Source: Candidatus Latescibacterota bacterium (GTDB taxonomy: Bacteria; Latescibacterota; UBA2968; UBA8231). Taken from it: a stretch of 64,000 nt of DNA. How positions within the stretch are numbered: the stretch's first letter is position 1; each line of letters opens with the position of its first letter. Below are positions 1 to 64,000 of this stretch, in pieces. The stretch lies in NCBI GenBank assembly GCA_965204725.1, contig OZ242005.1, positions 5,184,001-5,248,000 on the forward strand, written 5' to 3'. The notes below the pieces were generated by a model. That model saw only the letters and a program-made list of their open reading frames with translations. It was not told the origin of the DNA and did not search any database. A program made the position numbers and the translations under genes.

Positions 1-1
1 C

Positions 2-880
2 ACCGCGCCAGCGGATGCGGCCAAGCCGGCGACGCCGGCGGGAACGGAGCGAAAAGAAGACCTTGAACTGTCCCAGCAACGCGAAACAAAAATCACACCC
101 CCGATGAACCAACCATTTGAGATACAAGAGATCACGATTTATGGCGGGCACAAGGAGGTGGTTTTGGTGCTGTTAGAGGCGGTTGACGAAGGGACGCCGG
201 TTACCGGAATCGCCGGGTTGGATTCTCTGGCTGCCACCTATGGCTTGATTGGGATATATCGTACGGGTCGAAGGTCCTCTGGTCTTTATGGATACCGTTT
301 TGGGCTGACGTTTCCGCCGGGTGCGGATGTGGCCGCCATTGCCAAAGCATATAGGAACCTATCCTACATACAATCTATCAAATCGGGGGACTCCTTAACG
401 ATGAAAGGGATGCGTCCTTCTTTCAATATAGAAAACGGGGGACTACGGTTACTCGCAAAGGTGGCCGCTGGGACTGGTTCGGGGATGGCTGTTACAGCCC
501 TAGCCGTGGGTGTTCTGGACCAGATATATGATCCTCTAAGTGACCCTGACGCTAACGCTGATAGAGGATTGGGCTTTCTTTTGGCTGGTGCAGCCATCGG
601 CTGTAGTGTCGGATTCCCGTTCGGTGTGAGCTCAATCGATCCTTATGATTCTTTACCCAAGACGCTACTCGCCGGTGTTATACCGGGAGCGGTCGGCTTT
701 TCCGCTTTGCTACAAGCAGACGTGGGCATAGGGTTCTTGTTTGCGTACGTCGTCCCTGTTATTAGTTCACCTATTATGTCTGAACTATCGCGCCAGCTTC
801 CTCAAGACCGCCGGATCTCCTTCGCTTTATCCCCGACCCTCAACGGCGGCCTCTCCGCCGTTACCATGTTGCGCTTTTGA
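2..880 (+). CDS. Hypothetical membrane/surface protein (5' end runs off window); S8-propeptide-like N-terminal segment, glycine-zipper hydrophobic region, C-terminal beta-signal-like tail
   Basis: The frame of ORF 104..880 stays open back to position 2 (TAPADAAKPATP...). Contains TGIAGLDSLAATYGL...YRFGLTFP..ADVAAIAKAY and Gly-rich hydrophobic helices, and ends RISFALSPTLNGGLSAVTMLRF. Confidence 0.65.
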   Translation, partial: TAPADAAKPATPAGTERKEDLELSQQRETKITPPMNQPFEIQEITIYGGHKEVVLVLLEAVDEGTPVTGIAGLDSLAATYGLIGIYRTGRRSSGLYGYRFGLTFPPGADVAAIAKAYRNLSYIQSIKSGDSLTMKGMRPSFNIENGGLRLLAKVAAGTGSGMAVTALAVGVLDQIYDPLSDPDANADRGLGFLLAGAAIGCSVGFPFGVSSIDPYDSLPKTLLAGVIPGAVGFSALLQADVGIGFLFAYVVPVISSPIMSELSRQLPQDRRISFALSPTLNGGLSAVTMLRF

Positions 881-998
881 CCTTGCAACAAGAGAAAGCT
901 CCCCTATGTCCATCCTTAATGTCTCTATTTACATGGAAAAACTGGACAACTAACGCGATGGGGATGCAAATGACGCCTTTCGTCAGGAGGATTGTCTA

Positions 999-1919
999 AT
1001 GCGATCGTTCGTTTTTTATGTTATTGGCTTATTGGGAAGTGTCGTTATCGCTCCGGCCGTCTGTCTAGCCGAAGATTCCAACCGGTTTTCTTTCCCGCTT
1101 CCCTTGTCTCTGGCAGTTGGCGACCATTGGACCTATTCCATTGTGAAAACCCATTTGAGGTATGAAGATGATTTGAAGTTTGTAGGTAGGATCCTTGATA
1201 CGCTATCCACTGAAACTCTGACCATTCGTGTGGTAGAGTCCCTTCAGATAGAGGATCGGACCTATTTTGCGTTGAGTGACGGAGGCTTATACCGCGTAGA
1301 TGAGGAAAAGAGAACTTGGCGGTATGATACTGAGGCTGAGAGCGAGAAGGTCGTCTGGGATATATGGGGACCACTGGAATACAAAACCATCGAGTTTCCC
1401 CTTCCCGGATTGAGTCAGCTAGAACCCGCTATAGAAAGACCAGTGATCGATGAATATGCATGCGAGTACGCATGTTTTTCAAGACATGGCCCATTTGTAT
1501 GGCGCCCAGATCCTGAGTATGAGGAGGGCTATGCTTGGATTTCTACTATTGAGGTAGGTACCGTTCGACACGATTCCTATCTCGGGTACTTTATTTATGT
1601 GCCCTTTGTATGGAGTTATGACGACCTCATCAAGCTCCCAGACTGGGGTATAACCGAACTTTATGTGTTTCAGGACACACCGTATGGGACTGAGTACGTA
1701 CCGAAGGAGACTCTTGTTGTAGCACCCAACGTTGGTGTCGTTTATCATGCGTCTTTCAGCTATACCTATAATTTGACCCTTTCCCCTTCAGAGACAAAAA
1801 AAACGGAATGGGTCTTACAGGACATGCAGAAAGGCCATCCAGAAAGTACTGTTGTAGAGGATATATCCTTTGGTGCGCTAAAGCAGCGGATGACACGATC
1901 CACCTCAAAGGCTCCGTGA
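999..1919 (+). CDS. Secreted hypothetical protein with C-terminal 'TVVEDISFGALK' motif
   Basis: AGGAGG RBS upstream, N-terminal signal peptide, 306 aa, AT-richer than the flanking housekeeping genes. Confidence 0.75.
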   Translation: MRSFVFYVIGLLGSVVIAPAVCLAEDSNRFSFPLPLSLAVGDHWTYSIVKTHLRYEDDLKFVGRILDTLSTETLTIRVVESLQIEDRTYFALSDGGLYRVDEEKRTWRYDTEAESEKVVWDIWGPLEYKTIEFPLPGLSQLEPAIERPVIDEYACEYACFSRHGPFVWRPDPEYEEGYAWISTIEVGTVRHDSYLGYFIYVPFVWSYDDLIKLPDWGITELYVFQDTPYGTEYVPKETLVVAPNVGVVYHASFSYTYNLTLSPSETKKTEWVLQDMQKGHPESTVVEDISFGALKQRMTRSTSKAP

Positions 1920-2354
1920 GTTCCTCCATAAGCAATCGCCGTAGGACTGCCTGCTTTAGCTGGCCGGTGGATAGGCGCGTCCCCGTGTTCAACCACGGGG
2001 AGGCTTTGAGCGAAAGGCGGACATTTCGTATGCTTTCCCTTGCCGTGTCGCTCTTTGACAAGAGAAGAGGTAGGCGGTTCCAACCCCGAATCGCCGCAGG
2101 CGGGTTCAACGCTGATGGCGACCGGACCCGCCGATTACGGGCCTGCGGTGGCGGTGGTTCACCCGCCGCTTCCCGGCCTCGCCACGCAAGCCATGATCCC
2201 AGCACCCCCTGAGCATCTGCAATCTGTCCGGGCAGCGGTGCTCGCGAAGGCAGAATCCCTGCGGGCCGGATCGCGTCCCGTGGTGTGGGTGGTATGCCGC
2301 TGGCGTCTGAGTTATATTTATACCGCCCAAGCAAAAAGCGGAGGTCCATAGCGA

Positions 2355-4769
2355 ATGCTCGGAAGAAAAAATAGAAACCCGAACCAAGAGATCGAAGAGT
2401 ATCGGGATTTAATGCAGGTCCCGGACCGCTTTGAGAACGGCTTTACGATCAAGGCCGTCCTCGGCGTCCTCTTCGTCTCCTTTATCATGGTGCCGGGCAA
2501 TATGTACCTGAGCCTGATGATCGGCGGCTCTTTGGGGGCGGCAGCCGAGTGGGTGACCATCATCCTCTTCGCCGAAATCACCAAGCGCTCCTTTTCCTCC
2601 CTGCGCCGCCAAGAAGTCTATGTGCTGTTCTACGTGGCCGCCTCCCTGATCGCCGCCGAGACCGGCGCCTTTGAGGGCTTGCTCTACAACCAGTACTTGG
2701 TGCAATCGCCAGCCGCCAAGCAGTTCGGCATCACCAAGCTGATTCCCACGTGGGTGGCACCGCAGCCCGACTCCCTCGCCATCATCGAGCGCACCTTCCT
2801 GCACTCGGATTGGGCGATGCCCATCGTCCTCCTCGTCTTGGGGATGATCATCTCGCGCGTCAACTGGTTCACCATGTCATACGCGCTCTTCCGGCTTAGC
2901 TCCGACTACGAGCGCCTGCCCTTCCCCTTCGCGCCCGTCAACGCGCAAGGCGCTACGGCACTGGCCGAGACCACCCAAGGAGTTGAGACGTGGCGCTGGC
3001 GAGTGTTCTCGGCCGGGGCGATGATTGGCTTGGTCTTTGGCACGATCTACGTGGCCCTGCCGGCCATTACCGGCGCACTGCTGACCGAGCCGATCCAACT
3101 CATCCCCATCCCCTTTGTTGATTTCACCCAAGTCACCGGCAACTTCATCCCCGCTACGCCGCTCGGATTTACCGCCCACTTGGGGCCGATCTTCACCGGG
3201 CTGGTGGTGCCGTTCTGGGGCGTGGTCGGCACCTTTATCGGCGTGGTCGTCGCCTCGATTGCCAATCCGCTGCTCTATACTTGGACGCCGCCGTGGCGCG
3301 AGGAGCCGTACCTGAACTTGTGGCAGCAAGGCATGGGCACGGTCGAGACCTTCTTCGTCAACAACGTCGATTTCTGGATGAGCTTTGGCATTGGCACCAC
3401 CGTCGCCATCGCCATCATCGGCATCTATCAGGTCATTCAGAGCATCCGCGGGGCGAGGGCCAACGCCAGTGACGACAGCCCCCGCAGCTTTGCCACCCCC
3501 GCCGGCCGCGGCGATTTCCCAATATGGCTGGCACTGGCGCTATACGCCTTGGCCACGGCCGGCCTAATCGGCATCGCCGCTTGGCTGCTGCCGGGCATTG
3601 CCCAATTTATATGGTTCTTCCTCTTTTTTGGCTTCGTCTTCACGCCCTTTCAGTCCTTTGTCAACGCCCGCCTAGTCGGGATGGTCGGGCAGACGGTGGA
3701 TATTCCCTTTGTGCGCGAGGCGACGATCATCCTCTCAGGGTATCGCGGCGTTGACATCTGGTTCATTCCGTTTCCCTTGGGCAACTACGGCGCCCAGACC
3801 ATGAAGTTCCGCGAAATTGAGCTGACCGGCACTCAGTTCACCAGCATCATCCGCGCCGAGGTGTTCATGGTGCCCATCGTGCTCTTCACCAGCTTTCTCT
3901 ACGGCTCCTATATATGGAAACTGGCGCCAATTCCGTCGGCCTCCTACCCCTATGCCCAGCTAATCTGGCGGCTGCGCGCCTACCAGCAATGCCTCTTTAT
4001 CACCGGCACCATGCGCAGCGAACTGGCCATAGACAAGGACCGGGCGGGATGGACGCCGGCCAACCTAATCGAGAACGAGTGGTGGTACTGGCGAGTGCGG
4101 CTGGTGGATCAGGAGTGGCTGGACTCCAACGGCAAGCGCGGCCAAGTCGGCCCGTGGATGCCGACCCAAGTGTTCTACTCGTACTTCGATCCGGGAGCAC
4201 CCGACATTGTTTCCGAGCGCTACCTGCGCGACGCGCAGCAAGCCGAAGAGGAAATTGTCGCGGGCCTGCCGGCCATTGCCCCGCTGGGGCCGGCCATGGA
4301 CACCATCATCCGCGACCCCCGCCCGACCCTCGAAGTGCAGGTCGAGCGAGCCGTGCCGGCGGGATGGTCTTTTTACTTTGAGGTCGATACCGATCCGCTC
4401 TTTACCAGCTCTTGGATCCAGCGATCCACCGACGTGCCTTGGCTCTTTAGGGCGCTGAAAACCGAGGTCATCGCCTTTGGGGCCGGCTTCGGGCTGGTGA
4501 GCTTTGTTCTGCTGTCCATTCTCGGGCTGCCGATCTTGCTGATCTTTGGCTTCGTGCGCTCGCTGACGTCGCTGCCGCATTTCGTGGTGACCGAGATCAT
4601 CGGCGCATTCTTGGCCCGCTACTACTTCTGGAACAAGTACGGGCGGCAAGAGTGGCGGCAGTTTGCCCCCATTCTGGCGGTGGGCTTTTCCTGCGGCATG
4701 GCGTTGATGGGCATGGCGTCGGTGGGGATCGCCCTGATCCAGAAATCGGTCTCCGTGCTGATTTTCTAG
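2355..4769 (+). CDS. OPT/YSL-superfamily-like oligopeptide transporter with an inserted soluble Ig/FN3-like domain
   Basis: 804 aa, many TM helices; N-terminal GFTIKAVLGVLFVSFIMVPGNMYLSLMIG and LRRQE motif resemble OPT proteins; GGAGG RBS. Confidence 0.75.
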   Translation: MLGRKNRNPNQEIEEYRDLMQVPDRFENGFTIKAVLGVLFVSFIMVPGNMYLSLMIGGSLGAAAEWVTIILFAEITKRSFSSLRRQEVYVLFYVAASLIAAETGAFEGLLYNQYLVQSPAAKQFGITKLIPTWVAPQPDSLAIIERTFLHSDWAMPIVLLVLGMIISRVNWFTMSYALFRLSSDYERLPFPFAPVNAQGATALAETTQGVETWRWRVFSAGAMIGLVFGTIYVALPAITGALLTEPIQLIPIPFVDFTQVTGNFIPATPLGFTAHLGPIFTGLVVPFWGVVGTFIGVVVASIANPLLYTWTPPWREEPYLNLWQQGMGTVETFFVNNVDFWMSFGIGTTVAIAIIGIYQVIQSIRGARANASDDSPRSFATPAGRGDFPIWLALALYALATAGLIGIAAWLLPGIAQFIWFFLFFGFVFTPFQSFVNARLVGMVGQTVDIPFVREATIILSGYRGVDIWFIPFPLGNYGAQTMKFREIELTGTQFTSIIRAEVFMVPIVLFTSFLYGSYIWKLAPIPSASYPYAQLIWRLRAYQQCLFITGTMRSELAIDKDRAGWTPANLIENEWWYWRVRLVDQEWLDSNGKRGQVGPWMPTQVFYSYFDPGAPDIVSERYLRDAQQAEEEIVAGLPAIAPLGPAMDTIIRDPRPTLEVQVERAVPAGWSFYFEVDTDPLFTSSWIQRSTDVPWLFRALKTEVIAFGAGFGLVSFVLLSILGLPILLIFGFVRSLTSLPHFVVTEIIGAFLARYYFWNKYGRQEWRQFAPILAVGFSCGMALMGMASVGIALIQKSVSVLIF

Positions 4770-4770
4770 C

Positions 4771-5763
4771 ATGAGCGATTGGGTGGATTTCGCGTGGCAG
4801 GGGCTGCGGTTGTCCGTGCCCGACGACTGGAACCTCGGCCGGGTTGACGGGGATTTTGAAAAGGGCTATGCCCGCCTCGACGACGCCGAGATCGTGCGCG
4901 CCGAGATTGAATGGCGGCGTCTCAGAGGCCGCGGCGAGGCCCTGCGCCTGACCGAGCTGGTCGATCGCTACTTGGCCAACCTGCAAAAGAAGGCCCAAAA
5001 GGCCGATGCTCCCTTTGAGGTTGAGCGCCGCGCCCGATTCCTCAAAAACAAGAAGTTCCTCCAAGGCCGCGAATACGAGGTCTTTATATGGGAGGCCGAT
5101 TTCCGGGCGTACAACCTCGCGCTCGCCTTGGGGTCTGGGCGGGTTGTGCTCCTGCGGGTGTTGGCCCGGCTCGATGAGTTTTTGCCCGAGCAAGCCGAGG
5201 CCGTGTTCAGCTCACTCGCCGACCAAGAAGCCGAGGCCGCTCACCTGTGGAGCGTGTACGGCTTGCGGTTTTTCGCGCCCAGCGACCTCAAGCTCCAAAG
5301 CCATTCCCTCAAGTCGGGGCACCTCCAGCTAGAGTTTACCCGCGGCAAACAGACGCTGCGGGTCCATCGGCTGAGCATGGCCCGAATCATGCTCAAAGGC
5401 GCGGCCATCCAAGACTGGTACCCGGTCTTTTTTAAGAAGCCGTTGCGCGACTTGGTGGTGGATGTTGTGCCAGAAGCCGTGCGAGAATGCGAGGGCATTC
5501 GCATTGAGGGGCGGCCGCGCAGCCGCTGGCGTCAGTTGCTGCGCCCCCTGCCCTTTATGAACCCGAGGCCGCGCCTGTATATGCGAGGGCGCGTCTGGCG
5601 CGATACCGGCCTCGACAAAATCGCAATCGTTGAGCACCTCTATCGCAAGAAAGACTCAGAAGACGATCTCGTCGCCAAGGTAGTAGATGGGCATTTTATC
5701 GAAAAACAAGGGACCCAAGCTGAGCCGGGCCGCCATGCTGGCGTCGCGGCCAACGCGCAATGA
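4771..5763 (+). CDS. Hypothetical soluble protein with internal duplication (PsbP/DcrB-like halves)
   Basis: Starts 1 nt after the OPT stop; repeated motifs FAWQGLRLSVPDDWNL and WSVYGLRFFAPSDLKL. Confidence 0.7.
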   Translation: MSDWVDFAWQGLRLSVPDDWNLGRVDGDFEKGYARLDDAEIVRAEIEWRRLRGRGEALRLTELVDRYLANLQKKAQKADAPFEVERRARFLKNKKFLQGREYEVFIWEADFRAYNLALALGSGRVVLLRVLARLDEFLPEQAEAVFSSLADQEAEAAHLWSVYGLRFFAPSDLKLQSHSLKSGHLQLEFTRGKQTLRVHRLSMARIMLKGAAIQDWYPVFFKKPLRDLVVDVVPEAVRECEGIRIEGRPRSRWRQLLRPLPFMNPRPRLYMRGRVWRDTGLDKIAIVEHLYRKKDSEDDLVAKVVDGHFIEKQGTQAEPGRHAGVAANAQ

Positions 5764-6118
5764 ATCCCTGCGCTGGGAGCACAACGACACCGGCGAAATC
5801 CAAGTCTTTATAACACGCCAAGATACTTGGAAGGTCAGGCTGCTGTCCAAGTTTTTCTACATCCCCAAACAGCGCAAAATCACCCTCGACGAAGTAGGCA
5901 GCGAGGTCTGGCGGATGTGCAACGGCCGCAATTCGGTTGGCAGGATGATCGACCTGCTCAGCGACCAGTACCAACTCAACCGCAAGGAGGCCGAAGTCTC
6001 CCTGCTCCAATACTTGAAGACCCTTGGGCAGAAGCGCTTTATCGGCTTTGTGCTAGAGGGCGACGAAAGGCCGCCCGACCGCGGCGCGGCCAGCGGAAAA
6101 AAATGGCAAAAGAAATAA
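5687..6118 (+). CDS. PqqD family / RiPP recognition element (RRE)-like protein
   Basis: ITLDEVGSEVWRMCNGRNSVGRMIDLLSDQY...LLQYLKTLGQKRFI matches the PqqD winged-helix pattern. Confidence 0.8.
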   Translation: MGILSKNKGPKLSRAAMLASRPTRNESLRWEHNDTGEIQVFITRQDTWKVRLLSKFFYIPKQRKITLDEVGSEVWRMCNGRNSVGRMIDLLSDQYQLNRKEAEVSLLQYLKTLGQKRFIGFVLEGDERPPDRGAASGKKWQKK

Positions 6119-6723
6119 GCAGGGGCGGGCGATTGGCTCGTCCCTGTTTTCGTCTGCACCCGCACCGGGCCGCCCGCTTCCTCTCGCACGTGCTCAATCC
6201 CGCGCTGTTGGCGCTGTTGGTATTCGGCGTTCAAGCGCACGGGCAGGACGCTTGGCTCGCCGGCGCGGTGGCGATCGGGGCCTTCTCCTTAATACCCGGG
6301 TTGCTACTGTGGCGCTTGGTGCGGTCGGGCTATCTCGACCAAGCCTATACCGACGACCGCCCCAAACGCGCTACCCTGCTCTTGTTGGGCGCGCTGTGCT
6401 ATGCTTTGGGGACGGCCGCCCTCTACGGCATTGACGCTCCGCCGCTGATGCGGGTCACGGCCGCGGCTGGTGTGGTCAGTACGCTCTTGGTCTGGTGGAT
6501 CAATCGCTCCTACAAGATCAGCATTCACGCGGCTGGTATTGGGGGGGCAACCTGCGTATTGTTGCTCAGCACTGGCGGCGCGGCGTGGCCCTGCTTGTTG
6601 AGTTGGCCGGCCGTCGCTTGGGCGCGGCTTTACTTGCGGGCGCATACGCCCATGCAGCTCGGGGCGGGCGGTGCGCTGGGCGCGGGGAGCATGGCCCTGT
6701 TGTACAGTGCTTTCATACCGTGA
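6103..6723 (+). CDS. PAP2-like membrane protein (phosphoesterase-related)
   Basis: ATG at 6103 overlaps the PqqD gene end; motifs KISIHAAG and WARLYLRAHT; several TM helices. Confidence 0.7.
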   Translation: MAKEISRGGRLARPCFRLHPHRAARFLSHVLNPALLALLVFGVQAHGQDAWLAGAVAIGAFSLIPGLLLWRLVRSGYLDQAYTDDRPKRATLLLLGALCYALGTAALYGIDAPPLMRVTAAAGVVSTLLVWWINRSYKISIHAAGIGGATCVLLLSTGGAAWPCLLSWPAVAWARLYLRAHTPMQLGAGGALGAGSMALLYSAFIP

Positions 6724-6732
6724 GCGCGGCCG

Positions 6733-8925
6733 ATGAACCAATTGTATAAAGGCTTTATAGATCGCCTGACCTACCACAACCCGGAAAACGGCTATACCAT
6801 TGCGCGCTTAGTCGTAGAGGGCCAGCGCGAGCGAATCGCCATCGTGGGGGCACTGGCCTCCATCCAAGAGGGCGAGAGCGTCGAAGTCGAGGGCGCGTGG
6901 ACCAATCACCCCAAATACGGCAAGCAATTCAAGGTAGCGCATTATAAGGCCGTTTATCCCTCGACCCTTGAAGGGATGCAAAAGTACCTCGGGTCCGGCT
7001 TGATCAAAGGCGTCGGGCCGAAGTCGGCCAAGCGCATCGTCGAGCACTTTGGCGCGGAAACGCTCGACATCATCGACGCGGATCCCAGCCGGCTAGCGGA
7101 AGTGCCCAAACTGGGCAAGAAGCGGGTTGAGCTGATTGCCGCGGCGTGGGACGAGCAGCGGCAAATCAAGGACGTAATGGTCTTTTTGCAGTCGCACGGG
7201 ATTACCACCGGCTACGCGGTGAAAATTTTTAAGACCTACGGTCAAGAGGCCATCCAAAAGGTCCGCAGCGATCCCTATCGCTTGGAGCGCGATGTGGATG
7301 GGATCGGCTTCCGCATCGCCGATCGCATTGCCCAGCGCCTAGGACTCAGCCGCGACGCCCCCGAGCGTGTGCAGGCCGGCATCCGCTACCTGCTCTCGCA
7401 AGCCGCCGACGAAGGCCACGTGTACTTGCCGGCCGTCAAAATGATGGAGCGAGCCGTCGAAATTTTGACCATCAACGCCGAGTTGTTGCCGCCGGCATTG
7501 GAGGCCCTGCGCGCCGACGATGGCGTGGTCACCGAAGACCTGCGCTATTATCTGCCGCCGCTCCACCGGGCCGAAGTGGGTGCCGCATCGTCGCTAAAGC
7601 GCCTTTTGCACACACCGGCCCAAGAGTTGGTCGTGCCCGCAGAAGACGAGGACGGGCTAGAGTTGGCTCCGGCGCAAAAACAGGCTGTGGCCTGGGTTGC
7701 CACGAGCAAAGTGCTGGTGCTGACCGGCGGGCCGGGCACGGGCAAGACCACGGTCACGCGGCGCATCTTGCGCCTTTTGGAGGAAGGGGGCCTCGCGGTG
7801 GCACTGTGCTCGCCCACGGGCCGTGCGGCCAAGCGGCTGAGCGAAGCAAGCGGGCGCGCGGCCAAGACCATTCACCGGCTGCTGGAATTTCAGCCGGGCG
7901 AGCGGCAGTTCAAAAGGGGCTACGACAACCGCCTCAAGCTCGACGCCCTGATCGTCGATGAGGCTTCCATGATCGACGTGGTGCTGATGAACGCGCTCCT
8001 GCGCGCCTTGCCCGACCACGCTCGGGTGGTGCTCGTCGGTGACATCGACCAGTTGCCCTCGGTGGGGCCGGGCAACGTGCTCCGCGACATTATCGACTCC
8101 GCCAAAGTGCCGGTGGTGCGCCTGACGCAGATTTTTCGCCAAGCCCAAAAAAGCCACATCATCCGCAACGCGCACCGCGTCAACAACGGCGAAATGCCCA
8201 TCGTCGATAACCATGCGGGCGCGGATTTCTACTTTATCCAAGAAGGCGACCCGGAGCGGGTGGTCGAGCGGGTGGAGGAGCTGTGCGCCACGCGGCTGCC
8301 CCGCTATCGGGGGTGGGATCGACGCGCCGACATCCAAGTGCTCGCGCCCATGTATCGCGGCGAGACCGGCGCGCTCAACCTCAACCAGCGCCTGCAACAG
8401 CGCCTCAACCCACACGGCCCAGTGCATCGCCATCGCGGGGCCGAGTTCCGGGTGGGGGACAAGGTCATGCAGGTCAAAAACGACTACGACAAGGGCGTTT
8501 TTAACGGCGACATTGGCACGGTCGAGCGGCTCGACGCGGAAAATCAGGTGCTCTACGTGCGCTTTGACTCCACCTTGGAATACGATTCCGTTGATCTCGA
8601 CCAGCTGACCCTCGCCTACGCCATCAGCATCCACCGCTCGCAGGGGTCGGAATTTCCCGTGGTGGTCCTGCCGCTGACCACTCAGCACTACGTGATGCTC
8701 CAGCGCAACCTGCTCTACACGGCCATTACCCGTGCCAAGCAGCTAATCGTCATCGTCGGCACCTCCAAGGCCCTCAAGCTGGCCATTGCCAACGATCAGG
8801 TAGCCCAGCGCTTCACCACGCTCAAAGAGCGGCTGTGCGATGAGGTCGGCTCGGTACTAAAAGCCGGGCAAGCGGCCAACGGAGCATTGGAAGCACCCGA
8901 GCCGAGAAAGGCCGAAAACTTATGA
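6733..8925 (+). CDS. recD2: ATP-dependent RecD-like DNA helicase
   Basis: N-terminal OB domain plus HhH (YLGSGLIKGVG), Walker A GGPGTGKT, DEASM, GDIDQLPSVGPG, HRSQGSEF. Confidence 0.95.
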   Translation: MNQLYKGFIDRLTYHNPENGYTIARLVVEGQRERIAIVGALASIQEGESVEVEGAWTNHPKYGKQFKVAHYKAVYPSTLEGMQKYLGSGLIKGVGPKSAKRIVEHFGAETLDIIDADPSRLAEVPKLGKKRVELIAAAWDEQRQIKDVMVFLQSHGITTGYAVKIFKTYGQEAIQKVRSDPYRLERDVDGIGFRIADRIAQRLGLSRDAPERVQAGIRYLLSQAADEGHVYLPAVKMMERAVEILTINAELLPPALEALRADDGVVTEDLRYYLPPLHRAEVGAASSLKRLLHTPAQELVVPAEDEDGLELAPAQKQAVAWVATSKVLVLTGGPGTGKTTVTRRILRLLEEGGLAVALCSPTGRAAKRLSEASGRAAKTIHRLLEFQPGERQFKRGYDNRLKLDALIVDEASMIDVVLMNALLRALPDHARVVLVGDIDQLPSVGPGNVLRDIIDSAKVPVVRLTQIFRQAQKSHIIRNAHRVNNGEMPIVDNHAGADFYFIQEGDPERVVERVEELCATRLPRYRGWDRRADIQVLAPMYRGETGALNLNQRLQQRLNPHGPVHRHRGAEFRVGDKVMQVKNDYDKGVFNGDIGTVERLDAENQVLYVRFDSTLEYDSVDLDQLTLAYAISIHRSQGSEFPVVVLPLTTQHYVMLQRNLLYTAITRAKQLIVIVGTSKALKLAIANDQVAQRFTTLKERLCDEVGSVLKAGQAANGALEAPEPRKAENL

Positions 8926-9692
8926 ATGAATACCACGCTGCCAACAAGAAACGCTGGAATCGGGCCGCGCCTCAGTACGCGGAAAAGCAAGACAAAAAGG
9001 GAACGTGGCGGATTGCCCACCAGCAGCCAGAAGTCGTCTTCCTCGAGCGAGAATTGGAGCTGATGGGCCAAGTTCGCAATCGAGACGTCTGCGTGCTCGG
9101 CAGCGGCGACAACGTCGCGGTATTCGCCTTGGCGGGCATGGGCGCCCGCGTAACCTCGGTTGATATTGCCAGCGAACAGCTAAAGGTGGCGCAGCAGCGG
9201 TCCGCCGAACTCGGCTTGAGCGTCCAGTACGTCGAAGCGGACGTAACCAACCTCTGCGGCTTGGCGAGTGCGGCCTTTGATCTCGTTTACACGGGCGGGC
9301 ACGTCGGAGTCTGGGTCGCTGATCTGCGAGCGTACTACCGCGAGGCCATTCGCATTCTGCGGCCAAGCGGCCTGCTCTTAATCAACGAGTATCACCCCTT
9401 CAGAAGGATATGGAAGGACCAAAAGACGGCATTAGCGGTTGGGTACAGCTACTTTGACAATGGACCCCACCGGTACCACGCTTCCGCCGAGCTGCTGTCC
9501 GATAGGTCCGCTGGCGACACCGTGCAGTACGAGTTTCACTGGACAGTGACCCAGTATCTCAAGGCCGTTATCGAGCAAGGCGTGGAGTTGGTTGAGTTTG
9601 AGGAGCTGGGGGACGCGGCCGAAGGCTGGGAGTATGCGCCGCTGGCGGGGCTGCCGCAAATGCTGCTGATCGCTGGCCGAAAGCGGCCCTAG
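8922..9692 (+). CDS. Class I SAM-dependent methyltransferase
   Basis: VCVLGSGD motif I, VTSVDI, FDLVY, LRPSGLL; ATGA overlap with recD2. Confidence 0.85.
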   Translation: MNEYHAANKKRWNRAAPQYAEKQDKKGTWRIAHQQPEVVFLERELELMGQVRNRDVCVLGSGDNVAVFALAGMGARVTSVDIASEQLKVAQQRSAELGLSVQYVEADVTNLCGLASAAFDLVYTGGHVGVWVADLRAYYREAIRILRPSGLLLINEYHPFRRIWKDQKTALAVGYSYFDNGPHRYHASAELLSDRSAGDTVQYEFHWTVTQYLKAVIEQGVELVEFEELGDAAEGWEYAPLAGLPQMLLIAGRKRP

Positions 9693-10417
9693 CCGTCTTC
9701 CTCAACGAGGAGGGTATGCACCTCGGCCTCGGCCCCGCGCTGCTGGTCTTGCGGCTGGATGCGATAGCCGATCACGACCGCCAAAGTAGCCTGCAAAAAC
9801 ACCGCGTTCAGGGCATCGGCCGCCTGTCGTACCCGCTCCAAGTCGCGTTGGCTGATGGCGTTAGACACCTCGATGGCGACCCACACGGGGGCGCGATCGG
9901 CCTTGCGCTGCGCCCGGACGATGAGGTCGGTCGCGTTAATGCGGGTTTCCTGCCCGTCGTCAATGCCTCCCGCATCAAAGGCATCTTCCACAGGCTGGAA
10001 TAGTTCGGGACGGGTGTCTTGGACCGGACTTTGCATAACCTGCGCCCGCCGCAGACCCAGCCGCTGGCTGAGCAGCGGTCGAATCCGCCGATGGAGCTTT
10101 ATTTCCAACATGTCGCCCTTGAGCGTGGCTACGTCGATTTTGAGTTCGGCGACATCGGCTTCTACCCGCGTCATGCGAGTTTTGAGTTCAGCGACATCGG
10201 CTTTGAGTTCGGCGACGTCGGCTTCTACCCGCTCCAAGCGGATTTTGAGTTCGGCGATGTCGGCCTCTATCCGCTCCAAGCGGATGGGCATGCCGAGGAA
10301 TTCGTTGGTCAGCAAGGCCCGCAATAACAGAGTCTGGGCATTGGGGTCGGCTTGCAACTCGGCGACAATGCGAGTTACCAAGGACTCGGAGTCAAGGGAA
10401 ACGGGTGTCGTAGTCAT
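9689..10417 (-). CDS. Coiled-coil heptad-repeat protein with possible degenerate PD-(D/E)XK-like C-terminal domain
   Basis: Repeats of (E)ADVAELK; C-terminal TDLIV...VAIEVS...DLERV. Confidence 0.75.
   Translation of the reverse strand: MTTTPVSLDSESLVTRIVAELQADPNAQTLLLRALLTNEFLGMPIRLERIEADIAELKIRLERVEADVAELKADVAELKTRMTRVEADVAELKIDVATLKGDMLEIKLHRRIRPLLSQRLGLRRAQVMQSPVQDTRPELFQPVEDAFDAGGIDDGQETRINATDLIVRAQRKADRAPVWVAIEVSNAISQRDLERVRQAADALNAVFLQATLAVVIGYRIQPQDQQRGAEAEVHTLLVEEDG
10118..10285. repeat. Intragenic 21/42-nt heptad tandem repeats
   Basis: TTTGAGTTC(G/A)GCGA(C/T)(A/G)TCGGC occurs four times and CCGCTCCAAGCGGAT twice. Confidence 0.85.
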
Positions 10418-10525
10418 GGCCTATCCTACATGGTTGGCGGTGCCTTCGCCTTCGGGGCGGCGCACCTAGAAGATAATATAGACGAAGCGAAACAAAGCAA
10501 AGCGCGAGGCTTCACCCAGATATAA

Positions 10526-10542
10526 AGCAATATACGTGCCAG
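10526..10542 (-). promoter_or_regulatory. Sigma54 (RpoN) -24/-12 promoter
   Basis: Minus strand reads CTGGCACGTATATTGCT, an exact match to YTGGCACGN4TTGCW, about 110 nt upstream of ORF 9689..10417. Confidence 0.7.
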
Positions 10543-10681
10543 CATCGACTATCGGGTAACGGGGGCTTGCGGGCGGCGTACACTGTGTCGGGAAAGATAC
10601 ACTGTTGGGTTGTTTATGGGTCTTGGTCGCTGGGGGGCAATAGCGGCTGCGCGGGCAACCGACCCGGCCGATCTAGGGCAC

Positions 10682-13600
10682 TCAGGCGACCGCAACCTTG
10701 TCGTTTGTCGTCGTTACTGCGCCGTCCTGCACCAGCTTTTTCAGGGCGGAGCTTACCTTTTGATTCGCCTTAGCCGTGACGCGGCGAAAGCCCATCAGCG
10801 ATAGGGCCTCGGCAATGGCCTCGGCTTCCGATAGGCTAAAGGCTGCGCGGATTGCCGTGAGCAAGGCTACGCGAACTTCCTCGTCGGGCACCAGCTCAAT
10901 GTTCTTCACGGTGGGCGGCATGTCCGAGCGGTCACGCACCCGGACGGGCTTGTCGCTGTCGGCAAACAGGAAGTCGCCTTCAAGGTGGAGGAGGCCGTTT
11001 CTGTGCCCGCATTCGGCGGCCCGTTTTATGTGCCCGAGCATTCTCGAACCCACGCGGGCAAAGCCGGCTGATTCAGCGAGTCGCCGAGCCGCCTCGGTCA
11101 GGTGAACGGGGCCTTCAATGTCGATCACCTTGCGCATGGCTTGCGCGACGTCGCCTAGGGGCAACTCGTGGATCTCGGCGGATTCGTCAAGGCCCAAATC
11201 GCCCGTGGCCAGCACATAAGGGGGGGCCTGCAAGTTGTTTTCCGTCGGCTCATCGCGGATGATGACGGGCGGTGTGGGCTTGGACGGTGGGCTTTCTTCG
11301 GCCGCGTGCAATGCTTGGGCAATGGAATCCTTGAGGCGGGTGCTTTCTCTATGGGGATCCCGGAACCAGTCGGTACTCCAGATGCGATGGAAGCGCCAGC
11401 CCAAGCCCTCCAGCACGCTTTGGCGCAAGCGGTCGCGGTCGCGGGCTGTTGCTGAACTGTGATAACTCGCGCCGTCGCACTCTACGGCCAAAATGTAGCG
11501 GCCGGGCTTTTGGGGGTCGCGCACGGCAATGTCAATGTAAAAGCCCGCCGAACCCACTTGCGGCTCGATGTCGTAGCCCAGCCGGCGAATGGCGTCGCTG
11601 ACGGCCTCCTCAAACGGCGAATCCGGCTCCTTCCCGGTCTCGTCGCGGTGGTGCTCTAGTTCGCCGGTCTGCGCGTAGTGCAAGAAGCTCTTTAAGGCGC
11701 GCACCCCAAACGGCGAATGGCCCTCGGTTTTCATGTCGTCCGCCGTAAAGTTGCTAAAGACTTCCATCGCCAAGCGGGCGCGGGTGATCAACACGTTCAA
11801 GCGGCGCTCACCGCCCTCGCGGTTCACCGGACCAAAACTCGCGCTCATGTTGCCAGCGGCCGTGCGGCCATAGCCAATGCTAATGAAAATCACGTCGCGC
11901 TCATCCCCCTGCACGTTCTCCAAGTTTTTTACAAAAAAGCCCTCTAGCGCACCCGTGGTGAAAAATTCCTCGCAACTCGGATCGAGACGCCGCAACCGCT
12001 CGATTTCCAGCAAAATACAGTCGCGCTGAGCGGTCGAAAACGCGACCACTCCCAAGGTTAGGTCCGGGTGCGCTTGGGCGTGGTGCATGACCGCCTCGGC
12101 TACGGCGCGTGCCTCCAGCGGGTTGGTGCGCGAACTGCCGCGCTCGTACACCGACTCGGGCAGGTGGTTAAACGCCAACCCCTTGGCGTAGGGATTCACC
12201 CCGGGACTGGGGAAGATCATCAAGCGGCCCCCGTAAAACTCCCGGTTGGAAACGGCAATCAGGGAATCGTGTCGGCTCCGATAGTGCCAGCGCAACATGG
12301 ACTCCGGGGCTCCTTGCGACAAGAACATGCTCAGAATGCTCTCAATGTCGGCGGTCTGGCTTTCTTCGTCCTCTAGCTCCAAGGCTTTGGTAAAGAAGTC
12401 GGTCGGTGGCATCTGGCGCGTATCCCCGACCACCACCACCTGTTTGCCGCGCAGAATCGGGCCGATTGCATCGACCACTTTCACCTGACTGGCTTCGTCA
12501 AACACCACCAAGTCAAAGTCCAACGCGCCCTGCTCCAAGTAGGTCGCCACCGACATCGGGCTCATCATAAACACGGGCTTTATTTGCTGAATCGCCCGGC
12601 CGGCTTGGGCGATTAGCTGGCGAATCGGTATGTGGCGGCGCTTCTTGTTTATCTCGCGGCGAATAATCGCCATCTGGCCGGCCGCGTTGGCGGCCGGCAA
12701 GCGGCGGTAGTGCCTCAAGACCAAGGCTTCTTGGGCGTGGTGGAGCAGTTCCTCGTCCAAGCGTCTAAATTCGGCGATGGCGCTTTCGTGGCTGGTCCGG
12801 TTAAACCGCTTGATCGCCTCGCTCGTGCTATACGCCTCGTGTACCAAGCCCTCGTAGTAGGCTTTCTCGAGGGCGGTCAGCAGCAGGGCTGGGGGGCCTG
12901 CCCAGTCGTAAGCCAAGCGGTCGATTTGTTCCAACTCGCTGGCGCACAGTTTTTTTCTGAGGTGGTTGTAGTGCGCCATCGGTTCTAAGGCACCAATTTG
13001 GTCGCGCCAGCGATTGAGCTCGTCTGCGAGTTCGTCCAACGGCCGGTCTTCAACCGATCGCGCCTTGGTCCCCAACCGCTGGCTCACCTCGTGGATTCGC
13101 TCTTTTAGCTCGCCCGCGGTGCGCTCGATCTCCGCCAACTGGTCAGCGCACCCTTCGAGTTTCCCGCCATCCTGCAAGAATTTTAGCACGCCTTCCGGCA
13201 CCGCGCCCTCGCCCACTTCTCGGTGCAACTCGACGATCCAAGCACTGAGCACCTTCAATGCAGGCCAATCGCTGCGCGGCCCCTTCCATTGGGTCCCCAA
13301 CAGGCTTTCGCCCAAGTGCTCATGCTCGGTGTATGCCGCACGCAGGGCTTGGCATTTGAGGATGTCGTCGATGAGAGCTACGCAGGCGTTGGCCTCGGCG
13401 GGCAGCTCGCCTTTTACCAGACCTTGCAGCGTGCGGCGGGCGCGGCCGAAGCTGGGAAAAATAAAGCACCACCAGTGTCGGCCCGTAGTGGCCCACGCTT
13501 GGCGCACACTCAGTAGGTCGGCCTGCCAAGCCTGCTCGATCACTTGCTCGCGCCGCTTGTCTTGCAAGGCCGCCATTTCTGCGCCGGCTTGGAGCAGGGC

Positions 13601-15331
13601 CTCGATTTGCTCGCTGCGGTATTGCCAGTCCGCAGCGGTTAGCGGTACGCCCGCTAGGGGCGGCGCATTCAGCACGCGCTCGCCAGCGCGGCCTATCGCC
13701 CGCATGGCGGCGAGGGTTGCCGGGCGGTCTAGGCCCATCTTTTCGGCTAGGGAGTCCCCCAATTTCCGGCCGTTATCGAGTGCTGCGAGTGCTTGGGTCA
13801 AGCAAGTGACGATTTCGTTTTGCTCAATCGGTGAAACGTGCTCTAGCGTCGATTCGGCAAAGGGACTCTGGGCCGGAGTGCCCATTGCCTCTAAATGCGC
13901 AACCAGTTCGCGCACGTGCGCACAGGCGTTTGTAAAGGCCGCTTCGTCCCAATGGCGAAACCCGGCAAAGTCCAGTGCCGGCAACTCGCGCTCACCGGCT
14001 TCTTCGCGCAGCTTGAGGAGGTGCCCTTGGGCATTTATGTAGCTCGTTCCCGAAGTCAGGATGGGGCGGTTCACCGCACGACAATACGCATCGAGTTGTT
14101 GGCGTAGCTCGGCGTGGCGGTGCTTTTTGGCCTCGTGATTTTCTACGGCTGGCGGGCCGAGTTCCAACGTGCGCCTCAGCTCTTGCAGGACGGCACTCTT
14201 ATTGCTCTTGTGGCTGTGCAGCTCCAGCACGGCATCGCCCAAGTGGCATTCGTCGAGGCGGCGTTTTACCACCTCTAAGGCCGCCATCTTTTCGGCGACA
14301 AAGAGCACGGTCTTTTCGTCGGCCAGAACCTCGGCGATGATATTGGTAATGGTCTGCGATTTGCCCGTGCCCGGCGGCCCTTGAATTACCAAGTTGGAGT
14401 CTTGCTTTACCGCCATGACCGCTTGCGTTTGGCTGGAGTCCGCGTCCAACACAAAGTGGAGATCCGCGAGCTCGACCGTGACCGCCTCTTCATGCGGCGT
14501 TGCGGGCAACCCATCGCCGCCGCCGCCAAACCCGTTGGCGAGCAGTTTTTGCAACACCTCGTGGTCGTGGGGCTTGTGCCCTTCGGGCCAATTGTCTGGG
14601 TCTAAGTCCTGATACATCTGGAACTTGCCGAAAGAAAAAAAGCCGAGCGCGATTTCGTCGGCCTGCACCTGCCAGCGCGGCTGATGCTCCACGCCAGCGG
14701 CCACTTCCTTTAAGTACCCATCGAAGTCTAGCTCTTCCCCGAACTCCGGCAGCGTTATCTCGAACTCGCTTTTTAGTTTGTTGGCAAGCGTCAAGTTCGG
14801 GCCGAGGTCGGCCTGCGTGTACGCCACCTTGTAGCGCGCCCTCGCGCTGACGCGCTCCAGAGAAACCGGCACCAATACAAGCGGTGCTTTGCGGGGTGTG
14901 GAAGAGCTTTCGGCTTCGTACCAAGTCAAGAAGCCCAAGGCCAAATACAACAGATCGACGCCCTGCTCTTGGTAGTAGTTTTCGGCCTCCGCGCTGATCT
15001 TTAGCAGGCTTTTATCGAGCGCGTCTGCGGAGAGTTTGGTTTGCAGGCGGTTGTCGGTATGGCGGCGATCTGCGTCCTCATCCTCCAAAATTTGGGGCAG
15101 TGCTTGCGGGTCGCTTTCGTCCTCCATTGACGCGGGCGCGGGGATAAACGCCATTTGCTTTTGTTCGACTACCAATAGCCGAAACACCTCCCGCGCCTTC
15201 TCGTCGATTACGGCAAGCGTTTTCGCGCCGGGACGAAAGTTGAGCAGCGTATTGCCGCGCAGGCCCATGTCCAATAATTCCGACCGGCTGACATCGAGTT
15301 TTTCGGCTAACGCGGCCACCCCAATCCTCAT
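10682..15331 (-). CDS. DUF4011 - SF1 helicase (AAA_11/AAA_12) - Vsr/MTES_1575-like nuclease - DUF3320 protein (Hhe-type anti-phage defence)
   Basis: LLDMGLRGNTLLNF (DUF4011), GPPGTGKSQTI, FDEASQV, WHYRS, NLENVQGDERD, AVECDGASYH...RDRDRLRQ..LEGLGWRFHRIWSTDW. Probable start is the ATG at 15331 overlapping the upstream TGA (1549 aa). Confidence 0.85.
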   Translation of the reverse strand: MRIGVAALAEKLDVSRSELLDMGLRGNTLLNFRPGAKTLAVIDEKAREVFRLLVVEQKQMAFIPAPASMEDESDPQALPQILEDEDADRRHTDNRLQTKLSADALDKSLLKISAEAENYYQEQGVDLLYLALGFLTWYEAESSSTPRKAPLVLVPVSLERVSARARYKVAYTQADLGPNLTLANKLKSEFEITLPEFGEELDFDGYLKEVAAGVEHQPRWQVQADEIALGFFSFGKFQMYQDLDPDNWPEGHKPHDHEVLQKLLANGFGGGGDGLPATPHEEAVTVELADLHFVLDADSSQTQAVMAVKQDSNLVIQGPPGTGKSQTITNIIAEVLADEKTVLFVAEKMAALEVVKRRLDECHLGDAVLELHSHKSNKSAVLQELRRTLELGPPAVENHEAKKHRHAELRQQLDAYCRAVNRPILTSGTSYINAQGHLLKLREEAGERELPALDFAGFRHWDEAAFTNACAHVRELVAHLEAMGTPAQSPFAESTLEHVSPIEQNEIVTCLTQALAALDNGRKLGDSLAEKMGLDRPATLAAMRAIGRAGERVLNAPPLAGVPLTAADWQYRSEQIEALLQAGAEMAALQDKRREQVIEQAWQADLLSVRQAWATTGRHWWCFIFPSFGRARRTLQGLVKGELPAEANACVALIDDILKCQALRAAYTEHEHLGESLLGTQWKGPRSDWPALKVLSAWIVELHREVGEGAVPEGVLKFLQDGGKLEGCADQLAEIERTAGELKERIHEVSQRLGTKARSVEDRPLDELADELNRWRDQIGALEPMAHYNHLRKKLCASELEQIDRLAYDWAGPPALLLTALEKAYYEGLVHEAYSTSEAIKRFNRTSHESAIAEFRRLDEELLHHAQEALVLRHYRRLPAANAAGQMAIIRREINKKRRHIPIRQLIAQAGRAIQQIKPVFMMSPMSVATYLEQGALDFDLVVFDEASQVKVVDAIGPILRGKQVVVVGDTRQMPPTDFFTKALELEDEESQTADIESILSMFLSQGAPESMLRWHYRSRHDSLIAVSNREFYGGRLMIFPSPGVNPYAKGLAFNHLPESVYERGSSRTNPLEARAVAEAVMHHAQAHPDLTLGVVAFSTAQRDCILLEIERLRRLDPSCEEFFTTGALEGFFVKNLENVQGDERDVIFISIGYGRTAAGNMSASFGPVNREGGERRLNVLITRARLAMEVFSNFTADDMKTEGHSPFGVRALKSFLHYAQTGELEHHRDETGKEPDSPFEEAVSDAIRRLGYDIEPQVGSAGFYIDIAVRDPQKPGRYILAVECDGASYHSSATARDRDRLRQSVLEGLGWRFHRIWSTDWFRDPHRESTRLKDSIAQALHAAEESPPSKPTPPVIIRDEPTENNLQAPPYVLATGDLGLDESAEIHELPLGDVAQAMRKVIDIEGPVHLTEAARRLAESAGFARVGSRMLGHIKRAAECGHRNGLLHLEGDFLFADSDKPVRVRDRSDMPPTVKNIELVPDEEVRVALLTAIRAAFSLSEAEAIAEALSLMGFRRVTAKANQKVSSALKKLVQDGAVTTTNDKVAVA

Positions 15332-16056
15332 TCGCTGTCGCGCAACAGCCAGCGCACGGCGTTTTGCTGCAACTTTTCGTAGGCCGGGTTCCACAGCGCG
15401 GCGATGGTGTGGCCCGGCGATAAATAGCACACGCGGCCCGCGCCGTATTCGTACGCCCAAGCCGCCTCGCACGTGGTGCCCAAGTCCTGCCAAGTATGCC
15501 CGTCGTCGTTGACGCTGACGGCCAAGACATGGGCTGGGTCCTTGTCGTAGCGCATGAAGTGCTGCTCGTCCTCGACGACAAAGTCCGCCACGCCGCGCGT
15601 TATGGGGTGGTCTGGGCGCGTGATGTGAACGCGGTAGGGACGCACCGGCGGGTGCCCTTGGGTCGTTGCGCCCAACACGTGGCGGAAGTCGCGGCTGCCC
15701 GGGGCGATGTACGTGGAATTGTGGTAGAAAAGAGCCGCTCCACCCGCCTCGACAAAGCTCCGCACGGCGCGGCCTTGGGCCTCGGTAATCCACTGCACGG
15801 GACGGGATTCTGCGGCCTCGACCGGCGGCTCGCTGACGAGCGCGGCCTCTAGGCCGTAGCCATCAGGCCAGATCATGCCGTCGCGAAAGACGATTAGCAG
15901 CCGATAGCCCGACAGATGGGGCGCGTTGAGCAGGGAGCGCTCGTCGGTAAAATCAATGGACAATCCAATGCCTTGGACCAAGGTGCGGCCCAAAGCCGTG
16001 CGGATGTAATCAGACGTGTGATAGCGGTCGCCCACTAGGGCAAAGGCCGTAGCCAT
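15328..16056 (-). CDS. ThuA-like domain protein (class I glutamine amidotransferase-like)
   Basis: GDRYH, FVEAGGAALFYH, HPITRGVADFVVEDEQH, YGAGRVCYLSPGH; GAGGAGG RBS before ATG 16056. Confidence 0.85.
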   Translation of the reverse strand: MATAFALVGDRYHTSDYIRTALGRTLVQGIGLSIDFTDERSLLNAPHLSGYRLLIVFRDGMIWPDGYGLEAALVSEPPVEAAESRPVQWITEAQGRAVRSFVEAGGAALFYHNSTYIAPGSRDFRHVLGATTQGHPPVRPYRVHITRPDHPITRGVADFVVEDEQHFMRYDKDPAHVLAVSVNDDGHTWQDLGTTCEAAWAYEYGAGRVCYLSPGHTIAALWNPAYEKLQQNAVRWLLRDSE

Positions 16057-16081
16057 GAAGCGCCTCCTCATGCAATGGGGG

Positions 16082-17569
16082 TTAGAACCGCTCCAACTGG
16101 GGAAACTTTTCCTCGCCTCGATGGACGTGCATGGCCCCGCCCTCAGCGCACCGCCGCAAGGTGGGAAACACCTTGCCCGGATTCAATACCTGCTGCGGGT
16201 CAAACTCGGCCTTGATCCGCTCTTGGGCGTCCAAATCCGCGTCCTTGAACATGCACGGCATTAAGTCGCGCTTCTCAATGCCAATCCCGTGCTCCCCGCT
16301 CAACACGCCGCCCACCTCGACGCAGAGCTTCAAGATCTCGGCCCCCAACGACTCGGCCTTCTCCAGATCGCCCTCGACGTTGCTGTCGTACAGCACGAGC
16401 GGATGCAGGTTGCCATCGCCGGCGTGGAAAACGTTGGCCACCCGCAGGCCATAAACGGCCGATAGCTCGCCGATTCGCTGGAGCACCTGCGGCAGCGCAC
16501 CCCGGGGGATGGTTCCGTCCATGCAGTAGTAGTCGGGACTAATCCTGCCCATGGCCGGAAAGGCTGCTTTGCGGCCGGCCCACAGCTTTTGCCGCTCGGC
16601 CTCGGTGGTGGCGCGGGAAAGCGCGGTCGCGCCGGTCTGCTGCAAGAGCGATTCCAGCACCTCGCTGTGGCACTCGACCTCGCTTTGCGGCCCATCCAAT
16701 TCGACCAGCAACAGGGCTGCAACGCCGAGCGGATAGCCGGCGCCGACAAACCCCTCAACCGCTTCAACAGAGAGCTGATCCATGATTTCCATGCCGGCCG
16801 GGACCATGCCGGCCGCGATGATCTCGGCCACGGCTTGCCCGGCCGCGGCGACCGAATCGTACACGGCCATCACGGCCTGCGCCATTTCTGGCTTGGGCAA
16901 GATCCGCAGGGTGGCCTCCGTGGTAATAGCCAACAGCCCTTCCGAACCGGTCAGCAGTCCGAGCAAGTCGTACCCCGCTTGGTCCATGCCCTTGCCGCCG
17001 ACCCGCACGATCTCGCCATCGGCCAACACCACCTCTAGGCCGAGGAGGTTGTTGGTCGTCGTGCCGTACTTGAGGCAGTGTACTCCGCCTGAGTTCTCGG
17101 CGATGTTGCCGCCGATTGAGCAGGCGATTTGGCTCGACGGGTCGGGCGCGTAGTAGAAGCCGCTTTGCTCTACCGCTTGGGTCACGCTTAGGTTGGTCGC
17201 GCCCGGCTGCACGGTTACTGTGCGGTTTGCCAAGTCAATGTCGAGCACCGCTCGCATCCGCGCCGTGCTCAACACCACCCCGTCTTCCCTCGGCAGAGCA
17301 CCCCCCGAAAGCCCGGTGCCAGCGCCCCAAGGGACAATGGGAATGTCGAGTTGGGAACACGCCCGGAGGACAGCTGCGACCTGCGCGGTGCTATCCGGTA
17401 AGGCGACCAGCATGGGCCGCTGGCGATACGCCGACAGGCCGTCGCACTCGTATGCTATTACGTCCTCGCGGCGGTGAATGAGTTGATCGGGGCGCAAGTG
17501 CGTGCGCAGGGAGCCGACGAGGGCTTCGCGCCGCTCGAAGCGGGTGGGGTCGGATGTGGGAAGGTTCAT
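16082..17569 (-). CDS. glcD: Glycolate oxidase subunit GlcD-like FAD-linked oxidase
   Basis: GAGTGLSGGA, PDPSSQIACSIGGNIAENSGGVHCLKYG, HAGDGNLHP, GEHGIGIEK; ATGA overlap with the upstream gene. Confidence 0.9.
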   Translation of the reverse strand: MNLPTSDPTRFERREALVGSLRTHLRPDQLIHRREDVIAYECDGLSAYRQRPMLVALPDSTAQVAAVLRACSQLDIPIVPWGAGTGLSGGALPREDGVVLSTARMRAVLDIDLANRTVTVQPGATNLSVTQAVEQSGFYYAPDPSSQIACSIGGNIAENSGGVHCLKYGTTTNNLLGLEVVLADGEIVRVGGKGMDQAGYDLLGLLTGSEGLLAITTEATLRILPKPEMAQAVMAVYDSVAAAGQAVAEIIAAGMVPAGMEIMDQLSVEAVEGFVGAGYPLGVAALLLVELDGPQSEVECHSEVLESLLQQTGATALSRATTEAERQKLWAGRKAAFPAMGRISPDYYCMDGTIPRGALPQVLQRIGELSAVYGLRVANVFHAGDGNLHPLVLYDSNVEGDLEKAESLGAEILKLCVEVGGVLSGEHGIGIEKRDLMPCMFKDADLDAQERIKAEFDPQQVLNPGKVFPTLRRCAEGGAMHVHRGEEKFPQLERF

Positions 17570-18573
17570 TCGTAGCCGAGGTCCTTGGCGTAGGCAAAAA
17601 GTGCGGGGGTGCCGCCGGTGTGAAGGAAGATAAGGCTCTGCTCGGGACGCCACCAACCGGCGCGCACGTGTGCCAAAAGCCCGGCCATGGCCTTGCTGGT
17701 GTAGGACGGATCGAGCAACAGCCCTTCCTGCTGCGCGACTAAGTGCAGGGCTTGGCGGCTCTCGGCGGTTACGACGCCGTAGGCCGGGCCGACAAACGCG
17801 GCGTAACTTTCAAAATCCTCCGCCTTGAGCGAAAGGTCTAGCCCCAAGACTTGGGCGCACTCCCGCCCCAGCGCGAGATGCTCCCGTGCCGCCTGCTGAT
17901 CGTCGCGCGGCGAGGGACTGATGCCCACCACCCGCAGGTCGATGCCCAGCGCCTTGAACGCGACCACCAGCCCCACGTGAGTATGCGCCCCGGAGCACAG
18001 GTAGATCGCGGCCGGCTCAACGCCCTGTTCTTCGCATTGATCCAAGAGCTCCAACGCCCCATCGACGTACGCGACACTGCGGAAGATGCGCGCGTCCGAG
18101 CTGGTGTGGAAGGGGCGATGGCCGGCCGCAGTCAGCGCGGCCAGTTTCGCGGCTACGGCCCGCGCCTGCTCCTCGGGCGCGGGCAGTTCCACGTCTGCGC
18201 CAAAGAGGTGGGTCAACAGCAGGTTCCCCTGCGGCTGGGCGTGGGCGTCGTCGCGGCCGACGATCACCGCAGACAGCCCCAGTTTTGCGGCCACAGCGGC
18301 CGTCTGCCGCGATTGATTCGACTGGGCCGCGGCCGAGTGTACCAACACGTCGCAACCCCGCTCTACGGCTTGGGCGATCTGGTATTCAAACTCGCGGATC
18401 TTGTTGCCGCCAAAGGCCAAGCCGGTCAAATCGTCGCGCTTGACCCAAAGCTGCGGGCCGGCTAGGTGGGCGCTGAGACGCTTTAACTCCTCCAAGGGCG
18501 TGGGCAAGGCCGCTAGCGACAACCGCGGCAAGGCCGCCAACCGTTCTCTTAGTTCCTCGCGGCTAATAGCCAT
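17566..18573 (-). CDS. D-cysteine desulfhydrase / ACC deaminase family PLP enzyme
   Basis: PTPLE, LWVKRDDLTGLAFGGNKIR, QSNQ, EGLLLDPSYTSKA, HTGG. Confidence 0.85.
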   Translation of the reverse strand: MAISREELRERLAALPRLSLAALPTPLEELKRLSAHLAGPQLWVKRDDLTGLAFGGNKIREFEYQIAQAVERGCDVLVHSAAAQSNQSRQTAAVAAKLGLSAVIVGRDDAHAQPQGNLLLTHLFGADVELPAPEEQARAVAAKLAALTAAGHRPFHTSSDARIFRSVAYVDGALELLDQCEEQGVEPAAIYLCSGAHTHVGLVVAFKALGIDLRVVGISPSPRDDQQAAREHLALGRECAQVLGLDLSLKAEDFESYAAFVGPAYGVVTAESRQALHLVAQQEGLLLDPSYTSKAMAGLLAHVRAGWWRPEQSLIFLHTGGTPALFAYAKDLGYE

Positions 18574-18770
18574 AGTTTTCCTCTCTTTTTTGCTTTCAAT
18601 ACAACCATTAAACAATCACCGGGCAAACGCATTGTGGTCCATTCGCTTGGGCCGCACTGAGTTTGCCCTTTTGCCAAAAACGCTTAACTTTTAGATAGAC
18701 TTCCCGCCTACCTCGGAGCCTCACTCCTCCCCAATACAAATCGCAGCTTAAACAATAGGATAGGGCCGTT

Positions 18771-21062
18771 TTGGACCTAGTCGAACCTATACCCGAACGC
18801 CTATTGCCGCATATCCGCGACGAATTGCAACCCGGCGAGCTGCTCATCGTCCTCCTCTCCGCCGACATTCGCTCGGACGGCCAGTACGGCGACTCTTGGT
18901 TTGCGCTCACCGACGAGCGGATACTCGTCTTTCATCCCAATGGGGCCGATAAGCCCGAGACCGTGCGGCTCGGGTTGGACGAAGTGCAGGGCATCCAGAC
19001 CCGCAATTTTGTGGGCAGCGGCGCGCTCGTCGTCGAGCTGGCGGACGAAACCGTCGAGCTGCTGCGCTTTTCGCAGAGTGCGTACTACAAATTTTCCGGC
19101 GTGCCCCAAGCCATTGAGGGGGCTGGCCTAGTCGAGGAAGAAGACGCCGAAGGGGACGGGCCGCTACACGTCGATCCGGTCAAAGTAGTAGAACACTGCC
19201 CCACCTGTGGACGCGCCCACCGCTCCGGCTCCAAAGTCTGCCCCAACTGCCTGCGCCAGACCGAGACCTTCTGGCGGTTGTTTTCCTATATCAAGCCCTA
19301 TAAAACCCAAGCCCTGCTCGGGTTCACATTGACGATTCTGCTGACGGCCATTGGCCTGCTGCCGCCCCAACTCAACCGCATCCTCATCGACGATGTCATC
19401 GTCCCGGAGCTCGTCAAATACGAGGCCGCAGGCATCGCCGCGGGCGAGGCGACCACGCCCCCAGCCGCGAGCGTCCAATACCTGCTGTGGGTCGTGCTCG
19501 GGCTGCTCGGTATCTACATTGGCCGCGGCATTATCAGCGGCGTGCGGATGTACGCCCTAGGATGGCTCGGCCAGCGCGTGGTGTACGATTTGCAGATGCA
19601 AATTTTCCAACACTTGCAGTTGCTGTCGCTGACGTTTTACAACAAGCTCAGCACCGGTCGGATCATGACCCGCGTCACCAGCGACACCGAGCGCATGCGG
19701 AGCTTTATCACCTCGGGGTTCCAAGACATCGTCATCGACGGGCTGACGATCATCGGCATCTGCACGATGCTGTTTGTAATGAATTGGGAATTGGCGCTTT
19801 TGTCGCTGCTCCCAATCCCCTTCATGATCATCGGCACCATCATCTACCGCACCCGCATCCACTGGATTTTTCACCGGATCTGGCGGCGCATTTCCACGCT
19901 CAACGCCATGCTCGCCGACTCCATCCCCGGCGTCAAGGTCGTCAAGGCATTTGCCCAAGAAAACCGCGAGCTCGACCGCTTCAACGAGCGCAATACCGAC
20001 CTGCGCGAGTCGCAGATGACCGCCTTCAGGATGCGCTCCTATTACATTCCGACGATCGCCTTTGTCACCTCGGTCGGCTCCATCATCCTGTGGTGGTTTG
20101 GCGGCAACCGAGTGCTCGGCAACGCGCTGACCTTGGGCGACTTGCAGGCTTTTATCTCGTACATGGTCATGTTCTACGCCCCCGTGCGCTCGCTGTGCAA
20201 CCTCACCGAGCAGCTAGAGGCCGCGGCGACTACGGCCGAGCGCGTCTTTGAGATTATCGACACCGAGCCCGAAGTCCAAGACGACCCGGACGCCGTGGAC
20301 CCCGGCCCGCTTACCGGCGAGGTCGAGTTCCGCAACGTCAGCTTCACGTACGACGGCTCGGCTCGGATCCTCGATCGCATCCACTTTAGGGCCAAGCCCG
20401 GCGAGATGATCGGCATCGTCGGCCCCAGCGGCGCCGGCAAGTCAACCTTGGTCAACCTCATTTCGCGGTTCTACGACGCTACGGACGGCCAACTCCGCAT
20501 TGACGGCTACCCCATTACCCGGCTCAAACAGCAGGCGTTGCGCAGCCAAATCGGCGTGGTCTTGCAAGAGCCTCTGCTCTTCCAAGGCTCCATCGCCAGC
20601 AATATCGCCTACGGTCATCCCGAGGCAACGCGCCAAGAGGTCATTGAGGCGGCCCGCGCGGCCAACGCCCACAAGTTCATCATGAATTTTCCCGACGGCT
20701 ACGACACCCAAGTTGGCGAGCGCGGCGGCCGGCTCTCCGGCGGCGAGCGCCAGCGCATTTCCATTGCCCGCGCCCTAATCGGCAACCCGCGCATCCTGAT
20801 TCTCGACGAGGCCACCGCCTCGGTCGATACCCAGACCGAATACGAGATCCAAGAAGCGCTCGAGCGGCTGGTGGCCGGCCGCACCACCTTTGCCATCGCC
20901 CATCGGCTCTCGACGCTCAAAAACGCCGATCGACTGCTGGTGTTGGAAAGAGGGCGCATCGCCGAGGTGGGCACCCACGAAGAGTTGCTCAACATGGAGG
21001 ACGGCGTCTATCGCCGGCTGGTCAATATGCAAACCGAAATGGCGAAGGTACGGGCGCTATGA
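18771..21062 (+). CDS. ABC exporter-type fused permease/ATPase with N-terminal PH-like and Zn-ribbon extension
   Basis: TTG start, CPTC..CPNC, TM domain, GPSGAGKS, LSGGERQR, ILDEAT. Confidence 0.9.
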   Translation: MDLVEPIPERLLPHIRDELQPGELLIVLLSADIRSDGQYGDSWFALTDERILVFHPNGADKPETVRLGLDEVQGIQTRNFVGSGALVVELADETVELLRFSQSAYYKFSGVPQAIEGAGLVEEEDAEGDGPLHVDPVKVVEHCPTCGRAHRSGSKVCPNCLRQTETFWRLFSYIKPYKTQALLGFTLTILLTAIGLLPPQLNRILIDDVIVPELVKYEAAGIAAGEATTPPAASVQYLLWVVLGLLGIYIGRGIISGVRMYALGWLGQRVVYDLQMQIFQHLQLLSLTFYNKLSTGRIMTRVTSDTERMRSFITSGFQDIVIDGLTIIGICTMLFVMNWELALLSLLPIPFMIIGTIIYRTRIHWIFHRIWRRISTLNAMLADSIPGVKVVKAFAQENRELDRFNERNTDLRESQMTAFRMRSYYIPTIAFVTSVGSIILWWFGGNRVLGNALTLGDLQAFISYMVMFYAPVRSLCNLTEQLEAAATTAERVFEIIDTEPEVQDDPDAVDPGPLTGEVEFRNVSFTYDGSARILDRIHFRAKPGEMIGIVGPSGAGKSTLVNLISRFYDATDGQLRIDGYPITRLKQQALRSQIGVVLQEPLLFQGSIASNIAYGHPEATRQEVIEAARAANAHKFIMNFPDGYDTQVGERGGRLSGGERQRISIARALIGNPRILILDEATASVDTQTEYEIQEALERLVAGRTTFAIAHRLSTLKNADRLLVLERGRIAEVGTHEELLNMEDGVYRRLVNMQTEMAKVRAL

Positions 21063-21562
21063 GCGAGACACGCGGTTATTCGTACGGGGACTTTCTGCTC
21101 GACCCGCAAAAGACGCGCTTCAGCCGGTCCAAGCGCGGCAGCTTGATTCTCCATCTCGACGACGAGGAATACACCGACCTCAAGGTCCGCCGCGCCTTCC
21201 CATTAGAAGAGTCCGACCGCTATATCGGCGTCTTTGCCGCCGAAGACCGCGAACTCGGCCTCATTGAAGACCCGCAGCAGCTCGACGACCAAAGCCGCCA
21301 AGTGCTGCTAGACGAACTCGACAAGGTGTACTTTCAGCCGCAGGTCCTTGCTTTTAATCGCCTCGACGAAGAGTTCGGCGTGTTGCGCGGCCAGATCGAA
21401 ACCACCAGCGGCCCCCGCCAACTCGAAATCCGCAGCTACCGCACCAACGTCCGCATGCTCTCCGGCAACCGAGCCGTCATCGAGGACGTCGATGGCAACC
21501 GCTACTTGATTGCCAACTGGCGAGCGCTGCCGCAAAAGACGCGCGAGATTCTGGGGCTTTAA
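21059..21562 (+). CDS. DUF1854 domain protein
   Basis: VRRAFPL...YIGV...ELGLIED...TTSGPR...IEDVDGNRYLI; coupled to the ABC gene, a known pairing. Confidence 0.8.
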   Translation: MSETRGYSYGDFLLDPQKTRFSRSKRGSLILHLDDEEYTDLKVRRAFPLEESDRYIGVFAAEDRELGLIEDPQQLDDQSRQVLLDELDKVYFQPQVLAFNRLDEEFGVLRGQIETTSGPRQLEIRSYRTNVRMLSGNRAVIEDVDGNRYLIANWRALPQKTREILGL

Positions 21563-21589
21563 CGAGCTTCGATACTTTCCAATCAGAAG

Positions 21590-21699
21590 GCAGCGAAAGA
21601 ATCAGCACTAGAATATGGGTCCAGCTCAATTGTCGTATCAGCGATACGACAATCTCAGGATCGGGAAAAACCTCAGCGAACTGAATCATACGGCGTAGG
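21590..21699 (-). pseudogene. DUF1016/YhcG gene, distal fragment (truncated)
   Basis: Reads LRRMIQFAEVFPDPEIVVSLIRQLSWTH, the direct continuation of the fragment at 27950-28212; the left boundary is approximate. Confidence 0.85.
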
Positions 21700-21939
21700 C
21701 TAAGTACGCGACAGTAAGATGGGGTTCATATTGTTGGGCGTAATCCGGTCGATACGGTGGCGCGTAAGGCAGGTTGCCCTTTGCGTGAGGGCTTTTTTGG
21801 GCATATTTTGGTATTTATGAATAAGCAAGGACGAACAGGAAGATGGTAAATCACTCAACATCTGAGATGACGCTGCCGCCGGTCCAGCCGGCCGCGATGA
21901 CCAGATCCTGCTTCCAATTTCAAGACTTAACAATTCGTC

Positions 21940-21991
21940 GTAACTCCTTGAAAGACAATCAGTTACCCCCCCCCCCCCCCCCCCCCCCCCC
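21940..21991 (+). repeat. 27-bp pseudo-palindrome fused to a C26 homopolymer
   Basis: GTAACTCCTTG-AAAGA-CAATCAGTTAC (21940-21966); 26 C at 21966-21991. Confidence 0.85.
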
Positions 21992-22185
21992 GCATTTTCA
22001 GCTATTAACCACAGTTAGCCACAGTCTCTTTACGTTCCATCGAGGGCCGGATGATCGCTGCGCTGAGGCGCGGTGCTCTATTCGCGCCGGGTTGGTAGTG
22101 GTCTGTACGGCTCTATTTTTGCGGCACCGGCTTAATCAAGGTTGCCAAATCCCAATTTCAAAACGCTTCTAAGAAAGGTTGAATA

Positions 22186-25100
22186 ATGACGCCTATAAAG
22201 TCTCTTATGAGGCCCTACTCCTCCGGCTTTTGGTTACTGGCTGTTAGCTTGGCACTGGTTTGGGCTGGCTCGGCGGCAGCGGACATTACCCTGTCCGTCG
22301 ATAAACCTACCATTCGAGAAGAAGACGGACGAACCGAAATTACCGTAACCGCCGAAAGCGACGCGAAAGTAACCGCAAATACCGTCGTGTCCCTGAAACT
22401 GGGGGCCAAGTTTTTCAGCGGTAACGCATCGCGTCTCCTCCCCAACGGAGTAGGGAATGTCAGCCCCGGCCATACTGTAGATGAACATGGTCGTTTTGTG
22501 GCTTATGGGCAGCCTTGGTGGGCCTTTAGTAGTCCGGCCCGTAATACAGGTGCTCTCCAGGTGTCTCCGACTAAGCCGGGGGGGGATTGGAAAGACTGGC
22601 TCAATAGTCGCGCCCATGTCAATGGCCGCTTCGCCATCACGCTGCCGACGTTAGTGATTCCTAAGGACCAGAAAAAGGCGACCGGCACCATTATCCTCAC
22701 GCCGAGGGATAACGACGAGCGCGGTTTTTATAATACCTATGATGACTTCACCATTCCTTTTGAGCTTGACTATCCCAACGTCAGCTATTCCGACATTCAG
22801 GCCGCTGGATCCCCTAACCTCTTGGCAGAATTTCAAGCCCGCAACGCCCCACCCCACCGCTATCCCGATCTGATTATCAAAATTGACGGCCTTGCCGGTA
22901 GCGAGACGGTTGAGCAGACGGAGATTCGCGTAACGGACGACGAAAAGCTAGCCAATCAGGTAAACCTTTCGTTTTCGCCCGCGAGTCTCAGCAAGGACGC
23001 AGGGCCGACTCCTGTTACCGTGACCGCGACCTTAAACGGCGGTACGCTGCGGTCGGACCAAACCTTTACTTTGTCCTTTAAGACAGGCTCGGAGGTCGAT
23101 CTTGGCTGCGTCGATAGAGGAAACTGCGCTCGCGCTGCTTTCCCGTTGGGTTTTACCGCGGACAGTATCCTGACGCGCGACACGGATTACTCGACGACGT
23201 CCGCATCGCTAACCATACGCCGGAATAAGCCGTCGGGGAAGGCGACGATTACCATCGATCCCAAAGGCAAGGTTGGCTACATCGCGCTCGCGGCGGGGAC
23301 GGAGCGGCTGGTCGTCAACGGCATTGACTTGAACCTCGATGGGGACATGAGCGACTCGCTGGCTCTTAGTAAAATGGATCGTTATCAGGATAGTTCGACT
23401 CTACGGCCCGACCGCGCCGTTTTCTTTTCAGAAGAAGGTCTAGGCTGTACCCCCACGACCTCCGGCCCCCTCTCTCAACACGATCTCAACTTTGATGGCC
23501 GCTGCGACGGCCTTATTCGGGAAGCGAGAATCGGCGTCGACCTGAACGGTAATGGGGTGGTTGATCCTGCTGCGAACGCTGGTGCTGCCATAAACTTTGG
23601 TAGTTTGATGGATGCTGTTCAACAAAATTTCGGGATTGCTCGTGAGTTTATCCTATTTGGCCAAGTAGTCGCAGGATCAGCCACCCGCCAAGACAACCGC
23701 GACAGCGGAGCCCTGCTGATGGCTGCGGTATATCCTCCAGGCAATCAGCCATCTAGGGTGCCTTGGATCGCTGACCGGGGTCCTCAGTTTAGCACCACTG
23801 TTCCGTGGGGCTCCCCGGCTGCTGACCATCCCGATGAGTGGCCTACGTCGAATCCGAGGTTTGTGTTAGTTGAAAGCTTACTGCCGCAGTATATTGAGTT
23901 GCCCCCCCATTTCTTTAAGATAACGGACACCCCCGTTGTCACCTTCAAAGACGCGACCGACGGCCTGACCGCCACGCCTTCAACGATCCGCGAGGGAGCC
24001 GGTCGGCAAGAAATCGCCCTGAAAGTCACCTTGAAGGCCGCCACATCAGCGGATACGCGGGTGACGTTCACCATCACTCCGCAAGAGGGTCGCCGCGACA
24101 TAGACTACACGGCCGTCTTGAGCGATCTCGTCATTCCCAAAGGCCAGACCTCCGCTTCAACCACGCTGGTTCTCACCCCGGTCGATAACGAGGTGGTGAA
24201 CGACGCACGGACATTCAACGTAGTCGCCACAATCGGCAGCGCGGACGACGCCCCCGAGGTCACCGAGACTATTACCATTGTAGATGACGAGACGCAGAGC
24301 ACACAGATCATGCTGACGGCCAGTCCCGCCGAAGTCAAGGCTGGCACCGGCGCCAACAACGTCACGATCACCGGCACGTTAGACGGCCAATCCTTCGACG
24401 AGGACGTGGACATAGTCTTAGTCGTCACCACCGACACGGACGCCGACGGCGACATGGACGACGCCGACAAAGCCGCCACCCGCGACACCGAATACACGGC
24501 CATCTTGCGCGGCCTGACGATAAAGGCCGGTGAAGTCACAGGCTCGCAGACGATCTCCATCACTCCCCTCGCCGGCGGCGACAAAAAGATCGGCCTAACC
24601 GCCCTAAAAAGCCCGGTCAAGAATGACGACGACGAGGACGTGACAGTCACCACGACCGTCATCACCCTGAAAGACGGCGACCCAGAGACGGGGCCGGGCG
24701 TCCTTGCTTTCGAGGACGACGTAGATGTGGTCTCCACCGTGTTTGAATACGTCGTCGGCACGGCCATTGAGCCTTATGTCCTACCCGCCGCCACCGGCGG
24801 CATTGGCGACAAGACCTACAGCGTGTCCGCCACCCTGCCCGCCGGTCTAGTATTCGACGCAGAAACCCGCACCCTATCGGGCACGCCGCTGACAGCGGGC
24901 GACGCCACCGTCGTGTACACAGTCATCGACAGCGCACCGGACCCAGTCAACACCGCCGTCCTCAGCCTGACCTTTGAGATCGGTACGGCTCCGCCCGCCA
25001 CCGTCCGCGTCGCCAGCGTAACCGCGACCCATTCCTCCATACGCGAAAACGGCGAGACGACCTCCATTCTCCTGACGGCAACGTTGGCCGCTCCCGCCGC

Positions 25101-26589
25101 CAAAGCCGAGACCATCCTCTTCACGATTGCCGCTCCCAGTTCGGGGACGCCAGCCGTGCGCGACGCCGATTACACCGCTGTCCTAGGCGGCTCCGGCGTC
25201 ATCGCGGTGGGCGAGACGCAAGGCCGGACGATGCTGACCTTGACCCCCCTCGACAACGCGGAGGTTGATGGCAATAAGTACTTGGGGGTGGAGGCGTCGG
25301 CCTCGGGCGGCTCGGCACGGACGGACATCAAGATCGCCGATGACGAAACGCCGAGTACGTCTTTGGCACTGTCGGTATCGCCCCACACCCTCAGCGAGGA
25401 CGCGGGCGTAACCCAGCTCACCGTCACGGCCATGCTGGACGGCAAAGCCCTCGACGCGGCTGCAACCGTAACCATCTCCATTGATCCGGCCTCAGCCGCC
25501 ACCCGCGATTTAGATTACTCCGCCCTATTCAACCCCTCACTGGTCATCCCGGCCGGTTCCACCTCCGGTTCCCTCACGTTCCTGATCGACCCGACCGCCG
25601 ACAACGAGGACGAAGGCAACGAGACGATCACGCTCATCGGGGCCTCTGAGGGCCTGACGAGCACCTCCGCCGATATAACGCTAGCCGACGCTGGCACAGA
25701 GACCCCGCTTCCCCCAGAAGCCACCCCTCTCGCCTTCACCGACGGCACGTCCATTGACGACCAAGAGTACACCGCCGGTACGGAGATCAGCGCTATGGAA
25801 CTCCCAGCCGCCGTTGGCGGTGTCGGCGACATCGCCTACAGCGTCACCGACCTGCCCGCGGGCCTGTCCTTCGACGCGGCCACCCGGACCATTTCGGGCA
25901 CACCCGACGCCGCTACCGACGAACCTGTCGAAGTAACCTATACCGCCGCCGACGGCACCGGTGCCTCCGCCACGCTAACCTTCTCCATCACAGTCAACGC
26001 CGAGATAACCTTCGACCTAGTATTCTTCGGCGCCGGCAAGCTCGTCCCAACCGCTTCCGACGACGGTGCTTCCATCCCCGAGTTCGCTGTCGGCCACCCG
26101 GTAGCCGCTTTCACGCTGCCTTCGGCTACCGGCGGCACCGAGCCGCTGACCTACACCCTTTCCCCAGAGCTCCCGTCGGGCCTGTCCTTCGACGCTGCCA
26201 CCCGCACCATTTCCGGCACGCCGCAAGCCGAAGGCTCCCCCCTCTACATCTACACAGTGACGGACGCTCTCGGTGCCAGCGTAACAATGCAGCTCCAAAC
26301 GCGCCCCGCCGCCTTCGTGCTCGCAACCAACTACCCGAACCCGTTTAACCCGGCGACGACGATCCAGTACGCCCTGCCCCAACCGGCCGACGTCCAGTTG
26401 ACTGTCTATAATGTCGTCGGTCAGGTGGTGCGGACGCTGGTCGCCGAGCACCAAGCTGCCGGCCGCTACCTAGTCGCTTGGGACGCGACGAATGACAACG
26501 GCCAAAGCCTGTCGGCGGGGATTTACTTCTATCGCTTGCAGGCGGGCGGCGAGTTCCACGCCGTCAGAAAGATGCTGCTGCTCAAGTAG
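22186..26589 (+). CDS. Large secreted surface protein: Calx-beta/Ig-like repeats, putative Ig (He_PIG) repeats, C-terminal FlgD-Ig/T9SS-like sorting domain
   Basis: Signal peptide; about 6 repeats of PxxIxEDAGxTxITVTA...RDxDY...LxIPxG; three LPAGLxFDAxTRTxSGTP repeats; NYPNPFNPATTIQY...SAGIYFYRL...KMLLLK. Confidence 0.9.
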   Translation: MTPIKSLMRPYSSGFWLLAVSLALVWAGSAAADITLSVDKPTIREEDGRTEITVTAESDAKVTANTVVSLKLGAKFFSGNASRLLPNGVGNVSPGHTVDEHGRFVAYGQPWWAFSSPARNTGALQVSPTKPGGDWKDWLNSRAHVNGRFAITLPTLVIPKDQKKATGTIILTPRDNDERGFYNTYDDFTIPFELDYPNVSYSDIQAAGSPNLLAEFQARNAPPHRYPDLIIKIDGLAGSETVEQTEIRVTDDEKLANQVNLSFSPASLSKDAGPTPVTVTATLNGGTLRSDQTFTLSFKTGSEVDLGCVDRGNCARAAFPLGFTADSILTRDTDYSTTSASLTIRRNKPSGKATITIDPKGKVGYIALAAGTERLVVNGIDLNLDGDMSDSLALSKMDRYQDSSTLRPDRAVFFSEEGLGCTPTTSGPLSQHDLNFDGRCDGLIREARIGVDLNGNGVVDPAANAGAAINFGSLMDAVQQNFGIAREFILFGQVVAGSATRQDNRDSGALLMAAVYPPGNQPSRVPWIADRGPQFSTTVPWGSPAADHPDEWPTSNPRFVLVESLLPQYIELPPHFFKITDTPVVTFKDATDGLTATPSTIREGAGRQEIALKVTLKAATSADTRVTFTITPQEGRRDIDYTAVLSDLVIPKGQTSASTTLVLTPVDNEVVNDARTFNVVATIGSADDAPEVTETITIVDDETQSTQIMLTASPAEVKAGTGANNVTITGTLDGQSFDEDVDIVLVVTTDTDADGDMDDADKAATRDTEYTAILRGLTIKAGEVTGSQTISITPLAGGDKKIGLTALKSPVKNDDDEDVTVTTTVITLKDGDPETGPGVLAFEDDVDVVSTVFEYVVGTAIEPYVLPAATGGIGDKTYSVSATLPAGLVFDAETRTLSGTPLTAGDATVVYTVIDSAPDPVNTAVLSLTFEIGTAPPATVRVASVTATHSSIRENGETTSILLTATLAAPAAKAETILFTIAAPSSGTPAVRDADYTAVLGGSGVIAVGETQGRTMLTLTPLDNAEVDGNKYLGVEASASGGSARTDIKIADDETPSTSLALSVSPHTLSEDAGVTQLTVTAMLDGKALDAAATVTISIDPASAATRDLDYSALFNPSLVIPAGSTSGSLTFLIDPTADNEDEGNETITLIGASEGLTSTSADITLADAGTETPLPPEATPLAFTDGTSIDDQEYTAGTEISAMELPAAVGGVGDIAYSVTDLPAGLSFDAATRTISGTPDAATDEPVEVTYTAADGTGASATLTFSITVNAEITFDLVFFGAGKLVPTASDDGASIPEFAVGHPVAAFTLPSATGGTEPLTYTLSPELPSGLSFDAATRTISGTPQAEGSPLYIYTVTDALGASVTMQLQTRPAAFVLATNYPNPFNPATTIQYALPQPADVQLTVYNVVGQVVRTLVAEHQAAGRYLVAWDATNDNGQSLSAGIYFYRLQAGGEFHAVRKMLLLK

Positions 26590-26605
26590 CCGGTCGCCGT
26601 CAGCA

Positions 26606-26654
26606 GGAGCCGGTTCCGCCGGCTCCCGTCCTTCCCGCGCACGCGGGAAGGACG
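26606..26654. repeat. Two adjacent hairpins, the second REP-like
   Basis: GGAGCCGG-ttccg-CCGGCTCC and CGTCCTTCCCGCG-ca-CGCGGGAAGGACG. Confidence 0.6.
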
Positions 26655-26668
26655 AATCGAGTTCATAC

Positions 26669-26712
26669 AATGGGGCCTCTCTCAGCCAGAGGCCCCATTT
26701 TTCTTTCTTTTC
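26669..26712 (+). terminator. Rho-independent terminator
   Basis: AATGGGGCCTCT-ctcagcc-AGAGGCCCCATT followed by a T-rich tail. Confidence 0.8.
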
Positions 26713-26812
26713 CAATAGACGTGACGCACCGCCTAGTTTTCCCTTATCTTGCAAGTATGGCCGAACCGCTCTCCGGCCTTCCCCCCGAACCCTCCCACCA
26801 AAGGAGCGAACC

Positions 26813-27067
26813 ATGACAGAACAACCCCTCCCCCTAACCCAAGAGCAAGACCACGACCGCCGCCTCAGCCAGCTAGAAGGCACTGCCGAACAATTCGTCG
26901 CGCAAAGCCGCCAGACCAACACCCGCTTAGACCACATCGATCAAACCATTGCCGCGCAAGGCCGCGAACTGCGGCGAGAGATCGCCGTGCTAACCCGCTG
27001 GTTGGTTGGAATGCAAGTAGCCAGCTTGGTGGTGCTGGGGACGCTGATCTTGTTGCGCTTGCCCTAA
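26813..27067 (+). CDS. Small coiled-coil protein with C-terminal TM anchor (DUF1640/XhlA-like shape)
   Basis: AAGGAG RBS, 84 aa, RLSQLEG...RLDHIDQ...LTRWLVGMQVASLVVLGTLILLRLP. Confidence 0.75.
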   Translation: MTEQPLPLTQEQDHDRRLSQLEGTAEQFVAQSRQTNTRLDHIDQTIAAQGRELRREIAVLTRWLVGMQVASLVVLGTLILLRLP

Positions 27068-27096
27068 TCACCCGCCCCGGCCACCCCCCAATTTCG

Positions 27097-27140
27097 TAAC
27101 ATGGGGCTTCTCTCCAACAGAGGCCCCATGTTATCTTTTT
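27097..27140 (+). terminator. Rho-independent terminator (paralog of the 26669 hairpin)
   Basis: TAACATGGGGC...GCCCCATGTTA followed by TCTTTTT. Confidence 0.7.
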
Positions 27141-27147
27141 ACTTAGT

Positions 27148-27456
27148 ATGTACGATGTCCTGCTAACGCCCGAATTTATCGAATGGATGGACGCCTTGGA
27201 TCCTGTAACGGCTGACCGGGTTTCCAGTGTCCTCGACCGCATGGCAGAAGGCAATTGGGGAGACTACAAAACCTTATCAGGTGTGCGCGGCATTTTCGAG
27301 CGTCGCCTGATGGGAAAAGGACCGGGCATTCGGTTGTACTTCTGTCGGCAGGGCAGAAACGCAGTGATGATATTGACCGCTGGCGACAAAGCCACCCAAC
27401 AACGCGGAGATATTGCCAGAGCCCGGCGTCTCAGGGAACGATACGTACAAAATTAG
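27148..27456 (+). CDS. RelE/ParE-superfamily toxin (addiction module killer protein type)
   Basis: TPEFIEWM...RMAEGNWGDYK...GIFERR..GPGIRLYF...LTAGDKATQQ.DIARA. Confidence 0.85.
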   Translation: MYDVLLTPEFIEWMDALDPVTADRVSSVLDRMAEGNWGDYKTLSGVRGIFERRLMGKGPGIRLYFCRQGRNAVMILTAGDKATQQRGDIARARRLRERYVQN

Positions 27457-27465
27457 GAGGGTATT

Positions 27466-27669
27466 ATGGCACTCACCAAACACGATGACTACGCCTGCCT
27501 GCGAGCGAAGCGAGACCCGGAATTCGCCCGACGGATACGTCAAAGAGCGATTGAACTGCTGGACGGCGATGAAGAGGATCGCCGGATTGCCCGCCGGATA
27601 CTCCAGAATCAGCTCGGGATCGCCGTTGGCGAAATCGACGAACTAGAACGGGAGAAGGCAACAGTCTGA
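27466..27669 (+). CDS. Short putative antitoxin (antidote-like N-terminus, no obvious HTH)
   Basis: AGGAGG RBS; MALT...RAKRDPEFARR...AIELL.GD; lies directly after the toxin. Confidence 0.65.
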   Translation: MALTKHDDYACLRAKRDPEFARRIRQRAIELLDGDEEDRRIARRILQNQLGIAVGEIDELEREKATV

Positions 27670-27949
27670 TAGAGGAAAGTCATTTTCAGTTATCTTGCTA
27701 TTTAAAGACTGTAGCGGTGTTCAACCTACGCAACGGGGGTTCCACCCCCATTCATGCGGTACTACTTACTGTTTACTGTTTAAAATCACGTCCGACCCTG
27801 AGAAGCCTTTTTAAAACCCCCGTTGGACGCTTGGTGGGGCTGTCGAGTGGCCTTGGCGTCCAGTGTTTTTCATAGGGCGAGACGCCCTCGGGCCTAATCC
27901 CCTCAATCCCGGACGCATCGGGCGTACTCAATAGGTATCGCGTACTTAG

Positions 27950-28212
27950 CGGCGTAGGTTTTTCTCCGAAAACCCGGTTCCAAACTTGCTCGCCAATTGT
28001 CGCGACAGCGTAGCGACAATTTCCTTTCCGTAATCGGCTCGTTGTCCTTGAAGAATCTCGTTCTGAATCCGCTTGCCGATTCTCCAGTAGAGACTCGTCA
28101 TACCTGCATTGATGGCCTGAGCAACTCCCGCACGGGTCTGCTCAATCATACTCTGCACATCGGCAAGCAAGCCATCCGGCGTGTCGATAATATCGAGATG
28201 TTCGTCGCTCAT
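27950..28212 (-). pseudogene. DUF1016/YhcG gene, N-terminal fragment interrupted by insertion
   Basis: INAGMTSLYWRIGKRI...RADYGKEIVATLSRQL..FGTGFSEKNLRR, then a stop inside the right TIR. Confidence 0.9.
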
Positions 28213-28261
28213 GTCCGATTGTCCTGAGAATTTACTGGAGACGAGACTGGCTAGCATACAC

Positions 28262-29071
28262 TCAAGCGGCGAAATACGCCCGCATTTTCTCCAGACCAAT
28301 CCGGGCGACGTCGGCCGGGTCCTCAGCCCACAGCCCCGGATTGAACAACTCCAACGACACAAACCCCTCGTAGCCCTGCGCTCGCGCCAGCCGCTCAATC
28401 GCGCGCAACGGCCCGGCCCCGTCGCCGGGCATCACCCGGTCGGCGTCGCTTTGTTCGGCAAAGGGCTTGTCGGCTGGCGCGTCGTTCCAGTGCCAGACCG
28501 CGACCTTGTCGCCCGGCACTTTGGCAATGCTCTCGATGGGGCCGCCGCCGCGCAGGATGTGGAACGGGTCCATAACCAGACTCGCATCGGGATGGTCGGC
28601 GTCCACGGCAATCTGCCAAGCTTGGTCAATGGTATGCACGCTTTGCACAAAGCCGAGGTACTCCATGGCTGGGCGCACGCCGATTTCCCGGCCCATCTCC
28701 AGCAAGGCGCGGTAATCGGCCCCGCCCCGGCTCAGGTCGCAGGGCGTCAGCGGTGGGCTGGCGACTATGAACTCGGCCCCCACCGCTACGGCCTGCGCCA
28801 TTCGCCGCCGAACCTCCTCCATAGCCTGCACCCGCGCCGCGCCCTCAGCCCCCAACCAGCCGTGGAGCGCGATGACGGTCGGCACGGCCAGCCCGTAGTC
28901 GGCTAGTGCCCGTCGCACATCTGCGAGCGAACCGCCCTGCTGCTCGTGCGCGGTCAAGTCGTCGTTCCACAGCTCAATGCCCCGGTAGCCGGTCTGCCCG
29001 GCAATGCGGATTTTCTCCAGCAGCGACGCCGGCCGGATCGTCGAAGTGTTGAGCGCGTATTGCACCGTCAT
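28262..29071 (-). CDS. Sugar phosphate isomerase/epimerase (xylose isomerase-like TIM barrel, IolI-like)
   Basis: GYRGIELW, PAMEYLG, DPFH, HWND, DRVMPGDG, SLELFN. Confidence 0.85.
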   Translation of the reverse strand: MTVQYALNTSTIRPASLLEKIRIAGQTGYRGIELWNDDLTAHEQQGGSLADVRRALADYGLAVPTVIALHGWLGAEGAARVQAMEEVRRRMAQAVAVGAEFIVASPPLTPCDLSRGGADYRALLEMGREIGVRPAMEYLGFVQSVHTIDQAWQIAVDADHPDASLVMDPFHILRGGGPIESIAKVPGDKVAVWHWNDAPADKPFAEQSDADRVMPGDGAGPLRAIERLARAQGYEGFVSLELFNPGLWAEDPADVARIGLEKMRAYFAA

Positions 29072-29093
29072 GTTGTTTCCTTTCTCGTTGTTG

Positions 29094-30116
29094 TTAGGCC
29101 ACACATAAAAAATCCTTTCCCTCGATCAGCCCCAATCCAGCCAACGCTTCCCGAATCAGCACCCGCGCCCCCCGCGACGCCACCGCCGACAAGAGGAACG
29201 GCCGCTCGTGACGCGCCCACCAAGCCGGCAAGTCTTCCGGCCCGATCACCGGCTTGCGCCGCAAGGTGCCGCCGATTTTCTTGGGGGCAATATCGACAAA
29301 TACGTTGGGAGCACGGCCTTCGCGCTCCAAGTGTTTGGCGAGCCGCCGGCCAGTCTTGCCCGCCCCCCATACTACCAGCCCGTCCCGCTCTTGCAGCGGC
29401 CCGGCGCAAAGGTAGTGCGCTTTGGCGCGGAGGAAGTTCTCCACGGAGTAGCGGCTCTGTACGTGCGTGGCTCGCCGCGGATGCTCGCGCCAATAGTGCA
29501 AGACCTCCGGCACCTTGGCAAAGCGCCGGCCCGCCGCCCGATAGCGCAACCACAGATCGTAGTCTTCCGGCCATCCCCGATCTTGATACCCCCCCAAGGC
29601 CACCAATTCCTCGCGGCGCATCATGGCCGACGGATGGGCGATGGGACTTTCGATGAAAAACTCTCGTTCAATGGCCGCGCTATCTACCAAGCCGTTTAGC
29701 CACGCCTCATACACCCGCATCCCCTCCCCGGTCGCGGCCCGCGGAAAGATCTCCACCAGACAGCTCACGACACTCAAATTGCGATCTGCTTCCAACCACG
29801 CGAGTTGTTTTTCCAAGCGCTCGGGGTGCATTCGGTCGTCGGCGTCCATGCGCGCCACGTATTCGCCCCGACACCACGGCAAGCCCCGGTTCGGCGCCGC
29901 GACAATGCCCCCGTGGTCGGCGAGCAACGCCCGAAAGCGGCCATCGCGACGACTCCATTCCAAGAGCATGTCCCCACTCTCGTCCTCCGAGCCGTCGTCT
30001 ATGCCGACGACCTCAAAGTCTTCCCAGCTCTGCGCTTGGATGCTCGCCAGTGTTTCCGGCAGGGTGGCGGCTGCGTTGAACACGGGTAGTAGTACTGATA
30101 CGCGGGGCGTTTTCAT
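29094..30116 (-). CDS. Glycosyltransferase family 2
   Basis: VSVLLPVFN, IDDGSED, ARMDADD, EDYDLWLR. Confidence 0.9.
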   Translation of the reverse strand: MKTPRVSVLLPVFNAAATLPETLASIQAQSWEDFEVVGIDDGSEDESGDMLLEWSRRDGRFRALLADHGGIVAAPNRGLPWCRGEYVARMDADDRMHPERLEKQLAWLEADRNLSVVSCLVEIFPRAATGEGMRVYEAWLNGLVDSAAIEREFFIESPIAHPSAMMRREELVALGGYQDRGWPEDYDLWLRYRAAGRRFAKVPEVLHYWREHPRRATHVQSRYSVENFLRAKAHYLCAGPLQERDGLVVWGAGKTGRRLAKHLEREGRAPNVFVDIAPKKIGGTLRRKPVIGPEDLPAWWARHERPFLLSAVASRGARVLIREALAGLGLIEGKDFLCVA

Positions 30117-30180
30117 GGTTGCAAGTTTAAGCGCTCGACCTAAGTACGCGACCCTTACGTTGCGTAGCCTTTTCTGGTGT

Positions 30181-30241
30181 TGCCGCTGCGTCCGGGATCG
30201 AGGGCGTCCCGCCCTCGACGAGGGCAAGATGCCCTCGATCC
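30181..30241. repeat. REP-like palindromic element, copy 1
   Basis: 61 bp with 60/61 identity to the reverse complement of 43725-43785; paired GAGGGC..GCCCTC hairpins. Confidence 0.85.
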
Positions 30242-30314
30242 CGGGGAGGGTGGCCGCGGATGGCTCGTGGTACGGTGCTTGACATTCTTTTGCTCAATGC
30301 CCGATTTTTAATCT

Positions 30315-31076
30315 ATGATACATCTCAAATCGCCCGTGGAAATGGACCGCATCCGCGCCAGTTGCCGCATCGCCGCCGAAGCCATGCTGCGCGTGGAGGA
30401 AGCCCTCGCGCCCGGCGTCACCACCCGCTCCCTAGACCGAATAGCCGACCGCTACATCCGCAGCCAAGGAGCGGTTGCCAGCGCCTTGGGCTACCGCGGC
30501 TTTCCCCGCAGCATCTGCATCTCGGTCAACGACGAAGTCGTCCACGGTATCCCCGGCGACCGCGTCCTGCAAGAAGGGGACATCCTCGCCGTTGACATTG
30601 CCGTTAAAAAGGACGGCTTTCACGGCGACATGAACGTCACCATGAAAACCGGCTGCGTACCCCCCCAAACCCAACGCCTGCTCGACGCCACGCGCCAGAG
30701 CTTGGAGGAGGGATTGGCCGCCTGTACGCCCGGGCGACGCCTCGGCGACATTGGCCACGCCATCCAAAGCTATGTCGAAGCGCACGGCTTTTCCATCGTG
30801 CGCACGTACTGCGGCCATGGCATTGGTCGCAACTTCCACGAGGAGCCCCAGTTGCTCCACTACGGCACGGCCGGCACGGGCCGCCGCCTGCAAAGCGGCA
30901 TGGTCTTTACCATCGAGCCGATGGTCAACGAGGGCGGCTACGACACGCGCGTACTCGACGACGATTGGACGGCCGTCACGGCCGACGGCAAGCTCTCGGC
31001 TCAATACGAGCACACCGTGGCTGTCACCGACAACGGGCCGGATGTGCTGTCGCGCTTTGCCGACTTGCCGTACTGA
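30315..31076 (+). CDS. map: Methionine aminopeptidase type I
   Basis: CISVNDEVVHGIP, DGFHGD, GHGIGRNFHEEP, FTIEPM, AQYEHT. Confidence 0.97.
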   Translation: MIHLKSPVEMDRIRASCRIAAEAMLRVEEALAPGVTTRSLDRIADRYIRSQGAVASALGYRGFPRSICISVNDEVVHGIPGDRVLQEGDILAVDIAVKKDGFHGDMNVTMKTGCVPPQTQRLLDATRQSLEEGLAACTPGRRLGDIGHAIQSYVEAHGFSIVRTYCGHGIGRNFHEEPQLLHYGTAGTGRRLQSGMVFTIEPMVNEGGYDTRVLDDDWTAVTADGKLSAQYEHTVAVTDNGPDVLSRFADLPY

Positions 31077-31132
31077 GTTGCCGAGCGGCGGCATTTTCTT
31101 ATTTTTTAAGTTCATTTCGCAAGGAGAATAGT

Positions 31133-31426
31133 ATGGCACGGCCCGCAAAAGCCCAATCCAACGTCGATGACGACAACGCTGAATTTTCGTTTGACCCCGG
31201 GACGCAGATCGAGCTAGAAATCGAAGACACCTGCTGCATCACGGACGAGCCGGTCGAATTCAGCTTTTGTCGCTTCCCCGACTACAAAAACGGCACCCTG
31301 ATGGTCATGTCGAAGAGCGCGATGCTCAAGCACCTGCGCGCCGGCGACTCCATCGCCCGGTTCAAAGAGGTGCTGGTCCAGCGCCACGGCGAGCAAGTCT
31401 TAGTGGAGCACTACTCCAACTACTAA
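31133..31426 (+). CDS. Small hypothetical protein (97 aa)
   Basis: AAGGAG RBS, strongly GC3-biased codons, downstream terminator. Confidence 0.7.
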   Translation: MARPAKAQSNVDDDNAEFSFDPGTQIELEIEDTCCITDEPVEFSFCRFPDYKNGTLMVMSKSAMLKHLRAGDSIARFKEVLVQRHGEQVLVEHYSNY

Positions 31427-31451
31427 GGCGACGCGCAACCTACATGTACAT

Positions 31452-31494
31452 GCAAAGAAGGGATGGTCCCACGGCGGACCATCCCTTCTTTTGC
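31452..31494. terminator. Bidirectional intrinsic terminator
   Basis: AAAGAAGGGATGGTCC-cacggc-GGACCATCCCTTCTTT between convergent genes. Confidence 0.8.
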
Positions 31495-31506
31495 TCGGCC
31501 GCCGCG

Positions 31507-32070
31507 CTACGAGCGAGCCAACAGTGCCTCGATATCCTCGCCAAATACCCCGCGGGGATTGGGCCGGCCGCTCCGGTCGCGCGGTACGCCTAAGTGCATC
31601 TTGTACACGCGGCCTTCGCGATCAAAAATAAAGGTCAGCGGTACGCCCATCCGCCTTAAACTCTCTTTGTAGAAGGCGCGGAGCAGCTCGTGTTGGCCGT
31701 CGTGAACCACCGGGTAGTTGATGGCCAAACGCTCGACGAACTCGCCTATTAGGGGAAGGACGCGCTCGGCCGGGCCTTGGTCTATGGAAATGCCGATGAT
31801 CGCCACCTGCTCGGGGTCGTACTCACTGCTCATCTCGACCAAGGCGGGGATTTCGTAGCGGCACGGGCCGCACCAAGTCGCCCAGAAGTTGACGAGAACG
31901 ACCTTGCCCTCGTAATCGCGCAAATCCACGCTCTGCCCCTGATAGTCGTTCCACTGCGCCGCCTGTGGGGGGAAGAGCTTGTCCCCCTTTGGCTCGGGCT
32001 CGGGGGAACTACAGCCGAGGGCTAGGAGTGCCAACCCACTCACAATCCCGCGGAGCACCATTGTGTGCAT
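31507..32070 (-). CDS. TlpA family thiol-disulfide oxidoreductase lipoprotein
   Basis: Lipobox LALGC; VNFWATWCGPC. Confidence 0.9.
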   Translation of the reverse strand: MHTMVLRGIVSGLALLALGCSSPEPEPKGDKLFPPQAAQWNDYQGQSVDLRDYEGKVVLVNFWATWCGPCRYEIPALVEMSSEYDPEQVAIIGISIDQGPAERVLPLIGEFVERLAINYPVVHDGQHELLRAFYKESLRRMGVPLTFIFDREGRVYKMHLGVPRDRSGRPNPRGVFGEDIEALLARS

Positions 32071-32083
32071 AGTACGTCCTAAT

Positions 32084-35000
32084 TCAACTATTGGAATGGT
32101 GGAAGCTCACGGGGGCTTGCACCTTGGGCGTCAGCCGGGTGGCTCGGGGGCCGATTAGTTCCTCAATGCCGCGCAGCAAATCGTCGCAGGGATCGACGCG
32201 AATCGTCTTGGAGCGCACCATTTTGTCTTGCTCGTCGCCGTTTTTGAGCTGGAGCCACAGCTCGCAATCGCCCAAGTGGCTCTCGCAGAGGCGACGCAGC
32301 CGGCCGAGCAGGGGGTCGCCTACTTTTTGGTAGGGCAGCGACAAGGTGACGGACTTGGTCAGTTCGGCCCGCGCCGATTTGAGGGGCAGGGCGCGGTCAG
32401 CCTGTAGGTTCAGGCGTCCGTGGCGCTCGCAAACGCGGCCCTCTACGAGAATGGGTTCGCCCTCCACGAGCAGCGGTTGGTGGCTGGCGAAGGCTTCGGC
32501 GAAAAACGCAATATCGCCCGTGCCGTTGAGGTCTTTGAGCGTGACGAAGGCAAAGGGATTGCCGCGGCGGTCGAAGAGCTGGCGCACCTCCTCGACTAGG
32601 CCGCCAACTCGCAGCGGCACCCCGTTGCGCTGCTCTTCTATCTTGCTCAGGGGCTGAGCGAAGTTTTTTAGGTCGCGGGCGTAGGGCTCGAGCGGATGGC
32701 TGGAGAGGTAGAACCCCAAGAGGTCGCGTTCCTTGGCCAGCTTTTCGCGCTCGGACCACTCCTCGATCTCGGGCAACTCCTGCACCAGCTCGGCCGAGCC
32801 GCCGGCGTCGAAGAGGCTAATCTGCCCCCGCTCGCGGTTTTCTTGGGCCTTGCCGGCGGCCTTTAAGGCCGACTCTAGCCCCTCCATTTGCTGGGCGCGA
32901 TGCCCTTCGAGGCCGTCCAATGCTCCCGCCGCAATCAAACTCTCGACTACGCGCCGGTTGACGGCCTGCAAGTCGATGCGCTCGCAGAATTCAAATAGGG
33001 TCGTAAAAGAGCCATCGGCAATCCGCGTATCGACCATGCTCTGCGCCGCGCCCTCGCCGACGTTTTTGATCGCCGCTAGGCCGTAGCGAATGCCCCCATC
33101 AGTCGGCGTAAAGTTGAGCGTGCTTTCGTTGACATCGGGGGACAGGACTGGGATGCCCATGCGGCGACATTCGTTCAGAAGCACGGTGAGGGTATCCGTG
33201 TTCTTGCGGGCGACGGTCAGGGAGGCCGCCATGTATTCCTTGGGATAGTGGGCCTTGAGGTACGCGTTTTTGTACGCGCCTTCGGCGTAGCAGGCCGCGT
33301 GCGACTTGTTGAAGGCGTAGCCGGCAAAAATCTCAATCTCCCCGAACAGCTTGTTGGCCAAGGCCCTTTCCACCTCGTGGGCGACGCAGCCGCCGACGAA
33401 GTCCTTTTTGACCTTCGCCATTTCCTCGGGCTTTTTCTTGCCCATGGCCTTCCGCAAGATGTCGGCTTGCCCGAGGGTGAAACCGGCCAGCTCTTGGGCG
33501 ATGCGCATGACCTGCTCCTGATAGACCATAATTCCATACGTTGGCTCCAAAATCGACTCCAACTTGGGGTGGTCGTAGGAGACGGCCTCTTCGCCGCGCT
33601 TGCGGGCGATGAAGGTCGGGATATTGTCCATCGGCCCCGGGCGATAGAGGGCGTTCATGGCGATGATGTCTTCGATGTCGTCCGGCTTGAGCTTGCTCAA
33701 GTATTCGCGCATCCCGGCGGACTCAAACTGGAAAACGCCGATTGTATGGCCGCGCCCAAACAGGTCGAAAGTGGCCCGGTCGTCCCAAGGGATGGCTTCC
33801 AAGTCAAAGGTCGGCTCCTTGAGCTGAATCAGGCGCACGGCTTCATCGACCAGCGAAAGCTCCTTCAAGCCCAAGATGTCCATCTTGAGCAAGCCGATGT
33901 CCATGCAGGTCTCGCCGACGAACTGGGTAGTTATGGTCCCGTCTTTCGGGGCGCGATAGAGCGGCACGTAGTTGATGAGCTCGCCCGGGGCGATGATCAC
34001 GGCGCAGGCGTGGACTGAAGCGTGGCGCGCCATGCCTTCCAACCGGCGGGCGTATTCGACCAGCTTGCTCTCGTCGCCGGACGCTTGGGCGAGCTGCTGT
34101 AGCTCAGGCACCCGCTCAATGGCCTTGTCGAGGGTAATTTTTAGTTCGGCCGGCACCTGCTTGGCAATGCGATCGACCTCGCCAAAGGGCAGGCCCAAGA
34201 CCCGCCCAACGTCGCGCACGACCGCTTTGGCGCCCATCGTCCCAAACGTGATGACCTGCGAGACGTTGTCCTTGCCGTACTTATCCACTACGTAGCGCAG
34301 CACCTCGTCGCGCCGGGTGTCGTCAAAGTCGATGTCGATATCGGGCGGCTCAATGCGCTCGGGATTGAGGAAGCGCTCGAAGATCAGGTCGTACTTGATG
34401 GGATCTACATTGGTAATGTTGAGGCAATACGAGGCCAAGCAGCCGGCGGCCGAGCCGCGCCCCGGCCCCACGGAGATGCCCTGCTGGCGGGCGTAGTTGA
34501 CCAAGTCCCAGACGATGAGGAAATAGCCGGAAAAATCTTGGCTGGTGATGACGCTTAGCTCGTAGTCGAGCCGCTCTTGCACGGCCGGATCGACCTTGCC
34601 GTAGCGCCGCTCCAAACCCTCCTGCGCCAGTTGCGTCAGATAGTCGTCGCTGGAGTCGTAGCCCGCCGGGATCGGAAAATCCGGCATGTAGGTCTTCCCG
34701 AATTCGAGCTCGACGTTGCACTTGTCGGCAATTTCGAGGGTCCGCTCCAGCGCGTCGGGCAAGTCTGCAAACAGGGACTGCATCTCGTCGGGACTCTTCA
34801 TGTAGAGGCCGTCGGGATAGCACAGGCGATTTTTCTCGCCCACCGTCTTGCCGGTCTGGATGCAGATTAGCGCGTCGTGGGCCGCGTGGTCTGTGGCGTG
34901 GAGGAAGTGGAAATCGTTGGTGGCGACCAGCGGCACCCCCAGCTTGCGATGCAGCTTGAGCAGGCCGTCGTTTACCTTGGCTTCGGGGTCGATGTCGTGG

Positions 35001-35539
35001 CGCTGGATCTCCAAGTAGTAATCCTCGCCAAAGATGTCCATGAATTCGCGGGCGACCTTTTCGGCCGCGGCCATCCCCTCGCGCTGAATGAGGTGCGGAA
35101 TCTCGCCGCCGATGCAGGCCGACATGCAGATTAGGCCCTCGGCGTGTTCGCGCAAAAGCTCCTTGTCGATGCGGGGATTGTAGTAGTAGCCTTCGAGATA
35201 GCCCTTGGAGACCAGCTTGGTTAGGTTGCGGTAGCCGGTGTCGTTTTTGGCCAGCAAAATTAGGTGGTTGGAGGCGTGCGTGAGGCCGCGGGCGGCTTGG
35301 CGCAAGTGGCGGCTATCAATCGCCACATAGACCTCGCAGCCGATGATGGGGTTAATGCCCGCGTCGCGGCAGGCCTTGTAGTGCTCGATGACGCCGAAAA
35401 GGTTGCCGTGATCGGTGAGAGCCAAGGCGGGCATGCCCTGCTCGGCCGCTAACTCGGCCATCTCGCCGATCCGACACGCGCCGTCGAGCAGGCTGTATTC
35501 GCTGTGACCGTGTAAATGGACGAAACCAGCCGAAGCCAT
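32084..35539 (-). CDS. dnaE: DNA polymerase III alpha subunit
   Basis: FVHLHGHSEYSLLDG PHP domain, GPGRGSAAG, PPDIDIDF, YAFNKSH; GGAGG RBS. Confidence 0.97.
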   Translation of the reverse strand: MASAGFVHLHGHSEYSLLDGACRIGEMAELAAEQGMPALALTDHGNLFGVIEHYKACRDAGINPIIGCEVYVAIDSRHLRQAARGLTHASNHLILLAKNDTGYRNLTKLVSKGYLEGYYYNPRIDKELLREHAEGLICMSACIGGEIPHLIQREGMAAAEKVAREFMDIFGEDYYLEIQRHDIDPEAKVNDGLLKLHRKLGVPLVATNDFHFLHATDHAAHDALICIQTGKTVGEKNRLCYPDGLYMKSPDEMQSLFADLPDALERTLEIADKCNVELEFGKTYMPDFPIPAGYDSSDDYLTQLAQEGLERRYGKVDPAVQERLDYELSVITSQDFSGYFLIVWDLVNYARQQGISVGPGRGSAAGCLASYCLNITNVDPIKYDLIFERFLNPERIEPPDIDIDFDDTRRDEVLRYVVDKYGKDNVSQVITFGTMGAKAVVRDVGRVLGLPFGEVDRIAKQVPAELKITLDKAIERVPELQQLAQASGDESKLVEYARRLEGMARHASVHACAVIIAPGELINYVPLYRAPKDGTITTQFVGETCMDIGLLKMDILGLKELSLVDEAVRLIQLKEPTFDLEAIPWDDRATFDLFGRGHTIGVFQFESAGMREYLSKLKPDDIEDIIAMNALYRPGPMDNIPTFIARKRGEEAVSYDHPKLESILEPTYGIMVYQEQVMRIAQELAGFTLGQADILRKAMGKKKPEEMAKVKKDFVGGCVAHEVERALANKLFGEIEIFAGYAFNKSHAACYAEGAYKNAYLKAHYPKEYMAASLTVARKNTDTLTVLLNECRRMGIPVLSPDVNESTLNFTPTDGGIRYGLAAIKNVGEGAAQSMVDTRIADGSFTTLFEFCERIDLQAVNRRVVESLIAAGALDGLEGHRAQQMEGLESALKAAGKAQENRERGQISLFDAGGSAELVQELPEIEEWSEREKLAKERDLLGFYLSSHPLEPYARDLKNFAQPLSKIEEQRNGVPLRVGGLVEEVRQLFDRRGNPFAFVTLKDLNGTGDIAFFAEAFASHQPLLVEGEPILVEGRVCERHGRLNLQADRALPLKSARAELTKSVTLSLPYQKVGDPLLGRLRRLCESHLGDCELWLQLKNGDEQDKMVRSKTIRVDPCDDLLRGIEELIGPRATRLTPKVQAPVSFHHSNS

Positions 35540-35646
35540 GATCACCTCCGCTACCTGTATGCGTTAGAAAAAACTCTGGATATGTTAGAAAGCACGGCCG
35601 CACAACGGGCCAAACTGCCTTGGGGAAGGGCATCGCCTCTTGGTGA

Positions 35647-35675
35647 AACATAGCCAATTCAAAAGGGGCTGTCAA
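35647..35675 (-). promoter_or_regulatory. Sigma70 promoter for dnaE
   Basis: TTGACA-17 bp-TATGTT on the minus strand. Confidence 0.6.
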
Positions 35676-35818
35676 TGACCTACAGCAGGGGTTGTTATTT
35701 TTATAAAATACTGTTATTATTTGACTTAAATTATTGTCCGCCGCTGGCAGAACGGGCCGGAACTCGCCGGCCCCGCGAACTTGTCGCTGAGAATAACTTT
35801 TTGCCGAGGAGATATCGG

Positions 35819-36067
35819 ATGATCGACGAAGAACTATTGGCGATTCTCGCCTGTCCCGAGACCAAAGAGCCGGTCGCTCTCGCCGCGGACGAACTCATTG
35901 CCGCGCTCAACAGCCGCATTGTGCGCGGAGAAGTCAAGAACCGAGCTGGCAAGACCGTAGAAGGCAAACTCGATGGCGGCCTAGTCCGGGCAGACGGCGC
36001 GTACCTCTATCCGATCCAGGACGAAATCCCCATCTTGCTCCTCGACGAGGCCATTCCACTCCGCTAG
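35819..36067 (+). CDS. Trm112 family protein
   Basis: MIDEELLAILACPETK...YPIQDEIPILLLDEA; GAGGAG RBS. Confidence 0.85.
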   Translation: MIDEELLAILACPETKEPVALAADELIAALNSRIVRGEVKNRAGKTVEGKLDGGLVRADGAYLYPIQDEIPILLLDEAIPLR

Positions 36068-36072
36068 CGTAT

Positions 36073-36106
36073 AAAAAAAGGGACTGTACGCTCGTACAGT
36101 CCCTTT
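36073..36106. terminator. Bidirectional terminator (tRNA-Leu / Trm112 gene)
   Basis: AAAGGGACTGTACG-ct-CGTACAGTCCCTTT with an A7 tract. Confidence 0.8.
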
Positions 36107-36120
36107 GCAACTTCTATTGA

Positions 36121-36205
36121 TGGTGCCGAAGCGGGGATTCGAACCCCGACGCCCGAAGGCACTGCCCCCTCAAGACAGCGTGTCTACCAATTTCACCACT
36201 TCGGC
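36121..36205 (-). tRNA. tRNA-Leu(GAG)
   Basis: GCCGAAGTGGTGAAATTGGTAGACACG CTGTC-TTGAGGG-GGCAG, long variable arm, GGTTCGAATCC, CCA; the usual position after secG. Confidence 0.95.
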
Positions 36206-36223
36206 ACAAAAACCGGTCGGATA

Positions 36224-36598
36224 CTACGGAGCCTCGGCCGGCTCCTCAGCGGTCGCCTCTTCCTGCTCGCCCAGCAGATGCTCTGTTTCCGGGATGGCGG
36301 GCACCGCAGGTGCTTGCTGCTCGGCCATCGTGCGTTGCGTCGCCGTCGTCGGGGTGGTCTCGGCCGTCTGAAAGGCCACCGACTGCACCAAACAACTCAG
36401 CATAAAGGCCGTGGCCAGCACGGTCGTGGCCTTGGTCAGGAACGTGGCTGCGGTGCGGCCGCCCAACACCGAGGAAGAGGCTAAACCACCGCCGATCGAT
36501 CCGGCTAGGCCACCGCCCTTGCCCGCCTGCAAGAGCACGGTCACGACTAGGAACAAGCAAATCAGCACGTGAAAAATCGTAAATAGAATCTCAAACAT
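36224..36598 (-). CDS. secG: Preprotein translocase subunit SecG
   Basis: VLLQAGKGGGLAGSIGGG...FLTKAT. Confidence 0.93.
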   Translation of the reverse strand: MFEILFTIFHVLICLFLVVTVLLQAGKGGGLAGSIGGGLASSSVLGGRTAATFLTKATTVLATAFMLSCLVQSVAFQTAETTPTTATQRTMAEQQAPAVPAIPETEHLLGEQEEATAEEPAEAP

Positions 36599-36659
36599 GG
36601 TCTCGTGATGGTTCCCCAAGTCTAGGAGTTGCGAATTATCGCCGCTTTCTAAGACAAAT

Positions 36660-37418
36660 TTAAGGGTAAAGGGCGCTCTTCACAATAGCGGCAAACTGCT
36701 CGGCGTCCAGCGCGGCACCGCCGATTAAGCCCCCGTCGATGTTGTCTTGGGCAAAGAGTTCGGCTGCGTTTTCGGGCTTGACGCTGCCGCCGTACTGGAT
36801 GCGCACCTCGTCGTTGGCTGCTTGTCCCAAACGCCCCGCGAGGAAGTGGCGGATCATGGCATGGACCGCTTCGGCCTGCGCGGCCGTCGCCGTCATCCCG
36901 GTGCCAATCGCCCAAACCGGCTCGTACGCCCACAGCACCGCGCTCGCCGCGCTCGCCGCAATTCCGGCTAGCGCACCGCTCACTTGGCCGAGGACGACCT
37001 CCTCAATGCGGCCCTCTTCGCGCTCTTGCAGGGTCTCGCCGACGCAGACGATCGGGTGCAGGCCGGCTTGGAGGGCACGGGCTAGCTTGCGGTTGACCAG
37101 CAAGTCGTCCTCGCCGCAAAACTGCCTTCGCTCGGAGTGCCCTAGCAGCACATAAGAGCAACCGGCCGCCAAGAGCATGTCGGCGGATACTTCGCCGGTG
37201 AAAGCTCCCTGCCGCTCGGAGTGCATGTTCTGGGCCCCCAGCCCAATGGTGCTGTCGGCCAGAGCCGTGTGGACGGCTTGCAGACTCGTGAACGGTGGAC
37301 AGACGACTACTTCTACATCGAGCCCCGCGACGAGGGGGTCGATTGCTTCGACCAGCTCGACAGCCTCGGCAGCGGTCTTGTGCATCTTCCAGTTGCCAGT
37401 GACAATGGGTCGGCGCAT
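36660..37418 (-). CDS. tpiA: Triosephosphate isomerase
   Basis: GNWKM, GHSERR, AYEPVWAIGTG, YGGSVKP. Confidence 0.97.
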   Translation of the reverse strand: MRRPIVTGNWKMHKTAAEAVELVEAIDPLVAGLDVEVVVCPPFTSLQAVHTALADSTIGLGAQNMHSERQGAFTGEVSADMLLAAGCSYVLLGHSERRQFCGEDDLLVNRKLARALQAGLHPIVCVGETLQEREEGRIEEVVLGQVSGALAGIAASAASAVLWAYEPVWAIGTGMTATAAQAEAVHAMIRHFLAGRLGQAANDEVRIQYGGSVKPENAAELFAQDNIDGGLIGGAALDAEQFAAIVKSALYP

Positions 37419-37419
37419 C

Positions 37420-38622
37420 TCAGCCCTCCTCGTCGTCCAAGGCCGCCACCCCGGGCAAGACCCGCCCGCTCATGCACTCCAGCGAAGCCCCGCCCCCAGT
37501 GGAAATGTGGGTCATCGCTTGCGCCAAGCCGGCTTGGGCGATAGCCGCGGCCGTATCCCCCCCGCCAATAATGCTCAACGCGCCCTCGCCGGTGGCGGCC
37601 GCTAGGGCTTGAGCCACCTGTTGGGTCCCCGCGGCAAAGGGCGTCATCTCGCACACTCCGAGGGGGCCGTTCCACACGATGGTGCCCCCGCGGGCGATCT
37701 GGTCGGCGTAGCGCTGCCGGGTCTGGGGGCCGATGTCCATGCCCTGCCAACCGCGCGGTATGGCGTCGCGGGCTACGACTCGCGCTTGGGCGTCGGCCGC
37801 AAAGCGGTCGGCGACCACGCAATCGACGGGAAGCCGGAGATCCAACCCCTCGTTTTCGACGTGGGTCAATAGCTGCCGGGCCGTGTCTATGCGGTCCGCT
37901 TCGAGCAGCGAATCCCCGATTGCGAGGCCCATGGCCTTGAAGAAGGTATAGGCCATGCCGCCGCCGATGAGCAGGGCATCCACTCGCTTGAGCAAGTGCT
38001 CGATCAGCTCGATCTTGCCCGAGATCTTGGCGCCGCCCAACACGGCGGTAAATGGCCGCTGCGGCTGGCGCAGAGCCTCGTCGAGATAGGAAATCTCCCG
38101 CTCCATCAGCAGGCCGCTGGCTCCCCCGCCCAGCCAGCGCGGCACCCCTTCGGTCGAAGCGTGTGCCCGGTGCGCCGCCCCAAAGGCGTCGTTGACGTAA
38201 GCATGGCCTAGCGCGGCCAAGTGCTGGGCAAAAGCCCGCTCGTTTTGCTCCTCTTGCGGGTGGAAGCGCACGTTTTCTAAGAGCAGGACCTGCCCCGGCT
38301 GCAAGGCCGCGGCTTGGGCCGCAACCTCGGCCCCGACGCAGTCTGGGGCCATGCCCACCGCACGGCCCAACAACCGGCTCAGGCACTCGGCTATCGGGGC
38401 CAGCGATAGTGCGGGCACTCGGCGGCCGCAGGGGCGGCCCAAGTGCGACACGAGAATGACGGCGGCCCCCCGCGCCAATAAGTGCTCGACCGTGGGCAGG
38501 GCTGCGCGAATCCGCGTGTCGTCAACAATCTGGCCGACCTCGTCGAGCGGCACGTTGAAATCCACGCGCACGAGCACCCGCTTGCCAGCGACCTCGAGGT
38601 TCCTGATGGTGCGCTTGGCCAT
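37420..38622 (-). CDS. pgk: Phosphoglycerate kinase
   Basis: RVDFNVP, SHLGRP, NDAFGAAHRAHAS, STGGGASLE. Confidence 0.97.
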   Translation of the reverse strand: MAKRTIRNLEVAGKRVLVRVDFNVPLDEVGQIVDDTRIRAALPTVEHLLARGAAVILVSHLGRPCGRRVPALSLAPIAECLSRLLGRAVGMAPDCVGAEVAAQAAALQPGQVLLLENVRFHPQEEQNERAFAQHLAALGHAYVNDAFGAAHRAHASTEGVPRWLGGGASGLLMEREISYLDEALRQPQRPFTAVLGGAKISGKIELIEHLLKRVDALLIGGGMAYTFFKAMGLAIGDSLLEADRIDTARQLLTHVENEGLDLRLPVDCVVADRFAADAQARVVARDAIPRGWQGMDIGPQTRQRYADQIARGGTIVWNGPLGVCEMTPFAAGTQQVAQALAAATGEGALSIIGGGDTAAAIAQAGLAQAMTHISTGGGASLECMSGRVLPGVAALDDEEG

Positions 38623-38626
38623 GGGC

Positions 38627-39679
38627 TTAACCGAAGAATACCGTGGCTAGGTCGTATAGCTCTTGGTCAACCACCTTGAGCTGATCGACCGCATCGGCCA
38701 GTGGGATCGCCACGATTTCGTTGCCTTGCAGGCTGACCATCTTGCCGAAGTCGTTGGCGTGAACCAAGTCGATGGCGGCAATGCCAAAGCGCGTGCCCAA
38801 AACCCGGTCGAAGGCCGTGGGCGTCCCCCCGCGCTGCAAGTGGCCCAGCACCGTAACTCGCGTCTCGTAGCTCGTCGCCTCCTCAACGGCGTTGGCGACG
38901 AGTTGGCCGATGCCGCCCAACTTGACGTGGCCGAACTCGTCGCGCCCCCCCTCGGAGACCACGTATTCGTCCGCCCCGCCTTCCTCAGAAACAAGTTGCA
39001 CCCCCTCAGCCACGACCACGATCGAAAAGTCCTTGCCGCGCTCGTGTCGCTTGCGGATGGTGCTGACGACTTCCTCAACGGTGTATTTCTGCTCGGGGAT
39101 GAGAATCATGTCTGCGCCCCCGGCCAAGCCCGCGTGGAGGGCGATCCAACCGCTGTGCCGCCCCATGACCTCGACGACCATCACTCGATTGTGGGATTCG
39201 GCCGTGGTGTGGATGCGGTCGATGGCCTCGGTGACGATGTTGACCGCCGTGTCAAAGCCAAAGGTGTAGTCCGTGCCGCTCAGGTCGTTGTCGATGGTCT
39301 TGGGCACCCCCACGACCGGGACTCCTAGGAGCGCCAGCTTGTTGGCCACCCCCAGCGTGTCCTCGCCGCCGATAGCCACGAGCGCGTCCAGCTTCATCCG
39401 CCGCATGTTGTCGATGACGATTTCGCCGCCGTCTTCTTGTTTGAGCGGGTTAGTGCGCGACGTGCCGAGGATGGTGCCGCCCTTGGGCAAAATGCCGGAA
39501 ATCTCCCGCAGATCCAAGGGCTCCCAGTCGCATTCCATCATCCCTTTCCAGCCCTTGAGGATGCCGCGAAAGCGGTATCGATAGGCCGTAATGCCCTTGC
39601 GCACCACCGCGCGAATGACGGCGTTAAGGCCCGGACAATCGCCGCCGCCGGTCAATATGCCGATCGTCTTTTCGGCCAT
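38627..39679 (-). CDS. pfkA: 6-phosphofructokinase, group III, probably PPi-dependent
   Basis: TGGGDCPGLN, GGEDT, PKTIDND, EVMGRH, LGHLQRGG. Confidence 0.9.
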   Translation of the reverse strand: MAEKTIGILTGGGDCPGLNAVIRAVVRKGITAYRYRFRGILKGWKGMMECDWEPLDLREISGILPKGGTILGTSRTNPLKQEDGGEIVIDNMRRMKLDALVAIGGEDTLGVANKLALLGVPVVGVPKTIDNDLSGTDYTFGFDTAVNIVTEAIDRIHTTAESHNRVMVVEVMGRHSGWIALHAGLAGGADMILIPEQKYTVEEVVSTIRKRHERGKDFSIVVVAEGVQLVSEEGGADEYVVSEGGRDEFGHVKLGGIGQLVANAVEEATSYETRVTVLGHLQRGGTPTAFDRVLGTRFGIAAIDLVHANDFGKMVSLQGNEIVAIPLADAVDQLKVVDQELYDLATVFFG

Positions 39680-39768
39680 ATTCGGACTCCTTGGTTCGTG
39701 GTCAACTCTGATTGCAGCTTGCAATATGGGGGGTTTCAAAAAGGGCTAAATGTAGGTGATTATTGGAA

Positions 39769-40437
39769 TTAGGTCAATAGATCGTCGCCGCCCGAGCGCG
39801 CCAAGACAACGGCCCATAAGCGGTCGCCGCCCACGGCTTGGGCACAAGCGGCCATGGTCTCGCCGGTCGTCCACACGTCATCTACGATCCCGATGCGGGT
39901 GCTTGCGGGCGGCGCGGCGCGGCGGACAAAGGCACCGCAGAGGTTGGCGCGGCGTTCCTCGGCCGACAACAGGGCTTGCTGCCGAGTATTTCGCCGGCGG
40001 CGCACGAGCTGGTGGCATACGGGAATGCCGAGTGCGGCACTCAACCCAGCGGCGATTTCCGCGCTCTGATTGAACCCGCGCTCCCGCAACCGGGCCGGGT
40101 GCAAGGGCACGGGCAACAAGCAATCGACCGGAGCGAGCTGATCGGCCAAGCACTGCCCCATGCGCTCGCCCAATGCCCTCCCTAGCCGCGCTTGGTTGCG
40201 AAATTTAAGCGCGTAAATGGCCTGTTGCAGCACTCCGGTGAACGGCCCCAAGGCGACGACCTTTTCAAACGCCCGTCCGCCGGCCTCGGCCGGAGGATGC
40301 GGGTGGCGCGGCTCAATCGCCGCCCAGCACGATTGGCACAACAGGGCGGCGGCCTCAATGTCCGCTTCGCACACCGCGCAGTGCGGCGGATAGGCAAAGT
40401 CCAACAGGGCGCGGCCCCACGTCTGTAGTGTTTCCAT
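39769..40437 (-). CDS. comF: ComF family protein (Zn ribbon + phosphoribosyltransferase-like)
   Basis: CAVC..CQSC, PVPLH...RGFNQ, VDDVWTTG. Confidence 0.88.
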   Translation of the reverse strand: METLQTWGRALLDFAYPPHCAVCEADIEAAALLCQSCWAAIEPRHPHPPAEAGGRAFEKVVALGPFTGVLQQAIYALKFRNQARLGRALGERMGQCLADQLAPVDCLLPVPLHPARLRERGFNQSAEIAAGLSAALGIPVCHQLVRRRRNTRQQALLSAEERRANLCGAFVRRAAPPASTRIGIVDDVWTTGETMAACAQAVGGDRLWAVVLARSGGDDLLT

Positions 40438-40619
40438 TTTGTCCGCTTCGTTACCCAGAGCCTACATCAGGGACAGTTATACTGCGTTGCGTATAACCAA
40501 GAAAAAAACGTGCCAAGCCAACGTGCTACGCGCTGCGTTGCGGTTGCCACAGTCGATCCTTTTTTCGTATTTCCGATAGCGGCGGTAACACAACTCACCC
40601 TCCGGACAAAGGATCGGTT

Positions 40620-43508
40620 ATGCCCCTCCTATACGCGCTCTTCTTTCTCGCCTTGGCCGAGGCCCTGCCCGCACAATACAAACTGCTGCACGGCCCAGAC
40701 CCCAAAGACCCCATGCAGGCCCACATCTACCAGTTGGACAATGGCCTGACGGTCTATTTGACCCAAAACAAAGAGGAGCCGCGCTTTTACGCCGAAATCG
40801 CCGTGCGCGCTGGTTCCAAGCACGACCCCCAAGACGCCACCGGCATTGCCCACTATCTGGAGCACATGCTCTTCAAGGGCAGCCAAAAAATCGGCACCCT
40901 CGACTACGAAAAGGAGCAGGTTCACCTCGACCGGATCGAAGCACTCTACGAGCAGCACTTTGGCGAGACCGATCCAGAAAAAAGGGCCGCGATCTACGCC
41001 CAGATCAACGCCGAGAACCAACTTGCCGCGGCCTACGCCATTCCCAATGAACTCGACCGCCTCTACACCGCGATGGGCGAGCGCGGGCTCAACGCCCACA
41101 CTTGGGTCGAGGAAACCGTCTATAAGGTGGAACTGCCAGCCAATCGCCTAGCGCAATGGGCCAAGACCGAGGCCGAGCGCTTCCACGAGCCCGTTTTCCG
41201 CCTCTTCCAAACCGAGTTGGAAACCGTCTATGAAGAGAAAAACCGCTCCCTCGACAACAAAGGCCGCGTCATCCGCAAGGCCGTGCAGGAGCAGTTCTAC
41301 AAAGCCCATCCCTACCGCGTCCCCACGCTGGGCACCGTAGAGCACCTGAAAAACCCCTCGCTAAAGCGCATGTACGAGTTCTACCACTCGTACTACGTGC
41401 CCAACAACATGGCGATCTTCATCTCGGGCGACATCGATCTCGACGAGACCATCCAGCTTATCGAGCGCGAATTTTCTCTTTGGGAACGCAGGGAACTTCC
41501 GCCCTTTCCCGCCTACCCAGAGCCGGCACTCAATCAAGTGGAACGAGTCGAGGTGCAGTACCCGGGCGAGGAATACGTGCTTTTGGCCTTTCGCACCGCC
41601 CAGCGCATGCACGAGGACGCCGAGGCCCTGCAAATCCTCGATATGATCCTCGACAACGCCACGGCCGGGCTGATCAACCTCAATCTCAATCAGCAGCAGA
41701 AGGTGCGCGAAGCCGGCTCCTATCCTTACCTACTCAACGACTACGGCACCCAGTACTTGTGGGGCATTCCCAAACAGGGCCAGACCCTTGAGGAGGTCGA
41801 GGCCCTGCTGTTGGAGCAGATCGACCTGATCAAGGAGGGGCAATTCGACGATTGGATCATCCCGGCCATTGTCACCGATTTCACGAAGAGCGTAAAGCAA
41901 GGGCAGGAAAGCAACAGTTCTCGGGTCAGCTTTATGCGCGATTCGTATCTCGGGTTTGAGGAATGGAGCCACGCGGTGCGCGCCCTCGACCGCATGGGCA
42001 AAATCGACAAGCGACGTATTGTCGAAGTCGCCAACAGCTATTTCAACGGAGGGTATGTCGCTGGCTATCGCCGCGATGGCGAGCAGGACATACCCGAGAT
42101 TGCCAAGCCGCCGATCGACAAAATCGACATCGACGCCGCGCGCCAATCGGCCTTTTTCGCCGAGATCATGGCCATGCCCTTTGCGGAGATTGAGCCGACC
42201 TACCTCGTGCCCGAGCGCGACTTTACCACCCGTGAGCTAGCGGGCGGCAACAAGCTCTACTACGCCCGCAACCCGCTCAACGACCTCTTCGACTTTTCCA
42301 TCGCGATCGACATCGGCTCCCTAGCCGAAAATCGCCTCCCCATAGCCCGCGAGTTGCTCGACAAGTCGGGGACTGCGCGTTTTACCTCCGAAGTGCTGAA
42401 AAAGGAGTGGTACAAGTTGGGCACCAACTTTAGGATGAGCGTCGGCGACCAAGAGACCACGATTTCCATCGCGGGCCTCGACGACAACTTCGCCGCGTCG
42501 CTCGCCTTGTTGTCCGAACTGATGCGCGGCCCAACCACGGACGACGCCACGCTCGCCGAGCTTCAGGCCATCATCATCGATCGTCGCGACGACGCGCTCA
42601 AGGACCATCGCACCATTCACGAAGCACTCTACCGCTACCACCGCTTAGGCGACCGGGCGTACTACCGCCGAGTGTTGTCCAACGAGGAAGTCCGCGCTCT
42701 GGAGCGCCAAGAGCTTCTGGACCTACTCAGCGGCTTGCTCGCCTATCGCCAGACCCTCAGCTACACCGGGTCGCAAACCATCGAGGACGTACAAGCGATC
42801 CTCGCCCAGCACTATTCATTGCCGGCGTCGCCGGTCGAGCCGCCGCCCTATCAGGTCCTAGATTTTACCCAGCCCGAAAAAACCCAGATTTACTTCTTTG
42901 ACAAGGAAATGGCCCAAGCCCTAGTGCGGATCGAATACGTGGACGTACCCTACCAAGCGGCGCTGGAGCCAGCCATCGAGCTATTCAACGACTACTTCTA
43001 CGGCGGCATGGCTGGCATTGTATTCCAAGAAATCCGCGAAGCGCGCGCCCTTGCGTACTCGGTGGGTGCGCTCTACTTCAACGGCCGCGACCAAGCCGAC
43101 TACAACTACATGGTCGGCGGCATGGGCACTCAAGCCGACAAGACGCCCGAGGCGGTTGCGGCCTTCGTCGGCTTGCTCGACGACATGCCGGCCTCGCCCG
43201 AGCGCTTTGCCTCGGCCCAGCTTTCAGTGCTCAACAAGTACCGCACGGAACGGCTCGGGTTCCGCTCGGTGCTGGGGGCCGTGCGCGGCTGGGAGCGCAA
43301 GGGGCTGGCCGGCGACCCGCGCGCTGGGCGTTTTGTGCAGATCCAAGCCAGCCACCTCGACGAGGTGCTCGAATTTTACCGCCAGCACGTCGAGGGCCGC
43401 CCCAAGCTGATTTCGATCACGGGCGACAAGAGCAAAATGGACTTAGAGGCCCTAGCCGCGCAGGGCGAGCTCATCGAACTGGGCTTGGGGGACCTGTTCG
43501 CCTTCTGA
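40620..43508 (+). CDS. M16 family (insulinase-like) zinc metallopeptidase, secreted
   Basis: Signal peptide, LDNGLTV, GIAHYLEHMLFKG, EIREARALAYS. Confidence 0.92.
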   Translation: MPLLYALFFLALAEALPAQYKLLHGPDPKDPMQAHIYQLDNGLTVYLTQNKEEPRFYAEIAVRAGSKHDPQDATGIAHYLEHMLFKGSQKIGTLDYEKEQVHLDRIEALYEQHFGETDPEKRAAIYAQINAENQLAAAYAIPNELDRLYTAMGERGLNAHTWVEETVYKVELPANRLAQWAKTEAERFHEPVFRLFQTELETVYEEKNRSLDNKGRVIRKAVQEQFYKAHPYRVPTLGTVEHLKNPSLKRMYEFYHSYYVPNNMAIFISGDIDLDETIQLIEREFSLWERRELPPFPAYPEPALNQVERVEVQYPGEEYVLLAFRTAQRMHEDAEALQILDMILDNATAGLINLNLNQQQKVREAGSYPYLLNDYGTQYLWGIPKQGQTLEEVEALLLEQIDLIKEGQFDDWIIPAIVTDFTKSVKQGQESNSSRVSFMRDSYLGFEEWSHAVRALDRMGKIDKRRIVEVANSYFNGGYVAGYRRDGEQDIPEIAKPPIDKIDIDAARQSAFFAEIMAMPFAEIEPTYLVPERDFTTRELAGGNKLYYARNPLNDLFDFSIAIDIGSLAENRLPIARELLDKSGTARFTSEVLKKEWYKLGTNFRMSVGDQETTISIAGLDDNFAASLALLSELMRGPTTDDATLAELQAIIIDRRDDALKDHRTIHEALYRYHRLGDRAYYRRVLSNEEVRALERQELLDLLSGLLAYRQTLSYTGSQTIEDVQAILAQHYSLPASPVEPPPYQVLDFTQPEKTQIYFFDKEMAQALVRIEYVDVPYQAALEPAIELFNDYFYGGMAGIVFQEIREARALAYSVGALYFNGRDQADYNYMVGGMGTQADKTPEAVAAFVGLLDDMPASPERFASAQLSVLNKYRTERLGFRSVLGAVRGWERKGLAGDPRAGRFVQIQASHLDEVLEFYRQHVEGRPKLISITGDKSKMDLEALAAQGELIELGLGDLFAF

Positions 43509-43514
43509 GTCCTG

Positions 43515-43543
43515 TTGACAAAGCTCGCCCCACCGCCTAGCTT
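43515..43543 (+). promoter_or_regulatory. Sigma70 promoter for tRNA-Met
   Basis: TTGACA-17 bp-TAGCTT. Confidence 0.7.
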
Positions 43544-43558
43544 GTACGGCGCGTTTTT

Positions 43559-43635
43559 GGCGGCGTAGCTCAGTTGGTTAGAGCAGTGGAATCATAATCC
43601 ATGGGTCGGGGGTTCGAGTCCCTTCGCCGCTACCA
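43559..43635 (+). tRNA. tRNA-Met(CAT), elongator type
   Basis: GGCGGCGTAGCTCAGTTGGTTAGAGCA GTGGA-ATCATAA-TCCAT...GGTTCGAGTCC...ACCA; lacks initiator features. Confidence 0.9.
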
Positions 43636-43647
43636 TTTTCACACAGA

Positions 43648-43690
43648 AGGCACTTGCGAATGAATGCAATCGCAAGTGCCTTTTGCTTTG
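43648..43690 (+). terminator. Intrinsic terminator after tRNA-Met
   Basis: AAGGCACTTGCGA...TCGCAAGTGCCTT followed by a T-rich tail. Confidence 0.8.
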
Positions 43691-43724
43691 CGGGTACTCC
43701 CTTACTACACGACACGACACCAAA

Positions 43725-43785
43725 GGATCGAGGGCATCTTGCCCTCGTCGAGGGCGGGACGCCCTCGATCCCGGACGTAGCGGCA
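43725..43785. repeat. REP-like palindromic element, copy 2 (inverted)
   Basis: Reverse complement of 30181-30241 with one mismatch. Confidence 0.85.
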
Positions 43786-43810
43786 TTTCTGCGCCGACGA
43801 TGACGACGGC

Positions 43811-46711
43811 TCAAAACTCCGTGAAAACCACCGCCTCAAGGCGCGAATCCCCTTCGTCAAAACGGTAGGCGTAGCGCATGCCCATATCGAGCGGAATCGG
43901 CAGCGAAAAAGGGTAGAAATTCGTCGTTAGCTCGGCCCCGGTTGATTGGTAGATTGCAGGGGGCTGGGCGTCGTCCTCGCCGCGGCCGTAGTCGTAAAAG
44001 AGATTGGCCTTGACGCGCTTGAAATACAACAACGCCCCCAAGTTCCAGTCCGGGTAAAACAGCGGCAGCGCGTAGCTGACTGCCCCTTGGTAGAAGCGGC
44101 GGTGAAACTCGTACCCGTAGCCGCGGACAAAGGGCTGTTCGCTTGCAAAGCGGTAGGGATGGGCATCGGCTTGGGCTGCGGCCGGCTCCTGTCGTTCGAA
44201 AGCACCCGCCAAGCGCAAGCTGTGGTGGGCCGCCAGACCGGGGACGAGAAACTCTAAGCGTCCCGACAGCAAAGTGCCGTCGTAGTCGCCGGCAAGGGGC
44301 GTGTGGCGGTAGATCAATCGCAGGCTCTGGCCCCACGCCGGGACCAGATCGCGCACCGCCGCCTGACGCCCCCGCCGAAAGGTTAGCTGGTACGTCAGCG
44401 GCGCGAAGCGTCCGTTGTGGTTTTTGGTCACCACATCTTTTACTTCTTGCTTCGCGCTGCTTGCATTGGGCCAGTAGAGGTCGTCCGCGGGCCGGTTGAG
44501 ATGGTTCCGTCCGGCGATATCGATCCATTCGGCCTGTGCGCTCAAACGGGCCACAGCCCAATAGGGGCCGCGAGAAAAATTTAACGGCAGTTCGACGCCG
44601 ATTCGCAGGCTTTTTTCCGTCCACTTATCGGTTATTTCTCGCTCTTGGACCGCGAAGCTGCCGTCTTTGGCTTCCCTCGTTTTGGTCGCGTAGTCTTCGG
44701 CCCGCTCGCCCCAACGCCCGCCCACCCTGAAAACGGGATACCACGCCGCCAAGCTGAAATCGCCTAAAGCACTGAAGGCGCGCTCGTTGCTGTTGTATTC
44801 GACCCCGCCGCTCAGGCTGCTGAGATCGAGCAAGTCGCTGGACAGGAGACTGAGGCCATAGCGCGGCGCAGAGGGTGAGAGTGACCAGCTGTGGATCTGG
44901 AGCAGATGGCCCAGCGGCCGATAGCGGCTCACCGGGTAAGCCCGCTGCGGAATATCCGCCAATACGGAGCCGCCCTGCTCTTGGTCAATCAGGGGTTCCC
45001 AATAGCGCACTTGGCGGTCCGCGCCCTGCTCGACCGGAGTCCAAGCCGCCGGGTCCAAAGCCATGACCGCGATGCGGTAGCCGTCAACTGTGTATTCCTC
45101 GAACCACAGTGAATCGCCGGCCACGGCCGCGTGGCTGGCCGCCAGCGGTCGAGCGGTCACCGCGTAGCGGGCCGCGCTGGGCAGGTGAACGGCGTGGATG
45201 TTGTCGATGCCAGCATGAGGAGCGTCGAACAGCAGGTAGGAACCCCAGAAGACCGGCCAGCCAATGTCGGCGCGGGTGTGCGGTAACACGATCGCCCCGT
45301 TGCCATCGGCCACGGCAATGCGTTCGAGCGCGTTGCCGCGGTCGTCCTGCCGTACCACGGCGATATGACGCCCGTCCTCGGACCATGCCGGCGTGCGCCA
45401 AAACACTCCGTCGGGGGCCGGAAAACGAGCCTGCTCCGCGCCGCTGGTGGCCGCCAACAACACCAAGTGGCAGTGCCGATCCGGTCCGAATTCTATCGCG
45501 GCGACGCGCTCGCCATCGGGGGAAAGAGCGGGGGCGAACAACTTGGCCTTGTGGGTGAGTTGGCGCGTCTGGCCGCTGTCTATATCCAACACCACCACAT
45601 CGGAATAGTCGCGATAGCCCCAGCGCGGGTCCGGGGTGTAGCGGTTCCAGACCAGTTTGCCGCCGGCCGAGCGGATGCCGCCGAGGGATTGGTAAAAGCG
45701 CACGCGCTCTTCGCGGCCGTCGGGGTGTAGCCGCACCAGCGTCGGCGGGTCGGCCAAGCCGTGCTTACTCGCGAGTACGCTGCCATCGGCTAGCGGGTGC
45801 GGATATTTGTAGTTGGTCCAGATGCCCGACCGGCTCTGCCCAGCGAGCACCCGCAACGGCGTCGTGGGCAGGTCTTGCTGCTGCGCTCGCCATAGCCCGG
45901 CCAACTCGTCCATGGTCCGCTCGTACGTCTGGGCGGCACTGTCGCCGGTGTATTTCTTGAGCGCCCGGCTGAAGGCAAAGGGGTGAAAGCCCCAGCGGGC
46001 GGTGCGCCCCATCACTTGGTCCCAGACCTCCGGTCCGTGGCGGCGCTTGACGTAGGTCGTCATAAAATATCCCAACTCGTAGTGGCTGGGGTACCAATCG
46101 CGGTACGATCTGTGGAGGGCCTTGTAGTAGGAATAGTGCCGTCCCGCCAGCAGCAGGGCACGGATGTCCAGCGTGAACCGGGGCATGCGTCCGCGCCCGG
46201 TCTGGCTCAGCGCGGTCTCGATCCCCACCGCATCCCCCTCCCAGAACCACGGCGGTACCAACAAAGCACTCGCCACGGCTTGGCCTTGTTCGCCGGACAA
46301 GACCCACGCCAAGCGGACGAGGCCCCGGCGCATGCGGTCGAACTGCACCACGTGGCGCGTCTCGTGGATCGCCAGCAGTTGGTACCACTCGCCGCTGGAC
46401 AGCCCCGCGTTCTGGGGCGGGGTGCTGAACCACACACTGCGCCGCGGCATCAAGGAGACAAAGCCGTTGGCTTGGGTCGATTGGTTGGCCAGCACGACCT
46501 TTAGCGGTTTTTGCGGCCCCCGTAGCGTTTTGGAGACCGGCGCGTAGATGTGTTCGAGTGTATTGGCCACCCGCTGGGCGTCGGTGGTGATCGCCGCCGG
46601 GAAAACAACCGTGAATCGCTCCGTTTGGATCTGCTGCCAGTCCAAACCGGGCGGGTTTTGCGCGACCGCCGGGCCGACGATCAACGCAACCAGCACGACT
46701 GCTTTTAGCAT
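43811..46711 (-). CDS. Outer-membrane protein: HExxH zincin-like N-terminus, TolB-like beta-propeller, Omp85-like C-terminal barrel
   Basis: Signal peptide; IHETRH...PWFWEGDA; PALSPDG/PAWSEDG repeats; FVRGY, LFYDYG, STGAEL; C-terminal F. Confidence 0.75.
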   Translation of the reverse strand: MLKAVVLVALIVGPAVAQNPPGLDWQQIQTERFTVVFPAAITTDAQRVANTLEHIYAPVSKTLRGPQKPLKVVLANQSTQANGFVSLMPRRSVWFSTPPQNAGLSSGEWYQLLAIHETRHVVQFDRMRRGLVRLAWVLSGEQGQAVASALLVPPWFWEGDAVGIETALSQTGRGRMPRFTLDIRALLLAGRHYSYYKALHRSYRDWYPSHYELGYFMTTYVKRRHGPEVWDQVMGRTARWGFHPFAFSRALKKYTGDSAAQTYERTMDELAGLWRAQQQDLPTTPLRVLAGQSRSGIWTNYKYPHPLADGSVLASKHGLADPPTLVRLHPDGREERVRFYQSLGGIRSAGGKLVWNRYTPDPRWGYRDYSDVVVLDIDSGQTRQLTHKAKLFAPALSPDGERVAAIEFGPDRHCHLVLLAATSGAEQARFPAPDGVFWRTPAWSEDGRHIAVVRQDDRGNALERIAVADGNGAIVLPHTRADIGWPVFWGSYLLFDAPHAGIDNIHAVHLPSAARYAVTARPLAASHAAVAGDSLWFEEYTVDGYRIAVMALDPAAWTPVEQGADRQVRYWEPLIDQEQGGSVLADIPQRAYPVSRYRPLGHLLQIHSWSLSPSAPRYGLSLLSSDLLDLSSLSGGVEYNSNERAFSALGDFSLAAWYPVFRVGGRWGERAEDYATKTREAKDGSFAVQEREITDKWTEKSLRIGVELPLNFSRGPYWAVARLSAQAEWIDIAGRNHLNRPADDLYWPNASSAKQEVKDVVTKNHNGRFAPLTYQLTFRRGRQAAVRDLVPAWGQSLRLIYRHTPLAGDYDGTLLSGRLEFLVPGLAAHHSLRLAGAFERQEPAAAQADAHPYRFASEQPFVRGYGYEFHRRFYQGAVSYALPLFYPDWNLGALLYFKRVKANLFYDYGRGEDDAQPPAIYQSTGAELTTNFYPFSLPIPLDMGMRYAYRFDEGDSRLEAVVFTEF

Positions 46712-46784
46712 CCGCAAGCGCCTTTTGCTCAAAGTGGTTTCACAACTTGCAAGAGGTATGCGTTTTTTTAACTTTTTCCCCGTC

Positions 46785-49118
46785 ATGTATATTTCTCCGC
46801 TTCTCGTGAAAATCTGTCTATCCTGTGCTGTAATTCTCCAACTTTATGCCATAGGCGAGGCCGCTACTCTTACTGTAACTACATTGGATTCCCTGACACA
46901 AGAGCCGGTCAATGGGGTGTTCGTGAATGTTGCAGGATCGCCGTATATGTCAATAACAGACACTGAAGGAAAGGCTCGCCTTGAACTAGCTCCGGGGCAT
47001 ATATTGGTGCAGTACTCCCATATTGCCTATTCCAGCGGTGTTATGCAAACACACCTAGACTCATTAGGTTCGACTCTCCTGATCCTGCTGCAAACCCATC
47101 CAGTTGAAATTCCCGAGGTGATAATAAGCACTTCGGCCAGTACGCCAGAGCAGGGCAAGACCGACATCTCACTAATTGAACTGCGAAGATACCCTACCCC
47201 GACCAATGACCCTTTACGATACCTGAAAGTATTGCCCGGAGTTACCTCGGGCAACGACTTCAGCGGATTATACAATGTTCAAGGTGGCAATTACGACCAA
47301 AACCTCGTGTACATCAACGGGATTGAAATGGAACCACCACTTCTGCTACGGCGGGGTTTGGCGCAGACTCTTTCCATGTTGAATCCTGCAATGATTGATA
47401 GCATGACGTTTCGGACCATCTCTTTTCCCGTGTCGTTCGGAGATAAACTCAGCAGTCTGCTCGATGCCAATTACAAGCTGAATGCGGAGGAAAATAGAGG
47501 AACTTTAGATTTATCAGCAACAACTCAGAGCCTCACACTCCAAGGATACCTCGCTCAATCTCTCAATTTTATTAGCGGCATACGCTATTCCAATCTGAGC
47601 CGAAATTCTCGCGGCCTTCAAATTTCCGGCCAATTCGATCGGCGGTTTTGGGATTGGCAGACTCAGATAAGAGTCAAGTACCCCCGAATCGGCCAACTAA
47701 CACTCTATATGGCAACGCTCAGAAGCACCTTTGGCATGCGGCCAGAGGAAATTTTACTTCGCTACAACTGTCATGCTTTTCGTCAAAAGAGAATATGCGA
47801 TGAGTACCACGGTTTCGCGAGCGGACATGAGAACTTCACTTACGAGGACAATCTTCTCGGAATCTCTATGGAGCGAACAGCAAAACATGGGAGACTCAGA
47901 GTATATACCAATATAGTACACAAGAGAGAAGACGAAGACACCAATGTACAGTACGAAATTGAACCTAATAGTATTCAAAGCACGGAGGCATTCACCAACC
48001 AACTAAAACAGATAAAGGTCGAATCTGCAATAGTCGCATCAAAGGACGTAGGGGGATCACATTTCATAGTAGGGGCCGGTGCGAGATTTCTAAAGATCAA
48101 TGGTAGTGTAAACTCTTTTGAGGAAATTACATACAACCGCGGAAAATTCTTCTCGGAAGGCGTCAACTCAGCATTACAACGCAACTACAATGACAGGTTC
48201 TTCTATCTTCAAAGCCGACGCCAAGCTGGCCGCTTACAGACCGTCTGCGGAGTGCGCATCGCTCAGTTTGGGGCAACCGATGAGACCATTGTAATGCCGC
48301 GAATTAGTGCCAACTATCGGCTCTTTCCTCGTGTATCATGGACACTTGCAGCCGGGCGGTACGCACAACCACCTATATACAAGGAGTTCTTACGAGGTGG
48401 AGCGTCAAGAGAGAGCCTTAAATCTCAACGATCCGAGCAAGTAGGCACTGGGCTTGCCTACGAAATCCAAGAGTCGTTGTATTGGAACACCGAAATTTTC
48501 TATAGGTTCCAGTGGAGAATGATCTCTTACCAAATTGACGATCTTCGAATACGCTATTCAGGTGAGAATGATTCAAAAGGACGAGTCTTTGGGGTGAATT
48601 CGCAACTTAGAGGAAAGCTGAACAGTCTGATTGGAATTGTGAGCTATAGCTACTTGGTAGCGCGAGAGAACATTATTGGAGACGACCACGCCTATCTTCC
48701 GAGAGCAAACGACCAGCGTCATACGTTATCTATGTATCTCGAAGATAGGATGTTCCTAGATGTTTCGCGGATACGTTTTCTAGGGTACTCTCGATTTCAC
48801 CTTCGCGTTTTGTATGGGACCGGCTTTCCACACACACCAAAGGTCGTAGCCGCATCGGAAGATGGCCGCCCACAATTAACTGACGGCCCACGCAACAGGG
48901 TACGAGATAGACCGTATTTTAGATTTGACGTCGGGATGACTCAATCGACTCGCTTGTGGCGGAAGACGCTTCATCTCCGGGAAGAAATAGCAAATGTGTT
49001 CGATCAGCATAACGTCTTAGGCTATTCTTACTTTCCATCGTCAAGTGGAAAGCCAATTGAACTCCGTAGATCGCTAGGGCGTCGGGTTTACAACGTTTCC
49101 GCGTCTATGGAATTTTAA
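46785..49118 (+). CDS. TonB-dependent receptor with carboxypeptidase-regulatory-like N-terminal domain
   Basis: DSLTQEPV..TDTEG, LKVLPGV..YNVQGGNYDQNLVYINGI, FGDKLSSLLD, NVFD, terminal F; start codon uncertain (46758 or 46785). Confidence 0.85.
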   Translation: MYISPLLVKICLSCAVILQLYAIGEAATLTVTTLDSLTQEPVNGVFVNVAGSPYMSITDTEGKARLELAPGHILVQYSHIAYSSGVMQTHLDSLGSTLLILLQTHPVEIPEVIISTSASTPEQGKTDISLIELRRYPTPTNDPLRYLKVLPGVTSGNDFSGLYNVQGGNYDQNLVYINGIEMEPPLLLRRGLAQTLSMLNPAMIDSMTFRTISFPVSFGDKLSSLLDANYKLNAEENRGTLDLSATTQSLTLQGYLAQSLNFISGIRYSNLSRNSRGLQISGQFDRRFWDWQTQIRVKYPRIGQLTLYMATLRSTFGMRPEEILLRYNCHAFRQKRICDEYHGFASGHENFTYEDNLLGISMERTAKHGRLRVYTNIVHKREDEDTNVQYEIEPNSIQSTEAFTNQLKQIKVESAIVASKDVGGSHFIVGAGARFLKINGSVNSFEEITYNRGKFFSEGVNSALQRNYNDRFFYLQSRRQAGRLQTVCGVRIAQFGATDETIVMPRISANYRLFPRVSWTLAAGRYAQPPIYKEFLRGGASRESLKSQRSEQVGTGLAYEIQESLYWNTEIFYRFQWRMISYQIDDLRIRYSGENDSKGRVFGVNSQLRGKLNSLIGIVSYSYLVARENIIGDDHAYLPRANDQRHTLSMYLEDRMFLDVSRIRFLGYSRFHLRVLYGTGFPHTPKVVAASEDGRPQLTDGPRNRVRDRPYFRFDVGMTQSTRLWRKTLHLREEIANVFDQHNVLGYSYFPSSSGKPIELRRSLGRRVYNVSASMEF

Positions 49119-49516
49119 CTGCCGATGCGAATGCGGTTGACCGCCCGTGCGAGTGCCGCCTGTGCCCGCGCTACATCGACCTGCTCCTCCTGCACCCGTG
49201 CCAACCGTTCCTCAGCCCGCCGCCTCGCCGCCTCGGCCCGCTCGACGTCGATATCCTCAATGCGCTCGGCCGCCTCGGCTAGCACCGCAACCTGCGTGCG
49301 CCCAACCTCAACAAAACCGCCGCTAATAGCCATTTGGACCGTGCTGCCGTTCTCCTCGACACAGCGCAACCGCCCGACCTGCAATGCGGTCAAAAGCGGT
49401 ATGTGCCCGGCGAGGACGCCAAAGCTGCCCTCGCTACCGGGTGCTTGCAGGCTGGAAACCTGCCCCGAGTAAGCCACCCGCTCGGGCGTGACGACCTCTA
49501 AGGCGAAGGCGGGCAT
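49115..49516 (-). CDS. atpC: ATP synthase F1 epsilon
   Basis: VVTPER, GSFGVLAGHIP, ISGGFVEV. Confidence 0.95.
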   Translation of the reverse strand: MPAFALEVVTPERVAYSGQVSSLQAPGSEGSFGVLAGHIPLLTALQVGRLRCVEENGSTVQMAISGGFVEVGRTQVAVLAEAAERIEDIDVERAEAARRRAEERLARVQEEQVDVARAQAALARAVNRIRIGS

Positions 49517-49519
49517 GAG

Positions 49520-51797
<2,278 letters not shown>

Positions 51798-51805
51798 AGC
51801 CCAGC

Positions 51806-53332
51806 CTATGCCTCGGAGGGACGGAAACGGCCCTTGAACTCCGCGATGGCGGCGTCTAGCTGGGCCTTGGTGTCGTCGCTCAGATCGCGGGTCTGCTCAA
51901 TTTTGGCCATGAGCGCGGGCTGGTGGTCGCGCAGGTGCGCTAGCAGTTCCTCCTCAAAGCGGCTCAAGTCGGCCGTAGGCAGGTCGAGCACGTGATCTAT
52001 GATGGATAGCGCGACGGTCAGTTCCGCGAGCGCGAGCGGCCGGTACTGCCCCTGCTTGAGCAGTTCCATCAGCTTCTCGCCGCGGTTGAGCAGATTGCGC
52101 GTGGCTTGGTCTAAATCCGAGGTGCCGAACTGGGCGAAGGCTTTGACTTCGTTGTACCGGGAAATGTCGCCCTTGATGGTCTTGGCCACCGCCTTCATGG
52201 CCTTGGTCTGCGCGGCCGACCCCACCCGCGACACCGAGGCCCCCACATCCATCGCCGGGCGGTTGCCCGAATAGAAGAGCTCGGGCTTGAGCAGAATTTG
52301 GCCATCGGTGATCGAGATGACATTAGTCGGCACAAAGGTCGATACGTCGCCTTCGAGAATTTCGATTACCGGCAGCGCGGTCAGCGACCCGCCGCCCTTT
52401 TCGTCGCTCATCTTGGCCGCACGCTCCAAAAGCCGCGAATGCAAGTAGAATACGTCGCCGGGATACGCTTCGCGCCCGGGCGGGCGGCGCAAAACCAAGG
52501 ACATCTCGCGGTACGCCCAAGCCTGCTTGGACAAGTCGTCGTAAATGATGAGCGCGTGTTGGCCGCGGTCGCGGAAAAACTCGCCCATCGAAGCTCCGGC
52601 GTAGGGCGCGAGAAACTGCAAGGGCGCCGGGTCGGACGCCGTGGCCGATACGACGATGGTGTAGTCGAGCGCACCGTTGGCCTCCAACTCGGCCACTACC
52701 TTCGCCACGGTCGAGGCCTTTTGGCCGATGGCCACATAGATGCACTGGACGTCTTGGTGGCGCTGGTTGATGATGGTATCAACGGCAATGGCTGTCTTGC
52801 CGGTCTGGCGGTCGCCGATGATTAGCTCGCGCTGGCCGCGGCCGATGGGGACGGTCGAGTCGATGATTTTAATGCCCGTCTGTAGGGCCTCGCTAACCGG
52901 CTGGCGGTCGATGACGCCCGGGGCTTTGCGCTCGACCGGCAAGCTCTCATCGGCCTCGATGTCGCCCTTGCCGTCAATGGGCCGGCCCAAGGGATTGACG
53001 ACCCGGCCCAAGAGCGCCTCGCCCACCGGCACCTCCACGATGCGGCCGGTGCGCTTTACTTGGTCGCCTTCGTTGATCAGGGTGTCCTCGCCGAAGAGCA
53101 CACAGCCGACGTTGTCTTCTTCGAGGTTGAGGGACATGCCCATAATGCCGTGGGGGAATTCGACCAATTCAGTGGCCCGCACGTTGCTCAGGCCGTGGAC
53201 GCGAGCCGTGCCATCCCCAACGTAGAGCACCGTGCCCGTCTCGTATATATCTACTTCTTTTTCAAAGCCCAGTAACTGTTGCTTGAGAATTTGGGAAATC
53301 TCATCGGGCTGAACGATCGTTTCGGTCGCCAT
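51806..53332 (-). CDS. atpA: ATP synthase F1 alpha
   Basis: [31 protein letters not shown]. Confidence 0.98.
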
Positions 53333-53347
53333 AAACCCTCCTGCTGA

Positions 53348-53884
53348 CTAACCGGCTAGACGCGCTTGCAGGCGCGCTAGATAGGTGTTCACGCTGCCAT
53401 CGAATACTGTGTCGCCGAGGCGGACGACTGCGCCGCCCCGCAGGCTGGAATCGACTTGGACCGCCAAGCGCACTTTGCGACCGCTGTGGTGCTCTAGACG
53501 CGCTTGGAGGAGCTGGCATTGTTCTGTACTCAACGCCACGGCCGAGCGCACCTCTGCGCCGATTATGCCCTCGCGCTCGGCGAGTTGGTCGAGAAAACTT
53601 CCGAGGGCCGCGCCGATGATCGGGGCGCGGCCCCTAACCGCCATGAGCCGGAGAAAATTCAGGGTCAGCCCCTCAACTTTGCCGCTAAAAAGCTGCCGCA
53701 GGGCCTCGGCTTGCGCTTGACTATCTACCAGCGGGTTGGCCAAAAACTCGGTCAACTCGTCGGACTGGCCTACGGTCGCCAAAAGCCGCTCGACGTCGCG
53801 CTGCACGGCCGCGGTTGCGCCCGTTTCATCGGCGGCCTCCAACAGCGTGGCCGCATAGCGTCGCACTACTTCGGGGGCGTTCAA
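53348..53884 (-). CDS. atpH: ATP synthase F1 delta
   Basis: RRYAATL, SAVAL, VDSSLRGG...DGSV. Confidence 0.93.
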   Translation of the reverse strand: MNAPEVVRRYAATLLEAADETGATAAVQRDVERLLATVGQSDELTEFLANPLVDSQAQAEALRQLFSGKVEGLTLNFLRLMAVRGRAPIIGAALGSFLDQLAEREGIIGAEVRSAVALSTEQCQLLQARLEHHSGRKVRLAVQVDSSLRGGAVVRLGDTVFDGSVNTYLARLQARLAG

Positions 53885-54372
53885 TTGGATTCGGGAATTT
53901 TGGCGATCAAGTCGTCGACGAGGGCGCGGTTTCTCTCATCGTCCAAATTGGCGTCGATCAGGACGCCCGCGGCTTGGACTGCAAGATTGGCCGTATCGCG
54001 GCGCAGCTCGGCGATGGCGGCGCGCTGCTCGCTTTTGATGCTGGTCCGCGCTTGGTCGATCATCCGCTCGGCCTCTTCCCGCGCTTGGGAGACGATGGTC
54101 TGCCGCACGTGGGCCCCCGCCGCACGGGCCTCGGCGACTATTCGCCGCGCCTCTTCATCGGCCGCGGCGAGCTGCTGCCGGTGCTTGTGCAAGACCTCTT
54201 CGGCCTCTTGGCGCGCCCGCTCGGCCTCGGCCAGCGCGTCGCTGATGCGTTGTTCGCGCTCGTCGAGCGCAGCCAAAAGCGGGGGCCAAGCGAATTTTCT
54301 GAGGACGAGGAGCACCACTAAGAAGGTGATGATCGTCCAAATGATGGTCCCTATATGGGGATCGAGTAGCAT
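53881..54372 (-). CDS. atpF: ATP synthase Fo subunit b
   Basis: WTIITF..LRKFAWPP...ERE followed by a coiled coil. Confidence 0.95.
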   Translation of the reverse strand: MLLDPHIGTIIWTIITFLVVLLVLRKFAWPPLLAALDEREQRISDALAEAERARQEAEEVLHKHRQQLAAADEEARRIVAEARAAGAHVRQTIVSQAREEAERMIDQARTSIKSEQRAAIAELRRDTANLAVQAAGVLIDANLDDERNRALVDDLIAKIPESN

Positions 54373-54382
54373 AGGAGTACTG

Positions 54383-54610
54383 CTACTTGGTCAGCACGAT
54401 CAGCAGGCAAAACACCTCGCCGATCAGGGCCACGCCCTCAATCAGGGCGGCGGTCAAGATCATATTGGTGCGGATATCGCCTACGGCTTCGGGTTGACGG
54501 GCGATGCTCTCCATCGCCGCGCCGGCCAAGCGACCGATGCCCAACGCCGCGCCAATCGCGCAAAGCCCCATGCCAATTCCGGCTCCCATGTACGCCAACT
54601 GCATTTCCAT
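54383..54610 (-). CDS. atpE: ATP synthase Fo subunit c (H+-type signature)
   Basis: GxGxG, ARQPE, AALIEG; GAGGGAG RBS before ATG 54610. Confidence 0.95.
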   Translation of the reverse strand: MEMQLAYMGAGIGMGLCAIGAALGIGRLAGAAMESIARQPEAVGDIRTNMILTAALIEGVALIGEVFCLLIVLTK

Positions 54611-54647
54611 ACCAAATACTCCCTCTTGTGAACAGTGTGAAACCCCG

Positions 54648-55478
54648 CTAGTGGTCCGGGTGAGCGGCCATACTAATAAAGACCGTTGATAACAGGGTAA
54701 AGACAAAGGCTTGCACAAATCCCACGAAAATTTCGAGCAGGTAAATCGCCGCTGCAAAGGGCACGGACCCCAAGGCGATCCACTCACTTTGCAGAATGGC
54801 GATCAAACCCAAGAAAACCAAAATCGCCACATGGCCGCCGGTCATATTGGCGAACAGGCGCACGCACAGGGCGAAGGGCTTGACGAATAAACCGATCAAT
54901 TCTACGGGAATTAAAATGATCAAAAGCACCGGCGGTACGCCGGAGGGGACTAAGCTCTTGCAGTAGCCGAGCAATCCATTGTTGGCAATGCCGGCTCCTA
55001 GCATGAGAAAAAAGGAACACAAGGCTAGGCCGGCCGTGACGTTAACATTGCTCGTGGCCGTAGCGCTGTAGGGAACTAGCCCCAGCAAGTTGCAAAATAG
55101 GATGAAAAAGAAGATCGTCAGCAAAAAAGGCAGGTACTTTTTGCCGCCTTCGCCCATGATGGGCAACACGACTTCGTCGCGGAGGAAGACGACGATGGCT
55201 TCAAAGAAATTGGCCAAGCCCGAAGGCACGGCACGCGGCTTGCGAAAGGCCCTGAGCATGAGCGCGATGAGCAGCAGGCTCGCCACCCACATAATTACTA
55301 TGTGCCGGGTGATGGAGAAGTCAATGCCGAAAAGCTCTAGCGAAGGAAGAGGAACTTTGCCGGCAAGCAGGTGATGCGGGTCGACAAAGGGCAATTCGAG
55401 ATGAGGACTATCTACAACATGCCCTATGATGTCCACTTGCCCATTTGCGGCATCTGCCGCCTGCGTATCGCCAGCCAT
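54648..55478 (-). CDS. atpB: ATP synthase Fo subunit a
   Basis: NLLGLVP, KPFALCVRLFANMTGGH, QAFVFTLL. Confidence 0.96.
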   Translation of the reverse strand: MAGDTQAADAANGQVDIIGHVVDSPHLELPFVDPHHLLAGKVPLPSLELFGIDFSITRHIVIMWVASLLLIALMLRAFRKPRAVPSGLANFFEAIVVFLRDEVVLPIMGEGGKKYLPFLLTIFFFILFCNLLGLVPYSATATSNVNVTAGLALCSFFLMLGAGIANNGLLGYCKSLVPSGVPPVLLIILIPVELIGLFVKPFALCVRLFANMTGGHVAILVFLGLIAILQSEWIALGSVPFAAAIYLLEIFVGFVQAFVFTLLSTVFISMAAHPDH

Positions 55479-55542
55479 TTACTGCCTTGTGAAATATGTC
55501 AAATAGGAGGGAAAGGAAAACTGTAGCAGTAACCAACCGAAC

Positions 55543-55571
55543 AAATTAATTCGGCCGCAAATTTCTGTCAA
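55543..55571 (-). promoter_or_regulatory. Internal sigma70 promoter for atpB-atpC
   Basis: TTGACA-17 bp-TAATTT on the minus strand. Confidence 0.6.
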
Positions 55572-55585
55572 CACTTCGCCGGCTT

Positions 55586-55876
55586 TTAGCACTTTGCACG
55601 GCCTTGCAACTTGAGTACGTACAGGATTTCAAAAGCGAGAAAAAGCAAGTACGCGACCACTAATGCGGTAAAGTAACTCGCGGCGTGAACTCCGAGCCAT
55701 TTGAGCGCGAGGGCCGAGAGGACGACCACCACGAGCAACCGCGCGATCATCCCGCCGAAGAAGGCGGTCATAAAGACCTGCATCCCCTTGTTCCACCCCC
55801 AGTGAATCACCGCCAGCGCGAGGACGCCGTTGACCCCGGCAACCACCAAGCCAGCGACGATGCTGTCCCACCTCAC
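55586..55876 (-). CDS. ATP synthase accessory membrane protein (AtpI-like)
   Basis: Three TM helices, FFGGMIARL; position upstream of atpB. Confidence 0.7.
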   Translation of the reverse strand: MRWDSIVAGLVVAGVNGVLALAVIHWGWNKGMQVFMTAFFGGMIARLLVVVVLSALALKWLGVHAASYFTALVVAYLLFLAFEILYVLKLQGRAKC

Positions 55877-56115
55877 CGTCCATCCTCCCGTTTGCGCCGC
55901 TCATCTAAGTCCATCAGGGTCCGATAGAGTTTGTAAAACCCAGCCGCCGCGCCAAACAGGGTGCCCAACAAGAGAAAGAGCGGCGTAGTTGCAAACGTGT
56001 CGTCGAGCCACCACCCGATGGCCACAAAGACTAGGATCGTCGCCGCGAATTGAATCCCCAAGCTGGCGTAAGGGCCGATAGCCGCGTAGGCCCCGGTCTT
56101 TTTTTTGGCGACCAT
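55873..56115 (-). CDS. AtpZ/AtpI family protein
   Basis: LGIQFA...GWWLDDTFATTPLFLLLG..GAAAGF. Confidence 0.85.
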   Translation of the reverse strand: MVAKKKTGAYAAIGPYASLGIQFAATILVFVAIGWWLDDTFATTPLFLLLGTLFGAAAGFYKLYRTLMDLDERRKREDGR

Positions 56116-56145
56116 GTTCTGCCCGGAAAAACCGCAAGGGAACGC

Positions 56146-56349
56146 TCAGTTCGTCTCCGCCTCGGCATCCCCGCACGACCCAGGAGCCTGACCACACTCG
56201 CAGAGGGGCTGACCGAGTGCATCGCGCATCGTGTTCAGCCCTCCGCACGAGCCTTGGAGGCGACGATTGCTGAAGATCACGCCGACGGCCATGGCGGCCA
56301 TGACCAAGCCAAAAGCGGCAAAAGCGGCAATAAGCGTACTCATAGTCAT
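56146..56349 (-). CDS. nqrM: Na+-NQR maturation protein NqrM
   Basis: MAVGVIF...LQGSCGGL...CECG...C; follows nqrF. Confidence 0.85.
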
Positions 56350-56376
56350 TCTGCCTTTCGCACCTGAAGCTCCGAC

Positions 56377-57615
56377 TTAAAACTCGTCGTAGCGGATCAT
56401 TTCCTCTTCAATACCTAAATCGTCGAGCATCGCGAGCACGGCTTGGAGCATTAGCGGTGGGCCGCACATGTAGTACTCGACGTCTTCGGGTGCTAAATGG
56501 TCTTTGAGGTAGTTTTCGTACACCACTTGGTGAATAAAGCCCACATAGCCGTCCCAGTTGTCTTCCGGCCGCGGCTCGGACATAGCGATGTGGAAGGTGA
56601 AGTTGGGAAACTCCGCTTCGATTTTGCGGAAGTGGTCCTCGTAGAAGACCTCGTTGGGATTGCGCGCGCCGTACCAGTAGGACACCTTGCGCCCTGTCCT
56701 GAGCGTGTGGAAAAGGTGGTATAGATGCGACCGCAAAGGCGCCATGCCCGCGCCCCCGCCGATATAGACCATCTCGCGGTCGGTCTCTTGGATGAAAAAT
56801 TCGCCGAAAGGCCCCGACACCGTCACCTTGTCGCCCGGCTTGCGACTGAACACATAAGAAGAGGCGATGCCGGGCGGCACATCCTCCCAGCCGCCCTTTG
56901 CGCGATTGGGCGGCGGGGTGGCGATGCGGATGTTGAGCATGATGATGTTGCCCTCGGCTGGGTGATTGGCCATTGAGTAGGCGCGGAAGACAGGCTCGGC
57001 ATTGACGGCTTTGAAGTCCCAGACCTTGAAGCGGTCCCAATCGGGATGAAAGCGGTCCTCAATCCCCGCAAAGTCCTTAAAGTCGCACTCAAAGGGCGGC
57101 ACTTCGATCTGGATATAGCCGCCGGGCTGAAAATCCAGCGTTTCGCCCTCGGGGAGCTTGACGATAAACTCCTTTATAAAGGTCGCCACGTTGTCGTTGG
57201 AGACGACTTCGCAGTCCCACCTTTTGACCGAGAACACCTCGGGCGGCACCGCTATCTTCAGGTCCTGCTTGACATTGACTTGGCAGGAGAGCCGGACGCC
57301 CTCGTGCGCCTCGCGCTTGGTAATGTGGCTGGTCTCGGTCTGCAAGATGTCGCCACCGCCCTCGTAGATGTGTACCTTGCACTGGGCGCAGGTGCCGCCG
57401 CCGCCGCAGGCCGAAGACACGAAGACTTTGTTGTCGGCCAGCACGTTGAGCAGCTTGCCCCCGGCCGGAACGGAGAGTGCCTTGCTCTCGTCGTCGTTGA
57501 TGAGGATGCGCACATTACCGCTAGGCACCAGCCGGGAGCGGGCCACCAAGATGATGGCCACCAAGGCCAGCACCACGCCAGTGAACATGCCAACACCGGA
57601 AATAACTTCAGTCAT
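56377..57615 (-). CDS. nqrF: Na+-translocating NADH:quinone oxidoreductase subunit F
   Basis: [32 protein letters not shown]. Confidence 0.96.
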
Positions 57616-57637
57616 CAGATGCTCTTTTCTTTATTTT

Positions 57638-58249
57638 TTAGAGCTGAATACCGGAAAAGGACATAAAGGCCAAAGACATCAGGCCCACCGTAATGAAGGT
57701 AATCCCGAGGCCGCGCAGCCCGGGGGGGACATCGCTGTACTTCATCTTCTCGCGGATGCCCGCCAGCGCGACGATAGCCAGCGCCCAGCCAAAGCCCGAG
57801 CCAAAGCCAAAGACCGCGCTCTCGCCCAAGTTGTAGTCGCGCTCAACCATGAACAGCGAACCGCCCAAAATCGCACAGTTGACGGTAATCAAGGGCAGGA
57901 AAATTCCCAGCGCATTGTAGAGCGCCGGCACGAACTTGTCGAGAAACATCTCGAGGATCTGTACCATGGCGGCGATGATGCCGATGTAGCTAATCAGCCC
58001 CACAAAGGTCAGATCGACCCCACTCAAGCCCGCCCACGCTAGGGCGTCTTCCTTGAGGAGGTGCTGGTAGATTAGGTTGTTGGCTGGGACGGTAACCGTC
58101 TGGACCACGATGACGGCGATCCCAAGCCCAAACGCCGTTTGCACCTCCTTGGATACCGCGAGAAAAGTACACATCCCCAAAAAGAACGCTAGTGCCATGT
58201 TCTCGACGAACACGGACTTCATAAATATGCTCAGATAGGCTTCGACCAT
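57638..58249 (-). CDS. nqrE: Na+-NQR subunit E
   Basis: [27 protein letters not shown]. Confidence 0.96.
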
Positions 58250-58255
58250 GTTTGG

Positions 58256-58879
58256 TTACTCCTCCTCGACCTGCTCGCTCTTCCAAGTCCTGAGTGCCCA
58301 TATAAATAGGCCAATGATGAAAAACGCGCTCGGCGGCAAGAGCATCAGGCCGTTGGGCGCGTACCAACCTCCCTCGGCCGCCAATGCGAACATTTGGACC
58401 CCCCAAAGCGAACCCGACCCGAACAGCTCGCGCAACACGCCGACGACCAGCAAGATGACGCTGTAGCCCAAGGCATTGCCCAAGCCATCGAGAAAGCTCA
58501 GCCCGGGGCCGTTCTGCGAGGCGAAAGCCTCGGCGCGCCCCATGATGATGCAGTTGGTGATAATCAGGCCGACGAAGACCGAGAGCTGTTTGCTGATCTC
58601 AAAGGCATAGGCTCGCAGGAACTGATCGACGATAATCACCAGCGAGGCGATGATGGTCATCTGCACGATGATGCGGATATTGGCTGGGATAAAGTTGCGG
58701 ATCACGCTGACGGCCATGTTGGAACAACAGAGCACAAAAATGACCGCCAAGCACATGGTGATGGTGGTCTCCAACTTGGTCGTCACCGCCAGCGCCGAGC
58801 ATATACCGAGGCTCAGCAGGGCAATGGGATTGGAGTCAAAGAGCGGCCTAAAGAGGACGTCTCTCGGTTTGTCAGCCAT
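58256..58879 (-). CDS. nqrD: Na+-NQR subunit D
   Basis: [26 protein letters not shown]. Confidence 0.96.
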
Positions 58880-59671
58880 TTAACGAACTCCTCGTTCTTT
58901 GAGCTTGGCCAGATACGGCCCAAAGGCTTGCGCCCCGAGCCAGTAGCGCAGCATGTCCCGGACGCCGCGCGAAGTAATAGTGGCACCCGACAGCCCATCG
59001 ACCTGATACTGGGCTTCGGGCCGTCCCGAGACGACTTTGCCGCGAATGACTTCAATGCGCACTGCGCCGCTTTCGTCGAAGGCCTTTTTGCCGTCCCAGA
59101 GGGCCTTCCAACTCGGGTTATCGACCTCGCCCCCCAAACCCGGGGTCTCGGCGTGCTCGTAGTACACCAGCCCGCGAATGGTATTGAGGTCTTTGGCATC
59201 GAGGGCCACAAATCCATAGAGCGTTGACCACAGCCCTAAGCCGTGGACGGGCAGGATGACTTTTTTGATCCGGTCCTTTTGCGAGACCAAGTAAACCGAA
59301 GCATGGAGAGCGCGGCGCTTGACGTTGGCAATATCTACATCGGCCGGCACCCGCTCGCTCTGCGCCGGGTCTTTGGCCGCCCGCCGCTGGTCGTAGGCGA
59401 TCGGGTCCACTCCATCGACGTATTCCCCGGTCGCCAGATCGACGACGCGGGGGTTTATGTTATCGTACAACTCCTCAATGCGCTCGCCATGGGCGGCCTC
59501 GCCAGACTTGAGCAGGCCGGCGGCCATTAGAATGTTGCGCTTCTTGTCGAGCGTCTTGTTGATTGCCTGAGTCGGCCGCAGCGACACGGCCGCCGCCGAT
59601 ACCAGCACTGAGCAGACGAGGCACACGCCGAGTGCCACGCCGAATGTTCTACCAACCGAATCGTTAGCCAC
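58880..59671 (-). CDS. nqrC: Na+-NQR subunit C
   Basis: GLWS, ETPGLG, DGLSGATITS (FMN attachment site). Confidence 0.95.
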   Translation of the reverse strand: MANDSVGRTFGVALGVCLVCSVLVSAAAVSLRPTQAINKTLDKKRNILMAAGLLKSGEAAHGERIEELYDNINPRVVDLATGEYVDGVDPIAYDQRRAAKDPAQSERVPADVDIANVKRRALHASVYLVSQKDRIKKVILPVHGLGLWSTLYGFVALDAKDLNTIRGLVYYEHAETPGLGGEVDNPSWKALWDGKKAFDESGAVRIEVIRGKVVSGRPEAQYQVDGLSGATITSRGVRDMLRYWLGAQAFGPYLAKLKERGVR

Positions 59672-59685
59672 GTTGTCTATCTCTC

Positions 59686-60903
59686 CTAAGCGCGGACCGC
59701 TGTGCGGGCCAGCCGGCGCTTAATGTTGGCTTGCATTACCACGTGATCGATCGCCGGCGCAAAGACATTGCCAAAGAGAATGGCCAGCATTACGCCTTCG
59801 GGAAAAGCCGGATTGATCACGCGAATCAGCACGGTCATAAAGCCGATAAGGCCCCCGTACGCCCAACGGCCGGCCGGGGTCATGGACGCCGACACCGGGT
59901 CCGTGGCCATATAGACGCAGCCAAAGGCATATCCACCCAGCACCAAATGCCAACTCGCGTCCATCTCGAACATCGGGTTGGTGTCGCTGCCAATCGCGTG
60001 CAACAACTCGGCTCCGACGACGGTCGCCGCCGTCATGCTGACGATGATTTGCCAAGAGCCGACTCTAGTCGCGATGAGGATGGCTGCGCCGATTAAGCAG
60101 GCTAGCGTTGATGTTTCGCCCATGGACCCAGGGATCGCGCCCAAGAAGGCTTGCGTCCAAGTCACCGCGTCGGTAACGGCCGCCATGCCGTCGGCCGCCG
60201 CCGCCCCCAGCGGGGTAGCATGCGTAAAGCCGTCGGCCGCGACCCAGACCGCGTCGCCGGTGATTTCGACCGGATACGCAAAATAGAGGAAGGCCCGGCC
60301 GGTCAGCGCTGGATTGAGAAAGTTTTTGCCGGTGCCGCCGAAGACCTCTTTGCCCAACACCACGCCAAAACTAATGCCAATGGCCACCTGCCACAGTGGA
60401 ATGGTCGGCGGCAGGGTCAAGGGAAAGAGCATGCCCGTGACCAAGAAGCCCTCGTTGATCTCGTGCTTGCGAACCATCGCAAAAAGCCCCTCCCACAGAC
60501 CGCCGACCATGTTGCACACCAAAAAGACTGGAAAGAAATAGAGGAAGCCGTGGAAGATATTGGCCAGCGCGTTGCTCGGATTGTAGCCGATGCCGAGGAT
60601 GTCGATGATTATCCCGCGCCATTCGCCCGTCGTGGTGGCCCCCACCTGCTGCATGGCCAGATTGGTCTGATAACCCGTGTTCCACATGGCCATGAAGATA
60701 CAGGGTACGAGCGCGGCGACGACCGTGATCATGGTGCGCTTGAGGTCAATGCTGTCGCGCACGTGCGTCGGTCCTTCGGTGACGCGACCGGGCGTGTATA
60801 AAAATGTATCGGCGGCCTCGTAGAGAGCGTAGAATTTTTCCAGCCGCCCTCCCTTGTGGAAAAGAGGCTCGGCTTGGTCGAGCAGATCTCGCAACACCTT
60901 CAT
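59686..60903 (-). CDS. nqrB: Na+-NQR subunit B
   Basis: [34 protein letters not shown]. Confidence 0.95.
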
Positions 60904-60912
60904 TGAATGCGT

Positions 60913-62274
60913 CTATCCTTCTCTTTCAATGCGCGCCAAATTTCGCCGCAGTATGGGTCCGTATTCGTGCTTGCCGGGGCAGGCGAAAGTACACAGCCCC
61001 AAGTCCTCCTCGTCTAGCTCCAAGCAGCCGAGGGCTTGGGCGCGGTCCGTATCCTCGACGATGAGGGCGCGCAGGAGCAGGGTCGCGAGGATGTCCAACG
61101 GCATCACCTGCTCGTACGAGCCGATCGGCACCATGGCCCGGTCGCTGCCCTCGGTCGAGGTCGTGAAGCCGAAAAGCTGGCTGGGCAGCAGCTTGGAGGC
61201 AAAGACATTCTTGATGGAAAACTTATCGACGCCCGGTTTTTGCCACCCCAGAAACTCGCGCTCGCGGCCTTCGGCGAGCACCGAGACCTGCGCGTGATAG
61301 CGCCCGAGGAAGTCCAAGGGGCCAGCCGCGACGCGACCTGCTAGCACCGACCCGGCAATGACCCGATTCTCGCCCGGCTGGAGCTGTCCGGCGGTCAGCT
61401 CGCTCAGGCAGGCCCCTTGGCGGGTGCGCAACAAACGCGGCTGCTCCACTTGGGGGCCGCCCAAGGCCACGACGCGCTCGGTCCACAACGAGCCGGTGGC
61501 AAAGAGCTTGCCGCAGGCCACCACGTCTTGGTAGCCAATGTGCCAGACCGTTTTGGCCGCTCCGACCGGATCGAGAAAGTGGATGTGGGTGCCGGGCAAT
61601 CCCGCGGGATGCGGGCCGGCAAATTCGACGACTTGGGCCTCGGCGGCCGCGATGCTGACGCCGGGTGCCTTGCACACATAAACTGGCCCCTCGGTGAGCT
61701 TGCCCAGTAGGGTCAGCCCCCGAGCGAAGTCGTCTTCGCTTTCGCGGAGCACGGCTTGGGGGTCGGCCGCGAGGGGATTGGTGTCCATTGCGGTGACGAA
61801 GATCGAGTGCGGCGCGCTAGCGGGCATGGGCACTTTGCTGTAAGGCCGCGTGCGCAGCGCGGCCCAGAGGCCAGACTCAACCAAGGTGTCGCGCACCTGC
61901 TGGCGGCTCAGCTGGTCAGGGGCCGTGCCCACGTGCTGCTCAAAGCGCTCTTCCTCGTCGCCGGCGATCTCAATGACGACCGAGAGCAAGGCGCGTTTGG
62001 TGCCGCGATGGACGCCGATCACTTTGCCGCTCGCCGGCGACGTATAGCGCACGCCTGGGGTTTTCTTATCCTCAAAGAGCAACTGGCCCTTTTTGACCGA
62101 ATCGCCCTCGCTTACGGCCATCGTCGGCCGCAGGTCCATAGAGTCCACCCCCAAGACGGCCACCTTCCCAATCGCCGGACCGTCTTCAATCTCCTGCTTG
62201 GGCGCGCCCGCAATGGGCAGGTCCAAGCCTTTTTTTATGACAATTTTGCTACTGGTCACGTTCACCTCCCGCAA
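60913..62274 (-). CDS. nqrA: Na+-NQR subunit A
   Basis: [37 protein letters not shown]; start uncertain. Confidence 0.94.
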
Positions 62275-62490
62275 ACAGCCTCAAAATAAAAGCCAATGGG
62301 CGCGATGGAGCAAGCCATTTTGCGCGGCAATCGCGCTCCGGCCAAACTTGCCAACCCGGGCAAAACCTCGGACTTTAGACGAGCAGGCTGCCAGACGGAG
62401 CGAACACACGCCCCGCAGTTTGCGCCCCAAGCCGCAGCCGCTCTACCTATATCTTGCTGGTCTGCACCCTAAGCAACGGAGACGCGCCCC

Positions 62491-63489
62491 ATGAGCCTGA
62501 AGGCACCCGCCACGCGCGAGGAAATCGTCGCCCTCTACAAAAGCCCCGTACTCGACCTCGTGTACCACGCCGCGACCGTCCACCGGGCGCACCACGATCC
62601 CCGGCAAGTACAGGTCTGCACCCTGCTTTCGATCAAGACCGGCGGCTGTCCTGAAAATTGCAGCTATTGCTCGCAGTCGGCTCATTTCGATACGGGCCTC
62701 GAACGCCAAGAATTGCTGTCCTTAGCGACCGTGCGTGTGGCCGCCGAGCGCGCGGCCGCGGCCGGCAGTACGCGCTTCTGCATGGGCGCGGCTTGGCGTC
62801 AAGTCCGCGACGGCGCGGAGTTTGACCGCGTGTTGGACATGGTGCGGGCGGTCGCTGCCACCGGCATGGAAGTCTGCTGCACCTTGGGCATGCTCACCGC
62901 CGACCAAGCCCGCCGCTTGCGGGAAGCCGGCCTCCACGCGTACAACCACAACTTGGACACCGGGGAAAACTACTACCCCGAAATCGTCTCCACCCGCACC
63001 TATCGCGACCGCCTCGAAACCCTAGGCCACGTGGGCCGCGCCGGAATATCCGTCTGCTGCGGCGGCATCTTGGGCATGGGCGAGAGCGAAGAGGACCGCA
63101 TTGACTTACTCTGCGCGCTCTTGCAGTTACCCACGCCGCCGGAGTCCATACCGGTCAACTCCTTAGTACCCATCGCCGGTACGCCCCTAGGCGACCGCGA
63201 AAAAGTGTCCGTGTGGGAACTCATTCGCACAATCGCCTGCGCTCGCATCCTCTTTCCTCAAGCCATGGTGCGCCTCTCGGCTGGCCGCGACCAACTCTCA
63301 GTGGCCGAGCAAGCCCTGTGCTTTCTGGCTGGGGCCAATTCCATCTTCTCGGGCGACCGCCTTTTGACTACGCCCCACCCCGGCACCGACGCCGACCAAG
63401 CCCTCTTCGACCTCCTCGGCCTAGAAGCGCGGCCGCCGCAAGGCGCTTCAGAGCGCGTCGATCAGCTCGCAGAGGCAGTCGTAGATTGA
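62491..63489 (+). CDS. bioB: Biotin synthase (radical SAM)
   Basis: IKTGGCPENCSYCSQS, YNHNLDT, VRLSAGR, GANSIF. Confidence 0.97.
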   Translation: MSLKAPATREEIVALYKSPVLDLVYHAATVHRAHHDPRQVQVCTLLSIKTGGCPENCSYCSQSAHFDTGLERQELLSLATVRVAAERAAAAGSTRFCMGAAWRQVRDGAEFDRVLDMVRAVAATGMEVCCTLGMLTADQARRLREAGLHAYNHNLDTGENYYPEIVSTRTYRDRLETLGHVGRAGISVCCGGILGMGESEEDRIDLLCALLQLPTPPESIPVNSLVPIAGTPLGDREKVSVWELIRTIACARILFPQAMVRLSAGRDQLSVAEQALCFLAGANSIFSGDRLLTTPHPGTDADQALFDLLGLEARPPQGASERVDQLAEAVVD

Positions 63490-64000
63490 AGCTAGCTGAG
63501 GCCGCTCAATGCAGTAGGGCGGCAGCACGTACACGCTATTGCCCAAGGGCCGCAACAGAAATCCCCGCGCCAAAAATCGCTCCCGCAGCAGCGGTCCCAC
63601 CGCGTGCAGGTATCCTTCCTCGCCCTCGGCTACCACATCCGCCGCCACAATCGTACCGCACACCCGCACCCGCTTGAGCCGCTGGTGGCCGAGCAGACGC
63701 GCCGCTTCCTCGCGCTGCCAAGCCGCTAGACGGCGGAAAGGCCCGTTGGCGAGCAGGTCCAGCGAGGCCAGCGCGGCCGCGCATCCCAAGGGATTGGCCG
63801 TGTACGAGTGCCCGTGATAGAAGGCTTTAGCGGGATCGTCGTGATAGAAGGCCGAGAAAATCCGCTCGCTGCACACCGTGACCGCCATGGGCAAAAAGCC
63901 CCCGGTCAGCCCCTTGGCCAAGCAGATGATGTCGGGTTGGGTCGCGGCTTGCTCGCAGGCGAAAAGCGTCCCGGTGCGCCCAAACCCGGTCAGCACCTCG
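63448..64000 (-). CDS. bioA: Adenosylmethionine-8-amino-7-oxononanoate transaminase (C-terminal part; 5' end off window)
   Basis: EVLTGFGRTG, PDIICLAKGLTGGFLP, FYHGHSYTANP, LRPLGN.VY..PPYCI. Confidence 0.92.
   Translation of the reverse strand, partial: EVLTGFGRTGTLFACEQAATQPDIICLAKGLTGGFLPMAVTVCSERIFSAFYHDDPAKAFYHGHSYTANPLGCAAALASLDLLANGPFRRLAAWQREEAARLLGHQRLKRVRVCGTIVAADVVAEGEEGYLHAVGPLLRERFLARGFLLRPLGNSVYVLPPYCIERPQLASIYDCLCELIDAL

Follow-up and report, generated by a model that had tools for sequence, protein, structure and literature searches.

The locus described here raises the question of what a PqqD-family protein does beside a membrane transporter. RRE/PqqD domains bind leader peptides, and characterised OPT proteins move peptides or metal chelates. 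The initial annotation of this DNA proposed that tightly coupled genes, coding for an OPT-like protein, a two-repeat protein, a PqqD protein and a PAP2-like membrane protein, form a peptide-handling system in which the PqqD protein acts outside RiPP biosynthesis. The window that was analysed is a stretch of 64,000 nt from Candidatus Latescibacterota bacterium (GCA_965204725.1 OZ242005.1:5184001-5248000). Its relevant features are as follows:

1-2347: left flank, without homology to relatives, with two orphan genes and low GC
2/104-880, + strand: orphan gene, Gly-rich membrane protein
999-1919, + strand: orphan gene, signal-peptide-like N-terminus
2355-4769, + strand: gene A, 804 aa, predicted divergent polytopic membrane protein of the OPT/YSL superfamily
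4020-4424, + strand: predicted beta-rich insert of A, about residues 556-690, Trp-rich
4771-5763, + strand: gene B, 330 aa, soluble protein with two predicted PsbP/Mog1/DcrB-like domains
5687-6118, + strand: gene C, 143 aa, PqqD-family (RRE-type) protein
6103-6723, + strand: gene D, 206 aa, membrane protein with weak PAP2-like motifs

The tight coupling of these genes was verified, and the reading frames were recovered at exactly the coordinates first assigned to them. As read from the sequence, the TAG of A (4767-4769) is followed by a single base and by the ATG of B (4771), the ATG of C (5687) stands 77 nt ahead of the B stop, and the ATG of D stands 16 nt ahead of the C stop. A GGAGG is present ahead of A at 2340-2344, and RecD2 starts 9 nt past D. 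Codon-position entropy indicates that selection in the 77-nt overlap follows the C frame from 5687 onward, so that C genuinely starts inside B; the last ~25 codons of B, which overlap C, are unconstrained in the B frame.

The assignment of C to the PqqD family is confirmed. C matches PF05402 well above cutoff (E=1.7e-10, 41.5 bits against 23.4, residues 65-119), and a profile built on 23 homologues retrieves solved RREs from the PDB (9x90_B, 1.8e-6; 3g2b, 4.7e-5; 5sxy, 8.3e-5; 5v1u, 3.1e-4). None of the class-specific NCBIfam PqqD models reaches its cutoff (lasso_PqqD_Bac 28.9/80, PQQ_PqqD 27.3/46, geo_PqqD_fam 27.6/100, WgkC 17.4/110). In the 23-homologue alignment, a conserved N-terminal motif, ML-x-S/T-R-P-x-R-N, precedes the domain. 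Binding of leader peptides by RREs is described in portions of PMC7470986.

Gene B has no match in Pfam or NCBIfam and no PDB sequence match below E=0.6, and neither a hydrophobic segment nor a signal peptide was found in it. Its AF2 model (pLDDT 86.3, pTM 0.82, residues 312-330 below 50) consists of two alpha/beta sandwiches, at about residues 4-147 and 157-306. Foldseek relates the model to TplEi/Tli4, PA3488, PsbP (TMt up to 0.67, the single-domain PsbP targets ranging from 0.50 to 0.67), CyanoP and Mog1; DUF3805, Alr1449, DcrB and LpqN are Atlas leads only, all of them scoring below 0.9. As modelled, B carries a PsbP/Mog1/DcrB-like fold in two copies. The description of B as a two-repeat protein is therefore retained at the level of the predicted fold, but not at that of the sequence, where the two halves align with a BLASTP E of 0.28. 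Two assignments were considered and rejected: membership in a described sequence family of the PsbP/Mog1/DcrB clan, in view of the lack of any Pfam, NCBIfam or PDB sequence match, and a role as T6SS immunity protein, since B has no hydrophobic N-terminus and its neighbours are transporter genes, with no T6SS/lipase effector.

Direct searches with A were equally silent: no Pfam family at E<=0.01, no NCBIfam match, a PF03169 score under the gathering threshold, and no OPT match in a profile search of PDB sequences. The protein has 2988 homologues, the top 120 of which are 66-93% identical to it and all named "hypothetical", and a search with the family profile returned 1040 representative protein clusters. 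PF03169 is matched by 11 of 35 scanned relatives, in eight cases above the gathering score (25.8 bits); as A itself stays below, its sequence link to OPT is transitive only. The AF2 model of A (pLDDT 88.9, pTM 0.87) has just two PDB matches at E<=1e-3, 7wst_A (E=6.5e-10, TMt 0.66) and 7wsr_A (E=1.7e-9), both of them barley Yellow Stripe 1 (YS1), and the next match is at E=0.016. Entry 7WSR serves as an experimental reference structure for OPT models in part of a recent preprint (bioRxiv 10.64898/2026.08.27.747422). On its predicted structure, A is a polytopic and very divergent family member with the OPT/YSL transmembrane fold. The label "OPT-like" thus stands through the relatives and the resemblance to YS1, but not through any direct Pfam, NCBIfam or PDB-profile match. 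The insert of A, beta-rich according to the secondary structure of the model, is strongly conserved in the orthologous clade (invariant columns W566-D693) and absent from relatives of ~620-700 aa, with a split in the profile matches at ~547. In other relatives, this position is occupied by a PDZ, Reg_prop, WD40 or FGE-sulfatase domain (Pfam); the PDZ domain, present there in one relative, was counted toward a peptide link.

Gene D lies in an ORF at 5827-6723, its most likely start being ATG 6103, which gives 206 aa; exactly this protein is present in a public collection. It contains at least four hydrophobic segments. Its resemblance to PAP2 is weak: PF01569 gives 17.5 bits and misses the gathering score of 27.2, and the only PDB profile match is glucose-6-phosphatase (E=0.16). 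The PAP2 signature motifs are KxxxxxxRP / PSGH / SRxxxxxHxxxD; the residues of D invariant in 15 homologues are K-I-S-I-H and R-x5-H-x3-Q, without a clear first motif. D was found in 24 loci, adjoining C in 12 and parted from it by a reverse flagellin or other genes in the remaining 12, and in none of the non-orthologous loci. It stays with RecD2 in relatives and is outside the conserved core, though coupled to C in the window; its inclusion in the conserved set must be abandoned.

The trio A-B-C behaves differently from D. It is kept in 28 of 30 orthologous Latescibacterota loci with downstream DNA, in agreement with the conservation first supposed. B and C also occur, with varying gene order, near distant relatives of A in Planctomycetota, Verrucomicrobiota and Kiritimatiellota, and in a tree of 78 A proteins they fall into three distinct clades, namely the orthologous one, one of PVC bacteria, and locus L078. 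A predicted B-C fusion of 482 aa (P0391) is encoded on 2 contigs, the B HMM covering 5-292 and the C HMM 359-479. The B and C reading frames overlap or adjoin, and the two genes are inherited together. They are together in 5 of 48 non-orthologous loci, and C alone is at the locus edge in 2 more. Within 8 kb, no B-C was found in the other 41 or in a second giant/A locus (the giant gene is described below) of the same Latescibacterota genomes, which indicates that the proposed machine works without B-C. No residue pattern of A tracks their presence. In these loci, all of which were fetched with A as the anchor, B-C occurs only beside genes of one system, a statement biased to that extent by the anchoring.

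That system is larger than the trio, a context missing from the initial annotation. In 72 of the 75 related loci that could be assessed, A is preceded on its own strand by a giant gene, which is its immediate neighbour in 59. It codes for a MacB-type permease of ~1600 aa with Peptidase_M28, PA, MacB_PCD and FtsX domains and sequence matches to YwaD and MacB; the PA/M28-like part forms an N-terminal ectodomain of ~850 aa, and there are extra transmembrane helices. A protein with DUF6785/DUF6784 is a recurrent neighbour (31 of 79 loci), and comparison of its family with that of A by hhalign gives 84.7% probability and E=6.6e-6 over 441 columns. The PVC loci add LolD/MacB-type ATPases and a second FtsX permease, in the order [B-C]-FtsX permease-ATPase-giant-A-ATPase; in the orthologous Latescibacterota loci, no ATPase is present within 8 kb. 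Among species-representative genomes, at least 601 stretches of the cluster were confirmed. All the source-named members that we examined are called "hypothetical", the names DUF6785 and DUF6784 were not mentioned in the literature searched, and the cluster appears to be undescribed. We tentatively regard A-B-C as the promoter-distal part of this larger conserved membrane-system gene cluster, at somewhat less than an even chance.

In the window itself, the upstream part of the cluster is lost or separated from A-B-C. Nucleotide comparison (blastn) with six close relatives shows homology beginning at 2348/2349, i.e. 7 nt before the ATG of A, and the nearest relatives carry the giant MacB-type gene at the position of the left flank. 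The flank has a GC content of 0.48-0.54, against ~0.61 further along the window. None of the 79 loci contains a homologue of its three ORFs, which also lack matches in Pfam, NCBIfam, PADLOC and PHROGs, and the ~435 nt after the orphan genes contain no convincing gene. When the giant gene, DUF6785, c7 and c8 of locus L014 served as tblastn queries against the 64-kb window, nothing was found, and an HMM search was equally negative. The cluster thus appears to be truncated here, with only A-B-C (and D) left behind a new upstream region of ~435 nt.

As for RiPP biosynthesis, the absence of a maturase or pqq gene nearby is borne out both by the 48 ORFs scanned in the window, where the sole radical-SAM gene is BioB-like (62491-63489), and by the sampled related loci, none of which has such a gene beside it. 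There is good support for a PqqD protein tied to transporter genes instead of a RiPP maturase, and C appears to work outside any recognisable RiPP pathway. This part of the original proposal holds, but A can no longer be taken as the assured partner of C: in the PVC loci, B-C adjoins FtsX permease and ATPase genes at ~7 kb from A, so that the partner may be an ABC component instead. An adaptor role in peptide uptake stays conjectural. These results matter in two ways. To our knowledge, the two transporter classes combined in this common cluster (a giant MacB-type permease with an M28/PA-like ectodomain, an OPT-like protein and DUF6785/6784) are not known to work together, and we know of no report of OPT genes clustered with a MacB-type permease and a PqqD protein. 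Moreover, as set out in parts of PMC7470986 and PMC12710340, RiPP clusters are searched for with RRE/PqqD domains as a hook that does not depend on RiPP class. A conserved PqqD lineage that has no constant partners other than a PsbP-like protein and transporter genes may be a systematic false positive for RiPP mining, or may show a new use of a peptide-recognition fold.

Most likely, B-C assists a composite OPT/MacB-type membrane system as a peptide-binding accessory in the cytoplasm. The proteins of the cluster would form one inner-membrane machine, in which A, by analogy with characterised OPT proteins, may carry peptides or peptide-like ligands as a secondary transporter. B and C would form a cytoplasmic heterodimer. 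In it, the RRE of C would take up a short stretch of peptide as an additional beta-strand, in the usual manner of RREs, and B, with its double PsbP-like structure, would serve as a scaffold or chaperone. B-C might then receive imported peptide cargo, or couple or gate the transporter or ABC components by docking on one of their cytoplasmic tails. Several observations count against this explanation. In the M28-like domain of the giant permease, the Glu-Glu pair, which is catalytic and metal-binding in M28, is present in none of 36 sequences with residues at the motif (40 aligned), HH, HF or HY being mostly found instead; the "aminopeptidase" may therefore be a matter of fold only, and the argument for peptides is weaker for it. 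What MacB-type transporters are known for is mechanotransmission and export or extraction, not uptake, and the PVC B-C genes are distant from A. The lack of B-C in 41 of the 48 non-orthologous loci, the absence of an A residue pattern that follows B-C, and the failure of A against the Pfam OPT model also count here. On balance, an accessory role of B-C in an OPT/MacB-type cluster, with A-B-C in promoter-distal position, is our best overall explanation, held with a confidence that falls short of even. The more specific proposal, that B-C is a cargo- or partner-recognition module docking on a composite OPT-like/MacB-type inner-membrane machine, and the first case in which an RRE fold serves transport or cargo selection instead of guiding a maturase, is rather doubtful.

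It is unlikely that the cluster serves peptide export and processing, possibly in an unrecognised RiPP-like pathway. C would then read the leader of a ribosomal peptide whose gene lies elsewhere or is an unannotated small ORF, B would be a scaffold or a new modifying or holding protein, and the MacB-type pump, its ATPases and the OPT-like proteins would export and trim the product. The closeness of C to lasso-peptide and PQQ RREs is consistent with this, as is the position of the PVC B-C directly ahead of FtsX permease and ATPase genes; the neighbouring ATPases score well with LolD and MacB models and also with those for export ATPases of darobactin and bacteriocins. According to sections of PMC7470986, a PqqD-like gene close to enzymes and transporters is taken to signal a RiPP cluster, and there are discrete RREs of no known class. 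However, neither the window nor the neighbourhoods sampled yielded any maturase family, and the close spacing of the window genes leaves no space between A and RecD2 for a precursor. The 415-nt gap between A and B of locus L027 has no convincing small ORF, and none of the Foldseek matches of B is enzyme-like.

An envelope function unrelated to free peptides is likewise improbable. Here the giant MacB/Lol-like permease and the OPT-like/DUF6785 proteins would handle a lipid, lipoprotein, glycan or cell-wall substrate, with B-C as assembly or holding chaperone. The similarities to FtsX, MacB_PCD, LolC/E and LolD argue for it, together with the non-canonical M28-like domain, which also matches nicalin, a non-catalytic M28-like protein, and the varied inserts in relatives of A (beta-propellers, FGE-sulfatase). 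The fold class of B includes T6SS immunity proteins, with DcrB-like proteins as Atlas leads only, and DUF1795/Eag chaperones, of related fold, hold hydrophobic segments, a possible parallel to B-C. The PAP2-like character of D would fit as well, but D is not conserved with the system, and both the known ligands of OPT members, peptides or metal chelates, and the known peptide binding of PqqD-family proteins argue against this function.

A regulatory pair, with C as a winged-helix DNA-binding or signal-sensing protein and B as its ligand-binding partner, controlling expression of the cluster or ATPase activity, is still less probable. Parts of PMC7470986 state that the RRE structure is related to that of winged helix-turn-helix regulators and that DNA binding is possible for some discrete "RRE" matches outside RiPP clusters. 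The dispensability of B-C in most related loci would agree with such a role, and so would a conserved basic C-terminal tail of C (ASGKKW) in Latescibacterota, but the PVC and L078 homologues in the 23-homologue alignment lack this tail. The matches of C are to PqqD models and solved RREs, with none to a DNA-binding Pfam family at E<=0.01, and the distal operon position with overlapping frames would better fit a stoichiometric subunit. That A, B and C have no functional link, their adjacency being synteny inherited within one phylum, is very improbable: Latescibacterota-type MAGs are the source of most B homologues identified by sequence and D shows mere synteny at this locus, but B-C recurs with distant members of the system in three other phyla, in different gene orders, and was never found without that system in the fetched, A-anchored and hence biased, loci.

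Finally, the accessory reading of B-C can be set against known systems. The tandem alpha/beta sandwiches of TplEi/Tli4 and PA3488 are the best Foldseek matches of B (E=2.5e-5 to 1e-3), but identity to these and other PsbP/Mog1-fold proteins is ~10%, with no sequence-level relation, and the whole-chain TM-score is no more than ~0.32-0.36 because the domains are oriented differently to each other. C belongs to the same family (PF05402) as the discrete PqqD/RRE proteins of PQQ synthesis and the lasso B1 proteins such as TbiB1, and is likewise small and soluble, but it has an extra N-terminal part of ~50 residues with its own conserved motif, and its constant partner is a tandem PsbP-like protein, with no recognisable precursor, maturase or pqq gene nearby. 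Compared with the OPT/YSL family (PF03169; HvYS1, 7WSR/7WST), the predicted fold of A matches HvYS1 only (TM-score 0.63-0.66 on target), and its relatives exceed the PF03169 gathering score whereas A is under every Pfam, NCBIfam and PDB sequence threshold and carries an additional beta-rich insert of ~135 aa. The DUF6785/DUF6784 protein (PF20581/PF20580) is a distant homologue of A, yet a separate family: A matches neither model, and this protein is absent from the window. A MacB-type (type VII) ABC system, i.e. an FtsX permease with periplasmic core domain and its cognate ATPase, is likewise absent from the 64-kb window but present in related loci. Like the MacB/LolCDE/FtsEX-type systems, these loci encode a MacB_PCD and FtsX permease, LolD/MacB/FtsE-like ATPases and a LolC/E-like permease; they differ in that the permease is ~1600 aa long, has a PA/M28-like ectodomain and is always paired with OPT-like proteins.

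The four packed genes, called here A to D, and their surroundings in the first part of the window are as follows:

2/104-880: orphan Gly-rich membrane protein, in the low-GC segment
999-1919: orphan with a signal-peptide-like start, in the low-GC segment
2355-4769, + strand: gene A, 804 aa, OPT-like membrane protein
4771-5763, + strand: gene B, 330 aa, double PsbP-like protein
5687-6118, + strand: gene C, 143 aa, PqqD/RRE (RiPP recognition element) protein
5827-6723, + strand: ORF of gene D, likely start ATG 6103, 206 aa, weakly PAP2-like
6733-8925: RecD2 helicase, downstream of D
8922-9692: methyltransferase, after RecD2

ORFs and junctions were read from the sequence, and the tight packing described in the initial annotation was confirmed. 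A GGAGG at 2340-2344 precedes the ATG of A, a single base separates the TAG of A from the ATG of B, the ATG of C lies 77 nt upstream of the stop of B, and the ATG of D lies 16 nt upstream of the stop of C. The 206-aa protein read from this likely start of D is identical to a public gene call. The claim that no RiPP maturase or pqq gene lies nearby also held among the 48 ORFs scanned in the 64-kb window, whose sole radical-SAM gene is BioB-like. The remaining sequence is ordinary chromosome (ATP synthase, NQR, glycolysis, DnaE, SecG). Past RecD2, blastn blocks show the DNA to be rearranged between the closest relatives. Other genes of the window include a 1703-aa helicase-nuclease (10682-15793, minus strand; DUF4011, AAA_11, AAA_12, REase_MTES_1575 and DUF3320), a fused ABC exporter (ABC_membrane and ABC_tran) and then a DUF1854 protein (18771-21562, + strand), and a 1467-aa protein with He_PIG and FlgD_ig domains (22186-26589, + strand), near which lies a small Gp49-like (DUF891) ORF (27148-27456, + strand) of a kind known from toxin-antitoxin pairs. 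A 991-aa ORF (43811-46786, minus strand), for which Pfam gives no match at E<=1e-5, shares 239 nt with an 856-aa ORF on the opposite strand (46548-49118, + strand); one ORF of this pair may be spurious.

The conservation of the trio A-B-C was analyzed by scanning contigs with an alignment of A. At least 601 stretches were confirmed, of which 79 loci (L001-L079) with 8-kb flanks were kept and mapped with purpose-built HMMs. In 31 orthologous loci A is ~800 aa long with 58-94% identity, and B and C directly follow it in 28 of the 30 that have downstream DNA (exceptions L019 and L021); the trio, whose conservation the initial annotation had left to be checked, is therefore conserved. In one Latescibacterota MAG (L012:475-5507) A is tandemly duplicated, two ~800-aa copies preceding B-C. 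The other 48 loci contain A relatives of ~650 aa with 40-52% identity. Among them are second copies from at least 10 Latescibacterota genomes that also have an orthologous locus, and further lineages: Armatimonadota, Planctomycetota, Verrucomicrobiota, Kiritimatiellia, Lentisphaeria, Nitrospiraceae, Desantisbacteria and Hydrogenedentes. Five of these 48 carry B and C, either downstream of A (L027, L058, L078) or ~7.5 kb upstream (L051, L053), and in two others C stands alone at the edge of the locus (L052, L054). In a FastTree phylogeny of 78 A proteins, the loci bearing B-C are spread over three separate clades. Neighbours outside the core vary and are unrelated housekeeping genes.

The four proteins could be identified at the fold or family level. 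A itself had no match in Pfam, NCBIfam, a PDB phmmer search or a PDB profile search. A search at E<=1e-3 gave 2988 homologues, of which the best 120 are ~805 aa long with 66-93% identity. Those with a source name are all called "hypothetical", and the names are from MAGs bearing the labels Latescibacterota, Gemmatimonadetes or Handelsmanbacteria. Atlas matches were to unnamed Latescibacterota clusters only, the top one, probably A's own, being automatically labelled "Peptide transporter family protein". A profile built from 27 homologues retrieved 1040 representative clusters at E<=1e-3 (376 at E<=1e-30). Eleven of 35 relatives scanned with Pfam match PF03169 (OPT), 8 of them over the gathering score, with a best score of 64.2 bits. 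The AF2 model of A (69 sequences; pLDDT 88.9, pTM 0.87) has two PDB matches at E<=1e-3, both to barley Yellow Stripe 1 (7wst_A, E=6.5e-10, TMt 0.66; and 7wsr_A), and the next match is at E=0.016. The available text of a preprint uses 7WSR as an experimental reference structure for OPT-family model comparison (bioRxiv 10.64898/2026.08.27.747422). The OPT-like assignment thus stands for A at the superfamily and fold level, as judged from the matches of its relatives and from the predicted structure, although A fails the PF03169 family model itself. Residues ~556-690 of A form a conserved Trp-rich beta domain in the alignment and the model. Many relatives are 615-700 aa long and match the profile to ~547, then again at the C-terminus, which indicates that they are without this insert; others have a PDZ, Reg_prop, WD40 or FGE-sulfatase domain at its position (Pfam; variants were seen in proteins P0241, P0243, P0244, P0247 and P0259-P0261). 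This variety suggests a swappable ligand- or partner-binding module. Only one alignment column of A tracks the presence of B-C, too little to be informative.

B, with 120 homologues, matched no family in Pfam or NCBIfam and no relative among PDB sequences. Its AF2 model (35 sequences; pLDDT 86.3, pTM 0.82) contains two alpha/beta-sandwich domains and a disordered tail (residues 312-330). Foldseek returned 18 PDB matches at E<=1e-3, including the tandem-domain T6SS immunity proteins TplEi/Tli4 and PA3488 as well as single-domain PsbP (TMt up to 0.67); CyanoP and Mog1 match too (probability 1.00, E 2.7e-3 to 9e-3). Look-alikes in the Atlas (DUF3805, Alr1449, DcrB, LpqN; scores 0.80-0.82) are leads only. 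The initial description of B as a two-repeat protein agrees with the two similar domains of the model, but the duplication is undetectable by sequence, similarity between the halves being non-significant. B contains no hydrophobic segment and is therefore presumably cytoplasmic.

The assignment of C to the PqqD family was borne out: C scores 41.5 bits against PF05402 (cutoff 23.4), and a profile search with 23 homologues retrieves solved RREs, namely the lasso-peptide PqqD chaperone 9x90_B (1.8e-6), PqqD (3g2b, 5sxy) and TbiB1 (5v1u). C falls under every cutoff of the class-specific NCBIfam PqqD models. Its homologues have in common an N-terminal motif, ML-x-S/T-R-P-x-R-N, ahead of the PqqD domain. 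The overlap of B and C was examined by column entropy per codon position across an alignment of 28 sequences. The third codon position of B is the most variable as far as 5686; from 5687 onward it is that of C, as in the C-only region. This places the start of C at or near 5687 and indicates that the last ~25 codons of B are unconstrained read-through, in keeping with the low pLDDT of this stretch and with distant B proteins lacking it. The C-terminal tail of B was also considered as a ligand of the RRE and rejected, the tail being absent or different in distant B proteins and its conservation following the frame of C. Two longer relatives of C emerged from a profile search. One, P0391 (482 aa), has 2 members, on 2 contigs; its residues 5-292 match the HMM of B and its residues 359-479 that of C, which makes it a predicted B-C fusion. 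The other, P0392 (595 aa, 18 cluster members; precomputed family PF27149), has an N-terminal C-type PqqD domain, a hydrophobic segment and a ~470-aa domain of unknown family; its C-terminal part has no homologue among the 79 loci. B and C are thus paired both as neighbouring genes and in a predicted fusion.

The search for additional partners, also proposed initially, revealed a larger membrane system. Of the 75 loci in which A was called and upstream DNA is present, 72 have a ~1500-1700-aa giant gene upstream of A on the same strand, directly in 59 and with 1-3 genes between in 13 (exceptions L018, L040 and L041); an example is L014:3194-7987. Its product starts with a hydrophobic segment followed by a ~850-aa hydrophilic region, which matches Peptidase_M28 and PA and is similar to aminopeptidase YwaD (6hc6, E~1e-10). 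Further on come a transmembrane helix cluster, a MacB periplasmic core domain and an FtsX domain (MacB 5lil, E=5e-9). A weak match to nicalin was also seen. M28 peptidases have an essential Glu-Glu pair. Of 40 aligned sequences, 36 have residues at its position, and not one of these shows Glu-Glu; most have HH, HF or HY. The positions of the His-x-Asp and the bridging Asp of M28 peptidases are mostly Y-Y-D and E-Q. With these site residues altered, the M28-like domain may not be a canonical peptidase. A ~650-aa DUF6785 + DUF6784 protein, present in 31 of the 79 loci, is distantly homologous to A (hhalign: 84.7% probability, E=6.6e-6, 441 columns). Loci of PVC phyla (Planctomycetota, Verrucomicrobiota, Kiritimatiellota-type) add LolD/MacB/FtsE-type ATPases and a LolC/E-like FtsX permease, with the recurring order [B-C]-FtsX permease-ATPase-giant-A-ATPase; L078 has giant-A-B-C-FtsX-ATPase. 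B-C is thus tied to one multi-gene membrane system across phyla, and no RiPP maturase or pqq gene was found among the scanned neighbours of the related loci.

In the window itself this cluster is truncated. The nearest relatives (A 92-94% identity) have the order NusG_II, Gx-transporter-like, DUF6785, giant, A, B, C, D, RecD2. Six of them align with the window at ~89% identity beginning at 2348/2349, and none has a blastn match upstream of 2348. This homology edge is 7 nt before the ATG of A and just past the stop of the relatives' giant gene, at whose site a low-GC segment (1-2347; 48-54% GC compared to ~61% elsewhere) adjoins A. Neither the giant gene nor DUF6785 nor the FtsX permease occurs anywhere in the 64 kb. 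The three ORFs of this segment have no homologue in the 79 loci, Pfam, NCBIfam, PADLOC or PHROGs; no tRNA was found in 1-12000 and no Rfam match in 1-10500, and the promoter and terminator scan was not usefully above shuffles. The segment may stem from an insertion, from a rearrangement or from an assembly join. The orphan at 999-1919 and D are both on record from one 5.38-Mb contig, and each has a cluster member on a 1.12-Mb contig, which argues weakly against an assembly chimera.

D scores 17.5 bits against the PAP2 model, under the cutoff of 27.2, and its PDB match, glucose-6-phosphatase, is at E=0.16; its homologues have invariant S-I-H and R-x5-H-x3-Q motifs. The PAP2-like description of D is thus weak. 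D is present in 24 orthologous loci, adjoining C in 12 and separated from it in 12 by a flagellin gene on the reverse strand or by other genes, with an IS1595 transposase in L010. The flagellin (Flagellin_N and Flagellin_C; for example L005:11810-12970, minus strand) was seen in L003, L005-L007, L010, L016, L022, L023, L048 and L075. D lies directly ahead of RecD2 in most orthologous loci that bear it and is absent from all non-orthologous ones; staying by RecD2 in this way, it appears to be a syntenic neighbour outside the system.

From these results we infer that B-C would be a cytoplasmic peptide-binding accessory, an RRE plus scaffold, serving a composite OPT-like/MacB-type machine that handles peptides. 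The initial annotation had proposed the RRE as cytoplasmic adaptor of a peptide transporter, outside RiPP biosynthesis; this is supported in part, by the conservation of A-B-C and the lack of RiPP/PQQ genes nearby, but in PVC loci B-C sits by ABC genes. This position counts against the accessory reading, as do the non-canonical M28-like site of the giant protein, the many related loci without B-C within 8 kb, and the lack of an A signature tracking B-C. MacB-type systems, moreover, habitually export or extract. A non-peptide envelope function, with B-C as assembly chaperone, seems to us unlikely. Peptide export or a RiPP-like pathway is comparably doubtful. According to the available text of the RRE-Finder paper, a PqqD-like gene is taken to indicate a RiPP cluster when enzymes and transporters lie close by, and some discrete RRE matches occur without co-occurring known machinery (PMC7470986); discrete RREs come mainly from lasso and PQQ clusters in the accessible part of another study (PMC12710340). 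Against a RiPP-like pathway, the scanned neighbours held no maturase or pqq gene and the 415-nt A-B gap of L027 contains no convincing precursor-like small ORF. A regulatory role of B-C seems less likely than either of these two rivals.

For oligopeptide uptake, the available text of a Latescibacteria genome analysis gives ABC transporters only (PMC4454575). In the literature searched, no paper names DUF6785 or DUF6784, and no relevant one joins FtsX, M28, MacB and aminopeptidase. The analysis sets a PqqD/RRE protein among transport genes and brings to light a gene cluster that is widespread but uncharacterised. Compared to known systems, A-B-C is best filed as an undescribed combination of known folds.

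What the first reader, a model, noticed from the sequence alone, without database searches (positions are those of the whole stretch)
21691..27958. Transposase-free 6.25-kb cargo transposon carrying a giant secreted Ig-repeat protein and a toxin-antitoxin pair
Seen in sequence: a perfect 9-bp direct repeat CGGCGTAGG (21691-21699 and 27950-27958) flanks exact 12-bp terminal inverted repeats CTAAGTACGCGA/TCGCGTACTTAG. Removing the insert and one repeat rejoins the two DUF1016 fragments in frame (...FSEKNLRR-MIQFAEVFPD...). Inside are only a 1467-aa surface protein, an 84-aa membrane-anchored protein and a RelE-type TA pair; there is no transposase, integrase or resolvase ORF. Established: 9-bp TSDs with CT-starting ends are typical of IS4-family IS10/IS50 elements. 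Inference: this is a non-autonomous unit mobilised in trans that spreads adhesin-like surface genes and is stabilised by an addiction module. The intact TSD suggests a recent insertion.
Basis: partly seen in the sequence, partly recalled or inferred. Interest (0 to 1): 0.9.

Follow-up and report, generated by a model that had tools for sequence, protein, structure and literature searches.

The report
Transposase-less cargo transposon with MITE relatives
A 6.25-kb stretch carrying a huge cell-surface protein gene and a toxin-antitoxin-like pair has jumped into a dead gene using short inverted ends that it shares with miniature transposons in related uncultured bacteria, a known kind of hitch-hiking mobile element seen here in a little-studied phylum.

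Summary
Perfect 12-bp inverted ends (21700-21711 / 27938-27949) sit inside a perfect 9-bp direct repeat (21691-21699 / 27950-27958). The two flanks continue each other in the Pfam DUF1016_N model (positions 1-71, then 72-104). None of the insert's ORFs matches a transposase, integrase or resolvase family.

New evidence: the same 12-mer ends a 135-bp miniature element at 30140-30274. It also ends 91-136-bp copies in two other Latescibacterota genomes; one has a perfect 9-bp target duplication and one has 8 of 9. About 77 bp at the cargo element's right end match these miniature elements.

The insert is therefore best read as a non-autonomous cargo transposon, a "mobile insertion cassette", moved in trans by a transposase I did not find. 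The IS4 assignment is untested.

The cargo is a 1467-aa T9SS-sorted Ig-repeat protein, an 84-aa tail-anchored partner, and a RelE/ParE-type toxin with a 67-aa neighbour. A complex model supports binding of toxin and neighbour. The source genome holds mosaic paralogs of the giant protein.

This is a new member of a known kind. Interest is moderate.

The parts
21691..21699 (.). Left copy of the 9-bp target-site duplication, CGGCGTAGG
21700..21711 (+). Left terminal inverted repeat, CTAAGTACGCGA. Only about 15 nt at this end resemble the miniature elements.
   Evidence: model positions 1-15, E 2.4, not significant on its own
21776..21792 (+). Terminator-like hairpin followed by a T run, just inside the left end
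21966..21991 (+). Run of 26 C, 194 nt upstream of the giant ORF's ATG. It is the only C/G homopolymer of 12 or more in the window.
22186..26589 (+). 1467-aa secreted surface protein. The N-terminus looks like a signal peptide (by eye). It has He_PIG Ig-like domains (3 stretches) and a C-terminal FlgD_ig / T9SS type A sorting domain.
   Evidence: He_PIG 3e-22; FlgD_ig 3.6e-13; TIGR04183 35.3 bits, cutoff 23; 866 homologs
26669..26699 (+). Terminator-like hairpin after the giant ORF; 80% identical to the hairpin at 27096-27134
   Evidence: (D13/I2)
26813..27067 (+). 84-aa coiled-coil protein with a hydrophobic C-terminal tail. It appears to be a conserved neighbour of giant-protein homologs. Function unknown.
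   Evidence: shared contig lengths; DUF1640-like lead only
27096..27134 (+). Second terminator-like hairpin, after the 84-aa ORF
27148..27456 (+). 102-aa RelE/ParE-family (Gp49 / HigB-like) toxin
   Evidence: PF05973 6.7e-07; TIGR02683 67.6 bits, cutoff 62.85
27466..27669 (+). 67-aa ORF in the antitoxin position. It matches no curated family. A complex model supports binding to the toxin.
   Evidence: no family; 5 relatives among 1.84 billion representatives; lead; ipSAE 0.74 vs best control 0.00
27874..27949 (-). Right end. About 77 nt are homologous to the first 77 positions of the miniature-element model, including the motif CGTCCGGGATTGAGGG.
   Evidence: E 4.1e-08
27938..27949 (-). Right terminal inverted repeat (TCGCGTACTTAG on the + strand)
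27950..27958 (.). Right copy of the 9-bp target-site duplication
27950..28212 (-). N-terminal fragment of the interrupted DUF1016 remnant (Pfam DUF1016_N positions 1-71)
21588..21699 (-). C-terminal fragment of the same remnant (positions 72-101/104). Homology ends there and no nuclease domain follows.
30140..30274 (+). 135-bp miniature element of the same family: exact 12-bp end, strong central palindrome, degenerate far end. Its flanking 9-mers match at 7 of 9. It lies between a GT2 gene and the map gene.
   Evidence: E 4.6e-39; used to build the model; z -4.87
43706..43786 (-). 5'-truncated copy of the miniature element (model positions 42-131), without the terminal 12-mer, next to tRNA-Met
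   Evidence: I1; E 3.2e-18

Best explanation
The 6250-bp insert is a non-autonomous cargo transposon, a mobile insertion cassette. It belongs to a family of elements that end in CTAAGTACGCGA and are found in Latescibacterota.

Proposed mechanism: a transposase encoded elsewhere in the genome, most likely of the DDE type, binds the two 12-14-bp inverted termini. It frees or copies the element and joins it to target DNA cut with a 9-bp stagger. Repair of the gaps produces the 9-bp duplication.

In this window the element landed in an already truncated DUF1016 gene, so the insertion probably cost the host nothing. The cargo has three parts: a giant T9SS-sorted Ig-repeat surface protein with its usual 84-aa tail-anchored neighbour, each followed by its own terminator; a RelE/ParE-type toxin; and a small probable antitoxin.

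Shown: the termini, the duplication, the exact interruption of the gene, the absence of a recognisable transposase, and miniature relatives with the same termini and the same duplication length in three genomes.
Inferred: mobilisation in trans, the DDE chemistry, present-day activity, and any stabilising role of the toxin pair.
For: 1. Perfect 12/12 inverted termini lie directly inside a perfect 9/9 direct repeat.
2. The flanks are consecutive parts of one Pfam domain (DUF1016_N 1-71, then 72-104) and are read in the same frame. A DUF1016 remnant in a related genome (L003) reads through positions 65-93 without interruption, but weakly (E 0.013).
3. None of the 14 ORFs scanned in and beside the insert matches a transposase, integrase or resolvase family. 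The 4.4-kb giant ORF leaves only 486 nt and 1360 nt of other sequence.
Five of the 6 are from two Latescibacterota genomes: 4 on CBDETK010000013.1 and 1 on OY282352.1. The sixth, from a Sphingomonas MAG, shows no further similarity; I expected about 2 chance hits.
5. Aligned copies lose similarity exactly at the 12-mer.
6. Of the four small copies with both ends recognisable, the flanking 9-mers match at 9/9 (L004 5942-6077, 136 nt), 8/9 (L002 5016-5106, 91 nt), 7/9 (window 30140-30274) and 4/9 (L006 4797-4892).
7. A profile built from five copies also finds sequences not used to build it: the cargo element's right end (positions 1-77, E 4.1e-08), a truncated copy at 43706-43786 (E 3.2e-18) and L001 (E 6.5e-18).
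8. The kind is documented. [quoted passage not shown]
Against: - No cognate transposase was found. None of the 55 window ORFs or the 33 ORFs in five related 8-kb loci matches a transposase family. Fifteen of the 40 ORFs matched no Pfam family at all.
- No second copy of the cargo element with the same ends, and no orthologous empty site, could be examined.
- Only about 15 nt of the left end resemble the miniature elements.
- The L002 duplication lies in locally repetitive sequence, which could inflate the 8/9 match.
- The L003 read-through is below Pfam's gathering score and is not at the orthologous site.
- No toxin homolog lies on a contig whose length matches a giant-protein contig. The toxin pair is therefore not a regular part of the cargo module.
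Confidence: 0.78

Rival explanations
1. Fossil of a once-autonomous transposon. The element carried its own transposase when it inserted, later lost it by deletion or replacement with the present cargo, and is now immobile.
For: No cognate transposase was found anywhere I could look. The left end shares only the terminal ~15 nt with the miniature elements. The target gene is an old remnant, so the insertion could also be old.
Against: The interior is filled by intact ORFs with their own terminators, and no transposase fragment is present. Both termini and the duplication are perfect. Miniature relatives lacking a transposase show that mobilisation in trans does occur in this family.
Confidence: 0.1
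2. A genomic islet placed by site-specific recombination. The 9-bp repeat would be an attachment-site core, and the inverted 12-mers would be incidental or recombinase-binding sites.
For: Direct repeats flank the insert and the cargo looks accessory.
Against: There is no integrase or recombinase in the insert or the window. The flanking 9-mers differ between family members (CGGCGTAGG here, CCTTTTCCG in L004, CTGGTCACT in L002), which is what target duplications do and a fixed attachment core does not. The termini are inverted, not direct.
Confidence: 0.03
3. Assembly artefact. A repeat-induced or homopolymer-induced chimeric join created an apparent insert.
For: A 26-C homopolymer lies 266 nt inside the left end. 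The giant gene has near-identical stretches in a paralog on a contig of the same length, a situation in which assemblers can err.
Against: Both junctions independently show a terminus plus the same 9-mer, and the two flanks are consecutive parts of one domain. An artefact would not create this. The encoded protein is recorded on one 5,381,243-bp contig. A misjoin inside the element would not alter its ends.
Confidence: 0.03
4. Capture by two separate ends. Two solo or miniature-element ends that happened to flank resident chromosomal genes were used together by the transposase, as Tn3-derived miniature elements are reported to do. This concerns the origin of the element and is compatible with the best explanation.
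For: The two ends are unequal: 77 nt of homology on the right and about 15 nt on the left. The giant-protein/84-aa pair appears to occur widely without the toxin pair. Mosaic non-autonomous transposons made by miniature elements are reported in PMC4133298 (title and start of abstract only).
Against: Neither end is a complete miniature element; there are only two terminal 12-mers, not four. No donor locus was seen.
Confidence: 0.06

Closest known systems
Mobile insertion cassettes (MIC231 of Bacillus cereus; TnXax1-related cassettes of Xanthomonas)
   Same: Passenger genes lie between IS- or transposon-type inverted repeats, there is no transposase of their own, target duplications are present, and solo ends and related short elements occur in the same genomes. 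Reported sizes are 3-19 kb and some carry toxin/antitoxin genes (PMC4337579, passages seen; MIC231 is known to me only from its reference-list entry and from recall).
   Different: Here the duplication is 9 bp (5 bp for the Tn3-type cassettes), the ends are only 12-14 bp, the host is an uncultured Latescibacterota genome, the cargo is a T9SS surface protein, and no cognate autonomous element is known.
Bacterial MITEs and Tn3-derived miniature elements (TIMEs)
   Same: The 91-136-bp relatives have inverted termini, 9-bp duplications, no coding capacity, intergenic positions and a strong central hairpin.
   Different: The window element is about 46 times longer and carries four genes. It shares one subterminal region and the termini with the miniature elements. 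For TIMEs I saw only the title and start of the abstract of PMC4133298.
IS4-family elements of the IS10/IS50 type
   Same: The 9-bp duplication fits the family. A passage of PMC2266710 says IS4 members make duplications of about 10 bp. That IS10/IS50 make 9 bp and start with CT is my recollection.
   Different: No transposase is available to test the family's DDE/YREK signature. Beyond CT the termini do not, from recall, resemble IS10 or IS50 ends. Other families also make 8-10-bp duplications (from recall: IS1, IS256, the IS903 group, ISAs1, ISLre2).
Toxin-antitoxin pairs carried inside transposons (Tn3 family)
   Same: A type II toxin gene with an adjacent small partner lies inside a transposon, near one end. 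PMC7157771 is known to me by title and start of abstract only.
   Different: There the pair sits next to the transposase/resolvase module of autonomous transposons. Here there is no transposition module, and the partner lacks a recognisable DNA-binding antitoxin domain.

Membership tests
Mobile insertion cassette / non-autonomous cargo transposon | Inverted repeats at both termini | tested here: met
   12/12 perfect, 21700-21711 and 27938-27949
Mobile insertion cassette / non-autonomous cargo transposon | Target-site duplication flanking the termini, with an interrupted target that can be reconstructed | tested here: met
   9/9 repeat; DUF1016_N 1-71 then 72-104, same frame
Mobile insertion cassette / non-autonomous cargo transposon | No transposase gene inside; passenger genes only | tested here: met
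   None of the 14 ORFs scanned in and beside the insert matches a transposase, integrase or resolvase family; four cargo genes
Mobile insertion cassette / non-autonomous cargo transposon | Termini shared with other mobile elements of the same genome or lineage | tested here: met
   Miniature elements with the same 12-mer in the window and in 5 loci of two other Latescibacterota genomes
Mobile insertion cassette / non-autonomous cargo transposon | A cognate autonomous element whose transposase moves it in trans | tested here: inconclusive
   None among 55 window ORFs or 33 ORFs of five 8-kb loci. Whole genomes could not be searched.
IS4 family (IS10/IS50 type) derivative | DDE transposase with the YREK signature | not testable with these tools
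   No transposase found
IS4 family (IS10/IS50 type) derivative | Target duplication of about 9-12 bp | tested here: met
   9 bp. Consistent but not specific (PMC2266710 passage).
IS4 family (IS10/IS50 type) derivative | Termini matching those of a named family member | not tested
   No IS reference library was available; only the CT tip agrees, from recall
MITE (for the 91-136-bp relatives) | Short, non-coding, inverted termini, target duplication, several copies | tested here: met
   Window 30140-30274; L004 136 nt with a 9/9 duplication; L002 91 nt with 8/9; L006 96 nt with one terminal mismatch and 4/9; plus 3 truncated copies
Type II toxin-antitoxin pair (RelE/ParE-HigB type, TIGR02683 with its usual partner) | Toxin matches the family model above its cut-off | tested here: met
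   TIGR02683 67.6 bits vs cutoff 62.85; PF05973 29.7 vs 23.9
Type II toxin-antitoxin pair (RelE/ParE-HigB type, TIGR02683 with its usual partner) | Adjacent antitoxin of the known partner family (helix-turn-helix antidote) | tested here: not met
   The 67-aa ORF has no Pfam, NCBIfam, PADLOC or PDB sequence match. The only lead is from the Atlas: top cluster auto-named antidote protein at 0.90, and a cluster in which 40% of members carry dnstrm_HI1420 at 0.86.
Type II toxin-antitoxin pair (RelE/ParE-HigB type, TIGR02683 with its usual partner) | The two proteins bind each other | tested here: inconclusive
   Prediction only. ipSAE 0.74, best of 3 controls 0.00; the mark was reached by 58 of 80 solved complexes and 2 of 110 mismatched pairs; contacts agree at 96% or more between runs; partner pLDDT 86 or more. 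My own alignments were used, so the counts hold only roughly, and the pass may reflect likeness to solved toxin-antitoxin complexes.
T9SS cargo protein | C-terminal type A sorting domain | tested here: met
   TIGR04183 35.3 bits vs cutoff 23, residues 1383-1456. The Pfam Por_Secre_tail match, 25.9 bits, is just under its cutoff of 27.
T9SS cargo protein | T9SS machinery present in the genome | not tested
   Not in the window; the genome was not available
Composite transposon (two complete IS or MITE copies flanking cargo) | A complete element at each end | tested here: not met
   Only one terminal 12-mer at each end; the left end matches the model over 15 nt only

The most novel reading that the evidence does not exclude
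The insert may be one copy of a family of cassettes with the same ends that duplicate, move and reshuffle a multi-copy family of giant T9SS surface proteins across Latescibacterota. It would be a transposon-driven surface-variation system, comparable to the cassettes that spread TALE effectors in Xanthomonas, with the 26-C tract upstream of the gene acting as a slippage-prone on/off switch.

Pointers:
- At least four further paralogs (68-90% identical) lie on a contig of the same length as the source contig.
- One paralog is 100% identical over about 450 aligned residues but only 28-48% identical in the N-terminal part.
- A 93%-identical paralog of the 84-aa partner lies on a contig of that length too.
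- Several homologs sit on contigs of 4.5-6.1 kb, about the size of the element, as collapsed repeats would.

None of those loci could be read.
Probability: 0.2. Interest if true: 0.65.

Novelty: new member of a known kind. Interest (0 to 1): 0.4.

Why it matters
Non-autonomous cassettes are an under-annotated route by which genes move without leaving a transposase as a marker. Here the cargo is a giant secreted surface protein in a candidate phylum known almost only from metagenomes, so the element would be missed by any annotation that looks for transposases.

The 12-mer plus 9-bp duplication gives a simple handle. With it one can census a new MITE/cassette family in Latescibacterota, find its transposase, and test whether the family of mosaic surface proteins spreads by transposition.

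The kind of element, the presence of toxin-antitoxin genes in transposons, and MITEs themselves are all established, so the advance is incremental.

Tried and rejected
Copy numbers of identical proteins therefore stayed unknown.
As a result I could not fetch the loci of the giant-protein paralogs, intact DUF1016 orthologs, or a true empty site.
- Rfam found nothing in 21000-31000 at E up to 1 except a sub-threshold sRNA match inside the giant ORF (19.7 bits against a gathering score of 88). It found nothing but two tRNAs in the whole window. The short repeats are therefore not a known RNA family.
- PADLOC gave no match for the toxin, the 67-aa ORF or the 84-aa ORF.
- The plasmid collection had no match to the miniature element or to the whole insert. 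The phage and E. coli collections were not tried.
- The sigma-70 promoter scan gave 1 site against 2.4 expected, so it was uninformative. No promoter could be assigned to the giant gene or related to the C tract.
- I looked for a larger element using the 12-mer at 30140 as a partner end. The outer 9-mers do not match and the two nearer ends face outward, so this was rejected.
- The apparent ORF-free gap at 46786-49115 was an artefact of my ORF filter. An 856-aa ORF with a weak Plug-domain match lies there.
- Literature: 'Latescibacter' + 'inverted repeat' + 'transposase' gave 2 papers, two versions of one magnetosome study. In the search 'Latescibacter / MITE / transpos' with at least 2 of 3 terms, none of the 12 listed papers out of 5,638 contained 'Latescibacter'. 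So I found no description of this element family in the held library.

Full report
OBSERVATION. CGGCGTAGG occurs at 21691-21699 and 27950-27958. Directly inside these copies lie CTAAGTACGCGA (21700-21711) and its reverse complement (27938-27949). The bases next to the 9-mer differ, so the repeat is exactly 9 bp. From terminus to terminus the element is 6250 bp, with 58.8% G+C against 60.3% for the window.

On the minus strand the 9-mer is read in the same frame on both sides...FSEKNLRR, then a stop supplied by the terminus, and LRRMIQFAEVFPD.... Pfam places the upstream fragment on DUF1016_N positions 1-71 and the downstream fragment on positions 72-104 of 137. This is a precise insertion with a target duplication and cannot be put down to chance.

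One correction to the picture: the target was already a gene remnant. Homology ends at about 21588, the C-terminal nuclease domain is absent, and the convergent DUF1854 gene ends at 21562.

CONTENTS.
- The 1467-aa ORF (22186-26589) has an N-terminus that looks like a signal peptide (by eye), three He_PIG Ig-like stretches, and a C-terminal FlgD_ig / T9SS type A sorting domain (TIGR04183 35.3 bits, cutoff 23).
- It is followed by a terminator-like hairpin, then an 84-aa ORF (26813-27067: coiled coil plus hydrophobic tail), then a second hairpin 80% identical to the first.
- Next comes a 102-aa toxin that passes the NCBIfam RelE/ParE model TIGR02683 (67.6 bits, cutoff 62.85) and Pfam Gp49.
- Last is a 67-aa ORF with no match in Pfam, NCBIfam, PADLOC or PDB sequences. 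It has only 5 relatives at E up to 0.001 among 1.84 billion representative proteins, two of them fused to TPR repeats.
- An Atlas look-up gave only leads for the 67-aa ORF: a top cluster auto-named 'addiction module antidote protein' at 0.90, and a cluster in which 40% of members carry dnstrm_HI1420 at 0.86.
- A complex prediction of the toxin with the 67-aa protein supports binding. The ipSAE is 0.74 and the best of 3 controls is 0.00; the mark was reached by 58 of 80 solved complexes and 2 of 110 mismatched pairs. The runs agree in at least 96% of contacts and the partner's pLDDT is at least 86. My own alignments were used (31 and 5 rows), so the counts hold only roughly, and the pass may reflect likeness to solved toxin-antitoxin complexes.
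- None of the 14 ORFs scanned in or beside the insert matches a transposase, integrase or resolvase family. Outside the giant ORF only 486 and 1360 nt remain.

THE ENDS BELONG TO A REPEAT FAMILY. A third exact copy of the 12-mer lies at 30140, between a glycosyltransferase gene and the map gene. It is followed by the motif CGTCCGGGATCGAGGG and a strong palindrome (folding z-score -4.87). The same motif lies 22 nt inside the cargo element's right terminus. The palindrome recurs without the 12-mer at 43706-43786, beside tRNA-Met.

It returned 6 loci. Four are on one Candidatus Latescibacterota MAG contig (CBDETK010000013.1), one is on an uncultured Latescibacteria chromosome (OY282352.1), and one is from a Sphingomonas MAG. 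The Sphingomonas locus shows no further similarity, and I estimate about two chance hits for this pattern.

The window is not from either Latescibacterota genome. Apart from a 58-nt DUF1016-remnant match in L003 (see 'Other things seen'), only the repeat matches, at 84-97% over 40-111 nt. In the alignment, similarity begins exactly at the 12-mer and is absent upstream of it.

Four small copies have both ends recognisable:
- L004 5942-6077: 136 nt, flanked by a perfect 9-bp duplication, CCTTTTCCG.
- L002 5016-5106: 91 nt, flanking 9-mers match at 8 of 9, in locally repetitive DNA.
- Window 30140-30274: 135 nt, 7 of 9.
- L006 4797-4892: 96 nt, far terminus with one mismatch, 4 of 9.
L003 has no recognisable far end, and L001 and window 43706-43786 are truncated.

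A profile built from five copies finds three sequences that were not used to build it: the cargo element's right end over model positions 1-77 (E 4.1e-08), the truncated copy at 43706-43786 (E 3.2e-18) and L001 (E 6.5e-18). The cargo element's left end matches over only 15 positions (E 2.4). All the small copies are intergenic, in ordinary chromosomal surroundings. None of the 33 ORFs in the five Latescibacterota loci matches a transposase family.

MECHANISM. Together these findings indicate classical cut-or-copy transposition by a transposase that recognises 12-14-bp inverted termini and makes 9-bp staggered target cuts. That transposase acts in trans on miniature elements and on this 6.25-kb cassette.
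- Shown: the termini, the duplication, the interrupted target, the lack of a transposase, and relatives with the same duplication length in three genomes.
- Inferred: the DDE chemistry, present activity, and any role of the toxin pair in retaining the element.
The unequal ends (77 nt against about 15 nt of family homology) suggest two possible origins. Either the cargo replaced most of a parent element, or two separate ends were used together.

COMPARISON WITH KNOWN ELEMENTS. This matches the definition of a mobile insertion cassette: passenger genes between IS-related inverted repeats, no transposase, activated by a cognate transposase. Reported cassettes are 3-19 kb, sometimes carry toxin/antitoxin genes, and occur alongside solo ends (PMC4337579, passages seen). 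Transposons carrying toxin-antitoxin pairs, and miniature elements that build mosaic non-autonomous transposons, are also in print; for PMC7157771 and PMC4133298 I saw only titles and the starts of abstracts.

A passage of PMC2266710 says IS4 members make duplications of about 10 bp. That IS10/IS50 make 9 bp and start with CT is recollection. Other families also make 8-10-bp duplications, and there is no transposase to test.

THE CARGO FAMILY. The giant protein has 866 homologs at E up to 0.001 among the 8000 candidates scored. Four of them (P0003 90%, P0008 81%, P0013 81%, P0028 68% identity) are recorded on a contig of 5,381,243 bp, the same length as the contig holding the window's own protein.

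P0003 is 100% identical to the window's protein over about 450 aligned residues, but only 28-48% identical in parts of the N-terminal 250. This mosaic suggests recent duplication or gene conversion.

The 84-aa protein has 79 homologs, including one at 93% identity on a contig of that same length. Eight contig lengths are shared between the two hit lists: 5381243, 5613566, 150956, 108646, 78446, 59759, 13994 and 7135. This indirectly indicates that the two genes are regular neighbours.

None of the toxin's 34 homologs lies on a contig with one of those lengths. The toxin pair therefore looks like a separate addition to the cassette.

Several giant-protein homologs sit on contigs of 4.5-6.1 kb, about the size of the element. 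I could not read any of these loci.

OTHER THINGS SEEN.
- A 26-C run lies 194 nt upstream of the giant ORF.
- A DUF1016 remnant in L003 is 88% identical over 58 nt to the window's C-terminal fragment. It lies at a different locus, contains the same perfect hairpin, and reads through model positions 65-93.
- P0238, a database protein, begins like the 67-aa ORF and continues as a translation of miniature-element sequence.
- A 1703-aa helicase-nuclease at 10685-15793 matches a PADLOC candidate defence model along its full length.

LIMITS.
- Only one genome scan was allowed.
- No IS reference library and no paper supplements were available.
For these reasons the cognate transposase, further cargo copies, and a true empty allele remain unchecked.

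VERDICT. The feature is real and correctly observed. It is best explained as a mobile insertion cassette of a previously undescribed Latescibacterota MITE family (confidence about 0.78). It is a new member of a known kind, of moderate interest.

Noticed in passing
window 21966-21991: A run of 26 C, the only C/G homopolymer of 12 or more in the window, lies inside the element 194 nt upstream of the giant ORF's start. It could be a slippage-prone expression switch, or its length may be uncertain in the assembly. No promoter could be placed relative to it.
   Followed up: partly
window 22186-26589; proteins P0003, P0008, P0013, P0028, P0002: The giant protein has at least four paralogs on a contig of the same length as the source contig. 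P0003 is 100% identical over about 450 aligned residues but only 28-48% identical in N-terminal blocks. This mosaic suggests recent duplication or gene conversion in a variable surface-protein family.
   Followed up: partly
window 26813-27067: Homologs of the 84-aa tail-anchored protein share eight contig lengths with giant-protein homologs, including contigs of 7135 and 13994 bp. The two genes therefore look like a conserved pair. Relatives vary in length (82-145 aa) through internal coiled-coil repeats.
   Followed up: partly
window 26662-26701 and 27093-27132: Two terminator-like hairpins, 80% identical to each other, bracket the 84-aa gene. Many homologs of that gene lie on contigs of only 0.5-1.7 kb, as if the region often breaks assemblies.
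   Followed up: no
window 21612-21668; L003 1297-1374: The C-terminal DUF1016 fragment is 88% identical over 58 nt to a remnant in another Latescibacterota genome, at a non-syntenic place. Both contain the same perfect 10-11-bp-stem hairpin within the coding sequence, and both lose homology at about the same downstream point. The remnant may itself be part of a repeated or mobile sequence.
   Followed up: partly
protein P0238 (relative of window 27466-27669): This 58-aa database protein matches the 67-aa ORF over its first 26 residues (85%). It then reads ...PYFAYAFS...GIEGVPPS..., which is the translation of miniature-element sequence. In another genome a family member therefore appears to have cut into a homolog of this gene.
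   Followed up: partly
window 43706-43786: A truncated copy of the miniature element, lacking its terminal 12-mer, lies 70 nt downstream of tRNA-Met (43559-43635).
   Followed up: partly
window 104-15793: A 1703-aa helicase-nuclease (10685-15793, -) matches the PADLOC candidate defence model PDC-S37 over its full length (1940 bits) and Hhe (774 bits). Nearby are a RecD2-like helicase (6733-8925), a methyltransferase, and six ORFs (104-6723) with no Pfam or PADLOC match. This may be a defence island.
   Followed up: no
L002 4880-5130: The 91-nt miniature element in the OY282352.1 chromosome sits within short TGACCA-type repeats arranged as an inverted pair on either side. This weakens its 8-of-9 duplication as independent evidence.
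   Followed up: no
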